A DNA stretch of 64,000 nucleotides from Squalus acanthias (Eukaryota), in assembly GCA_030390025.1 (NCBI GenBank), contig JASTWF010000033.1, forward strand, positions 6,388,001 to 6,452,000, given 5' to 3'. The notes under the pieces are model-generated. The model ran no database searches. It was not told the DNA's origin and saw nothing but the letters and a program-made list of their open reading frames with translations. Shown here piece by piece: positions 1-64,000 of the stretch (the first letter of the stretch is position 1; each line of letters starts with the position of its first letter). Both the position numbers and the translations under genes were made by a program.

Positions 1-1012
1 ATACCATTTGCATTCCTAAATGCTTGCTGCACCTGATTGTTTGTTTTCAGTGACTGGTGTACAAGGACACTCAGGTCCCTCTGTACATTAACATTTCCCA
101 ATCTATCACCATTTAAATAATACTCTACATTTCTGTTTTTCCTACCGAAGTGGATAAATTCACATTTATCCACGTTATACTTCATCTGCCATGTATTTGC
201 CCACTCAGCCAACTTGTCTAAATCGCCTTGAAGCCTCTTTGTATCCCCTCACAAATCAGAATCCCACCTAGTTTCGTGTCGTCAGCAAACATGGAAATAT
301 TACATTTGTTTCCCTCATCCAAATCATTGATATATATTGTGAAAAGCTGGGGCCCAAGCACTGATCCTTGCGGTACCCTACTAGTTACCGCCTGCCACCC
401 CGAAAAATACACATTTATTCGTACTCTCTGTTTCCCGTCTGTTAACCAATTTTCAATACATGCCAGTATATTACTCCCAATCCCATGTGCTTTAATTTTG
501 CACACTAACCTCTTATGTGGGACTTAATCAAACGCCTTCTGAAAATCCAAATACACCACATCCACTGGTTCGCCCTTATCTATTCTAAAAGTTACATCCT
601 CAAAAAACTCAAGTCGGTTTGTCAAACCCGATTTCCCTTTCATAAATCCATGTTTATTTTTCTAATCCCGTTGATATTTTCTAAGTGTCCTGTTATCTCT
701 TCTTTTATAGTAGACATTATAGCACTTTCCCTACTATTGATGTGAGGCTAACCGGTCTGTAGTACCCTGTTTTCTCTCTCCCACCTTTTTAAATTGTGGT
801 GTTACATTTGCCACTCTCCAAACTGCAGGAAATGTTCCATAATCTTTAGAAATTTGGAAGATAATAACCAATGCATCCATTCCTTCCATGTCTACCTCTT
901 TCAGTACTCTGGGATGCAAATTATCAGGCCCTGGGGATTTATCAGCTTTCAGTCCCATTAATTTCTCCAGCACTATTTTTTTACTAATAAAATTTTCCTT
1001 TAATTCCTCAAT
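1..1012 (-). mobile_element. CR1-clade LINE ORF2 (reverse transcriptase) fragment, degenerate
   Basis: Minus-strand ORFs carry CR1 RT motifs: KSPGPDNLHPRVLKE, WRVANVTP, VPQGSVLGPQLFTIYINDLD, FADDTKL; frames broken. Confidence 0.9.
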
Positions 1013-1014
1013 AA

Positions 1015-1165
1015 TTTCAAAAGGATATTGGATGGACACTTGAGGGAAATAAACTTGCAGGGTCACGGGAATAGAGCGGGGGAAATGGGACTGATTCGAT
1101 TTCTCTCCAGTGAGCCGGCAAGGATTCGATGGGCCCAATGGCCTCCTTCTGTGCTGTAATGCCTG
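1015..1165 (+). mobile_element. CR1 LINE 3' end fragment
   Basis: GATGGGCCCAATGGCCTCCTTCTGTGCTGTAA resembles the other CR1 3' UTR ends in this window (e.g. 32035-32070, 42963-42995). Confidence 0.7.
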
Positions 1166-1704
1166 AATGACTCTATAAAGAACCCTGGCTGCAATGTAAT
1201 AACATTTGTAGAAGTTGTGTGGTTACATGTCACTTGATCAGGCAGCACATGGTCAGATGTCATGTTGTGGGATGGTGACACGACCATACATCCAGGAATC
1301 CCTCCAAGCAGAGTTGGCAACACGACTTGCGAGAAAAGACTGCGCCCCGATTGTCTCTATTTTGAGGCCTGAGGGAGCAGCATTTTTGCACAAGTGAGTG
1401 TTTTGGTTCAGCGAGTGAATTTGCGGTGGGGTGGAGTGGGGTGATTCGTGAGTCGGTAATTTGGGTGTGAGTGAGTGAATGGTGAAAGGGAGGTAGTTTT
1501 GCAGCTTAATAGAAGGCAATGAAGGGTAAGTCTTGTAGTTTGTTTGTGTGGGAGTAGGAGCACCAATAAGAGTTGGGGGGCGGGGGAGTAAAATAAAGCA
1601 ATAGAAATTGAGTTATATATGCTTGTATGAACCCATAGACGAAGAAAAAAAGAATGGACGACAGCCCTATGTGCATTTAAGTAAAGTAAAGCCAGACATC
1701 CGAT

Positions 1705-1826
1705 GCCTACGGCCATACTAGTCTGAAAGCTCCCGATCTCATCTGATTTCAAGAAACTAAGCAGAGTCAGGCCTGGTTAGTTACTTGTTTGGGAGACCGC
1801 CTGGTAATGTCAAGTGCAGTACGCTT
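1705..1826 (+). pseudogene. 5S rRNA pseudogene/variant
   Basis: Starts GCCTACGGCCATAC, contains CCCGATCTC...CTGAT, CTAAGCAG...GGCCTGGTTAGT, GGGAGACCGCCTGG, ends GCTTTT (Pol III terminator). Box A (AACTAAGCAGAGTCA) and box C (TGTTTGGGAGAC) deviate from the vertebrate consensus and there are small insertions. Confidence 0.9.
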
Positions 1827-2159
1827 TTGCTGCCGCCACAGGCTGCTCACGGTTCTGCACACGCACTGCTGTTAACCCTTCGATTACATTTTTGCTGCTC
1901 TCTCTCGCTTTCCTTTGACCATATCTTCGCTGCACATTCTCCTGCTGCTACACAAACACAAGGGGGTCGAGACAGAGGGCTGGAAAAGCAGAAGAAGAAA
2001 ATAAGATAGCCCAAAAACACACACTGCGGAGGGGCTCCCCGACACAGCAGTAGAGAGGAGAGACAAGGTGCATAGAAAACTAGCAGAGACAAACCGAAAC
2101 AGAACAAAGAATAATGTAGAAAGAGCAGCAGTTAAAGTGAGGAAAACAGCAAAGCCAAC

Positions 2160-2880
2160 TAGCATGCTGTTGCAATGCATGTGTGTTAATGCGAGGAGTG
2201 TTACAAATAAGATTGACGAGTCGCAGGCGCAAGATGCCACATAAGGTTATGAAATAGAGGCTATAACGGAGACCTGGCTTAAAAATGGGCACAATTGGAT
2301 ACTGTTTTTCATTTCAGGTTACTAAGTGAAGTTGGGGTGGAGAAAGCGGAAGGGCTTGCCTTAATCTTCCAATCTTCCGGAGATGCGGGGGAGGTGCCAG
2401 AGAATTGGAAAGTGGTAAATGTGTCATCCTTTTAAAAAAAGTGTGTAAGGACAATCCTAGTAACTACAGGCCGGTCAGTTTAACATCGGTGATGTGGAAG
2501 GTTTTAGAAACAAAAATCAGGGAAAAAATTAACCGGTACTTGGAGAGGTTGAAGTTAATTAAGTAGAGCCAGCACGGATTTGTAAACGGCAGATTGTGTT
2601 TGACTAATCTAATTTAATTTGTTGATGAAGTAACAGAGAAGGTTGATGTAGGGAATGTAGCGGATGTTGTGTATATGGATTTTAAGAAGCTGCGATTACT
2701 TTCCTCACAGGTTTAAGAGGACATTTAATCGAGGTTTTCAAATTTACAAGGGGCATTGATAGAGGAAATAAGGAGCAACCGTCTCCAGTGACAGTAAGAT
2801 CGGTAACCAATGGACACCGATTAAAGATAACCGACAAAAGAACCAGAGGGGAGATGAGGAGAATGTTCTTACACAGCAAA
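2160..2880 (+). mobile_element. CR1 ORF2 patchwork (endonuclease start joined to RT and 3' segments through internal deletions)
   Basis: Hand translation gives CVNARSVTNKIDE (APE start), then YRPVSLTS, QHGFVNGRLCLTNL, VDVGNVADVVYMDF. Confidence 0.75.
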
Positions 2881-3337
2881 GGCTCAGGCCTAACGAATAT
2901 CTTAATGCTCAGGATAAGTTATCACTGCCCAGGCACTCTCTCATTCCAGTTTTGCACACGTTGCTAAGTTTCAAATGTCGTATTTTTGACACTGGCAATG
3001 AATTAATTGATAGCTGCGCTGTGATAAGCTAATGTTGTTAGAGAGATGCAGTTCAAGAAGATACATGGAAGTCGAATGATAAGCGGAACTGTTCTGAAAC
3101 TGTGAGCTGCAGTTAAATATGGGCATGTAAACATTTAAAGTGTTTCGTTCCAAATGTAATTTCCTGCTGACATGAGGCATTTCACAGAAGGCCAGGAAGT
3201 GTATTTTGTATCGCTGTACCGAATGATGCGCTGCCGACTGTTGAGGCAGCAACGGTGTGGAAAGTTAGATCAGGAGCGAGCATAGCTTCGCGCGGTGCTC
3301 TGATTGGTGGCATTTCAAACAACCCCAAAACACACTT

Positions 3338-3404
3338 TTCCCTGCAAGGGAATCGATCCCGGCCCGCGAAAGAGCCGAATCCTAACACACTAGATCAGCA
3401 GGGA
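3338..3404 (-). pseudogene. tRNA-Glu(TTC) pseudogene
   Basis: Reverse complement TCCCTGCTGATCTAGTGTGTTAGGATTCGGCTCTTTCGCGGGCCGGGATCGATTCCCTTGCAGGGAA aligns to vertebrate tRNA-Glu with a deletion across the anticodon 3' stem/variable loop. Confidence 0.8.
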
Positions 3405-3988
3405 AGCTGCAGCAAGCTTCCTAACAGCAAGCAGAGCAACGCAGTCCTTCCGCCTTGCTGCTTTGTAGTTCAGATCGCCTTCACGCCAGGCAAATTTTTC
3501 GTACAAAATTACATGTTCTAGAAACCAAAGCACCAAGTGCGGGCAGGCATCCATTTGAAATCTATTTCCTTCTCTGCTTTTCTCAGAGACACAGAGAGAC
3601 AGACAATCAGAGAGAAGCTGCCGGGGAATTGAACACTCACCACTATAATATCAAAGACATTGTAGAGGAAATGGTTATGCAGTGCATGAGACAAAGACTC
3701 AAACACACACACTTGTGTGCGCTCTCTTTGTGTGTGTATGTCCCACACTCCCGCTTTTTCTGTGAATCCCTGTTAATCTCATGTTCTCTTTCACTCCTCC
3801 GTGCAGCACACAAAAGGGAGAGGCTAAGCACTATACTAACGAGGAACTAGTGCAGGAAGTTGTTATACAGTTCTTTTTATGCCGGTATATCTTTTCAAAT
3901 TATTTTGGTTGATTTTTTTCTATTCATCTTTTCCAACGAGCATTTTAAGGAGCTGCTCATAGGATTAAAATTGGGGATTTAAAAAAAT

Positions 3989-4060
3989 CCCCCTGTCGGG
4001 GAACTGAACCCCGGTCTCCCGCGTGACATGCGGGAATACTCACCAATATACTAACAAGGA
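3989..4060 (-). tRNA. tRNA-Asp(GTC), full length but with T-loop/B-box substitutions (probable pseudogene)
   Basis: TCCTTGT TA GTA TATTGGTGAG TAT T CCCGC ATGTCAC GCGGG AGAC CGGGG TTCAGTT CCCCG ACAGGGG G; all stems pair; T7 terminator follows (3981-3987); T-loop is TTCAGTT instead of TTCGATT. Confidence 0.8.
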
Positions 4061-4129
4061 ACTGGCACCTGGCTTGTCTGTTAGAACAAGAATCGACCTG
4101 TGAACAGAGTGAGAAAGATGCAAGAGACA

Positions 4130-4505
4130 GACATAAGAATAAGAACAGAAGAAATAGAAGCAGGGGTAGGCAATTCGGCCCCTCGAGCATGCTCCGCCAT
4201 TCAATAACTTCATGGCTGATCAGATCTCAGCCACACTACAATGCCACTTTCCCGCCCGCTCCCCATAACACTTGACTCCCCTGCAGCGCAAATATACATA
4301 TGGAATATATTCAATGTCTCCACACCCACACCTCTCTAGTCTCGAGAATTCCAAAGATTCAAGACACTCTAAGAGAATAAATTCCTCCTCATCTCCGTTT
4401 TAAATGGGCGAACCCTTATCCTGAAACAGTGCCCCCTAGTTCTAGATTCCCCAACAGGGGAATCATCCTCCCTGCATCTACCCTGTCAAGTCCCCTCAGA
4501 ATCTA
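4130..4505 (-). mobile_element. CR1 LINE 3' end
   Basis: (ACATAAGA)-type tail, GCAGGGGTAGGCAATTCGGCCC and CR1 ORF2 C-terminal sequence; paralogous copy at ~6110-6351. Confidence 0.75.
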
Positions 4506-5271
4506 ACAGAGAGAGAGAGAATCAGGGACAAAGAGAGACACACAGAGCGAGAGCCTCGGGTTGACGTCTCACAGAGTGGTCATCATGGATGAGGGCCTTC
4601 ATTTATGTTGAGAGAAAGGCGAAGCTGGGATTACTTTCCTCAGAAGTTTAAGAGGAAATTTAATAGAGGTTTTCAAAATTACAAGGGGTTTCGATAGAGT
4701 AAATAAGGAGAAACCATTTCCAGGTGAGTCGGTAACCAGAGGTCACCGATTGAAGATAATCAGCAAAATACCCAGAGGGGAGTTGAAGAGAATTTTCTTA
4801 CGCAGCAAGGGCTCAGGCCTAATGAATATCTTAATGCTCAGGGTAAGTTATCACTGCCCAGGCACTCTCTCATTCCAGTTTTGCACACGTTGCTAAGTTT
4901 CAAATGTTATATTTTTGACACTGGCAACGAATTGATTGATAGCCGTGCTGTGATAAGCTAAGGTTGTAAGGGAGATGCAGTTCAAGAAGATACATGGAAG
5001 GCTAAAGATAAGCGTGACTGTTCTGAAACTGTGAGCTGCATTTAAATGTAGGCATGTAAACATTGAAAGTGTTTCGTTCCAAATGTCATTTCCTGCTGAC
5101 ATGAGGCATTTCACAGAAGGCAAGAAAGAGCATTTTGTATCGCTGTACCGAATGATGCGCTGTCGACTGTCGAGGCAACAGCAGCGGTTTGGAAAGTTAG
5201 ATCGGGAGCGAGCATTGCTTCGCGCGCGGGTGCTTTGATTGGTGGCATTTCAACAACCCCAAAACACACTT

Positions 5272-5340
5272 TTCCCTGACCGGGAATCGAACCCGGGCGC
5301 GGGTGAAAGCGTCGAATCCTAACCACTGGACCACGATTGA
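5272..5340 (-). pseudogene. tRNA-Glu(TTC) pseudogene
   Basis: Reverse complement TCAATCGTGGTCCAGTGGTTAGGATTCGACGCTTTCACCCGCGCCCGGGTTCGATTCCCGGTCAGGGAA; intact B box, broken acceptor stem, short deletion after the anticodon. Confidence 0.85.
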
Positions 5341-5968
5341 ATCTGCAGCAGGCTTCCTGCCAGCAAGCAGAGCAACGCAATCCTTCCTCTTTGCTGCTTT
5401 GAAATTCAGACCGCTTTCACGCCACGCAATTTTTTCGTACAAAATGACATGTTCTAGAAACCACAGCACCAAGTGCGGGCAGGCATCCATTTGAAATCTA
5501 TTTCCTTCTCTGCTTTTCTCAGAGACACACAGAGACAGACAGTCAGAGAGAAGCTGTCGGGGAATTGAATACTCACCACTATAATATCAAGGGCATTGTA
5601 GAGGAAATGGTTATGCAGTGCATTAGACAAAGACACAAACACAAACACGTGTGTGTGCTCCCTTTGTGTGTAGATGTCTCAGATATACATCTGAGTTTCA
5701 TAGGTTCATGGAGGCTGGCAGCACAGTGGGAGGCGTATCCCTGTTATCTAATTTTCTCTGTCCTCTGTCCCTCCTCAGTGCCCCACACAAAAGGGAGAGG
5801 GAAGCAGAGCACTATACTAACGATGAACTGGTGCAGGAAGTTGTTATACAGTTCTTCATATGCCAGTATATTTTGAAAGTGATTGTAGATCATTTATTGC
5901 TGTTCAACTTTTCCAAGGAGAAATTTAAGGAGCCGCTCAAAGGTTTAAGATTGGGGATGGTAAAAATC

Positions 5969-6040
5969 CTCCGCGTGAGGGAATTGAACCCCTGCCTCCC
6001 GGTTGAGAGGCTGGGATACTCACGACTATACTAACGAGAA
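5969..6040 (-). pseudogene. tRNA-Asp-derived pseudogene with anticodon mutated to CTC
   Basis: TTCTCGT TA GTA TAGTCGTGAG TAT C CCAGC CTCTCAA CCGGG AGGC AGGGG TTCAATT CCCTC ACGCGGA G; Asp body with mismatched anticodon and T stems. Confidence 0.8.
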
Positions 6041-6351
6041 ACAGAACGCTGCAGAATCTGTCAGAGCAAGAATCGACCTTGAACAGAGTGACAAAGAAGC
6101 AGAAGGGACAGACATAAGAATAAGAACAGAATAACTGGGAGCAGCAGTGGGCCATTCGGCCCCTCGAGTCTGCCCCGCCATTCAATAAGAGCGTGGCTGA
6201 TCAGATCATCGACTCAACGCCACTGTTCCGCCCGATCCCCATAACCCTTGACTCCCCTGTAGCTCAAATATATGTCCATCTCCGCCTTGAATATATTCAA
6301 TGACTCCGCCTCCACAGCTCTCTGGGGTAGAGAATTCCAAAGATTCACGAC

Positions 6352-6893
6352 TGATGTGGAGTATTTATTCAACACTCGACACAAGTCTGTCAGGTACAAA
6401 TCAAAAGTCTTTATTACACCGGTGGGGAGACAATCTCCTACTGGCGCACCAGCAGACTACTGCAAATTGATACAGTAAGCGTTACATATTTATGCTTTCA
6501 ATAGTCGTGGTAAACTCGTACATAATCCGTTACACTGTTTTAATTGGCTTAAAGCCCACGTGCTCATTTGCTGATTGGCTAATTCCCTATCTCGCGTCAC
6601 ATGACTGTTTGCCTATATTTATTGTCACATGATCTTTATGATCTCACCTGTTGTTCTAAGTTACCGACCTTCAGTAAAACCACATGTCTGCATTTCTGTC
6701 TTGCTGTGCCCCGTGTGGTTTTACTTATCTCTAGGTTCCATAGTTTGTGGTTGGTGCTTCTGAGCTGTTTACATCTAATTTTGCAAAAGCTTCGAGACCA
6801 CTGGTCAACATGTCTGACCTGTCTTCGCTGGTCTCGTGTGCAAGCTGCATTGTTAACCCCTTAATTCCTGAAGGGCGCCGCTGCTCCACTTCA
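6352..6893 (-). repeat. 3' LTR (542 bp)
   Basis: On the minus strand it begins TGAAGTGGAG and ends CTCCACATCA (10-bp imperfect terminal inverted repeat); AATAAA at 6410-6415, TATA-like CATAAATA near 6490, CCAAT boxes near 6545 and 6575. Confidence 0.85.
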
Positions 6894-6905
6894 GTCCCCC
6901 CTTTT
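6894..6905 (-). promoter_or_regulatory. Polypurine tract
   Basis: AAAAGGGGGGAC immediately precedes the TG of the LTR on the minus strand. Confidence 0.85.
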
Positions 6906-6953
6906 GGTCCTTGGCTAACCTTCCCAAGATGACCAATTACTGCTAATACTGCC

Positions 6954-8609
6954 TTACGCGTCCCGCCCCGCTTGCAGGGGCCAGCTGCGAGGTTGCGAGC
7001 ACCTAGTCCGTTTAGAGCTAAATAATTCCTTCGTCTTGTACACGTTTGAGCAGCTTACTCTGTCCCTTAACTTCGCCTTTGCCCTGGTTTTGTGTCTACG
7101 TTTCGACCAAGCAGCACAAGTCATTCTAAGCCAACCTAATGTTAATATTAATTGTAGCGCTACCAGTACATGAGAGATGATGCGGATCCAAGGGGAGATA
7201 TCTACCTTCAAGCCCCAGTTCCAGGCTGTTTCATACCACGGGATCTTACGGAGTTCGGTTTCGATCTGCTTGTCTAGTTAACTCTTGTTTTAGGAGATGG
7301 GACCGTTTTATGTTCTCGCGTGGACGGTGCCGAAGCTTCTTTAGATCTTCTGGGAGATGCGGGGTGTTCCTCGTAAGCCCCAGGCCGCTCTTAACTGGTA
7401 GGTTGGGGGTGAAACAGAATTTAGGGTTCGTGATATTACATGTCAGGCCACCATAGTCGTACATCCGTTGGTTTGTTGTCACGCAGTACTCGTCCTTTCC
7501 CCGGTAGGCAGCGTGGGTCGGTTCAGATTCCGCTGGGCTTATTTCCAGCACACATCCCACAGTCTGATTGAACCCGCACCCATCCTCACTACCTTGCCCC
7601 AGCGGGTGTGAGCAGATCGCGAGGCTTCCTTCCCTGCGGCACCCAATCAATGAGACCCCTCTCATGGTTCCATTTCTTTTGATCGTGTATTGATCCATTG
7701 GTTAATACCGCAGGTAATCCTTTCCACTGATCAGTCCTATGTTCTCCAACTCGTACTGCGGGTATGGTTTCGCGTCTCCAGTCATTATCGGGATCATTAG
7801 CACCAACCCTATCAGCGAGGTGTGAGAGTCAGTGCACCCACTCGGCACAGGGTAGACCCTTGTCATGCCCTTTAATGTACAGCCATCCAGTGATCCTGGG
7901 TGCTGTGCCAACTGCAGTAGGTGGGTACTATTGATCCAATCGGGGGCCCTGCCTGTCTGCATCTGGTCCAGGTTGTGTCGGACTTGTCCTATCATCCATC
8001 CCCCATATGCTGCCCCAAGTCTACTCCCGCCCGGACGTCCCCCGTGTGCCTCTGGAGCAAAATCCGCACAGTCTCTTTAAGACTCTCGGAGCTTGCTTTC
8101 ACGGATTGGATATTCAGGGCATTTATAAGGGACGTGCCGGTATTCACGCCAGTCAACACGTCATTGACTAAACCTTGCTGTTGTTGGAGGAACCCGGTGT
8201 GTCGAGCCACCGCATACAGTTAACGCGCGGCCACATGTTTCTATAGGCATGTAGTATCTGTGGCATCCCTGGTAGATACCTAAACTTAATCCACATACAT
8301 CTCTGATATGGCCGCCCATACCCTCTCACTACCACATTCAATACACAAGGTCCTATTGTACTTTAACTCAACGCCCAATATCCTGGGTTGGGTTCCCTTA
8401 CACCCGCGAAATGTTCGGCCCGTTCCGGGACTCGGTGCCCTTCCGCCGGAATATACCCGTCAGATATACTCTCATCTGACGAGGACCTGTCGGTAATTCG
8501 GGTCTCCCTGGTGCTCTGTATGTTCGCGATTTCTCAGAAGGTCTCCTGTTCCTACGGCGTCCAGTAGTGTCCCCAGTACGAACAGGATCGTGGTGTATAG
8601 AGGCAACAT
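6954..8609 (-). pseudogene. env: env pseudogene (F-protein-like class I fusion glycoprotein, ~550 codons, several stops and frameshifts)
   Basis: ATG at 8609 gives signal-peptide-like MLPLYTTILFVLGTLLDAVG; putative fusion peptide/heptad GLVNDVLTGVNTGTSLINALNIQSVK; Cys-rich block (CRREGSLAICSH...GCGFNQTVGCVL...YCVTT...CNITNPKFCFTP); Trp-rich PWYETAWNWG then TM segment WIRIISHVLVALQLILTLGWL and a basic tail; located between pol and the PPT. Confidence 0.75.
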
Positions 8610-8675
8610 TCTGTGGGTAGAACTTAGGGTGGGTGCCTCGAGTGTCTGTCGTCCAAAACCAAAGTTACCTGTAAC

Positions 8676-10161
8676 TTAAGCAGAAATCTGGTCGTTACCA
8701 GATGTTAATTTATCTCCGATGTTTATTCCATTGTTCCTGTGGGATTTAAAGTCAGATGGGTTATTGTTGTATCGTTTTAATTGGGTCCCATGTTTCCACC
8801 GACCCTTTCCCCTCTTATCTATGCATGCGCACGTGTCCCCGCTTATTATGACCTTGTACGTCCCGTCCACGGAGGGGCGAACCCCGTTCGCCCGGGCAGA
8901 CCCTAAACCATAACCTTCTCTCCTACTGGTGCCACGCTGCCGGACACCCCGTATCCTGGTTTTGGTCTGCACACTCTTGTTGTTCCCTTACCTGCTGTCG
9001 TAATCCTTTTAGTAGTATACTCAATTCCATTACATACCGTCGGATCTGGTCCCTTAGTGGGCCAAGATCTGATCCTCCCGTTACTATTCATTCCGGTAAT
9101 TTCACAGCTCGCCCTGTCATCAGCTCATAGGGGGTAAGCCCCGTGGTCCCGTTAGGGGTTGCACGCAACCTCATGAGGATGGTGGGCAACAATTCCGACC
9201 AGGATTGACCTGTCTCCTGGATGACTTTGGTCAATGATGTTTTCAACGAACGATTCATCCTCTCTACCATTCCCGAACTCTGGGGGTGGTAGGGGATGTG
9301 GAACTTCTGTTTGATACCCATCATTGTACACAATTCTTTGATTCCCTTTCCGGTAAAGTCTGTCCCTTGATCCGAGTCAATTTGTGCAGGGATTCCCCAA
9401 CGGGGATTCACCTCGTCTGCCAATATTTTTGCCACAGTGATGGCGGTGAAATTGCGGGTAGCAAATTTTTCCACCCGCCGTGTGAACTGAACAATCATCA
9501 CTGGGCATTATTTCTTCCCCCGAGAGCTGGGTAGTTGCCCAGTAAAATATATCTGTAAATTCTCCCACGGGCCCCTAGGACGTGGTTGATGCGACAGTCG
9601 TATCTTCACTGCTTTCCCCGGATTATGCTGGGCACATATCACAAATCGGTAACAGTACTCGGCAATCCACCGGCCACCACGAGGCCCGGACAAAACGTCT
9701 GGTAACGGCGGTTCTTCCCCGATGATCGACTCCGTGTGTAGCACCATCAGCATAAGCAGTATGCATTCGGGGGCTATTACACGGCCGTCCTTTCGCCATA
9801 CAGAGTTCGGACCCTGGGTCCCGCCCTTCTCTTTCCACTCTTTCTTCTCCCTATGGTTGGCATCGGCTTGCAATTTCGCAACGTCTATACTATGTTCTCC
9901 GAGGGTCAAATCACCCACGGCCTCATCCATGGGAGTTTGGGTCTCCGCCGCACCACGTGCGGGGATGTTTGCTGCCTCATTTCCCTTCTGAACCTCGTTT
10001 TCCACCTTCTGGTGAGCCTTTATTTTGATGACTGCTGCTTGGGCAGGTTTACTAGCAGCATCCAATAGCAGCGTAATTCGGCCTTCATGTTTGATGGCCT
10101 TCCCTCCTGAGGTGACAAATCCTCGTCTGCCCCAGGCGGTCATGTGATCGTGTTCTACCAA
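8676..10161 (-). pseudogene. pol: pol pseudogene fragment: RNase H C-terminus plus integrase
   Basis: WGRRGFVTSGGKAIKH...IKIKAHQ...KGNEAA (retroviral RNase H); CAQHNPGK zinc-finger remnant; WGIPAQIDSDQGTDF...PYHPQSSGMVERMNRSLK (D,D35E core); DGTYKVII...WKHGTQLK (C-terminal domain). Frameshifted. Confidence 0.9.
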
Positions 10162-13100
10162 AATTTGGTAACAGGTTGCTCAACGCCGTTTATACTGCCT
10201 GTTTAAAATCACTATAAGCGGTTTGTTCGATCGGCCAGCGTGGCTCCAAGTTCCGGGACCCAGGTCTGGTACTTTACGTCATCCGCCAATGTGTTCCAGA
10301 GGTCCCGGGGGCACTTGCCTCGGACGATTTGTCTGTGTCTGTGAATGGAGTTGTCTCGATCTGTGAATGGAGCTGTCTGGGTCTGTGAATGGCGCTGTCT
10401 GGGTTTGTGAATGGAGCTTCCAATGTCTGTAATTGGAGATGTCTGGGTCTGTGTATGCAGCTGTCTGGGTCTGTGAATGGAGCTGCCTGGGTCTGTGAAT
10501 GGAGCTGTCTGGGTCTGTGAATGACGCTGTCTGGGTCTGTGAATGGAGCTGTCTGGGTCTGTGAATGGAGCTGCCAGTGTCTGTAAATGGAGCTGTCTCG
10601 GTCTGTGAATGGAGCTGTCTGGGTCTGTGAATAGGCGCTGTCTGGGTTTGTGAATGTAGCTTCCAGTGTCTGTAATTGGAGATGTCTGGGTCTGTGTATG
10701 GAGCTGTCTGGGTCTGTGAATGGAGCTGTCTGGGTCTGTGAATGGAGCTGTCTGGGTCTGTGAATGGCGCTGTCTGGGTCTGTGAATGGAGCTGTCTGGG
10801 TCTGTGAATGGCGCTGTCTGGGTTTGTGAATGGTGCTTCCAGTGTCTGTAATTGGAGATGTCTGGGTCTGTGTATGGAGCTGTCTGGGTCTGGGAATGGA
10901 GCTGTCTGGGTCAGTGAATGGAGCTGTCTGGGTCTGTGAATGGCGCTTTCTGGGTCTGTGAATGGAGCTGTCTGGGTCTGTGAATGGAGCTGCCAGTGTC
11001 TGTAAATGGAGCTGTCTCGGTCTGTGAATGGAGCTGTCTGGGTCTGTGAATGGAGCTGTCTGGGTCTGTCAATGGAGATGCCAGAGTCTGTAACTGGAGC
11101 GGTCTGTGTCTGTGAATGGATCTCTCTGTTTCTGTGAATTGACCTGTCTGGGTCTGTGAATGGAGCTGTCTGTGTCTTTTAAGTAAGTTCTCTGGGTCTG
11201 TGAATGGAGCTGTCTGTGTCTGTGAATGGAACTGTCTGGGTCTGTGAATGGAGATTTTGGGGTCTGTGAATGGAGTTGTCTGGGTCTGTGAATGGTGATG
11301 TCTGGGTCTGTGAATGAAGCTGTCTGCATCAGTGAATGGAGCTGTCTGGGTCTGTGAATGGAGCTGTCTGGGTGTGTAAATTGAGCTGTCTGAGTCTGTG
11401 AATGGAGCTCTCTGGGTCTGTGAAGAGACCAGCATGGGTGTATGAATGGAGCTCACTTGTTCTGTGAATGGAACTGTCTGGGTCTGTGAATCGAGCTGTC
11501 TGAGTCTGTGAAGTGAGTTGTCTGTGTCTCTGAATGGAGCTGTTTGTGTCTGTGAATGAAGCTGTCTGGGTCTGTGAATGAAGCTGTCTGTGTCTCTGAA
11601 TGGAACTGTCTTTGTCTGTGAATGGAGCAGCCAGATTCTGTAAATGGAGCTGTCTGGGTCGGTGAATGGAGCTGCCTGGGTCTGTCAATGGTGTTCTCTG
11701 GTTCTGTGAATGGATTTTCTGTGTCTGTGAATGGAGTTGTCTGTATCGGTGAATGGAGCTGTCTGTATCTGTGAATTGTACTGCCTGTGTCGGGGAATGG
11801 AGCTCTCCGGGAGTGTGAATGGAGCTGTCTGGGTCTGTGAATGGAGATGTCTGGGTCTGTGAATGGAGCTGTCTGGGTCTGTGAATGGAGCTGTCTGCGT
11901 CTGTGAATGGAGCTTTCTCTGTCTGTGAATGGAGCTGTCTGGGTCTGTGAATGGATCTGTCCGTGTCTGTGAATTGACCTGTCTGGTTCTGTGAATGGAG
12001 CTGTCTGGGTCTGTAAATTGAGCTGTCTGAGTCTGTGAATGGAGCTCTCTGGGTCTGTGAAGAGACCAGCATGGGTGCATGAATGGAGCTCACTTGTTCT
12101 GTGAATGGAACTGTCTGGGTCTGTGAATCCAGCTGTCTGAGGCTGTGAAGTGAGTGATCTGTGTCTCTGAATGGAGCTGTTTGTGTCTGTGAATGAAGCT
12201 GTCTGGGTCTGTGAATGAAGCTATCTGTGTCTGTGAATGGAACTGTCTTTGTCTGTGAATGGAGCAGCCAGATTCTGTAAATTGAGTTGTCTGGGGCTGT
12301 GAATGGAGCTGTCTGGGTCTGTCAATGGTGTTCTCTGGTTCTGTGAATGGAGCTGTCTGGGTCTGTGAATGGCACTGTCTGGGTTTGTGAATGGAGCTTC
12401 CAGGGTCTGTAATTGGAGATGTCTGGGTCATTGTATAGAGCTGTCTGGGTCTGTGAATGGAGATGTCTGGGTCTGTGTATGGAGCTGTATGGGTCTGTGA
12501 ATTGAGCTGTCTGGGTCTGTGAATGAAGCTGTCTGGGTCTGTGAATGGCGCTGTCTGGGTCTGTGAATGGAGCTGTCTGGGTCTGTGAATGGAGCTGCCA
12601 GTGTCTGTAAATGGAGGTGTCTCGGTCTGTGAATGGAGCTGTCTGGGTCTGTGAATGGAGCTGTCTGGGTATGTGAATTGACCTGTCTGGGTCTGTGAAT
12701 GGAGCTGTCTGTGTCTTTTAAGTAAGTTCTCTGGGTCTATGAATGGAGCTGTCTGTGTCTGTGAATGGAACTGTCTGGGTCTGTGAATGGAGATTATGGG
12801 GTCTGTGAATGGAGTTGTCTGGGTCTGTGAATGGTGATGTCTGGGTCTGTGAATGAAGCTGTCTGCATCAGTGAATGGAGCTGTCTGGGTCTGTGAATGG
12901 AGCTGTCTGGGTCTGTAAATTGAGCTGTCTGAGTCTGTGAATGGAGCTCTCTGGGTCTGTGAAGAGAACAGCATGGGTGTATGAATGGAGCTCACTTGTT
13001 CTGTGAATGGAACTGTCTGGGTCTGTGAATCGAGCTGTCTGAGTCTGTGAAGTGAGTTGTCTGTGTCTCTGAATGGAGCTGTTTGTGTCTGTGAATGAAG

Positions 13101-16100
13101 CTGTCTGGGTCTGTGAATGAAGCTGTCTGTGTCTCTGAATGGAACAGTCTTTGTCTGTGAATGGAGCAGCCAGATTCTGTAAATTGAGCTGTCTGGGTCG
13201 GTGAATGGAGCTGCCTGGGTCTGTCAATGGAGCTGTCTGGGTCTGTGAATGGACCTGTCTGGGTCTGTGTATGGAGCTGTCTGGGTCTGTGAATGGAGCT
13301 GCCAGTGTCTGTAAATGGAGGTGTCTCGGTCTGTGAATGGAGCTGTCTGGGTCTGTGAATGGAGCTGTCTGGGTCTGTGAATTGACCTGTCTGGGTCTGT
13401 GAATGGAGCTGTCTGTGTCTTTTAAGTAAGTTCTCTGGGTCTGTGAATGGAGCTGTCTGTGTCTGTGAATGGAACTGTCTGGGTCTGTGAATGGAGATTT
13501 TGGGGTCTGTGAATGGAGTTGTCTGGGTCTGTGAATGGTGATGTCTGGGTCTGTGAATGAAGCTGTCTGCATCAGTGAATGGAGCTGTTTGGGTCTGTGA
13601 ATGGAGCTGTCTGGGTCTGTAAATTGAGCTGTCTGAGTCTGTGAATGGAGCTCTCTGGGTCTGTGTATGGAGCTGTCTGGGTCGGTGAATGGAGCTGCCT
13701 GGGTCTGTCAATGGAGCTGTCTGGGTCTGTGAATGGACCTGTCTGGGTCTGTGTATGGAGCTGTCTGGGTCTGTGAATGGAGCTGTCTGGGTCTGTGAAT
13801 GGAGCTGTCTGGGTCTGTGAATGGAGCTTTCTCTGTCTGTGAATTGACCTGTCTGCGTCTGTCAATGGAGCTGTCTGGGTTTGTCAATGGACCTGTCTGG
13901 GTCTGTGTATGGAGCTGTCTGTGTCTGTGAATGGAGCTGTCTGGGTCTGTGAATGAAGCTGTCTGCGTCAGTGAGTGGAGCTGTCTGGGTCTGTGAATGG
14001 AGCTGTCTGGGTCTGTAAATTGAGCTGTCTGAGTCTGTGAATGGAGCTCTCTGGGTCTGTGAAGAGACCAGCTTGGGTGTATGAATGGAGCTCACTTGTT
14101 CTGTGAATGGAACTGTCTGGGTCTGTGAATCGAGCTGTCTGAGGCTGTGAAGTGAGTTGTCTGTGTCTCTGAATGGAGCTGTTTGTGTCTGTGAATGAAG
14201 CTGTCTGGGTCTGTGAATTAAGCTGTCTGTGTCTGTGAATGGAACTGTCTTTGTCTGTGAATGGAGCAGCCAGAATCTGTAAATGGAGCTGTCTTGGTCT
14301 GTGAATGGAGCTGTCTGGGTCTGTCAATGGTGTTCTCTGGTTCTGTGAATGGATTTTCTGGGTCTGTGAATGGAGTTGCCTGGATCTGTGAACGGAGCTG
14401 TCTGGGTCTGTGAATGGCGCTGTCTGGGTTTGTGAATAGAGCTTCCAGAGTCTGTAATTGGAGATGTCCCGGTCTTTGTATAGAGCTGTCTGGGTCTGTG
14501 AATGGAGATGTCTGGGTCTGTGAATGGAGCTGTCTGGGTCTGTGAATGGCGCTGTCTGGGTCTGTGAATGGAGCTGCCTGTGTCTGTAAATGGAGCTGTC
14601 TCGGTCTGTGAATGCAGCTGTCTGGGTCTGTGAATGGAGCTGTCTGGGTCTGTGAATGCAGCTTTCTCTGTCTGTGAATGGAGCTGCCTGGGTCTGTGAA
14701 TGGAGCTGTCTGGGACTGTGAATGGAGCTGTCTGGGTCTGTGAATGGAGCTGTCTAGGTCTGTGAATGGAGCTGTCTGGGTCTGTGAATGCAGCTTTCTC
14801 TGTCTGTGAATGGAGCTGCCTGGGTCTGTGAATGGAGCTGTCTGGGACTGTGAATGGAGCTGTCTGGGTCTGTGAATGGAGCTGTCTGGATCTGTGAATG
14901 GAGCTGTCTGGGTCTGTGAATGGAGATTTTGGGGTCTGTGAATGGAGTTGTCTGGGTCTGTGAATGGTGATGTCTGGGTCTGTGAATGAAGCTGTCTCCG
15001 TCAGTGAATGGAACTGTCTGGGTCTGTGAATGGAGCTGTCTGGGTCTGTAAATTGAGCTGTCTGAGTCTGTGAATCGAGCTGTCTGAGTCTGTGAAGTGA
15101 GTTGTCTGTGTCTCTGAATGGTGCTGTTTGTGTCTGTCAATGAAGCTGTCTGGGTCTGTGAATGAAGCTGTCTGTGTCTGTGAATTGACCTGCCTGTGTC
15201 TGTGAATTGACCTGTCTGGGTCTGTCAATGGAGCTGTCTGTGTCTTTGAAGTAAGTTCTCTGGGTCTGTGAATGGAGCTATCTGTGTCTGTGAATGGAAC
15301 TGTCTGGGTCTGTGAATGGAGATTTTGGGGTCTGTGAATGGAGTTGTCTTGGTCTGTGAATGGTGATGTCTGGGTCTGTGAATGAAGCTGTCTGCGTCAG
15401 TTAATGGAGCTGTCTGGGTCTGTGAATGGAACTGTCTGGGTCATTGAATGGAGATTTTGAGGTCTGTGAATGGAGATATGTGGATCTTCGTATGGTGATG
15501 TCTGGGTCTGTGAATGAAGCTGTCTGCGTCAGTGAATGGAGCTGTCTGGGTCTGTGAATGGAGCTGTCTGGGTGTGTAAATTGAGCTGTCTGAGTCTGTG
15601 AATGGAGCTCTCTACGTCTGTGAAGAGACCAGCATGGGTGCATGAATGGAGCTCACTTGTTCTGTGAATGGAACTGTCTGGGTCTGTGAATCGAGCTGTC
15701 TGAGTCTGTGAAGTGAGTTGTCTGTGTCTCTAAATGGAGCTGTCTGTGTCTGTGAATGGAACTTTCTTTATCTGTGAATGGAGCTGCCAGATTCTGTAAA
15801 TGGAGCTGTCTGGATCTGTGAATGGAGCTGTCTGGGACTGTGAATGGAGCTGTCTGGGTCTGTGAATGGAGCTGTCTGGGTCTGTGAATGCAGCTGTCTG
15901 GGTCTGTGAATGCAGCTTTCTCTGTCTGTGAATGGAGCTGCCTGGGTCTGTGAATGGAGCTGTCTGGGACTGTGAATGGAGCTGTCTGGGTCTGTGAATG
16001 GAGCTGTCTGGGTCTGTGAATGGAGCTGTCTGGGTCTGTGAATGGAGCTTTCTCTGTCTGTGAATGGAGCTGTCTGGGTCTGTCAATGGAGCTGTCTGGG

Positions 16101-19100
16101 TCTGTGAATGGACCTGTCTGGGTCTGTGTATGGAAATGTCTGGGTCTGTGAATGGAGCTGTCTGGGTCTGTGAATGGAGCTGTCTGGGTCTGTCAATGGA
16201 GATGCCAGTGTCTGTAACTGGAGCGGTCTGTGTCTGTGAATAGATCTGTCTGTGTCTGTGAATTGACCTGTCCGGGTCTGTGAATGGAGCTGTCTGTGTC
16301 TGTGAATGGAGCTGTCTGGGTCTGTCAATAGAGATGCCATAGTCTGTAACTGGAGCGGTCTGTGTCTGTGAATGGATCTGTCTGTGTCTGTCAATTGACC
16401 TGTCTGGGTCTGTGAATGGAGCTGTCTGGGTCTGTGAATGGAGCTGTCTGGGTCTGTCAATAGAGATGCCATAGTCTGTAACTGGAGCGGCCTGTGTCTG
16501 TGAATGGATCTGTCTGTGTCTGTCAATTGACCTGTCTGGGTCTGTGAATGGAGGTGTCTGTGTCTTTGAAGTAAGTTCTCTGGGTCTGTGAATGGAGCTA
16601 TCTGTGTCTGTGAATGGAACTGTCTGGGTCTGTGAATGGAGATTTTGGGGTCTGTGAATGGAGTTGTCTGGGTCTGTGAATGGTGATGTCTGGGTCTGTG
16701 AATGAAGCTGTCTGCGTCAGTGACTGGAGCTGTCTGGGTCTGTAAATTGAGCTGTCTGAGTCTGTGAATCGAGCTGTCTGAGTCTGTGAATGGAGCTTTC
16801 TCTGTCTGTGAATGGTGCTGTCTGGGTCTGTCAATGGAGCTATCTGTGTCTGTGAATGGAACTGTCTGGGTCTGTGAATGGAGATTTTGGGGTCTGTGAA
16901 TGGAACTGTCTGGGTCTGTGAATGGAGATTTTGGGGTCTGTGAATGGAGTTGTCTGGGTCTGTGAATGGTGATGTCTGGGTCTGTGAATGAAGCTGTCTG
17001 CGTCAGTTAATGGAGCTGTCTGGGTCTGTGAATGGAGCTGTCTGGGTCTGTAATTGTACTGTCTGGGTCTGTGAATGGAGTTTCTGGGTCTGTGAATGGA
17101 GTTGTCTGGGTCTGTGAATGGAGTTGCCTGGGTCTGTGAATGGAGTTGTCTGGAACTGTGAATGGTGCTGTCTGAATCTGTGAATTGTACTGCCTCTGTC
17201 GGTGAATGGAGCTCTCTGGGTGTGTGAATGGAGCTTCCAGTGTCTGTAATTGGAGATGTCTGGGTCTGTGTATGGAGCTGTCTGGGTCTGTGAATGGAGC
17301 TGTCTGGGTCTGTGAATGGAGCTGTCTGGGTCTGTGAATGGAGCTTTCTCTGTCTGTGAATGGAGCTGTCTGGGTCTGTCAATGGAGCTGTCTGAGTCTG
17401 TGAATGGACCTGTCTGGGTCTGTGTATGGAGCTGTCTGGGTCTCTGAATGGAGCTGTCTGGGTCTGTGAATGGAGCTGTCTGGGTCTGTCAATGGAGATG
17501 CCAGAGTCTGTAACTGGAGCGGTCTGTGTCTGTGAATGGATCTGTCTGTGTCTGTCAATTGACCTGTCTGGGTCTGTGAATGGAGGTGTCTGTGTCTTTG
17601 AAGTAAGTTCTCTGGGTCTGTGAATGGAGCTATCTGTGTCTGTGAATGGAACTGTCTGGGTCTGTGAATGGAGATTTTGGGGTCTGTGAATGGAGTTGTC
17701 TGGGTCTGTGAATGGTGATGTCTGGGTCTGTGAATGAAGCTGTCTGCGTCAGTTAATGGAGCTGTCTGGGTCTGTGAATGGAACTGTCTGGGTCTGTGAA
17801 TGGAGATTTTGAGGTCTGTGAATGGAGATATGTGGGTCTGTGACTGGTGATGTCTGGGTCTGTGAATGAAGCTGTCTGCGTCAGTGAATGGAGCTGTCTG
17901 GGTCTGTGAATGGAGCTGTCTTGTCTGTAAATTGAGCTGTCTGAGTCTGTGAATGGAGCTCTCTAGGTCTGTGAAGAGACCAGCATGGGTGCATGAATGG
18001 AGCTCACTTGTTCTGTGAATGGAACTGTCTGGGTCTGTGAATCGAGCTGTCTGAGTCTGTGAAGTGAGTTGTCTGTGTCTCTGAATGGAGCTGTTTGTGT
18101 CTGTGAATGAAGCTGTCTGGGTCTGTTAATGAAGCTGTCTGTGTCTGTGAATGGAACTGTCTTTGTCTATGAATGGAGCTGCCAGATTCTGTAAATGGAG
18201 CTGTGTGGGTCTGTGAATGGAGCTGTCTGGGTCTGTCAATGGTGTTCTCTGGTTCTGTGAATGGATTTTCTGGGTCTGTGAATGGTGATGTCTGGGTCTG
18301 TGAATGGACTTGTCTGGATCTGTGAATGGAGCTGTCTGAATCTGTGAATTGTACTGCCTGTGTCTGTGAATGGAGCAATCTGGGTGTGTGAATGGAGCTT
18401 CCAGTGTCTGTAATTGGAGATGTCTGGGTCTGTGTATGGAGCTGTCTGGGTCTGTGAATGGAGCTGTCTGGGTCTGTGAATGGAGCTGTCTGGGTCTGTC
18501 AATGGAGCTGTCTGGGTCTTTGAATGGACCTGTCTGGGTCTATGTATGGAGCGACTGGGTCTGTCAATGGAGCTGTCTGGGTCTGTGAATGGAGCTGTCT
18601 GGGTCTGTCAATGGAGATGCCAGAGTCTGTAACTGGAGCTGTCTGTGTCTTTTAAGTAAGTTCTCTGGGTCTGTGAATGGAGCTATCTGTGTCTGTGAAT
18701 GGAACTGTCTGGGTCTGTGAATGGAGATTTTGGTGTCTGTGAATGGAGTTGTCTGGGTCTGTGAATGGTGATGTCTGGGTCTGTGAATGAAGCTGTCTGC
18801 GTCAGTGAATGGAGCTGTCTGAGTCTGTGAATGGAGCTGTCTGGGTCTGTAAATTGAGCTGTCTGAGTCTGTGAATGGAGCTCACTGGGTCTGTGAAGAG
18901 ACCAGCATGGGTGTATGAATGGAGCTCACTTGTTCTGTGAATGGAACTGTCTGGGTCTGTGAATCGAGCTGTCTGAGTCTGTGAAGTGAGTTGTCTGTTT
19001 CTCTGAATGGAGCTGTTTGTGTCTGTGAATGAAGCTGTCTGGGTCTGTGAATGAAGCTGTCTGTGTCTCTGAATGGAACTGTCTTTGTCTGTAAATGGAG

Positions 19101-20325
19101 CTGCCAGATTCTGTAAATGGAGCTGTCTGGGTCTGTGAATGGAGCTGTCTGGCTCTGTGAATGGAGCTGTCTGGGTCTTTCAATGGACCCGTCTGGGTCT
19201 GTGAATGGAGCTGTCTGTGTCTTTGAAGTAAGTTCTCTGGGTCTGTGAATGGAGCTATCTGTGTCTGTGAATGGAACTGTCTGGGTCTGTGAATGGTGAT
19301 TTTGGGGTCTGTGAATGGAGTTGTCTGGGTCTGTGAATGGTGATGTCTGGGTCTGTGAATGAAGCTGTCTGCGTCAGTGAATGGAGCTGTCTGGGTCTGT
19401 GAATGGAGCTGTCTGGGTCTGTAAATTGAGCTGTCTGAGTCTGTGAATGGAGCTCTCTGGGTCTGTGAAGAGACCAGCATGGGTGTATGAATGGAGCTCA
19501 CTTGTTCTGTGAATGGAACTGTCTGGGTCTGTGAATCGAGCTGTCTGAGTCTGTGAAGTGATTTGTCTGTTTCTCTGAATGGAGCTGTTTGTGTCTGTGA
19601 ATGAAGCTGTCTGGGTCTGTGAATGAAGCTGTCTTTGTCTATGAATGGAACTGTCTTTGTCTGTGAATGGAGCTACCAGATTCTGTAAATGGAGCTGTCT
19701 GGGTCTGTGAATGGAGCTGTCTGGGTCTGTCAATGGTGTTCTCTTGTTCTGTGAATGAATTTTCTGGGTCTGTGAATGGGGTTGCCTGGGTCTGTGAATG
19801 GTGATGTCTGTGTCTGTGAATGGAGTTGTCTGGAACTGTGAATGGTGCTGTCTGAATCTGTGAATTGTACTGCCTCTGTCGGTGAATGGAGCTCTCTGGG
19901 TGTGTGAATGGAGCTTCCAGTGTCAGTAATTGGAGATGTCTGGGTCTGTGTATGGAGCTGTCTGGGTCTGTGAATGGAGCTGTCTGGGTCTGTGAATGGA
20001 GCTGTCTGGGTCTGTGAATGGAGCTGTCTGGGTCAGTGAATGGAGCTGTCTGGGTCTGTGAATGGAGCTGTCTGGGTCTGTGAATGGAGCTGTCTGGGTC
20101 AGTGAATGGAGCTGTCTGGGTCTGTGAATGGAGCTGTCTGGGTCAGTGAATGGAGCTGTCTGGATCCGTGAATGGAGCTGTCTGGGTCTGTGAATGGAGC
20201 TGTCTGGGTCTGTGAATGGAGCTGTCTGGGTCTGTGAATGGAGCTGTCTGGGTCTGTGAATGGAGCTGTCTGGGTCAGTGAATGGAGCTGTCTGGGTCTG
20301 TGAATGAAGCTGCCAGAGTCTGTAA

Positions 20326-22010
20326 ATGAAGCTCCGCTTCTTCCTTGAACAGAGGCCCAACCAGTCCCCAGCCACAACCACCCTCCTCCGCCTGGCTGAA
20401 CTTGTTCTCACATTGAACAACTTCTCCTTTGACTCTACCCATTTCCTCCAAATTAAAGGTGTTGCTGTGGGTACCCGCATGGGTCCTAGCTATGCCTGCC
20501 TTTTCCTGGGATATGTGGAACACTCTTTGTTCCAGTCCTACTCGGGTCCCCTCCCTCACCTCTTTTTCCGGTACATTGATGGCTGTATTGGTGCCGTCTC
20601 CAACTCTCGCCCTGAACTAGAACATTTCATTCACTATGCTTCCAATTTCCACCCTTCCCTCACCTTCACATGGTCCATCTCCGACTCTTCCCTTCCCTTC
20701 CTCGACTTCTCCATCTCCATCTCTGGGGATAGGTTATTGACTAACATTCACTACAAGCCCACTGACTCCCACAGCTACCTGGACTACACTTCCTCCCACC
20801 CCGCCTCCTGTAAGGACTCTATTCCATTCTCCCAGTTTCTCCGTCTCCGCCGCATCTGCTCTGATGATGCCACCTTCCATACCAGTGCTTCCGACATGTC
20901 TTCCTTTTTCCTCAACCGAGGATTCCCCTCTACCGTGATCGACACGGCCCTCGACCGTGTCCGTTCTATCTCCCGCACTTCTGCCCTCACCCCTGCCCCT
21001 CCCTCCCGGAACCACGATAGGGTTCCCCTTGTCCTCACCTTTCACCCCACCAGCCTCCACATTCAACGGATCATCCTCCGCCATTTCCGCCACCTCCAGC
21101 GTGATCCCACCACCAAACACATCTTCCCCTCACCTCCCCTTTCAGCATTCCACAGGGACCGCTACCTCCGCGACACCCTAGTCCACTCCTCTACCACCCC
21201 CAGCACCCCTTCCCCTTCGCCCGGCACCTTCCAGTGCACGCGCAGGAAATGCAACACATGCCCTTATACCTCCCCTCTTCCCACTGTCCAGGGCCCCAAA
21301 CACCCCTTCCAGGTGAAACAGCGATTTACTTGTACTTCCTGCAATTTAGTATACTGTATTCGCTGCTCACGATGTGGTCTCCTCTACATTGGGGAGACCA
21401 AACGCAGATTGGGTGACCGCTTTGCGGAACACCTCCGTTCAGTCCGTAAGGGGGACCCCGAGCTCCCGGTCGCCTGTCACTTTAATTCACCGCTTCACTC
21501 CCACTCTGACCTCACCGTCCTCGGCCCATTACACTGTTCCACGGCAGCGCAGCGTAAGCTCGAGGAACAGCACCTCATCTTTCGTTTAGGCACGCTACAG
21601 CCATCTGGACTCAATATCGAGTTCAACAATTTCAGATCATAACCTCAGCTCCAATCACATTTATATTTTATTTTTTCCACCCTTTTATTTGCCCCCCCCA
21701 CCTTTTTTTTCCTCCTAGAAGCTGGCAGCTGTCCTTCATTCTGCCAATGGATTTCACACTTCTTTCAGCCTTAATCTGTCACATTAACACCACCTCTAGC
21801 CTTGAATATCTCTTAATGTCTCTTCATCTCCCCCTTTGTTCCTTTATCCCCTCCCCCTTTTCCCAGCTTTACCCTGGCCTTAAATCTATTTGATTTCCGG
21901 CTCTTCCCAGTTCTGACGAAAGGTCATCGACCTGAAACGTTAACTCTCTTTCTCTCTCCACGGATGCTGCCTTGCCTGCTGAGTTTTTCCAGCGTTTTCT
22001 GTTGTTATTC
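20326..22010 (+). mobile_element. Penelope-like retroelement, 5'-truncated, inserted in the satellite
   Basis: Uninterrupted 438-aa frame (20326-21642) with PLE RT motifs (QIKGVAVGTRMGPSYA, FFRYIDG, LPFLD, YKPT) and a C-terminal GIY-YIG endonuclease (NLVYCIRC...LLYIGETKR..RF.EH..GLN); 3' UTR with a hammerhead-like motif. Confidence 0.93.
21909..21945 (+). ncRNA. Minimal hammerhead ribozyme-like motif in Penelope 3' end
   Basis: AGTT-CTGACGA-A-AGGTC(ATC)GACCT-GAAA-CGTT-AACT: conserved core boxes, 5-bp stem II, stem I AGTT/AACT, palindromic ACGT stem III typical of PLE minimal hammerheads. Confidence 0.7.
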
Positions 22011-23072
22011 CTGTAAATGGAGCTGTCTGGGTCTGTGAATGGAGCAGTCGGGGTCTGTGAATGAACCTGTCTGGGTCTGTGAATGGAGCTCTCTGGGTCT
22101 GTGAATGGAGCTTTCTCTGTCTGTGAATGGAGCTGTCTGGGTCTGTGAATGGAGCTGTCTGGGTTTGTGAAGAGAGCAGCATGGGTGTATGAATGGAGCT
22201 CTCTTGTTTTGTGAGTGGAACTGTCTGGGTCTGTGTATGGAGCTGTCTGGGTCTGTGAATGGACCTGTCTGGGTCCGTGAATGTGCTGTCTGGGTCTGTG
22301 AATGGAGCTGTCTGGGTCTGTGAATGGAGCTGTCTGGGTCTGTGAATGGCGCAGTCTGGGTCTGTGAATGGACCTGTCTGTGTCTGTGAATGGAGTTGTC
22401 TGGGTCTGTGAATGGAGCTGTCTGGGTCTGTGAATGGAGCTGTCTGGGTCTGTCAATGGAGCTGCCAGAGTCTGTAACTGGAGCTGTCTGTGTCTGTGAA
22501 TGGAGCTGTCTGGGTCTGCGAATTGAGTTGCCTGTGTCTGTGAATGGAGTTGTCTAGGTCTGTGAATGGTGCTGTCTGGGTCTGTGAATAGAGCTGTCTA
22601 GGTCAGTGAATGGTGCTGTCTGGGTCTGTGAATGGAGCTGTCTGGGTTGAGAATTGAGCTGTCTGAATCTGTGAATGTAGCTCTCTGAGTCTGTGAAGAG
22701 AGCAGCAAAGGTGTATGAATGGAGCTCCCTTGTTCTGTGAATGAAACCGTCTGGGTCTGTGAATCGAGCTGTCTGAGTCTGTGAAGTGAGTTGGCTATGT
22801 CTCTGAATGGAATTGTTTGTGCCTGTGAGAGGAGCATGCTGAGTCTGTGAATGGAGCTGTCTGAGTCTGTAAATGGAGCTGCCAGAGTCTGTAAATGGAG
22901 CTGTCTGGGTCTGTGAATGGAGCAGCCTGGGTTTGTGAATGGAGTTGTCTGGGTCTGTGAATCGAGCTCTCTGAGTCTGTAAATGGAGCTGTCTGAGTCT
23001 GTAAATTGAGCTGTCTGGGTCTGTAAATGGAGCTGTCTGTGTCTGTGAATGGCGCTATCTATGTCTCTGAAT

Positions 23073-25821
23073 GAAACATAGAAACATAGAAAATAGGTAC
23101 AGGAGTAGACCATTCTGTCCTTCGAGCCTGCACTGCCATTTAATGCGTTCATGGCTGAACATGCTACCTCAGTACCCTATTCCTGCTTTCTCGCCATACC
23201 CCTTGATCCCCCTAGTTGTGAGTATTATATCGAACTCCCTTTTGAATATATTTAGCGAACTGGCCTCAACAAACTTCTGTGGTAGAGAATTCCACAGATT
23301 CACCACTCTCTGGGTGAAGAAGTTCCTCCTCATCTCAGTCTTAAATGGCTTCCCCTTTATCCTTAGACTGTGACCCCTGGTTTTAGTTTCCCCTAACATT
23401 GGAAACATTCTGCCCGCATTTAATTTGTATAAACCAGTCAGGATTTTAAACGTCTCTATAAGATCCCCCCTCAATCTTCTGAACTCCAGAGGATACAAGT
23501 TCAGTTGATCCAGTCTTTCTTGATATGTCAGTCTGGCCATCCCAGGTATCAATCTAGTGAACCTTCGTTGCACTCCCTCAATAGCAAGAATGTCGTTCCT
23601 CAAGTTAGGAGAACAAAACTGCACACAATACTCCAGGTGTGGCCTCACCAAGGCCCTGCACAACTGTAGCATCACCTCCCTACTCCTGTACTCAAATCCC
23701 CTTGCTATGAAGGCCATCATGCCATTTGCTTTCTTGACTGCCTGCTGCACTTGCCTTCCCACCTTCAGTGACTGATGTACCATGACGCACAGGTCTCGTT
23801 GCACCTCCCCTTTCCCTAATTTGCCACCATTCAGGTAATAGTCTGCCTCCCAATTTTTACCACCAAAGTGGATAACCTCACATTTATCCACATTGTACTT
23901 CATCTGCCATACATTTACCCATTCACCCAACCTGTCCAAGTCACTCTGTAGCCTCCTAGCATCCTCCTCATTGTTCACACTGCCTCCCAATTTAGTGTCA
24001 TCCGCAAATTTGGAGATATTACAATTAATCCCTTTGTCCAAATCATTAATATATAATGTAAGCAGCTGGGGCCCCAGCACCGAACCCTGCGGTACCCCGC
24101 TGGTCACTGCCTACCATTCTGAAAAGTACCCATTTAGTCCTACTCTTTGTTTCCTGTGTGCCAACCAGTTCTCAATCCACGTCATCACATTACCCCCAAT
24201 CCCATGTCCTTTAACTTTGCACACCAATCTCTTGTGTGGGACCTTGTCGATGGCCTTCTGAAAGTCCAAATACACCACATCTACTGGTTCCCCCCCGTCC
24301 ACCCTATTGGAAACATCCTCAAAAAGTTCCAGAAGAATTGTCAAGCATGATTTCCCTTTCACAAATCCACTTTGATTTGGACCTATCATGTCGCCACTTT
24401 CCAAATGGTCTGTTATGACATCTTTAATAATTGATTCCATTATTTTACCCACCACCGATGTCAGGCTGACCGGTCTATAAGTCCCTGCTTTCTCCCTCCC
24501 TCCTTTTTTAAAAAGAGGGGTTACATTAGCCACCCTCCACTCCTTCGGAACTGATCCAGAGTCTAAGGAATGTTGGAAAATTATCGTCAATGCATCCACT
24601 ATTTCCAAGGCCACCTCCTTAAGTACTCTGGGATGCAGACATCAGGCCCTCGGGATTTATTATCCTTCAGTCCCATCAATTTCCCCAACACCTTTTCCCG
24701 ACTGATAAGGATTTCCCTCAGCTCCTCCCTCTTACCAGATCCTTTGATCTCTTTTATTTCCGGAAGGTTGTTTGTGTCCTCCACAGTAAACACCGAACCA
24801 AAGTACTTGTTCAATTGATTTGCCATTTCTTTGTTCCCCATTATGACTTCCCCTGTTTCTGACTGCAGGGGACCTACGTTTGTTTTTACTAACCTCTTTC
24901 TTTTTACATATTTATAGAAGCTTTTGCAGTCAGTTTTAATGTTCTCAGCAAGCTTCCTTTCATATTTTATTTTCCCTGCCCTAAGCAAACCCTCGTCCTC
25001 CTGTGCTGAGTTTTAAAGTTCTCCATGTCCCCGGGTTTGCTGCTACTTCTGGCCAATTTGTATGCCACTTCCTTGCTTTTAATACTATCCCTGATTTCCC
25101 TTGTTAGCCATGGTTGAGCCACCTTCCCTTTTTTATTTTTACGCCAGACAGGGATGTACAATTGCTGTAGTTCATCCATGCGATCTCTAAATGTCTGCCA
25201 TTGCCCTTCCACTGATAACCCCTTAAATATCGCTTACCAATCTAACCTCGCCAATTCACGCCTCATACCCACAAAGTTGCCCTTATTTAAGTTCTGGACC
25301 ATGGTCTCTGAATTAACTGTTTCCTTCTCCATCCTAATGTAGAACTCTACCATTCTATGGTCACTCTTCTCCAAGGGGCCTCGCACCACAAGATTGCTGA
25401 TCAGTCCTTCCTCATTACACAACACCCACTCCAGGATGGCCTCCCCTCTAGTTGGTTCCTCAACATATTGGTTTAGGAAACCATCCCTTAAACACTCCAG
25501 GAAATCCTCCTCCACCGTATTGCTTCCTGTTTGAGTAGCCCAATCTATATGCATATTAAAGTCACCCATGATAACTGCTGCGCCTTTTTTGCATGCAACT
25601 CTGATTTCCTGTTTCATACCCTCCCCCACCTCACTACTACTGTTCGGAGGTCTGTACACAACCCCCACTAACGTTTTCTTCCCTTTGGTGTTCTGCAGCT
25701 CAACCCATATTGATTCCACATCCTCCAAGCTAATGTCCTTCCTAGCTATTGCATTAATCTCCTTTTTAACCAGCAATGCTACCCCACCCCCTTTTCCTTT
25801 TATTCTATCCTTCCTGAATGT
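23073..25821 (-). mobile_element. CR1 LINE, 5'-truncated, relatively young, inserted in the satellite
   Basis: Consecutive ORF2 pieces 25776-23169 ([57 protein letters not shown]); (AAACATAG)n tail at 23074; satellite resumes at ~25822. Confidence 0.95.
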
Positions 25822-26044
25822 CGAGCTGTCTGGGTCTGTGAATGGAGCTGTCTGTGTCTGTGATTGGGGCTGTCTGAGTATGTGAATGGAGCTGTCTGGG
25901 TCTGTGAATGGAGCTGTCTGAGTCTGTGAATGAGCTGTCTGGGTCTGTGAATGGAGCTGTCTGAGTCTGTGAATGGAGCTGTCTGAGTCTGTGAATGGAG
26001 CTGTCTGGGTCGGTGAAATGAGCTGTCTGAATCACAGAATGAAT

Positions 26045-26138
26045 CTAACAACAGAAAACGCTGGAAAACTCAGCAGGCCAGGCACAATCCGTGGAGAGAG
26101 AAACAGAGTTAACGTTTCAGGTCGAAGACCTTTCGTCA
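26045..26138 (-). mobile_element. Short Penelope 3'-end fragment with truncated hammerhead motif
   Basis: Reverse complement closely matches 21914-22008 (TGACGAAAGGTCTTCGACCTGAAACGTTAACTC...CTGCTGAGTTTTCCAGCGTTTTCTGTTGTT). Confidence 0.85.
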
Positions 26139-29100
26139 ATGGAGCTGTCTGGGTCTGTAAATGCAGCTGTCTTGATCGATGAAATGATCTGTCTGTGTCT
26201 TTGAATGGAGCTGTCTGGATCTGTGAAATGTGCTCTCTGGGTCTGTGAAATCAGCTGTCTGGTTCTGTGAGTGGAGCTGTCTGGGTCTGTGAATGGAGCT
26301 GTCTGGGTCTGTAAATGGAGCTGTCTGGGTCTGTGAATGGAACTGTCTGATTCTCTAAATGGGGCTGTCTGAGTTTGTGAATGGAGCTCTCTGGGTCTGT
26401 GAATGGAGCTGTCTGAGTCTGTGAATTGAGCTGTCAGAGTCTGTAAATGCAGTTGTCTGGGTCTGTGAATGGAGCTGTCTGAGTCTGTGAATTGAGCTGT
26501 CAGAGTCTGTAAATGTAGCTGTCTGGGTCTGTAAATGGGGCTTTTTGGATCTGTGAATGGAGCTGTCTGTGTCTGTGAATGGAGCTGCCAGAGTCTTTAA
26601 ATGGAGCTGTATCACTGTGAATGGAGTTATCTAGGTCTGTGAATGGAGCTGTCTGGGTCTGTGAATGGAGCTGTCTGACTCTGTGAATGGAGCTGTCTGG
26701 TTCTGTGAATGGAGCTGTCTGGTTCTGTGAATGGAGCTGTCTGGGTCTGTGAATGGAGCTGTCTGAATCTGTGAATTGAGCAGTTTGGGTCTGTGAATGG
26801 AGCTATCTGTGTCTCTAAATGAGCTGTCTAGGTCTGTGAATGGAGCTGCCTGGGTCTGTGAATTGAGCTGTCTGGGTTGTGATTGGAGCTGACTGAAGCT
26901 GTAAATGGAGCTTTCAGATTCTGTGAATTGAGCTGTCAGAGTCTGTAAATGGAGTTGTCTGGGTCTGTGAAGGGAGCTGTCTGTGTCTGTTGATGGAGCT
27001 GCCAGAGTCTGTAAATGGAGTTGACTCGGTCTGTGAATGGAGCTGTCTGGGTCTGTGAAAGAAACTGTCTGGGTCTGTGAATGGAGCTGTCTGGGTCTGT
27101 GAATGTAGCTGTCTGTGTCTGTTGATGGAGTTGACTCGGTCTGTGAATGGAGCTGTCTGGGTCTGTGAAATAAGCTCTCTGGGTCTGTGAAATGAGCTTT
27201 CTGGGTCTGTGAGTGGTGCTGTCTGGGTCTGTGAATGGAGCTGTGTGCCTCTGAGAATTGTGAAGTCAGGGTCTGTAAATTGAGCTGTCTGAGTCTGCGA
27301 AATGAGTTGTCTGGGTCTGGGAATGGAGCTGCATGGGTCGGTGAATGGAGCTTTCTGCGTCTGTGAAATGCGTTGTCTAGGTCAGTGAATGGTGATGTCT
27401 GGGTCTGTGCATTGAGCTGTCTGAGTCTGTGAATGGATCTGTCTCGGTCTGTGAATGGAAATGTCTGTGTCTGTGAAATGAGCTGTCTGAATCTGTGAAA
27501 TGGGTTGACTGGGTCTGTGAAGAGAAATGTCTGGGTATGTGAAATGAACTTTCTGTGTTTGTGAAATGAGCTGTCTTTGTTTTTGAAATCAGCTTTCCAT
27601 GTCTGTGAATGGAGCTGTTTGGGTCTGTGAATGGAGCTATCTGTGTCTGTGAATGAGCTGTCTGGGTCTGTGAATGGAGCTGTCTGGGTCTGTGAATGGA
27701 GCTGTCTGGGTTGTGAATGGAGCTGGGAGAGTTTGTAAATGGAGCTGTCAGAGTCTGTAAATGGAGCTGTCTGGGTGTGTAAATGGAGCTGTTTGGATCT
27801 GTGAATGGAGCTGTCTGTGTCTGTTAATGGAGCTGCCAGAGTCTGTAAATGGAGCTGACTCGGTCTGTGAATGGAGCTGTCTGGGTCTGTGAAAGAAACT
27901 GTCTGGGTCTGTGAATGGAGCTGTCTGGATTTGTGAATGGAGCTGTCTGATTCTGTGAAATGAGCTTTCTGGGTCTGTGAGAGGAGCTGTCTGGGTCTGT
28001 GAATGGATCTGTGTGCCTCTGTGAATTGAGCTGTCATTGTCTGTGAATTGAGCTGACTGAGTCTATGAAATGAGTTGTCTGAGTCTGGGAATGGAGCTGC
28101 ATGGGTCTGTGAATGGAGCTTTCTGAGTCTGTGAAATGCGTTGTCTCGGTCATTGAATGGAGATGTCTGGGTCTTTGCATTGAGCTGTCTGAGTCTGTGA
28201 ATGGAGCTGTCTCGGTCTGTGAATGGAGATGTCTGTGTCTGTGAAATGAGCTGTCTGAATCTGTGAAATGGGTTGACTGGGTCTGTGAAGAGAAATGTCT
28301 GGGTATGTGAAATGAACTTTCTGTGTTTGTGAAATGAGCTGTCTTGGTTTTTGAAATCAGCTTTCCATGTCTGTGAATGGAGCTGTCTGGGTCTGTGAAA
28401 TGAGCTGTCTGGGTCTGTGAATGGAGCTGTCCGGATCTGTGAATGGAGCTGTCTTGGTCTGTGAAATGAGCTTTCTGAGTCCGTGGAACGATCTGTCTTG
28501 GCCTGTGAATGGTGCTGACTGGGTCTGTGAAATGATCTATCTGGGTCTCAGAATAGAACTGTCTGGGTCTTTTAATGGAGCTGCCTGAGTATGTGAATAG
28601 AACTGCCTGGGTCTGTGAATGGAGCTGTCTGGGTCTGTAAATGGAGCTGTCTGGGTCTGTGAATGGAACTGTCTGAGTGTCTAAATGGGGCTGTCTGAAT
28701 TTGTGAATGGAGCTGTCTGGGTCTGTGAATGGAGCTGTCTGGGTCTGTGAATTGAGCTGTCAGAGTCTGTAAATGCAGTTGTCTGGGTCTGTGAATGGAG
28801 CTGTCTGAGTCTGTGAATTGAGCTGTCAGAGTCTTTAAATGGATCTGTCTGTGTCTGTAAATGGGGCTGTTTGGATCTGTGAATGGAGCTGTCTGTGTCT
28901 GTGAATGGAGCTGCCATAGTCTGTAAATGGAGCTGTCTCACAGTGAATGGAGTTGTCTAGGTCTGTGAATGGAGTTATCTGTGTCTGTGAATGAGCTGTC
29001 TGGGTCTGTGAATGGAACTGTCTGGGTCTGTGAATGGAGTTGTCTGAGTCTGTGAATGGAGCAGTTTGGGTCTGTGAATGGAGCTATCTGTGTCTGTGAA

Positions 29101-31302
29101 TGAGCTGTCTGGGTCTGTGAATGGAGCTGTCTGGGTCTGTGAATGGAGCTGTCTGTGTTGTGAATGGAGCTGTCTGAGTCTGTGAATGGAGTTGTCTGAG
29201 TCTGTGAATGGAGCAGTTTGGGTCTGTGAATGGAGCTATCTGTGTCTGTGAATGAGCTGTCTGGGTCTGTGAATGGAGCTGTCTGGGTCTGTGAAAGAAG
29301 CTGTCTGGGTCTGTGAATGGTGCTGTCTGGATTTGTGAATGGAGCTGTCTGGGTCTGTGAAATGAGCTTTCTGGGTCTGTGAGTGGAGCTGTCTGGGTCT
29401 GTGAATGGATCTGTGTGCCTCTGTGAATTGTGAAGTCAGGGTCTGTGAATTGAGCTGACTGAGTCTATGAAATGAGTTGTCTGGGTCTGGGAATGTAGCT
29501 TTCTGAGTCTCTGAAATGCGTTGTCTCGGTCTGTGAATGGAGATGTCTGAGTCTGTGAAATGAGCTGTCTGAATCTGTGAAATGAGTTGTTTGGGTCTGT
29601 GAAGAGAAATGTCTGGGTATGTGAAATGAACTTTCTGTGTTTGTGAAATGAGCTGTCTTGGTTTTTGAAATCAGCTTTCCATGTCTGTGAATGGAGCTGT
29701 CTGGATCTGTGAATGGAGTTGTCTGAGTCTGTGAATGGAGCTGTCTGGGTCTGTGAATGGAGCTGTCTGGGTTGTGAATGGAGCTGACTGAGTCTGTAAA
29801 TGGAGCTTTCTGGGTCTGTGAAATGAGCTGTCTGGGTCTGTGAATGTAACTGTCCGGATCTGTGAATGGAGCTGTCTAGGTCTGTGAATGGAGCTGTCTG
29901 GGACAGTCAAATGAGCTTTCTGAGTCTGTGGGACGATCTGTCTTGGCTTGTGAATGTTGCTGTCGGGGTCTGTGAAATGATCTATCTGGGTCTGTGATTA
30001 GAACTGTCTGGGTCTTTTAATTGAGCTGTCTGAGTCTGTGAATAAACTGCCTGGGTCTGTGAATGGAGCTGTCTGGGTCTGTGATTGGAACTATCTGGGT
30101 CGGTGAATGGAGCTCTCTGTGTCTGTGAAATGAGCTGTCTGGTTCTGTGAATGGAGATATCAGGGTCTGTGAATTGAGCTGTCTGGGTCTGTGAATAGAG
30201 CTGTTCGAGTCTGTGAATGGAGCTGTTTCGGTCTGTGAATGGAGCTCTCTGGGTCTGTGAATGGAGCTGTCTGGGTCTGTGTCATGCGCTTTCTGAGTCT
30301 TTGAAGTGAGCCGTCTGAGTGTGTGAATGGAGCTGCCTGGTTCTGTGAAAGGAGCTGTCTGGGTCTGTGAATGGTGCTGTCTGTGTTTGTCAAATGAGCT
30401 GTCTGAGTCTGTGAATGGAGCTGTCTGGGTTTGTGAAATGAGCTGTCTGGGTCTGTGGATGGTGCTGTCTGGGTTTGTGAAATGAGCTCTCTGGGTCTGT
30501 GAATGGTGCTGTCTGGGTCTGTGAAAGGAGCTGTCTGAGTCTGTGAATGGAGCTGTCTGGATCTGTGAATGTAGCTGTCTGTGTCTGTGAATGGAGCTGT
30601 CTGGGTCTGTGAATGAAGCAGTTTGGGTCTGTGAATGGAGCTGCCTTGGCCTGTGAATGTCGCTGTCTGTGACTGTGAATGGAGCTTTCTGGGTCTGTGA
30701 AGTGAATTGTCTGGTTCTGTGAATGGAGCTTTATGGATCTGTGAATGGGGATGTCTGGGTCTGTGAATGGAGCTGTCGGAATCTGTGGAATGAGTTGTCT
30801 GTGTCTGTGAATGGAGATGTCTCGGTCTGTGAAATGAACTTTCTGTTTTTTTGTGAAATGAGCTGTCTGGGTTTGTGAAATGAGCTTTCTGAGTCTGTGA
30901 ATGAAGCTGTCTGGGTCTGTGAAATTAGCTTTCTGAGTCGGCGAATGGAGCTGTCTGGGTCTGTGAATGCAGCTGTCTAGATCTGTGAATGGAGATGTCT
31001 GGGTCTGTGAATGAAGCTGTCTGGGTCTGTGTATATAGCTGACTGAGTCTCTGAAATGTGTTGTCTGTGACTGTGAATGGAGACGTCTAGGACTGTGAAA
31101 AGTACTTTCTGTGTTTGTGAAATGAGCTGTCTGGGTTTTTAAATCTGCTTTCCATGTCTGTGAATGTTGCTGCCTGTTTCTGTGATTGGAGCTGTCTGAG
31201 TCTGTGAATGGATCTGTCTGGATCTGTGAATGGAGCTGTCTAGGTCTCTGAAATGAACTTTCTGTATTTGTGAAATGAGTTGTCTGTGTTTTTGAAATGA
31301 GC

Positions 31303-32095
31303 ATTTTGGGAAGATTAAAATGGGAAGGGAATACACAATGAATGGTAGGACCCTAGGAAGGAGAGAGGTTCAGAGGGACCCTGTTGTGCATGTACATAGA
31401 TCCCTGAAGGCAGCAGGAGAGGTAGATAAGATGGTTAAAAAGGCATATGGGATACTTGCCTTCATTCGCCGAGGCATAGAATATAAGCGCAGGGAGGTTA
31501 CGATGGAGCTGTACAAAACGCTAGTCAGGCCACAACTGGAATACTGTGTGCAGTTCTGGTCGCCAAACTATGGGAGGGAAATGATTTCATTTGAAAGGGT
31601 GCAGAGGAGATTCACCAGGACGTTACCTGGGCTGGAGCGCTTCAGCTATGAAGAGAAACAGGACAGGCTGGGTTGTTTTCCTTAGAGCAGAGAAGGCTGA
31701 GGGGGAACCTCATTGAGGTGTACAACATTATGAGGGACATTGATAGGGTAGATAGAAAAGAACTGTTCCCCTTAGTAGAGGGGTCAATAACCAGGGGGCA
31801 TAGTTTCAATGTAAGGGGCAGAAGGTTTAGAGGGGATTTGAGGAAAACCTTTTCACCCAGAGGGTGGTTGGAATCTGGAACTCACTGCCTGAAAGGGTGG
31901 TAGAGGCCGGAACCCTCACAACATTCCAGAAGCATTTAGATGAGCACTTGAAACGCCATAGCATACAAGGCTACGGACCAAGTGCTGGAAAATGGGATTA
32001 GAATAGATGGGGCTTCATGGCCGTCGCGGACACGATGGGCCAAAGGGCCTCTTTCTGTGCTGTATAAATCTATGACTCTGTGTCTATGACTATGA
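31303..32095 (+). mobile_element. CR1 LINE 3' fragment
   Basis: LYKTLVRPQLEYCVQFWSP, LEQRRLRGNLIEVY; (CTATGA)-type tail at ~32070-32095. Confidence 0.9.
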
Positions 32096-32139
32096 CCTTC
32101 TCCCCAGGAATATTTGGTACCCAATCCTTCCCTTTTTTG

Positions 32140-33370
32140 AGCATGTCTCCATTATCAACACGACAACATATTGCCATGTGGTTACTTGCGCCTGCAGCTC
32201 ACCAACCTTATTAACCACACTTCATGCATTTACCCACATGCACTATAAACCTGCCTTGTATTCTCTTAGTCTGACCCCACATAGGACCTTATTCTTTATT
32301 ACTCTTGTGTTATCCGTCTCTCCCAATCCTTTGTGCACCTTGTTTCTCCTTCCTAATGCTACAGCCTGGTGCCCACCCACTGCCTAAATTAGTTTAAAAC
32401 CTCCCAAACACTACGAGCAACCCACCCCCCTCCCCGTCGAGGCCATTGGTTTCGGCCCTGTTGAGGTGCAAACTTTCCGGCCTGTACAGGCCCCAACTCC
32501 CCGAGAACCGGTCCCAATGTCCCAGGAATCTAAAGCACTCCCTAATGCACCATCTCTGCAGCCACTCATTCATCTGCTGTATCCTCCTATTTCTATACTC
32601 ACCAGCACAGGCACCGGGAGTAATCCGAACATTACCACCTTTGAGGTCCTGTTTTTAATCTCTTTCCTAGCGCCCTAAAATCTGCCTGCAGGTCTTCATC
32701 CCTCTTTCTACATATGTCATTGGTACCGATATGGACCACGACCTCTGGCTGTTCAACCTCCCCCCTCAGAATGTTCTTCAGCCGCTCAGTGACATTCTTG
32801 ACCCTGGAACCAGGGAGGCAACAAACCATCCTGGATTCACGTCTGTGGCCGCAGAAACGCTTGTCTATTCCCCTAACTATTGAATCCCCTATAACTTTCC
32901 TGATCTTTCTCCCCCTACCCGCCCCGCCCCCCCACTGTAGAGCTGATCCACCCGTGGTGCTCTGGACTTGGCTCTGGCTGCACTCGCCAGATGAACCATC
33001 GCCCTCTCCAGTATTTAGAACTGAATACCGGTTGGAGAGTGAGATGCACTGAGGGGCTCCTGCACTACCTGCCTGATCATCCTTGTCTGTCTGGCAGTCG
33101 CCTATTCCCTCTCTGCCTGCACACTCTTAAACTGCGGGGTGACCACCTCCTGAAACGTGCTATCCACGTAGCTCTCAGCCTCACGGATCCACCGCAGTGA
33201 CGCCAGTTGCTGTTCAAGCTCCTAAACCCGGATTCGAGCTCCTCCAGCTGACGACACTTCCTGCACATGTGGTTGTCCAGGACACGGAAGTGGACTGGAG
33301 TTCCCACATGGCACAAGATGTGTATTCCACGGGAATGAGGTGCCCTGCCATGCCTTTATTTAATAGACCA
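32140..33370 (-). mobile_element. CR1 LINE 5' part (ORF1 zinc finger plus SGNH/esterase-like domain, start of ORF2)
   Basis: MVCCLPGSRVKNV...VVVHIGTNDI; CRKCRQLEELE; homologous to ORF1 at 39629-40510. Confidence 0.85.
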
Positions 33371-33582
33371 TCATTAACTTAACAGAAATAAACTCCATAC
33401 TTTTGAATATATATTTAGAATTTGCACTGTTAACCTATTCAAATAATCTGCACAATCAGTTCTTGTTAGCTTGGTAACGAACTCATGGTTTCTGGCAAGT
33501 GAGAACCCATGCACTGTGAGTTTGTGGGAACAGGAGATTACAGGACTTTGGACCAGAGAGTTTGTGGGCGGGACTGGCTACT

Positions 33583-34168
33583 AGTTTGAGGAGCTGTATT
33601 AGTTTGAGGGTCTGAATTAGATTGAGGGTTGTATTTGTTTGAGGAGCTGTATTAGTTTGAGGAGCTGTATTAGTTTGAGGGGCTGTTTTAGTTTGAGGTA
33701 CTGTATTAGTTTGAGGGGCTGTATTAGTTTGAGGTACTGTATTAGTTTGAGGGTCTGTATTAGTTTGAGGAGCTGTATTAGTTTGAGGAGCTGTATTAGT
33801 TTGAGGGGCTGTATTAGTTTGAGAGGCTGTATTAGTTTAAGGGGCTGTATTAGATTGAGGAGCTGTATTAGTTTGAGGGACTGTATTAGTTTGAGGTGCT
33901 GTATTAGTTTGAGTGGCTGTATTAGTTTGAGGGGCTGTATTAGTTTGAGGGGCTGTATTAGATTGAGGAGCTGTATTAGTTTGAGGATCTGTATTAGTTT
34001 GAGGGTCTGTATTAGTTTGAGGGGCTGGAATAGTTTGAAGGGCTGTATTAGTTTGAGGAGCTGTATTAGTTTGAGGGTCTGTATTAGTTTGAGGGTCTGT
34101 ATTAGATTGAGGTACTGTATTAATTTGAGGGGCTGTATTAGTTTGAGGTGCTGTATTAGTTTGAGGAT
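33583..34168. repeat. 18-bp minisatellite, consensus GAGGAGCTGTATTAGTTT, about 32 copies
   Basis: Directly visible periodicity; explains the LKLIQP/SCISLR repetitive ORFs. Confidence 0.95.
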
Positions 34169-34592
34169 CCATCGACACAAATTCCCCACTTTAATTGTTT
34201 TACTGACTGGCCACAGTTAAGGCGGACAGCCCCTTCCCAGAGTGCAGCAGAGCAGCCCTGAGAGGACACTCTAACATTTGGAATTTAATTACTGAATGGC
34301 CACAGCAGAGCGAAGGACTTCACCGAAACAATATGAGGTCTAGAGATGGGCCTGGTGCTGTTTGCAACAGCAACCCCATTGCTCGGAGAATACAGCTGGC
34401 AATTGTCATTAGTTAATTCATGTGACCAGAATTCTCCGGTCTTTGGGGTTTTCAATTACAATCTCAGCCCTAAATATATTCCATCACAGCAGGGAATTAA
34501 CTCGGCAGTCGTCATCTGTTTGTTCAAATGTTTTTTTTAAAGTATTTTCAGCGATGTTGCAACCTCAATGTCCTCGTGGAGATCCCGCAGGG

Positions 34593-34598
34593 TATAAA
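34593..34598 (+). promoter_or_regulatory. Putative TATA box of the GPCR gene
   Basis: GGGTATAAATG about 90 bp upstream of the exon-1 ATG (34685). Confidence 0.5.
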
Positions 34599-34684
34599 TG
34601 AAAGGCTCTGTGAATGTTCCGCCTCAGAGTTTAATTCAGAGAGATTGCCTGCAGCACGAAGGGACACATCGCTTCACACAGAAA

Positions 34685-34751
34685 ATGTTAAACACATATG
34701 ACAGTGTGGAGAAAATATACTACATGATCATTGCCGTCATTGGTGTTCCTG
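34685..34751 (+). CDS. GPR139-like class A GPCR, coding exon 1
   Basis: ATG...MLNTYDSVEKIYYMIIAVIGVP plus one G, followed by the donor GTAAGT at 34752; phase-1 junction joins exon 2 in frame (G|TG = Val, giving IGVPVNLLAIVILSR, TM1). Confidence 0.85.
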
Positions 34752-35070
34752 GTAAGTGATTATAACCATTGAAGTTGTGTAAATCTGTGTGTGAGCTGGT
34801 GTCTGGTTTTGCTCTGTGACTGATAATGTTACATCCTGATCTAGTGGTCACCGTTATACAGAGACACGATCAGTGATAACATTTCGTTTAGTCAAATGTC
34901 CTGAATTACTGCTGAGGTTTTCTTCCATTGCCTCAACTGAAAGTAAATTCTGTTTGTAACTCACGGGCTCGCTATGTTAAGAAGTTATTGCCTTTATTGT
35001 AATATTGTGCACTGTTCAATTAGACCTCAGTGTAAGCAACTCTCTGAGAGAAGGTAATAGCGGAAGGGAC

Positions 35071-35525
35071 TGTCACTGTAGAGCTACTGAGTGTGGGTCA
35101 CTAACTGAAGTGGAACACCTCATGCCAGTGGCCATGTATTACTGGGAGTATCTGTCACTGTAGAAATGTACTGAGTGTAGGTCACTAACTGAAGTGGAAC
35201 ATGTGACCCCAGTGGACATGTATTACTGGGAGTATCTGTCACTGTAGAACTACTGAGTGTGGGTCACTAACCGGAGTGGAACACCTGACCCCAGTGGCCA
35301 TGTATTACTGGGAGTATCTGTCACTGTAGAACTACTGAGTGTGGGTCACTAACTGGAGTGGAACACCTGACCCCAGTGGCCATGTATTACTGGGAGTATC
35401 TGTCACTGTAGAACTGTACTGAGTGTGGGTCACTAACTGGAGTGGTACACCTGACCCCAGTGGCCATGTATTACTGGGAGTATCTGTCACTGTAGAACTG
35501 TACTGACTGTGCGTCACTAACCGGA
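35071..35525. repeat. 82-84 bp intronic minisatellite, ~5.5 copies
   Basis: TGTCACTGTAG recurs at 35071, 35153, 35237, 35319, 35401 and 35485. Confidence 0.95.
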
Positions 35526-35679
35526 GTTGGACAAGTCGCTTCCTATATGAAATTATTGTTTTAGATTACTGATCTCTCCCCTTCATGGAGCTGCATTCGT
35601 GTTTTCCCAATGTAATCAATGGCAAAGGGGAAGATTTTTGCTGTTGTTTGAAGAAGTTTGGTTATAAGCATATGAGGCG

Positions 35680-36180
35680 CTGCAGCGAAGGTTCACGAGA
35701 TTGATTCCTGGGATGACAGGGCAGTCCTATGATGAGAGATTGTGTAGAATGGGCCTATAGTCTCTGCAGTTTAGAAGAATGAGAGGTGATCTCATTGAAA
35801 CATAGAAGATTCTGAAGGGGATTGCCAGGGTTAGATGATGAGAGATTGTTTCCCCTGGCTGGAGTGTCTAGAACTAGGGGGCATAGTCTCAGGATAAGGG
35901 GTAGGCCATTTAAGACTGAGATGAGAAGTGTATTCTTCACTCAGAGGGTTGTGAATCTTTGGAATTCTCTGCCCAGAGGCCTGTGAATGCTGAGCCTTTG
36001 AGTATATTCAAGACTGTGATAGATGGATTTTTGGCCTCGGGGAATCAAGGCATATGGAGATCGGGCAGGAAAGTGCTATTGAGGTCGATGATCAGCTATG
36101 ATCTTATTGAATGGTGGAGCTGGTTCGAGGGGCCGTATGGCCTACTTCTGCTCCTAATTCTGATATTCTAATGTTCATAT
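35680..36180 (+). mobile_element. CR1 LINE 3' fragment
   Basis: QRRFTRLIPGM...FRRMRGDLIET...FTQRVVNLWN-type sequence and 3' UTR. Confidence 0.85.
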
Positions 36181-36547
36181 ATATGTTGAAATGTATTGAT
36201 AATGCTTTGTTTCCTACTGAACTGCACCAACAGAAACAGATGTTAACTAATTACAGACAGGTAAACAACAGGACAGCAGAGTTACAGTATTCAAATCCTC
36301 TCTATAATGAATAATTGATAATCAATGTATAGTTATTGTAAACACTTTAATTGTTTTGGTGCTGATTAATCACCTTCCCCCAACACCGTCCTGAGAATCT
36401 GTGGGTCATGAGTGCTGAATTTCATTATGTTACCGTTAGACGGGATGAATATTGGGCTGTGGTTATTGATTATTCCACTTCCGTAACTGATTGAGTTTTG
36501 ACGCACCAGTTCATATCTCTGATTCAGAGTTTCTACACAGGTAACAT

Positions 36548-39500
36548 AGGTTCATAGAGTCATAGAGTTATACAGTGCAGAAAGAGGCCCTTCGGCCCCT
36601 CGTGTCCGCGCCGCCCATCAAGCCCTGTCTATTCAAATCTCATTTTCCAGCACTTGTTCCGTAGTCTTGTATGCTATGGCGTTTCAAGAGCTCATCTAAA
36701 TGCTTCTTGAATGTTGTGATGTTTTCGGCCTCTACCACCCTTTCAGGCAGTGATTTGCAGATTCCAACCACCCTCTGGGTGAAAAAGTTCTCCTCAAATC
36801 CCCTCCAAACCTCCTGCCCCTTACATTGAAACTATGCCCCCTGGTTATTGACCCCTGTACTAAGGGGACTAGTTCCTTTCTATCTACCCTATCTATGCAC
36901 CTCATAATTTTGTACACCTCAATCAGATCACTCCCTCAGCCTTCTCTGCTTCAAGGAAAACAACCCAAGCTTGTCCAGTCTCTCTTCATAGCTGAAGCGC
37001 TCCAGCCCAGGTAACATCCTGGTGAATCTCCTGTGCACCCTTTCCAATGCAATCACATCCTTCCTATAGTGCGGCGACCAGAACTGCACACAGTATTCCA
37101 GCTGTGGCCTAACTAGCGTTCTGTACAGCTCCATCATAACATCCATGCTCTTATATTTTATGCCTCGGCTAATGAAGGCAAGTATCCCATATGCCTTTGT
37201 ATCCACCTTATCTAACTGTCCTGCTGCCTTCAGGGATCTATGTTCATGCACGTCAAGGTCCCGCTGATCCTCTTTCCTTCCTAGGGTCCTATCATTCATT
37301 GTGTAGTCCCTTGCCTTGTTAATCCTCCCAAAATGCATCACCTCATACTTTTCAGGGTTAAATTCCATTTGCCACTGTTCTGCCCATCTAACCAACCCGT
37401 CTATATCATCCTGTAGCCTGAGGCTTCCTTCCTCGCTATTTACCACTCCACCAATTTGCATGTCATCTGCGAACTTACTGTTCATACCTCCTACATTCAT
37501 ATCTAAATCATGAATGTACACTACAAACAGCAAAAGACCAGCACCGACCCCTGTGATACACCACTGGACACAGGCTTCCAGTCACAAAAACAATCTTCCA
37601 CCATCACCTTCTGCCTCCTGCCACTAAGCCAATTTTGGATCCAATGTGCCAAATTGCCCTGGATCCCATGAGCTCTTACCTTCTTGACCAGTCTCCCATG
37701 TGTGACTTTGTCAAAAGCCTTACTGAAGTCCATTTAGAATACAACATTTGCACTACCCTCATCCACACACCTAGTCACCCCCTCGATAAATTCAATCAAA
37801 TTGGTTAGACATGATTTCCCCCTGACAAAGCCATGCTGACTATCCTTGATTAATCCTTGCCTCTCCAATTGGAGACTAATTCTGTCCCTCAGAATGTTTT
37901 CCAATAATTTCTCTACCACTGATGTTAGGCTCACTGGCCTGTAATTATCTGTTTTATCCCTACTACCCTTCTTGAGTAATGGTACTACGTTAGCTGTTCT
38001 CCAGTCCACTGGCACCTCCCCTGTGGCCAGAGAGGTTCTGAAAATTTGTGTCAGAGTCCCTGCAATCTCCTCCCTTGCCTCACACAGCAGCCTGGGATAC
38101 ATCTCGTCTGGGCCTGGGAATTTATCCACTTTTAAGCTCGCTAAAACCGCTAGTACCTCCTCCCTCTCAATAGTAATTTGCTCAAGTATATCACAATCCC
38201 CCTGCCTGATTTTTATGCCTATATCGTCCTTCACCATCGTGAACACAGATGCAAAATATTAATTTAAAACCTCACCTATATCTTCCGGCTCTACACACAG
38301 ATTGCCACTTTGGTCCCTAATGTGCGCTACTCTTTCCCTGTTTATCCTCTTGCCCTTAATATACTCATAATACATCTTGGGATTTTCCTATATTTTGCCC
38401 GCCAGTGTTTTTTCATGCCCCCTCTTCGCTCTCCTAATTTCTTTTTTAAATACCACCCTTCAGTTTCGATACTCCTCTCGGGCTTCCAAAGTTTTTAGTT
38501 CTTTGTATCTGCCAAAAGCCTACCTTTTTTCCTAATCCATTCTTGTATATCCCTTGACATCCAGGATTCCCTGGGCTTGTTGGTCTCACCTGGACCTTTA
38601 CGGGAACATGTTGCCGTTGTACTCTCTTTCTATTTCCTTTCTGAATGACTCCCACTGCTCTGATGTGGATTGTCCTCCAAGTAGCTGATCCCAGTCCACT
38701 TTGGCCAGATGCTGCCTTATCACATTAAAATCGGCCTTCCCCCAATTTAGAAACTTTATTTTAGGTCCATCTTTTACATTTTCCATGATTACCTCAAATC
38801 TCACCGAATAATGGTCATTGTCACCAAAATGCTCTCCTACTGACACTTCTACCACTTGCCTGGCTACATTCCCTCGACTTAGGTCCAGTACCGCCCCCTC
38901 TCTTGTAGGACTTTCTACATGCTGGCTCAAAAAACTCTCATGGATGCACTTGAAGAATTCCGCACCCTCTTATCCTTTTACAATCTGAATATCCAAGTTA
39001 ACATTGGGGAAGTTGGAATCCCCTACTATTATTACCCTATTATTTCTACACTTCCCTGAGATTTGTCTACATATCTGTTCCTCTATCTCCCCCTGACTGT
39101 TTGGGCGCCTATAGTACACTCTCAACAAAGTGCTTGCCCCCTTTTTGTTTTTAAGTTCTACCCATATGGCCTCATAAGAGGAACCTGCTATGATATCATC
39201 CCTCCTTACACCAGTAATTGAATCCTTGATTAATATTGCGACACCTCCAATTTTACACCCCCCTCTGTCTCGCCTGAAGATTCTATACCCCGGAATATTG
39301 AGCTGCCAGTCCTGCCCCTCCCTCAACCATGTCTCTGTGATAGCAACAATATCATACTCCCATGTGTTCATCAACACCTTCAATTCATCTGCCTTACTCG
39401 CTAGACACCTTGCATTAAAATAAATGCCTTTCAGCCTTGCCATACTCCCTTGTGCCGTTACATATTTGCTCTGCTTTCCAGGCTGACTTGTTTTTTCCTC

Positions 39501-40760
39501 TATATTTGGCTATGCATCACCCCCTACTATAGCTCCACTCCGTATCACATCCCGCTGCCAAGTTATTTTAAACCCCACCCCAACAGCACTAGCAAACCTC
39601 CCCGCAATGATGTTGGTCCCGTTCCAGTTCAGGTGCAACCCGTCCGACTTGTACAGATCCCACCTTCCCCAGAAGCAAACCCAGTGATCCAGGAACTAAA
39701 GCCCTCCCTCCTGCACCAACTCTTTAGCCACGCATTCATCTGTTCTATCCTCCTATTCATATACTCACTAGCACATGGCACCGGGAGTAATCCAGAGATT
39801 ACAAGCTTTCCGGTCCTGCTTTTTAATCTGATACCTTGCTCCCTAAATTCTTGTTGCAGGACCTCATCTCTCTTCCTACCAATGTCGTTGGTACCACTGT
39901 GAACCACGACCTCTGACTGTTCGCCCTCGCCCTTCAGAATGCCCTGCAGCCATTCAGTGACATCCTTGACCCTGGCACCAGGGAGGCAACATACCATCCT
40001 GGAGTCACGCCTGCGGCCATATAAACGTCTATCTGTTCCCCTTACGATAGAATCCCTCATCACTATTGCTCTCCCACTCTTTTTCCTCCCCTCCTGTGCA
40101 GCTGAGCCACTCGTAGTGCCACGGACTTGGCTCTTGCTGCATTCCCCTGAGAAACCATCTCCTCCAGCAGTATCCAAAACGGAAAATCTGTTGGAGAGGA
40201 TGGACCCAGGGGACTCCTACACTACTTTCCTAGTGCTTTTCCTCTGTCTGGCGGTCACCCATTTCCTGTCTGCCTGTGCACTCTTTACCTGCGTTGTGAC
40301 CACCTCGTTAAACGTGCTGTCCACGAAGATCTTAGCTACATGGATGTTCCACAGTGACTCCAGCCGCAGCTCCAGCTCCGAAACGCGGATTTCGAGTAGC
40401 TGCATCTGGAGACACTTCCTGCGCATGTGTTCGCCCTGGACACCGAAAGTGTCCCTGACTTCCCACATAGCACAGGAGGGGCACTCCACGCTGCCGAGCT
40501 GCCCTGCCATGTCCTGCCCTTAATTTACTCCCTTTACTTCCTTTAAATTAAAGATTATTAAATACACTAGGGACCTTACTTGCCTTTAAACACTACTTTC
40601 TCTAAACTAGAGTCCTTACTTTTACTTTAACGACTGGACTGTAGAAATACTCACCAGGTCCTACTGACCAATCAGCTGGTTCCCTGGTTGTGAAGTCAAC
40701 TTAGCGGTTTCGCAGGTGTTGTTGATTGACTGCTCCCGCTCTCGGACTCTTTCCTTGGTG
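36548..40760 (-). mobile_element. Near full-length CR1 LINE (ORF1 zinc finger/esterase plus ORF2 APE-RT), decayed, in the GPCR intron
   Basis: ORF1 40510-39629 (VECPSCAMWE, MVCCLPGARVKDV, VVHSGTNDIG); ORF2 pieces 39443-36732 (IYFNAR, AITETWL, YRPVSLTS, DFSKAFDKV, FADD, RPQLEYC); (CATAGAGT)n tail near 36553. The 5' boundary is approximate. Confidence 0.92.
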
Positions 40761-41064
40761 TAAATAAGAATCAATTCCCAACTCGCAGCACTCTGTTTAA
40801 ACCGCACTGAAACCTACAACGATCTCCGACCTTAGCTCAGTGAGGTGAGTCCCTGCGAGGAGGGACACGTATAACTGAAGAACATGCATATCAGGTTTTC
40901 ATAATACAGAGATCAGTCCCGAGGGCAGTAAATAATAGCATTAATGAATTGATAATAATGTAATATATAGGGCAATGCTTCAATAAATAAAACACTTCAA
41001 TATCCGCAATGATTAAATGAACTGATGAATGTGATTAATTTGTACACAAGTTACGGAGAAGTCC

Positions 41065-42270
41065 TTAGAATTTACAGCACAAAACAGGCCATTCGGCCCT
41101 ACTAGGTCATGCCATTGTTTATGCTCCACAGGCGCCTCCTCCCACCCCTCTTCATCTAACCCTATCAGCAAAACCTTCTACTGCGTGTACTTCTCTCGCT
41201 TCCCCTTCAATGTATCTCTGCTATTCGCCTCAAGTACTCCAAGTTGTAGCGAGTTCCACATTCTAACCAATCTCTGAGTAAAGACATTTCTCCTCAATAA
41301 TATATTGGATTTATTAGTGACTATCTTTTATCGATAATCTCCAATTTTGCACTCACGTCACAAGTACAAACATCTACCCTATATTACCCTTCAAATTTTA
41401 AAGGCCACTATTAGGCCACCCCTCAAGCTTCTCTTTTGTAAAGAAAGGAGCCCCAGCCTGTTCAATCTTTCCTGATGGTTATAATGTCTCAGTTCTGGTG
41501 TCATCCTTGCAAATAATTGCACTTTCTCCTGAGACATAATATCCTTTATGTAATATGGAGATCAGAACTGCCCACAGTGCGCTCAGTGTGGTATAACCAA
41601 GGTTCGATATAAGTTTAAGCTAAACTCTTTGCTTTACGATTCTATTCTTCTAGAAATGAACCCCAGTGCTTTGTTTCCATGTTTATGGCCTTGTTAACAT
41701 GCATTGCTACTTTAAATGATTAGTTAATCGGTGCCCCTCTACCCCATTCCCACTCTGATTTTCCAAGGAGTATTTGGGAACCTTATTCTTCCTACCAAAA
41801 TGCAGTACCTCTCACTTAGCTATATTGAAATTAATTTGCCATTTAAACACCCTTTCTGCAAGTTTATTACTTTCTTCAGATATTGTGTTGCATTCTTCCT
41901 CTGTATTAACTGTACTCCCAATTTTGGATTCATCTGCAAATTTTGAATTTGTGCTTCTGCTTCCCGAATCAATATCGTTTATGTAAATGGTGAACAACAG
42001 GGGTCGCAACGCCGATCCTTGTGGAACATCACTTCTCACTATCCACCTATCTGAGTAATTAGCTTTATCCACTACTCCCTATTTTCTGTTCTTGCAGCCA
42101 TCTTGCTATCCATTCTGCTGCTTGTCTCCTAACTCCACTTGATCTGTGATTCAGTCTGCTATGTGGTACCTTATCGAATGGCTTTAAAACAATCAAAGTA
42201 TATTACATCTACTACATTACCCTTATCTACTCGTTCTGGTACTTATTCAAAGAATTCGCTACAGTTACTC
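41065..42270 (-). mobile_element. Old CR1-like LINE 3' fragment
   Basis: DVPQGSALRPLLFTIYINDID...KFADESKIG...WQINFN; 3' UTR near 41070. Confidence 0.8.
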
Positions 42271-42284
42271 AAGCAAGACATTCT

Positions 42285-43005
42285 AAAGTGGGTGCAGGAA
42301 CAGAGGGACCTGGGGGTACATGTACAAAAATCGTTGAAGGTGGCAGGGCAGGTTGAGAAAGCATTTAAAAATGCTTACGGGAATCTGAGCTTTATAAATA
42401 GAGGCAAAGCAAGGAAGTTATGATGAACTTTTTATAAAACATTGTCCCAGCCACAACTGGAGTATTGTGTCCAATTCCCAGCACCACACTTTAGGAAGGG
42501 CATGAAGGCTTTAGAGAGGGTGCAGAAAAGATTCACAAGAATGGTTCCAGCGATGAGGGTATTTGGTTACGTAGATATACCAATGAAGTTGGGGCTGTTC
42601 TCCTTAGAGCAGAGAAGATTGAGAGGAGATTTGAGAGAGGTGATCATTAGGGGTCTAGACAGAGCAGACAGCGTAGATAGAGAGAAGCTGTTCCCATTGG
42701 TGGAACGGTCGAGAACCAGAGGACACAGGTTTTATTTGATCTGCTGAAGATCCAAAGGTGACATGAGGAAAACCTTTTCAAGGCAGTGAATGGTTATGAT
42801 CTGGAATGCACTGTCTGAAAGGATGGTGGAGGCAGATTCAATCGTGGCTTTCAAAAGGGAATGGGATAAGTACCTGAAGGAAAATAATTTCAGGGCTATG
42901 GCGAAAAAGGCGGAGGATTGGGATTAGCTGCATTGCATGTGCAGAGAGTGAGCACGGGCTCCACGGGCCGAATTGCCTCCTTCTGTGCTGTAACCATTCT
43001 ATGAT
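42285..43005 (+). mobile_element. CR1 LINE 3' fragment
   Basis: QRDLGVHV, PQLEYCVQF, LEQRRLRGDL; 3' UTR/tail near 43000. Confidence 0.85.
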
Positions 43006-43189
43006 TCCTTTTAAGGATACCTGCTGACTACTCGTTATCATATTTTGTGTTTCTAGATGTATTTCTGTAACATTTTTGAGTAAGTATTCCATTATCTTTC
43101 CTACCATCGAGGTTATGCTGACTGGTCTGTAGATCCTTGGAATTGTTCTATCTTCCATTTTAAACACAGGAATAACATTTAAATGGTGA

Positions 43190-44615
43190 ATCACAGTGGC
43201 CTTCCCTTCCCTTCCTCGACTTCTCGATCTTCATTTCAGGGTCTAGGTCGTCCACAAATATCTACTATAATCCCGCCAACTCCCATAGGAAACTTGAGCA
43301 GAATTCCTCCCACCCGGCTTCCTGGAAGGGCTCTATTCTATTCTCACAGTTTCTCCGCCACCGTTGCATATGTTCTGACGATGCCACCTTCCACACCAGT
43401 GCTTCTGAAATGTCTTCATATTTCCTCAGCCGTGTATTCACCTCCATTGTGATTGACAGGGCCCCCGACCGTGTCAACCCTGCATTGCTCCCATTACCCC
43501 TTGCCGTGCCTGCTAGAACACAGATAGGGTTACCCTTGTCCTCAGCTTCCACGGCACCAGCCTTCACATTCAATGGATCATCCTCTGCCATTTCCGTCAT
43601 GTCCAGCTATGGCCACCAACAAACATATCTTCTCCTTCCCTCCCGTTCCCCCGCCCTCGTGACACCCTGGTCCACTCTTCTGTCACACCTAACATCTGCT
43701 CCCCTTCCCCGGCACCTTCCTATGTAAGTGCAGGAGATTCAACAGCTGCCCTTTCCACTCTTTCCATCCCACCAGCCAGGGCCCCAAGCATTCCATCCAC
43801 GTGAAAGACTAATTTACTTGTACTTCTTCCAATTAATATATCATATTCGCTGCCCACGACCCAGTCTCCTGTACATTGGGTGGACTAAATGCAGATTGAG
43901 TGATTGCTTTGCTGAACGCCTCCGTTCAGTCCGCAAGTGTGATCCTGAGCTTCAGGTCACTTCCCACTTTAATTCTACATCCCACTCACAGTTTGGACTC
44001 TCTGTTCTCGGCCCTCCTGCACTGTTCCCCTTTTAAACTCAATAAGGAACAGCACCGTAGCATTACGTTAGGCATTTTATTGCCTTCTGGACTTAAAACT
44101 AAGTTTAAAAACTTCAGATCATAACCTCCGCTCCCGTTCTCTCGGACGACATGTGCTGGTAATGGAGGATGGCTCCACCAGAGCCACTGGGAGTGGAGGA
44201 GTTGTGGGCTAGGACTTTGTGGTGGCGATCCCGGCACACGGCCAGCGGGCTGGCCCAAACACCTGAGGTCCACCCTATTTTCTCCGCCACATGTGCCGTG
44301 CTTCCCCTCCCCCTTGTTATTCTGCTGTAAACATTTACACCTCCTCCAGACCCATCTTCTGTTTATTTAATTGTCCCATTCGCCTAGCACCATCATCCCT
44401 TTAGTCATTGAATCACTCCTGCCCTCCAGCCAATCACAGACGTTGTTCTTTCCTTATGCAAACGCACTTTTCTCTGACTCTATCATTGCTTTAATACTGT
44501 TAATCTCTGATATCTTCCAGTTCTGATGAAAAGTCATCGACCTGAAATGTTAACTCTGTTTCTCTCTGCACAGATGCTGCGTGACCCGCTGAGTGTTTTC
44601 AGCACTGTCTTTTTT
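43190..44615 (+). mobile_element. Degenerate Penelope-like element
   Basis: Colinear with 20690-22010 (CTTCCCTTCCTCGACTTCTC; LIYHIRC..LLYIGWTK GIY-YIG; GLKTKFKNFRS); hammerhead-like motif at 44519-44555. Confidence 0.85.
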
Positions 44616-44639
44616 TTAAATAAATTAAAGCTATTATTA

Positions 44640-46605
44640 AGTCAAAGGAGGAAGTTTATAAAGTTGCCAGAAAAAGCGGTCAGCCTGAGGATTGGGATCT
44701 TTTTAGAAATTAGCAAAGGGGGACCAAGAAATTGATAAAGAAAGGGAAAATGGAATATGAGCACAAACTAGCGAAAAATATAATAACGGATTGTAAAAGC
44801 TTCTATAGGTATGTGAAAAGGAAAAGACTGGCGAAGGTAAATGTAGGACCTATACAGTCAGAGACGGGAGAATTTATAATGGGGAATGAGGAAATGGCAG
44901 AGAAATTAAATGAATACTTTGTTTCTGTCTTCACCGAGGAAGACACAAAAAACCTCCCAGAAATACGAGAAAACCAAGGATGTGGCGAGAATGAGGAACT
45001 TAAAGAAATTATTATTAGTAAAAAAAACAGTGCTAGCAAAATTAATGGGATTAAAAGTCGATAAATCTCAAGGACCGGGTGACCTACATCCTAGGGTTTT
45101 GAAAGAGGTGGCCATTGGGATAGTGGACGCATTGGTTGTCATCTTCCAAAATTCTATAGCTTCTGGAACGGTTCCTGCAGATTGGAGGATAGCAAATGTA
45201 ACCCCGCTAATTAAGAAAGGAGGGAGAGAGAAAACGGGGAACTACAGATCTGCTAGTCTCACATCAGGAGTTGGGAAAATGTTGGAACCTATTATGAAGG
45301 ATGCAATAACTGGGCACTTAGAAACTAATAGTAAGATTGGACAGAGTCAACATGGATTTATGAAAGGGAAGGCCTGTTTGACAAACCTATTGGAGTTCTT
45401 TGAGGACGTAACTAGTGGAGTAGGCAAAGGGGAACCGGTAGATGTCGGTGTATTTGGATTTTGAGAAGGCCTTCGATAAGGTCCCACACAAGAGTTTGGT
45501 GAACAAAATTAGAGCACATGGAATTGGGGGTAATATACTAGCATAGATTGAGAATTAGTTAATTGACAGAAAACAGAGGGTAGGGATAAACGGGTCTTTT
45601 TCAGGATGGCAAGCTGTGTAGGGTACCTCAAGGATCGGTGCTTGTGCCGAAGCTATTCACAATCTATATCAATGATTTTGATGAGGGGACTAAATGTAAT
45701 TTAAAAATTTGCTGATGACATAAAGCTAGGTGGCAGTGTCAGTTGCGAAATGGATGGGAAAAGAATTCAAGGGGATCTCGACAGGCTCAGTGAGTGGGCG
45801 AGAACATGGCAGATGGATTATAATGTGGATAAATGTGAAGTTATCCACTTTGGTAGAATAAACAGTAAGGCAGAGTATTTCCTAAATGTTGAAAGATTGG
45901 GGAATGCAGATGCTCAGAGGGACCTGGGTGTCCTTGTACATGAGTCACTGAATGTGAATGTGCAGGTGCAGCAAGCCATTAGGAAGGCAAATGCTATGCT
46001 GGCCTTCATTAAAAGAGGATTTGAGTACAGCAGTGAAGAAGTCTTACTCCAATTATGTAGAGCCTTGGTGAGACCACACCTGGAGTACTGTGTACAATTT
46101 TGGTCTGCAACGAAGGTTCATGAGATTGATTCCTGGGATGGCGGGACTGTCTTATGAGAAGAGATTGAGTAAACTAGGCCTGCATTCTCTTGAATTTAGA
46201 AGAAAGAGAGGGGATCTCATTGAAGCATACAAAATTATTACAGGGCTTGATAGGATGAAATTCTGGGAGAATGTTTCCCTTGGCTGGGGAGTATAGACCC
46301 ACGGGCTACAGCCTCAGAATAATGGATAGGCCATTCCGGACTGAGATGAGAAGACATTTCTTCACACAGAGGGTGGTGAATCTTTGGAATTCTCTACCCC
46401 AGAGGACTGTGGAGGCTCAGTCATTGGATATATTCAAAACAGAACTCGATACATTTCTGACTAGTAAGGGTATCAAAGGATATGGCGGTAAGGCCGGTGA
46501 ATGTAGTTGAGGCAGAAGATCAGCCATGATCTCATTGAATGACGGAGCAGGCTCGATGGGCCGAATGGCCGACTCCTGCTCCTATTTCTTATGTTCTTAT
46601 GTTCT
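44640..46605 (+). mobile_element. CR1 LINE, 5'-truncated
   Basis: DCKSFYRYVKRKR, GPGDLHPRVLKE, QHGFMKGKACLTNL, RPHLEYCVQFW; (TTCTTATG)n tail at ~46586-46606. Confidence 0.92.
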
Positions 46606-46619
46606 TATCAGATTTACAG

Positions 46620-47383
46620 CAGTCCCAGTATTTTGCATTTGCTCATATACTTCCGCCTGGATATTAACAGAGGCGGGTTATGTACGATGTCCGGAGGTGG
46701 ATGCGGAATATCAGACAGTAAAACCTGGAAGTCCTGGTATTCCCGGACGTCGGGGTGTCTAATCTCCACAGCGTGCGTCCTTTGTCCTTGACTGGTTCCC
46801 CACCCCGGAAGTCAGCCTGATTGACAGTCGGGCTTCCAGTCGGACTGGGTGAGGGGACTCCGGAGCAGGAACAGGTAGGTCCAAAGGATGAAACTGGGTT
46901 GAATGGGGTGTCTGATCCTGCGGTGTGTCCGATCACGAACTCGGGGTTTGACCGGTCCCGGGGGCTTTGACCGGTCCCGGGGGTTTGACCGGTCCCGGGG
47001 GGTGTCCAATCCCTAGTCTTGGGGATGTCCAAACCGGACCCCAAGTTTCTATCCATGGGGGGCGTTGGGCAATGGGTAGATCTTGGTGGGGGGGGTGGGG
47101 GGGGGGTGGGTGAGTGGTGAAATCATTCCCGAGGCCCAGGAAGCCCGGCCAGCGGTAGTTAAACCTATAAAACCCGTTAAATCAGAGGCGGCCCGCCTCA
47201 TTAAAATATTTTAATTGCCAACCCGCCTCCTGGGAGCGGTTCACTGCCCGCCCCCCTGTCCCGTCTCCGTTAAACACGGAAGCGGGCGGGTTGGAGGCGG
47301 ATTGGGGTCGGGACGATATTGCTCAATTTTCACCTCTGACCCGACCCCAACCCGCCGGTTTTTGGGGTGTTAAAATCCAGCCC
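46620..47383. mobile_element. GC-rich probable DNA transposon remnant (Harbinger-type end) with a 19-bp tandem repeat
   Basis: CpG-rich island among CpG-depleted LINEs; ends AAAATCCAGCCC|TTA (TIR-like end with a TWA target); GGGGTTTGACCGGTCCCGG x3 at ~46943-47000. No matching left TIR was found. Confidence 0.4.
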
Positions 47384-47457
47384 TTATTGTCTGTGCTCAG
47401 ACACGAAGAATGTTTGATCAGTAATTTCCAATCTCTTTTCCCTTCTGTGTTTTACAG

Positions 47458-48365
47458 TGAATTTGCTGGCGATTGTGATCCTGTCCCGGGGAAAGTGCGG
47501 ACTCTCCACCTGCACCACTCGCTACCTGGTGGGCATGGCAGCGGCGGATCTCCTGGTCATTGTCACTGTAGTCATTCTGAGGAAGATCAGATTGTATTAT
47601 TTCCCAGTGTGTTTCCTGGACATCTACCCTGTGTGTAGTGTTTGCTATATCCTGGCCCTTGCAGCCACAGACTGTTCTGTCTGGTTCACCGTCACTTTCA
47701 CCTTTGATCGATTTGTGGCCATTTGTTGCCAGAAGCTGAAAACTAAATATTGCACCGGGCAAAGTGCGGCTGTGGTTCTGGCAACAACCGGCATTCTGCA
47801 ATGTTTAAGAAACGTTCCCTTCTACTTTGTAATTCAACCCATGGAGATAGTCGACAACGTGCAGTGGTTCTGTTTCGCAATCCAGAGCTTTTATACTGAG
47901 CCGGGATGGTTGGGATTTACTTGGTTTGTTATAGTTTTAACCCCATTGCTCCCATTCGCTATAATTCTGTTGCTCAACGCTCTGACAGTCAGACACATTT
48001 TAGTGGCCAGTCGGGTCCGTAAGGGACTGAGGGGTGAGAGCAAGGGAGAGAATGGCAGAGACCCAGAGATGGAGAGCAGAAGGAAGTCTATGATTTTACT
48101 CTTCACCATATCCGCCAACTTTATACTGCTGTGGCTGGCCTATGTTATAAATTTCTTGTATTATAACATTACAGGAACAAATCCCCTTTATTACACTGGT
48201 TCCTTATATATCTTTCAACAAGTCGGATATATGCTGCGGGATTTAAGTTGCTGCACAAACACATTTATTTATGGGGTGACCCAGTCCAAGTTCAGAGAGC
48301 AGGTGAAGAGCGCGGTGAAATATCCGCTTACCTCAATTATTCAATTCATTCATAATCAGAAATAA
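47458..48365 (+). CDS. GPR139-like class A GPCR, coding exon 2 (spliced protein 324 aa)
   Basis: Polypyrimidine tract plus TTTACAG acceptor at 47457; open frame with hydrophobic TM segments, MAAADLL (TM2), TFDRFVAIC (DRY-like), LTPLLPF (TM5), FILLW (TM6), CTNTFIY (NPxxY-like), then a stop. Confidence 0.9.
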
Positions 48366-48704
48366 CTGAGCACAGCCCAGAGGCGGCTCCCAGTGTTTCC
48401 AGCCCAGGAATGTAATATCCAGCCCCAGACTGCCATCCACTGAATTACATCAGCAATCGCTGGAGATCTGAAGATACAGCCAGTGGCGGGGCGAGCACTG
48501 TGTTTAGGACTCGGCACTGTTTCTGACTGACATTTCCCACATTGTCTTTCGGGACAGGACCACTAGTTTGCTGCTTTCACTCTGAGCTCTTCTGTAAAGA
48601 GTCCCTTCAGCGATTGAGGGCAGCAATTCATTCGCAGCTTCCAGAGTAAGAGCCTCGTCAATAGGTGGGCAGACAGCTGAGCTGCAGTTCAGAGGATTAT
48701 ATCA

Positions 48705-49185
48705 CATGGAATATACAGCACACAAACAGGCCATTCGGCCCAATCAGTCTGTGCTGGTGTTTATGCTCCACACCAGACTCCTTTTATTGCATCTACCTCA
48801 TCTCAGCCGCTCAGCATATCTTTCTATTCCCCTTTCTATCATTTACTCGTCTAGTTTCATTCTGAAAGAATCTAAACTATTTTCCTCAAACACTTCCTGT
48901 GCTAGTACATTCCACATTCTAACCACTCTCTGAGTAAAGAAATTGCTCCTTATTTCCCTATTGGATTTATTAGTAACTATCTTGTATTTATGACCCAAGT
49001 GTTGCATTCTCCCACAAGTGTAAACATTATCTCCACATCTACCCTCTCCAACCCATTCATAATTTTCAAGATCTCTATCAGGCCTCATCTAAGTCCTCTC
49101 TCTTCTATAGCAGAAAGGCCCAAACTGTTTAATCTTTCCCGATAGCTGCAATCTTTCAGTTCTGGTGCCATCCAACTCAATATTT
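48705..49185 (-). mobile_element. CR1-like LINE 3' fragment
   Basis: GHKYKIVTNKSNREIRSNFFTQRVVRMWN; 3' UTR near 48715. Confidence 0.75.
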
Positions 49186-49189
49186 GTAA

Positions 49190-50000
49190 GATCGAAGCTA
49201 TTGGCCCCCTTCAGAAACTCCGTTGCCTAGCCACCGACTCCATCACTCTCCTTAGCACCAGTTTGCTGTTTGCAAACTTGGTGTCTTATTTGACCACGGG
49301 ATGATCTTCCGACCGGATATTCACTCCATCACCAGGACGGCTTACATCCACCTCGGTAACATCGCCGAACTTCGCCCCTGCCTCAGCTCATCTGCTGCTT
49401 AAACCATCATCCAAGCCTTTGGTAGCTCTAGACTTGATAACACCAACTCTCTCCTGGCCGGCTTCCCATCTCCCACCCTCCATAACTTGAGCTCATCCAA
49501 AGCTGCGCTGCCCGTAACCTAACCCACATCAAATCCCGTAAACCACCACCCCTGTGCTCGCGGACCTACAGTGACTCCCATTCCGGCAATGTCTCCACTT
49601 TAAAATTATCATCCTTGCTTTCAAATCCCTACATGGCCTCGCCCTCCCTACCTCTGCAAGCTCCACCAGCCCCACAACACTCCCGAGATGAGATCTCTGT
49701 GTTCCTCTAATTCTGGCCTCTTGCACATCCCCGATTGTAACCGCTCCACCATTGGCGGCTGTGCTTTCAGCTGCCTTGGCCCTAAGCTCAGGAATCCCCT
49801 CCCTAAACCTCTCTGCTTCTCTAAATCTCCCTCCTCCTTTAAGATGCTGCTGAAAACTTACCTATTTGACTAAGCTTTTGGTCATCTTTCCTAATATCTC
49901 CTTATGTGGCTCAGGGTCAGGTGTTGTTCAATAACGCTCCCGTGAATCGCTTGGGTCACTTTACTATGTTAAAGGAGCTATATAAATACAAGAAGTTGAT
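49190..50000 (+). mobile_element. L2-clade LINE 3' fragment (or L2-tailed element)
   Basis: NLGVLFD, SRLDN.N.LLAG, TIGGCAFSCLGPKLRN, FKMLLKTYLF motifs and the TTTACTATGTTAAAGG.GCTATATAAAT 3' end. Confidence 0.75.
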
Positions 50001-50004
50001 TTTG

Positions 50005-52980
50005 TAAGTATTTTTTGCACTTTCTCCAGTTCTTCTTTGACCTTTTTTATATTATGAAGACCATAACTATACACAGTTCTCTAAGTGTGACATGACCCCG
50101 GTCCTATACATGTTTAATACAATTTACAATGTATTTACAGCTCAGAGACAGGCCATTCGACTCAAAATGTCCCATATTGCTGTCCATGCTCCACACGAGC
50201 CTCCACCCACCCTCCTTCATCTAACCCAGTTAAAATATCGTTCTATTCCTTTCCCCCTCATGAGCTTGTCTCGCTACCCCTTAAATGTGTCTATGCTATT
50301 CGCATCATCTACTCCTCGTGGTAGCGAGTTCCACATTCTGACCACTCATTTGTTAAAAAGGTTTCTCCTGAATTCCCCTATTAGATTTATTAATGACTAT
50401 CTTAAATCTATGACCTCAAGTTCTAGATCTCTCCTGAAAGAAGAAACACCTTCCCTAATCGACCCTATGAAACCCTTTCATAATCTCAAAGAACTCTATC
50501 TGATTATCCCTCAGTCTTCACTTTCCTAAAGGAAAGAGCCCCAGCCTGTTCAGTCTTTCCTGACAGGTATAACCTCTCAGTTCTGGTATCATTCTAGTAA
50601 ATACTGTTTGTACCTTCACCAGTCCCTCTGTGTCCTTTTTATAAGATAGAGACCATGTTCGCAGTACACCAAGTGTGGTCTAACCAAGGTTCCATACAAG
50701 TTTAACATAACTTCTATTCTTTACAATTCTATCCCTCCATAAATGAACCCCAGCGCTTTCTTTGTTTTTATGGCCTTATCAACCTGCATTGCAACTTTTA
50801 GTGATTTATGTAACTGTACCCTCACATCCCTCTGTCCCTCAACCCCGTTTAGAACTTATTTTCCAAGGAGTATGCGAACTCCGTATTCTTCCTATTAAAA
50901 TGCACTACCTCGCATTTCTCTATATTGAGGTTCATTTGCCAGTTACACGCCCATTCTGCAAGTTTATTAACGTCTTCTTGGATTTTGTCGCAGTCCTCCT
51001 CTGTATTAACTATAAACCCCCATTTGGGTGGCATCCACAATGTTTGAAATTGCACTTCCGATTCCTGAGTCCTAATTGTTTAAGTAAATGGTGAACAAAA
51101 GTTTTCCCAGCACCGATCCTTGTGAAACACCACTTCTCACCATTGGCCAACTTCACTTCTTTTGAATTCTATTGCCTTAGAAATAAACCGCAATTCATTG
51201 TTAGCATTTTAATTGCTTTGCTGTCCTGAGATACTGCATTTAATTATTTGTTCACCTGTAGCCCTAGAGCCATTTGCTCTTCTGCCACGTTCAGTTTCTT
51301 ATTTTCTAAGGTATCGGTGATTATTGAATCATGGAATGATACAGCACAGAAGGAGGCCATTCAGCCCACCGTATCTGTGCTGGCTCTTTAGTACAGCTGT
51401 CCAATTAATACCACTCCTCTGCTCTTTCCCCAGTATTTTTTTTTATCTCAAGTATTTTTCCAAATCCCCTTTGAAAGTTACTATTGAATCTGCTTCCACC
51501 ACACTTTCAGGCAGCACATTCCAGATCACAACAACTCGCTGTGTAAAACAAAATCCTCCTCATGTTGTCTTGGGTTCTTTTGCCAATCACATTAAATCTG
51601 TGTCATCTGGTTACCGACCCCACTGCCACTGGAAACAGTTGCTCTTCAAGTACTCTATTAAATCTATTTAGGCTTTTGAACACCTCTATCAAATCTCCTC
51701 TTAACCTTCTCTGCTCTAATCAGAACAACCCCAGCTTCTCCAGTCTCTCCACATAACTGAAGTCCCTTGTCTCTGGTACCATTCTAGTAAATCTATTCTG
51801 CACACGCTCCAAGGCCTTGGCATTTTACTAAAGTGTGGTGTCCAGAATTGGACACAATGCTACAGCTGAAACCTAATCAGTGCTTTAAAATGTTTTTGCA
51901 TAACTTCCTTGCTTTTGTACTCTACTGCTTATTAATAAAGCGATGGATCCCGTATGCTTAATTAACATACTCCTCAAATTGTCCGGCCGCCTTCAAAGAT
52001 TAGTGTACATACATGCCTAGGTCCCTCTGTTCCTGCACTCCCTTTATAGTTACACCATTGAGATCACATTGCCTCTTCTCATTTTTCACTTCACAATTAT
52101 TTGTGTTAAATAGAATCTGCCAAGTGTCTGCCTAATTGAATCAGTGTTCGGGTTATGCTGTAAGCAAAGGGATTGGATTCCGCAAGAAACGCCATCAGAG
52201 AAGTGTAGGATCATGTCAGGGCCTAATCTGAAGCTCTCAGAACCTCCAGCCTGAGGAACAGTTTATAAGGGTAAAGACCCAGCCAAATTGCCTTGGCATT
52301 TAGTGTCTTGCTTTCGGCCCCAATTATATTTTATTCTGCTAATGGAAAATATGCCAGTAAACTGAGTAAGGAGATAACTTTATATGCAGGAATGAGGGTC
52401 AGTTAGAAGGTGTTGCATGAATGACTTTTAACCGAAGGTCAGCCATGACCATATTGAATGGTGGAGCAGGATCCAAGGGCCGAATGGCCTACTCCTGCTC
52501 CTATTACTTATGTTCTCTTGTTGACCAGTCAGTCTACGTCTTCCTGAAGTCTGTTGCTATCCTCCTCATTGTGTACTACATTTCCGAGTTTTGATGCCCT
52601 CTATACCCAACTCTAGGTCATTAAAATATATCAAAGAGAACACTGGTCCTAATAGCTACCCCTGGGGAACACCACTGTATACTTCCCTTCAGTCTGAAAA
52701 ACAACCGGTCACCACTACTCTCTGCTTTCTGACACTTGGCCAATTTGGTATCCATGCTGCCCTGTCCTATTAATCCCATGGGCTAGAATTTTATAACCAG
52801 GTATGTCACGTGGTACTTTGTCAAACGCCTTTTGAAAGTCCATATACACAACATCAACCACACTACCCTCATGATGTTTAGATTTTCTGACCAAAGTGCA
52901 TGGCCTCGCATTCATCAATGTTAAAGTTCACTTGTCACTTAACTGCGCAGTCTGTGTGTTTCCATTGTCTATTCTGAGAT
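50005..52980 (-). mobile_element. Nested old CR1-like LINE fragments
   Basis: Several 3' UTR starts (~50135, ~51325) and RT motifs (WQMNLNIEKCEVVHF, VDVVYMDFQKAFDKVP); highly fragmented. Confidence 0.7.
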
Positions 52981-53265
52981 GTCATGTAGAGAAATGTCTT
53001 TTCAATATTTGAAGCAAAGCATCAGTTTATTGAATAAAAAACAATAATAATTAATAAAGGCAGCCATCTACAACTGTGTGTGGTTTTGGAATTTTATCAG
53101 AAAATCTGAGGATTTATTGCAGAGTAAACTCCTGGATTGTCACTTTGTACTGCTGCTTTTCGAAGAAGTTGGTGAAGATATTATTTATTTCAAATAACAG
53201 AACTGCTCTCCTGTTTGCTTCAGCCTCACTTTGTGACTTTCGATATATGCATCGAACATCGTAAA

Positions 53266-56200
53266 CTCCTCCCCACCCCATCTAATATCCTCAGCTCCTC
53301 CCCACCTCACCTAATATCCTCAGCTCCTCCCCACCCCACCTAATATCCTCAGCTCCTCCCCACCACATCTAATATTCTCTGCTTCTCCCCACCCCACCTA
53401 CTATCCTCAGCTCCTCCCCACCCCACCTAATTTCCTCAGCTCCTCCCCACCACACCTAATATCCTCAGCTCCTCCCCACTTCACCTAATATCCTCAGTTC
53501 CTCTCCACCACACCTAATATCCTCAGCTCCTCCCCACTTCACCTAATATCCTCAGTTCCTCTCCACCCCACCTAAAATACTCAGTTCCTCTCCACCCCAC
53601 CTAATATCCACAGCTCCTCCCCACACCATCTAATATCCTCAGCTCCTCCCCACCCCAACTAATATCCTCAGCTCCTCCCCACCACACCTAATATCCTCAG
53701 CTCCTCCCCACCCCACCTAATATCCTCAGCTCCTCCCCACCACACCTAATATACTCAGCTCCTCCCCACCCACCTAATATCCTCAGCTCCTCTCCACCCC
53801 ACCTAATATCCTCAGCTCCTCCCCACCCTCACCTAATATCCTCAGCTCCTCCCCACCCCACCTAATATCCTCAGCTCCTCCCACCCCACCTAATATCCTC
53901 AGCTCCTCCCCACCCCACCTAATATCCTCAGCTCCTCCCCACCCACCTAATATCCTCAGCTCCTCCCCACCCCATCTAATATCCTCAGCTCTCCCCACCC
54001 CACCTAATATCCTCAGCTCCTCCCCACCCCACCTAATATCCTCAGCTCCTCCCACCCCACCTAATATCCTCAGCTCCTCCCCACCCCACCTAATATCCTC
54101 AGCTCCTCCCCACCCCACCTAATATCCTCAGCTCCTCCCCACCCCACCTAATATCCTCAGCTCCTCCCACCCCACCTAATATCCACAGATCCTCCCCACC
54201 CCACCTAATATCCTCAGCTCCTCCCCACCCACCTAATATCCTCAGCTCCTCCCCACCCCACCTAATATCCTCAGCTCCACCCCACCCCACCGAATATCCT
54301 CAGCACCTCCCCACCTCACCTAATATCCTCAGCTCCACCCCACCTAACCTAATATCCTCAGCTCCTCCCCACCTCACCTAATATCCTCAGGTCCACCCCA
54401 ACCCATCTAATATCCTCAGCTCCTCCCCACCTCACTAATATCCTCAGCTCATCCCCACCACACCTAATATCCTCAGCTCCTCCCCACCCCACCTAATATC
54501 CTCAGCTCCTCCCCACGCACTTAATATCCTCAGCTCCTCCCCACCCCACCTAATATTCTCAGCTCCTCCCCACCCCACCTAATATCCTCAGCTTCTCCCC
54601 ACCCCACCTAATATCCTCAGCTCCTCCCCACCTCACCTAATATCCTCAGCTCCTCCCCACCCCACCTAATATCCTCAGCTCCTCCCCACCACATCTAATA
54701 TTCTCTGCTCCTCCCCACCCCACCTACTATCCTCAGCTCCTCCCCACCCCACCTAATTTCCTCAGCTCCTCCTCACCACACCTAATATCCTCAGCTCCTC
54801 CCCACTTCACCTAATATCCTCAGTTCCTCTCCACCACACCTAATATCCTCAGCTCCTCCCCACTCACCTAATATCCTCAGCTCCTCTCCACCCCACCTAA
54901 TATACTCAGCTCCTCTCCACCCCACCTAATATCCTCAGCTCCTCCCCACACCATCTAATATCCTCAGCTCCTCCCCACCCCAACTAATATCCTCAGCTCC
55001 TCCCCACCACACCTAATATCCTCAGCTCCTCCCCACCCCACCTAATATCCTCAGCTCCTCCCCACCACACCTAATATACTCAGCTCCTCCCCACTCACCT
55101 AATATCCTCAGTTCCTCTCCACCCCACCTAATATCCTCAGTTCCTCTCAACCTCAACTAATATCCACAGCTCCTCCCCACACCACCTAATATCCACAGCT
55201 CCTCCCCACCCCACCTAATATCCTCAGCTCCTCCCCACCCCACCTAATATCCTCAGCTCCTCCCCAACCACCTAATATCCTCAGCTCCTCCCCACCCCAT
55301 CTAATATCCTCAGCTCCTCCCCACCCCACCTAATATCCTCAGCTCCTCCCCACCCCACCTAATATCCTCAGCTCCTCCCACCCACCTAATAGCCTCAGCT
55401 CCTCCCCACCCCATCTAATATCCTCAGCTCCTCCCCACCCCACCTAATATCCTCAGCTCCTCCCCACCCCACCTAATATCCTCAGCTCCTCCCACCCCAC
55501 CTAATATCCTCAGCTCCTCCCCACCCCACCTAATATCCTCAGCTCCTCCCCACCTCACCTAATATCCTCAGCTCCTCCCCACCCCACCTAATATCCTCAG
55601 CTCCTCCCCACCCCACCTAATATCCTCAGCTCCTCCCCACCTCACCTAATATCCTCAGCTCCTCCCCACCCACCTAATATCCTCAGCTCCTCCCCACCTC
55701 ACCTAATATCCTCAGCTCCTCCCCAACCCACCTAATATCCTCAGCTCCTCCCCACCTCACCTAATATCCTCAGCTCATCCCCACCCCACCTAATATCCTC
55801 AGCTCCTCCTCACCCACCTAATATCCTCAGCTCCTCCCCACCGCACCTAATATCCTCAGCTCCTCCCCACCCACCTAATATTCTCAGCTCCTCCCCACCC
55901 CACCTAATATCCTCAGCTCTCCCCACCCCACCTAATATCCTCAGCTCCTCCTAACCTCACCTAATATCCTCAGCTCCTCTCCACCCCACCTAATATCCTC
56001 AGCTCCTCCCCACCCCACCTAATATCCTCAGCTCCTCCCCACCCCAGCTAATATCCTCAGCTCCTCCCCACCCCACCTAATATCCTCAGCTCCTCCCCAC
56101 CCCACCTAATATCCTCAGCTCCTCCCCACCCCACCTAATATCCTCAGCTCCTCCCCACCCCACCTAATATCCTCAGCTCCTCCCCACCACACCTAATATC

Positions 56201-56790
56201 CTCAGCTCCTCCCCACCCATCCTAATATCCTCAGCTCCTCCCCACCCCACCTAATACCCTCAGCTTCTCCCCACCATCTAATATCCTCAGCTCCTCCCCA
56301 CCCCTCCTAATATCCTCAGCTCCTCCCACCCCACCTAATATCCTCAGCTCCTCCCCACCTCACCTAATATCCTCAGCTCCTCTCCACCCCAACTAATATC
56401 CTCAGCTACCCCACATCCAACCTAATATCCTCAGCTCCTCCCCACCACACCTAATAGCCTCTACTCCTCTCCACCCCACCTAATATCCTCAGCTCCTCTC
56501 CACCCCACCTAATATCCTCAGCTCCTCTCCACCCCACCTAATATCCTCAGCTCCTCTCCACCCCACCTAATATCCTCAGTTCCTCACCACCCCAACTAAT
56601 ATCCTCAGCTCCGCCACATCCAACCTAATATCCTCAGCTCCTCCCCACCACAGATAATATCCTCAACTCTACTCCACCCCACTAATATCCTCAGCTCATC
56701 CCCAACCCACCTAATATCCTCAGCACCTCCCCACCGCACCTAATATCCTGAGCACCTCCCCACCCTACATTTTATTCTCAGCTCATCCCC
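53266..56790. repeat. 29-bp satellite, consensus CCTAATATCCTCAGCTCCTCCCCACCCCA, about 120 copies
   Basis: Directly visible 29-nt periodicity; extreme C/G strand skew; degenerates at its right edge. Confidence 0.97.
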
Positions 56791-57144
56791 ACCAATGTTC
56801 TGTCTAATTTCTTTCAACTGAGCGGGCCACAAACTCCTTTGACTGCGACCTTTTCTTCCGTGGAATTTGTCTCCATCGTCCCCGGAGGTGATTTGAGCGC
56901 TAAAGCAAGTGCTGCACACCTCTCTTAGAACACTAACATCGGGAACGATCGGGGAGCGAGGCACTAACTCAGAACGCTACTGAAGCTCAGGCGATGTCAA
57001 TAACCCTGGAACTCAGACAGACTGGCGCCATCCTGTTCTTCAAGGGGAGGGTCCATCTTGTTGCACAGCCACACCCTGCTCATTGCAGCTTTGAGCATCG
57101 GCCTGCTAACATCATTGAGATTGCTGAAACGATTGTGTTGGATA

Positions 57145-58982
57145 CTCAGAGGCCAGGGAGAGAGCTCGGCGCTTTAGTGACCATCTTTGGTGGCTCTGGT
57201 TGGCACAGTTGAACTGCAATGGGCAGTGCTCTTTCCAGAGAGTGGCAGGTCGCTATTGACCCATGAGTTTAGAAGAGTCTGGAGGCAGGTGGCTCAGCAT
57301 GTGCCATCGCGTAGCCTGGCGCCGAGGACACATACACAGTGTCTTAAAATGTTCAACGACCTCACTCGGGTTGTCAGGGTGAGTATCTGCTCTTCAATAC
57401 CTCTACATCCCTCCATCTCAACCTCACTCTGTGCACAGAGGGTTTTCAAACCCAAATGACCAACGCTCATCCAAGAACTATGGCCATCTCATAAAACTCA
57501 CATGCGCATTCCACACCTTGCATACATTAACGGCTATTCAACTATGGTAGGCACATCTGCCAAACACATGGCTGCACACTCACTCACACGCTGTCCTTTT
57601 TCTTGCAGGCCAAGCTTTCACATAACCAGCAAGTGACCCAGCGGATGGGAGGAGGACAGGCAGAGCTACACCCCATTACAGAATGGAGGAGAGTCCACAG
57701 ACTCATTGCGAGCCAGGAAGTAGGCGCTGTGGCCGTTGGAGTGTTCGACCCCCTTGGCGACAGCAATGGTATGTTCATCAGCTTTCTCTCCTCGCTCATA
57801 CCACTTCCCCCTCACAACACCAGGCTTTTACACGTTCAATCGAACTAACTGTCTCCAGTCCTTCCTCCCTTCCTGACCACCTGCCCTCACGCTAAAAACA
57901 CTCTTTCAGATAGTGAACCACCAGCTGACCAGCCTGTCTCTCAGCCTAGCCAGTGACAGCGACACGCCAGGGGAGGAGGAAGAGGAAGCCGGAACCTCAC
58001 CGCCTGCGTCTCCCAATGGCGACACTTCCGACACAGGGGCCAGGCATTCCCTGGAGGGTAGCAGAGGGTTAGCATCTGATGTGGGTGAAGCTCCGGGATC
58101 CAGCGGGCTGCAGCAATGCCATGGGGGAAGGGAAGTTCGAGGACCATCTCCACGGGTGGTGAGTGCATGCACGAGTTCTGCTGCACAGGATTCGGATTCG
58201 GACCTCGATATAGCGACCATGAATACGCAGACAATGAGCATGCACACGGAGCTCATGGGTGCAATGGAAAGGATGCCCGACAGCATGGATGCACTGGTTA
58301 GGAGCGTTGAGGAATCCGCCACCAGCACAGCTGTCATCTGTGCACAAACCCTTGAACCCATCCTTGCCTTGTTGTGGAGGATGGCTAAATTGCAGGGAGA
58401 CCGTGGGGAACCAGACCCCATGCCGTGTGTAATAGGTGAGGTGGCAGGATCTATTGCAGCACAGCCCGAGGCAATGCAATGGCTTAGTGCTGCAATCGAG
58501 TCATTGGCTGGTGCCAATCAGTCTCAGACTGCTGTCATCGTCGCTGGGTCGCCCCAATCCACCGGGATCTCACGGTACCGCTTGGCCAGCAATCTGTGCT
58601 CGACCAGTTTGCTCCGGATGCTGATGTACTGCCCCGTGGGTGTGGCAGTGTGTCGGTCGAGCAGGAAGGTGCTGTCCTCTCTCAGGAGGACAGCATTCCT
58701 GCTCCCACCACTGCCACTTCCCCATTGCACTTAGCACGGCCTGTAACAAAGCCAGCCCAGACTGCTGCCGCTCATTCAGAGTTGGTGCATTCTACAGCCG
58801 GGCCCTCCAGGCCCAGAGTTGGTCGAGGGCGTCCTTCAAGGGCATCTGCAGTCTCTGCATCCAACATTCAGCAGCCTTCCGCCAGCCTTGCTGCGGCCAC
58901 TGGGGCCACATTACGGAGCAGTAGGGTGGGAAGTGGGGAAGTGTGCAGGGGATGGAGATCACCCTCAAAGGCCGAAAACTAA
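57145..58982 (+). pseudogene. Harbinger Myb/SANT-like DNA-binding protein (spliced, frameshifted)
   Basis: ARERARRFSD...VALVGTVE...VLFP...VWRQVAQHV...PRTHTQCLKMFNDLTR, donor GTGAGT at ~57379; next exon after TTGCAG at ~57608 (AKLSHN...RMGGG); low-complexity acidic C-terminal exon from ~57910. Confidence 0.75.
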
Positions 58983-59352
58983 ACATTATGTAATAAATGG
59001 GGGGAATGTTTGTGGGAAAGTTTGATGTTCATCTGAATATATTGGTTTACTGTTTTTACGTTTATCTTGATGTGGTAAGAACGAGTTTTGTTCGTGTATG
59101 AATTGTTGTGTTTGTTTCTAATTGTTTGTCCTGAATAAATAAGACACGGTTTCTTATATAAATAAAAACATTTATTGGAACTTTACAACTTTGCTGATTT
59201 GACTCATTGGAGCTTTGCCCGGTAATAGGGGCTGCGGGATACTTGCGATGATGTCCTTCTTCATCCCAGAAGCCATCTTCTCTGTCATTCGTCAGAAGTG
59301 GTCTCTTACCAGGAGTTCTTACAGAGACAACATTGAGCATCTCCCTCCCATG

Positions 59353-60534
59353 TTATTGCTGCTGATCCTCCTCTTCATCCTCCACCTCCGCCTCCTCCTC
59401 CTCTCCATCTTCCTCCTCCTGAGGTGGTGCACCAATCCCTAGTGGCAATGGCTGGGTCCTCATCATTGCAAGGTTGTGAAGCATGCAGCACACAACAATG
59501 AAAAGCGAGACTCGCTCGGGAGAGTACTGCAGGGCTCCTCCAGAGTGGTCCAGACACCGGGCCCGTTGTTTCAAGACGCCGATCGTCTGCTCAGTGAGGT
59601 TCCTGGTGGCGCTATGGCTCTCATTGTATTGGAGCTCAGCAGGAGTGTTGGCGTTACGAAGTGGTGACATCAGCTAGGTGCAGAGTGGATAAACCTTGTC
59701 CCCGAGGAGCCATCCCCGAGTTTGATGCGGTGGTTGGAAGAGGTCTGGGACACCAGCCTGGCGCAGGATGAATGTATCATAGCTGCTGCCAGGATAGCGG
59801 GCATTGAGGGCGAGGAAGCGCTGTCTCTGGTCGCACACCAGCTGGACATTCAGAGAGTTGACACCCTTGCGGTTTCGGAACGCCTCTGCTTTCTCATGTG
59901 GTGACCGCAAAGCCACATGCGTGCAGTCAATGGCCCCCTGAACCATGGGGATGGCCACTAGCCGAGCAAAGCCACATGCGCATTCGCATTGTTTGTCCCA
60001 GGTCATGGGCAAAGAGATATACGCCCTTCTCCTTTTGTAGAGAGCATTTGTGTCCTCCAGGATGCAGCAATGGACAGCGATCTGGAAGATGTTAGCTATG
60101 TCCCGATTTGAAGCTTGGAATGAGCCGCTGGTATAGAAATTCAGAGCCACCGTCAACTTCACTACCACTGACAGAGACGCCCTGGTCCTGAGCTGAGGCT
60201 GCAGATCTGTTTGCAGGAGGTGGCAGAGCTCAGTGACCACCTCCTTGCTAAAGCTCAGTATTGTGAAACACTGCTCCTCAGAGAAATGGATATAGGAGAA
60301 TTGCTCCCGGAATACCCTGGGAGGGCAAGGTCTCCTGTGCAGAGCCCTGTTGGACCTCCTCCCTCTGGCCACGTTTGCCTCTCTCTCTCTCTCTCTCTGC
60401 GCCACTGCTGCCTCCGAAGGTGAGGCTGGACGACGACGCCCCAAGTTAGCACAGTCCGCATTTAAATTCTTCCAAATGTGGTACACACAAAGCTCAGAGA
60501 AATAGGAACCTGAAAAGTGTTGCTCAGGACCCAA
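59353..60534 (-). pseudogene. Harbinger DDE transposase (HARBI1-like) with an in-frame stop at ~59674
   Basis: VALNFYTSGSFQ, GAIDCTHV, NRKGVNSLNVQLVCD, YPGSSYD, LLGDKVYP, TEQTIGVLKQR.RCL, CCMLHN motifs. Confidence 0.92.
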
Positions 60535-62162
60535 ACTCCTTCGGACAGCGTTAAATCTCTCCAGACGTCTCTCTCTCTCTCAGCCTCATTTGCCACAAAA
60601 TTTGCCGACATGAAAAAGCAGGAAGCGCACGCCTAAAAATAGCGCTCCCGCAGCTCCTTTCCAACTTCAAACCGTTCCCCTCTACCAATCGTTCCTAGCG
60701 GCAGGCGCTAAGTCAGGGGGCGAGAATCAATTTCCGGTCTGGGGCGCTACCGGGGCGTTGCACGCTCGCATGACTTCACGGTCTGCGGGCACAGGTGACC
60801 GGGGCAGTAGTGTATAGCGCCACCTCAAAACGACAGGTCTGTTTCGTGAGCGGCGCTAAAATCGCTGCGCTCGGGCACTAAGTTCCTAATGCCTCATTAG
60901 CACCATTCAGAGGTGCTATAGGGAGTCACTAAACAACCTATTTTTCCCCCCTTTGACTCTTATTTTCCAAGGAGTAGCTAGGCTCCTTATTCCTGCTACC
61001 AAAATGCACCACCTCACACTTACCCATATTGAAATTCATTTGTCATTGACATGCCCATTCTGCAAGTTAGTTTACGGTAGAATTATTTAATTTTTAGTTG
61101 GTCATGCACAAACTCTATTTGACTAAATACTTGTCATAAATGACTGGGATATAAAAGAACTGCAGAATAATAAATTAACACTTCAGAAACGTCACTGAGT
61201 TATCCGGTTATGCATCGACAAACAACCCAAAAGCCCACGGTGAGCTGAATGAGGCATATCTATTCGTACAATTTGTATTAATTTTAAAGTTTTCAACGTA
61301 TTAGTCCATCCCTCATGTCACTATAGCAGTGGCTGCACAAGCAGCAGGAGCAGCGGCTTTCCTATGGTGCTGACGTGCTGTACGTCCAGATATGGAAACA
61401 GAATATTAATCACAATACAACCAGGCAACCAACAAATATAAAGTACTGTAGTTGTTTAGTTCACAGTATTAAAAAGAATTGAACAAAAACGGGTATCCGT
61501 ATTGTCAACTTCAATCGCTTCCATTAATAACCGTGGTCTTGTTGAACCAGCACACCGCACATGTAACATGTCAGAAATGCAGCACTTATTCACAAGTGCA
61601 GAAAAACACACACACAATTTGCGTCACTAAATTAAAAACAAAAAGCTGGAAAAGCTATGATTTAACACAAATAAATATTCATAATTCTTCCTGGAGAAGA
61701 GAACCAATCAGACTGACTTGGAAATGTTTACTAATATGTTGATGTAAAGATGTTAATTTACAAATTTTGCTGCCAATGTTTTTTGTCTCCAACATTCTCC
61801 ACAATATTAATCCCTGCTCTAGTCACAAAAAATGATGAATTATTTTAGGTACTTCCCAATTAAATAGCAGGAAACAAACTTCATTGTGCTCTCCATTTTT
61901 AATCTCCTAACTCAAACATTTATAGCGAATAGAAATTGTACATTATCAGTTTAATCAGAGTATTTGGTGTGTCTTTATCAATAAACAAATAATGGTTTCT
62001 TCTAAAGTAGCTTCTTGCATTTTTCATACATCAGCACAGAGTTCTTGTTTCTATTAACGCTCCACTAAACATTTAAGAGGAAATCTATATTTACATTATT
62101 TACATTATTCCTGGGACTTGTTCAGACTATACAACGGCAGACACAATTAAATCGTTCACAAT

Positions 62163-62553
62163 AGCAAAATACAGCGGATGCTGGAATCTGAAATATAGAC
62201 AGAAAATGCTGGAAATACTCAGCAGGTCAGACAGCATCTGTGGAGAGAGAGAGAAACAGAGTTAACGTTTCAGGTCTGTGACCTTTCGTCCGAACTGGAA
62301 AAAGTTCGAGATGTTAACCAGGTGCAGAGGCCTGATTTAACCACTCCTGCCTTCCACCATATCACAGACCATCCCTTTTGTTCCTTCCTCCCATCCCGCC
62401 TTTCCCTGACTCTGCACCTGGTAAATATCTGTTACAACTCTAATATTTTCCAGTTCTGACGAAAGTTCACAGACCTGAAACATTAAATCTGTTTTTCTCT
62501 CTCTCTCCACAGATGCTGACTGACCTGCTGAGTATTTCCAGCATTTTCTGTTT
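62163..62553. mobile_element. Fold-back (inverted-repeat) Penelope 3'-end element with two hammerhead-like motifs
   Basis: Arms ~62199-62330 and ~62409-62553 are reverse complements and match the Penelope 3' UTRs at 21905-22005 and 44515-44615. Confidence 0.85.
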
Positions 62554-62787
62554 TATTATAATATAATATAAAATGGTTTCTGTTTTTCTCCTTTTTTTGG
62601 TTCTCTTTCTGAACGTCTTAATGATATTTTTAAAAAGTCAAAAAAAAGTAACATGTAACTCCTCCAAATCCATCCCTGCCTTCCCCTCCTCAACAGCATG
62701 GTTGCATGTTTGTGTGAAGCTACTCACTTCAGTCGATCGTTCAAAATCAAATATTGAGAAATGTCAATTATAAAACGCTTTAAGCAT

Positions 62788-62941
62788 NNNNNNNNNNNNN
62801 NNNNNNNNNNNNNNNNNNNNNNNNNNNNNNNNNNNNNNNNNNNNNNNNNNNNNNNNNNNNNNNNNNNNNNNNNNNNNNNNNNNNNNNNNNNNNNNNNNNN
62901 NNNNNNNNNNNNNNNNNNNNNNNNNNNNNNNNNNNNNNNNN
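62788..62941. other. Assembly gap (154 N)
   Basis: Run of N. Confidence 1.
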
Positions 62942-64000
62942 GGGGAGGAGCTGAGGATATTAGGTGGGGTGGGGAGGAGCTGTGGATATTAGGTGGGGTG
63001 TGGAGGAGCTGAGGATATTAGGTGGGGTGGGGAGGAGCTGAGGATATTAGGTGGGTTCAGGAGGCGCTGAGGATATTAGTTGGGGTGGGGAGGAGCTGAG
63101 GATATTAGGTGAGGTGGGGAGGAGCTGAGGATATTAGATGGGGTGGGGAGGAGTTTACGATGTTCGATTCATATATCGAAAGTCACAAAGTGAGGCTGAA
63201 GCAAACAGGAGAGCAGTTCTGTTATTTGAAATAAATAGTATCTTCACCAACTTCTTCGAAAAGCAGCAGTACAAAGTGACAATCCAGGAGTTTACTCTGC
63301 AACAAATCCTCAAATTTTCTGATAAAATTCCAAAACCACACACAGTTGTAGATGGCTGCCTTTATTAATTGTTATTGTTTTTTATTCAATAAACTGATGC
63401 TTTGCTTCAAATATTGGAAAGACATTTCTCTACATGACATCTCAGAATAGACAATGGAAACACACAGACTGCGCAGTTAAGTGACAAGTGAACTTTAACA
63501 TAGATGAATGCGAGGCCATGCACTTTGGTCGGAAAATCTAAACATCATGAGGGTAGTGTGGTTGATGATGTGTATATGGACTTTCAAAAGGCGTTTCACA
63601 AAGTACCACGTGACATACCTGGTTATAAAATTCTAGCCCATGGGATTAATGGGACAGGGCAGCATGTATACCAAATTGGCCAAGTGTCAGAAGGCAGAGA
63701 GTAGTGGTGACTGGTTGTTTTTCAGACTGGAGGGAAGTATACAGTGGTGTTCCCCAGGGGTAGCTATTAGGACCAGTGGTCTCTTTGATATATTTTAATG
63801 ACCTAGAGTTGGGTATTGAGGGCATCAAAACTCGGAAATGTAGTACATAATGAGAAAGATAGTCACAGACTTCAGGAGGACGTAAACTGACTGGTCAACA
63901 AGAGAACATAAGAAATAGGAGCAGGAGTAGGCCATTCGGCCCTTGGATCCTGCTCCACCATTCAATATAATCATGGCTGACCTTCGGTTAAAAAGTCATT
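62942..64000 (-). repeat. Inverted duplicate of ~52420-53480 (29-bp satellite edge, unique flank, CR1 fragments)
   Basis: Paired ORFs in opposite orientation with few substitutions (53076+/63343-, 52591+/63828-, 52918-/63504+); the satellite appears as its G-rich strand. Confidence 0.93.

Follow-up and report, generated by a model that had tools for sequence, protein, structure and literature searches.

A truncated endogenous retrovirus copy, likely from a shark, and the predicted F-type envelope protein of its many-copy family

What kind of retrovirus left the broken provirus in this 64-kb stretch of DNA (hereafter the window), and was its envelope protein inherited or acquired from elsewhere? 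A first, sequence-only reading proposed a lokiretrovirus-like or ERV4-like element in a probable cartilaginous fish, with an env resembling the fusion (F) protein of paramyxoviruses and pneumoviruses and possibly captured independently. Wang and Han left open four scenarios for how loki and retroviral Env arose; the structure of foamy Env later tied a second retroviral lineage to F (PMC11468914). We think it likely that the locus is a dead, truncated, env-deleted endogenous retrovirus (ERV) copy whose pol belongs with ordinary retroviruses and not with loki, and that its predicted F-type Env was inherited rather than newly captured.

The provirus copy and its deletions

The copy at this locus is dead: it is truncated on its 5' side and carries deletions in env. 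It belongs to an endogenous retrovirus family with many copies, and the host is likely a shark. The RNase H/integrase, env remnant, polypurine tract, and LTR named in the sequence-only reading are all present on the minus strand, from 10179 to 6352:

6352..6893, minus strand: 3' LTR (TG...CA, 542 bp), aligning with both LTRs of the two-LTR copies L012, L015, L018, L019, and L023
6894..6905, minus strand: polypurine tract (PPT), a purine run adjoining the LTR and common to L012, L015, L018, L020, and L025
6954..8609, minus strand: env remnant of a predicted F-type (class Ib) fusion protein, assigned from the family fold and searches, broken by stops, frameshifts, and four internal deletions
7134..7190, minus strand: transmembrane (TM) helix after a Trp-rich segment
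7279..8010, minus strand: F1-like core (helix, beta sheet, and Cys-rich domains, then heptad repeat B [HRB]), 42% identical to residues 339-621 of P0001
8020..8174, minus strand: post-cleavage fusion-peptide-like segment and start of heptad repeat A (HRA), aligning to residues 245-294 of P0001; a helix in the family model
8201..8202, minus strand: junction of a 514-nt deletion, with short sequence similarity at both ends, from the alignment against L025
8203..8552, minus strand: first part of a variable N-terminal head that matches no known family and, to judge from the foamy receptor-binding domain (RBD), likely binds a receptor
8553..8609, minus strand: signal-peptide-like hydrophobic env N terminus (Kyte-Doolittle 19-mer mean of 1.75)
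8676..9759, minus strand: broken integrase with zinc finger remnant, core, and C-terminal part (Pfam rve, E 5.6e-10; 87% identical to L020)
9760..10179, minus strand: retroviral-type RNase H remnant, by tblastn to the RNase H region of full-length copies, themselves PF00075 matches
10330..20333, no strand: 22-bp satellite array of 455 copies at the provirus 5' break

Within the window, the 542-bp LTR occurs only at 6352..6893, with no second copy, and no gag, RT, or 5' LTR was found elsewhere. The integrase core lies at 9504-9091 (minus strand). The RNase H piece had no Pfam match of its own; it aligns at 42-48% with the RNase H/integrase-start region of full-length copies. The env start at 8609 matches the start in L015, L018, L019, and L025, and in the frame at the env tail of other copies the stop maps to about 7018, not 6954. 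The hydrophobic signal-like start and the Trp-rich segment with its TM helix, as described earlier, were found again (8609-8553 and 7190-7134). Pfam searches of the window env pieces and of natural env frames returned nothing relevant, and a Pfam search of the frame spanning the head (8203..8552) gave no match; an Atlas search with the head of L025 gave no usable match, which speaks neither for novelty nor for absence.

A fusion-peptide-like segment (GLVND..) does begin at 8174, 145 codons past the env ATG, as had been noticed. However, this short N-terminal part is the product of an internal deletion, so that the spacing is an artefact and a short F2 followed by a long F1 is not the native layout; the polybasic cleavage site is absent. 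In an alignment with L025, 514 nt are missing from the window env after 8202. Three smaller gaps, seen relative to L025 and to most copies, are about 124 nt (near 8011), 71 nt (after 7397), and 14 nt (after 7363) long. What the 514-nt segment encodes is the remainder of the head and a conserved pre-cleavage (F2-like) core, and the stretch it encodes before the cleavage site is conserved in all relatives that reach that region. It is present at 4 loci (L076 carries it and L077 part of it), compared with 40 matches to the env 5' part in the same genome; most copies of the window's env subfamily therefore carry the deletion. As read from its sequence, the window copy cannot encode a working fusion protein.

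The native layout is apparent from relatives. The polybasic motif occurs in L016, L019, and L025, and in related envs reading through from the start the cleavage site falls at residue 252 (P0001), 272-275 (P0086), or 272 (P0098), compared with about codon 315 in L025 and 370 in L026 and L029. N-terminal parts of about 250-370 residues, consisting of a variable head and a conserved core, are thus native. A family env comprises a signal-like start, a head of about 160-280 residues, the conserved core, the polybasic site, and a membrane-anchored subunit of about 440-460 residues. Three copies (L027, L028, and L030) keep the core but have lost most of the head, and no clear signal peptide is present in them.

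The window also holds features unrelated to the provirus parts. A direct duplication of about 1.95 kb (79-89%; 2686-4365 and 4621-6351) contains tRNA-derived sequence, including a tRNA-Asp at 3988-4061 and tRNA-Glu-like remnants, recognized by eye, near 3340-3400 and 5275-5335. A 5S rRNA match (1705-1825, 58 bits) is possibly a pseudogene. The 22-bp satellite forms arrays at 10330-20333, 22011-23073, and 25823-31252, and a 29-bp C-rich tandem array of 122 copies lies at 53266-56793, with a short copy in the opposite orientation at 62942-63153.

The predicted fold of the family Env

For fold prediction we used a relative rather than the window's broken protein, namely, an unchanged 476-residue stretch of L028 with a 74-row alignment; the L028 env is 51-54% identical to env rows of the window subfamily. 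The model reached a pLDDT of 72 and a pTM of 0.56, with the fusion-peptide region under pLDDT 50 (an earlier model from 14 rows, with a pLDDT of 33.7, was not used). Its best Foldseek matches in the PDB were respiratory syncytial virus (RSV) F (E 2.9e-11) and human parainfluenza virus 3 (hPIV3) F (1.4e-10), and it also matched henipavirus F and a foamy Env (8rm1, 4.2e-7). VIA gave Z scores of 12.9 against 1ztm (rmsd 14.6, 332 residues aligned) and 11.8 against 8dmj (rmsd 4.9, 285 aligned). TM-scores were only 0.4-0.5 because of the long-helix conformation. Paramyxovirus and pneumovirus F proteins (PF00523; 1ztm, 6apb, and 3rki) were the best structural matches, over model residues 10-408, yet at 10-13% identity; the family env also differs from them in having its own N-terminal head instead of depending on a separate attachment protein. 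Nested domains I-III, a core beta sheet, and HRA and HRB helices, which define class Ib, can all be recognized in the predicted model.

Searches at the sequence level were fainter and led to foamy viruses. A profile of the 74 rows (A3) placed foamy Env in the top three PDB positions (E 1e-4 to 9e-4; next match, 0.17), and a 48-row env profile likewise had foamy Env chains at the top (E 7e-4); the part of the profile corresponding to the window's F1-like core (7279..8010) is what finds the foamy Env TM subunit. A phmmer search with one env and a 14-row profile retrieved only coiled-coil noise from the PDB. Atlas features pointed to Baculo_F and Fusion_gly (scores of 0.91-0.92) at a recognition value of 1608, below the 2300 threshold. 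Among 55 env homologues, the best Pfam match was Baculo_F in one protein (E 0.001). Among the 74 rows, Fusion_gly (PF00523) matched 4 (best E 0.005) and GP41 matched once (E 0.041), with no match to TLV_coat and none to foamy env (PF03408) at E 0.05.

For the family as a whole, the prediction is an Env of the F-type (class Ib), a fusogen with the paramyxovirus/pneumovirus F fold in its core and anchored subunit. The resemblance to F thus held up, in the model through RSV and hPIV3 F and in the profile through foamy Env, although the argument first given for it, a short F2 and long F1, was wrong: the family has a foamy-like extra head before the F core. By analogy with F and foamy Env, furin cleavage at the polybasic site would free an N-terminal fusion peptide, after which HRA would extend and HRB zip back into a six-helix bundle, and the head would bind a receptor as the foamy RBD does. 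That the protein would act as a trimer fusing membranes after cleavage is suggested by the predicted fold.

A gamma-type Env was rejected. Neither CX6CC nor an ISD is present in the window env, in agreement with the sequence-only reading, and the 74 family rows contain no ISD and no ectodomain CX6CC; the CX6CC string appears in 2 of them, both times in the TM/tail region of a frog protein. TLV_coat is likewise missing.

Against predicted viral structures (BFVD), the model matched baculovirus F, lispivirus/arlivirus G, and other glycoproteins of insect and fish negative-strand viruses, the best matches being nonretroviral (Sanxia water strider virus 4, E 5e-16). Retroviral matches included walleye epidermal hyperplasia virus 1 (WEHV-1) Env (Q9WHI8, 5.1e-11), feline foamy Env (6.5e-7), and walleye dermal sarcoma virus (WDSV) Env (A4GTG3, 1.2e-5). 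The structure and profile checks proposed at the outset recovered F, baculovirus F, and foamy Env without any TLV coat, but they also recovered the Envs of epsilonretroviruses. The Env of SnRV was not among the best 50 BFVD matches, and loki Env was not among the fold-search matches listed either, which is no evidence on the likeness of these two to the family. The walleye Envs are structural matches to the family model but are much longer (1160-1320 aa). They have been described as without gamma-type hallmarks (PMC9967133), and the same review reads them as a later development from a gamma-type ancestor; if that is right, at least the walleye case is a swap.

Placement of the family pol

We examined 20 genome stretches and measured LTR pairs in 9 of them. 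Following the LTR to full-length proviruses, as had been suggested, yielded two-LTR copies with the order LTR-PBS-gag-pol-env-PPT-LTR. Full-length copies encode a gag with two CCHC knuckles (two CX2CX4HX4C motifs in L015), an RT (QYVDD), a tether, RNase H, an integrase with a weak MLVIN_C match, and env. PF17919/PF17917 followed by PF00075 in L015, L023, and L025 constitutes a dual RNase H (tether plus RNase H). The MLVIN_C matches (L029, E 5e-5; L025, 0.004) are both below the curated cutoff, and W-x-GP-[FY] is visible in L018, L019, and L029. The primer binding site (PBS) of the two-LTR copies we take to be of the tRNA-Ser 3' end type. An exact 5-bp target site duplication (TSD) flanks four of the nine; a fifth agrees at 4 of 5 bases, two read as 4 bp, and two have none. 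LTR-pair K2P distances were 0.016-0.055 in eight copies and 0.109 in L012. At the rates quoted in PMC4422223 and PMC7947760, the eight pairs span roughly 4-125 million years, which is no useful date.

The window is without RT, and RT placement rests on its relatives L015, L028, and L029. RT plus tether scored 263 bits against MLV-type RT in the PDB, 177 against foamy, and 126 against Ty3. Trees included rows that we take, from their motifs, to be class I, and foamy-like loci labelled by a Pfam A9-protease match rather than by named accessions; SnRV (P0045) and loki (P0053/P0055) were likewise labelled by motif match to the PMC7947760 supplement and not by named accession. The RT tree was built without P0022, which is short, and without 14 other rows that were redundant, unrelated, non-LTR, or affected by frameshifts, and the integrase tree without 11 distant Gypsy-like rows and short matches. 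In the 42-row RT tree, the family (6 rows, 100/96) falls inside the ordinary retrovirus clade (100/99), and the loki-motif rows P0053 and P0055 are the sister of that clade. Approximately unbiased (AU) tests on RT rejected grouping the family with loki (p 2.8e-6), with class-I-like rows (p 0.002), and with a second F-env pol lineage (p 8.7e-5). On these trees, the family pol is a deep branch within the SnRV/foamy/class-I grade, inside ordinary Retroviridae, with weak deep nodes. A Ty3/Gypsy (errantivirus) assignment was rejected, as the RT does not group with Metaviridae and the RNase H is dual rather than single; an F-like Env has been published for invertebrate errantiviruses (PMC13524379).

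A lokiretrovirus lineage extended to cartilaginous fish, the first identity proposed for this locus, now appears very improbable. Loki Env is F-like, with a signal peptide, RXKR site, fusion peptide, coiled coil, and TM in an LTR-gag-pol-env element, and an F-like Env with an RXKR site plus a dual RNase H (PF17919 tether and RNase H) are loki features (PMC7947760) that the family shares; none of the three chondrichthyan genomes in that paper's supplement had loki. However, a dual RNase H is common to all retroviruses, and the family's RT motifs (PQGFHNSP and QYVDD) are those of SnRV-type RTs, not the loki forms CPFGYSNSP and IYVDD. The family pol is not loki in the RT test above, and in the integrase tree, which includes the window's own integrase, grouping with loki is rejected at p-AU 0.024 (a weak tree). 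The window integrase sits in a shark clade (97/93) and not with loki, the outcome of a check that the sequence-only reading itself had suggested. PF00523 is also matched far less well by the family (best E 0.005) than by loki (2e-7; PMC7947760). The alternative label, ERV4, is defined by the absence of a gag zinc finger, the absence of a GPF/Y motif after integrase, and a 5-bp TSD (PMC4299795). The family has the TSD, but its zinc knuckles and GPY/F-like motif exclude ERV4 as so defined.

SnRV and SnRV-like ERVs (clade Huo) have similar RT motifs, and grouping them with the family was not rejected (p 0.26). However, SnRV is not with the family in the best RT tree, and its integrase scores low against the window's (72 bits). 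SnRV-like ERVs are reported from elephant shark (CmiERV lineage I; PMC4422223). Among the ERVs of cartilaginous fish, those of clade III predominate (PMC11089739).

The family might instead be a basal foamy-like retrovirus (clade Tu, near the shark and frog foamy-like ERVs [FLERVs]) whose env is a diverged foamy Env, a reading we consider improbable. In foamy Env (8rm1, 8ozh, and 8rm0; PMC11468914), too, the core is F-type, the membrane-anchored subunit is long, and the cleavage site is preceded by an additional head; the foamy RBD is inserted in the F scaffold. Foamy Env is the best sequence-profile match of the family env (E 1e-4), and HHalign of the family env against the same genome's foamy-type env gives E 7e-5 (probability of 62%). 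In RT, the family joins the foamy-like shark rows at 88/88, and a single clade has been reported for the FLERVs of sharks and frogs (PMC5512871). However, support for that RT node does not reach the star threshold, and foamy viruses sit on a long branch. The L015 gag has two CCHC knuckles, whereas foamy viruses and fish FLERVs have a gag without Cys-His boxes (PMC5210030). Foamy viruses are recognized by a tRNA-Lys/Asn PBS and a 4-bp TSD, unlike the presumed Ser-type PBS and mostly 5-bp TSD here. The family env has a plain signal peptide rather than the membrane-anchored leader of foamy Env and a head that is shorter and unrelated-looking, and no accessory genes were seen between env and the LTR, unlike in foamy viruses. 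The genome's true foamy-type envs, moreover, are another family: all 11 PF03408 matches fall outside the window-family loci. True foamy-like ERVs in this genome (L063-L075 and L078-L079) account for 49 A9-protease matches and the 11 foamy-env matches.

Spread, recombination, and the origin of the env

The family is abundant. A 151-residue env piece has at least 158 matches in the 3.7-Gb assembly (150 of 6232 candidates scored). Among nine database matches to the env, the eight that could be named are all from sharks (Mustelus, Pristiophorus, Chiloscyllium, and Heterodontus), supporting the cartilaginous-fish host that had been guessed from the DNA. More distant relatives come from the shark Scyliorhinus and the frogs Pelodytes, Mantella, and Xenopus (10 of 60 matches looked up). 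The window env clade includes sharks of five genera, and its lineages run deeper than any one genome. Five gene models (P0097, P0103, P0109, P0115, and P0118) join env pieces to Niban, FBXO15, cadherin, caspase, and Calx-beta; these are probably annotation artefacts.

Integrase and env do not tell the same story of relatedness. The window integrase core is only 61-69% identical to those of L015, L023, and L025, whereas the env DNA of the same three copies shares 91-92% identity with that of the window. This mismatch suggests that subfamilies have recombined. Recombinant-looking copies occur at L027:6739-8721, L028:6724-8553, and L030:1611-3278, each with a window-type pol end and another subfamily's env. 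At the window itself, 13 other copies are 95% or more identical, the 3' flank is common to 4 of 15 loci tested (at 96-98%), and differences from the flank-sharing loci are flat over codon positions (sums of 24/17/23), as expected of segmental duplicates. The 22-bp satellite also adjoins the truncated provirus in L011, L013, L021, and L024, which indicates that the block was duplicated as one unit. L012:2755-9150 is a duplicate of the window insertion and is possibly a chimera of two insertions: it has a 5' LTR (K2P of 0.109 to the 3' LTR), its ends show no matching TSD, and little of the satellite is left.

We propose that a parent copy lost the pre-cleavage core by deletion and that most copies of the window's env subfamily would descend from it. 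In the window copy, the deleted env would have been paired with the pol of another subfamily, likely by recombination; the 5' half of the copy would then have been lost, and segmental duplication would have multiplied the remainder together with its flanks and the satellite. Within the subfamily, env pairs have NG86 dN/dS values of 0.21-0.55, and deletion-carrying copies are modestly enriched for third-position differences (sums of 38/38/66 over three independent pairs). Judged from codon positions, this excess sits uneasily with a wholly neutral spread after the deletion, and together with the dN/dS values it is, on the same footing, a trace of selection that partly predates integration. This genome also contains a second clade of F-type envs (L043-L062, G000), more abundant than the first, that is related to frog proteins and accompanies a different pol clade; P0099, a relative of that clade, has a weak V-set match at its N terminus (E 0.045).

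The F-type env may have come with the lineage or from outside. An independent capture had been suggested, and a separate acquisition could also have been a swap from a loki-, foamy-, or walleye-type retrovirus, besides capture from an RNA-virus- or baculovirus-like donor. The nonretroviral rank of the best BFVD matches (Sanxia water strider virus 4) would fit such a donor, but identities to all of those matches are 10-15%, so that rank says little on donors, and the only sequence-level PDB matches are foamy Env. Env swaps do occur in the family, since in L028 and L030 a window-type pol end is followed by an env of the other subfamily, and frequent env recombination is described for anamniotes (bioRxiv 2021.11.23.469661). 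However, the window env clade spans five shark genera, with lineages deeper than any one genome. On balance we regard separate acquisition as rather unlikely. Old inheritance is favored over fresh capture because two env clades ride on two separate pol clades and the same fold recurs in foamy, loki, and walleye Envs; inheritance is thus the likelier account, with swaps possible.

These observations have implications beyond the locus, which as a dead duplicated fragment adds little beyond pointing to the family. In the part of the literature covered, we found no paper that describes an F-type Env for shark ERVs outside the loki and foamy groups or for walleye retroviruses, and walleye Env is called distinct or unmodelled there. 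An F-type Env on pol lineages within Retroviridae that are neither loki nor typical foamy, together with the walleye match, favors the presence of F in a common ancestor. We can entertain, without yet leaning towards it, a scheme in which the class Ib fusogen would be the ancestral Env of all Retroviridae, retained by loki and foamy viruses, by the walleye epsilonretroviruses, and by two or more unclassified lineages of sharks and frogs, with the shared core bearing a different grafted head in each. Gamma- and beta-type Envs would then be later replacements, and sharks would hold a large, little-described radiation of the ancestral type. The question of inheritance can now be tested by comparing an F-core tree with the RT tree. 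Among early retroviruses, F-type Env was likely much more widespread than the literature covered describes.
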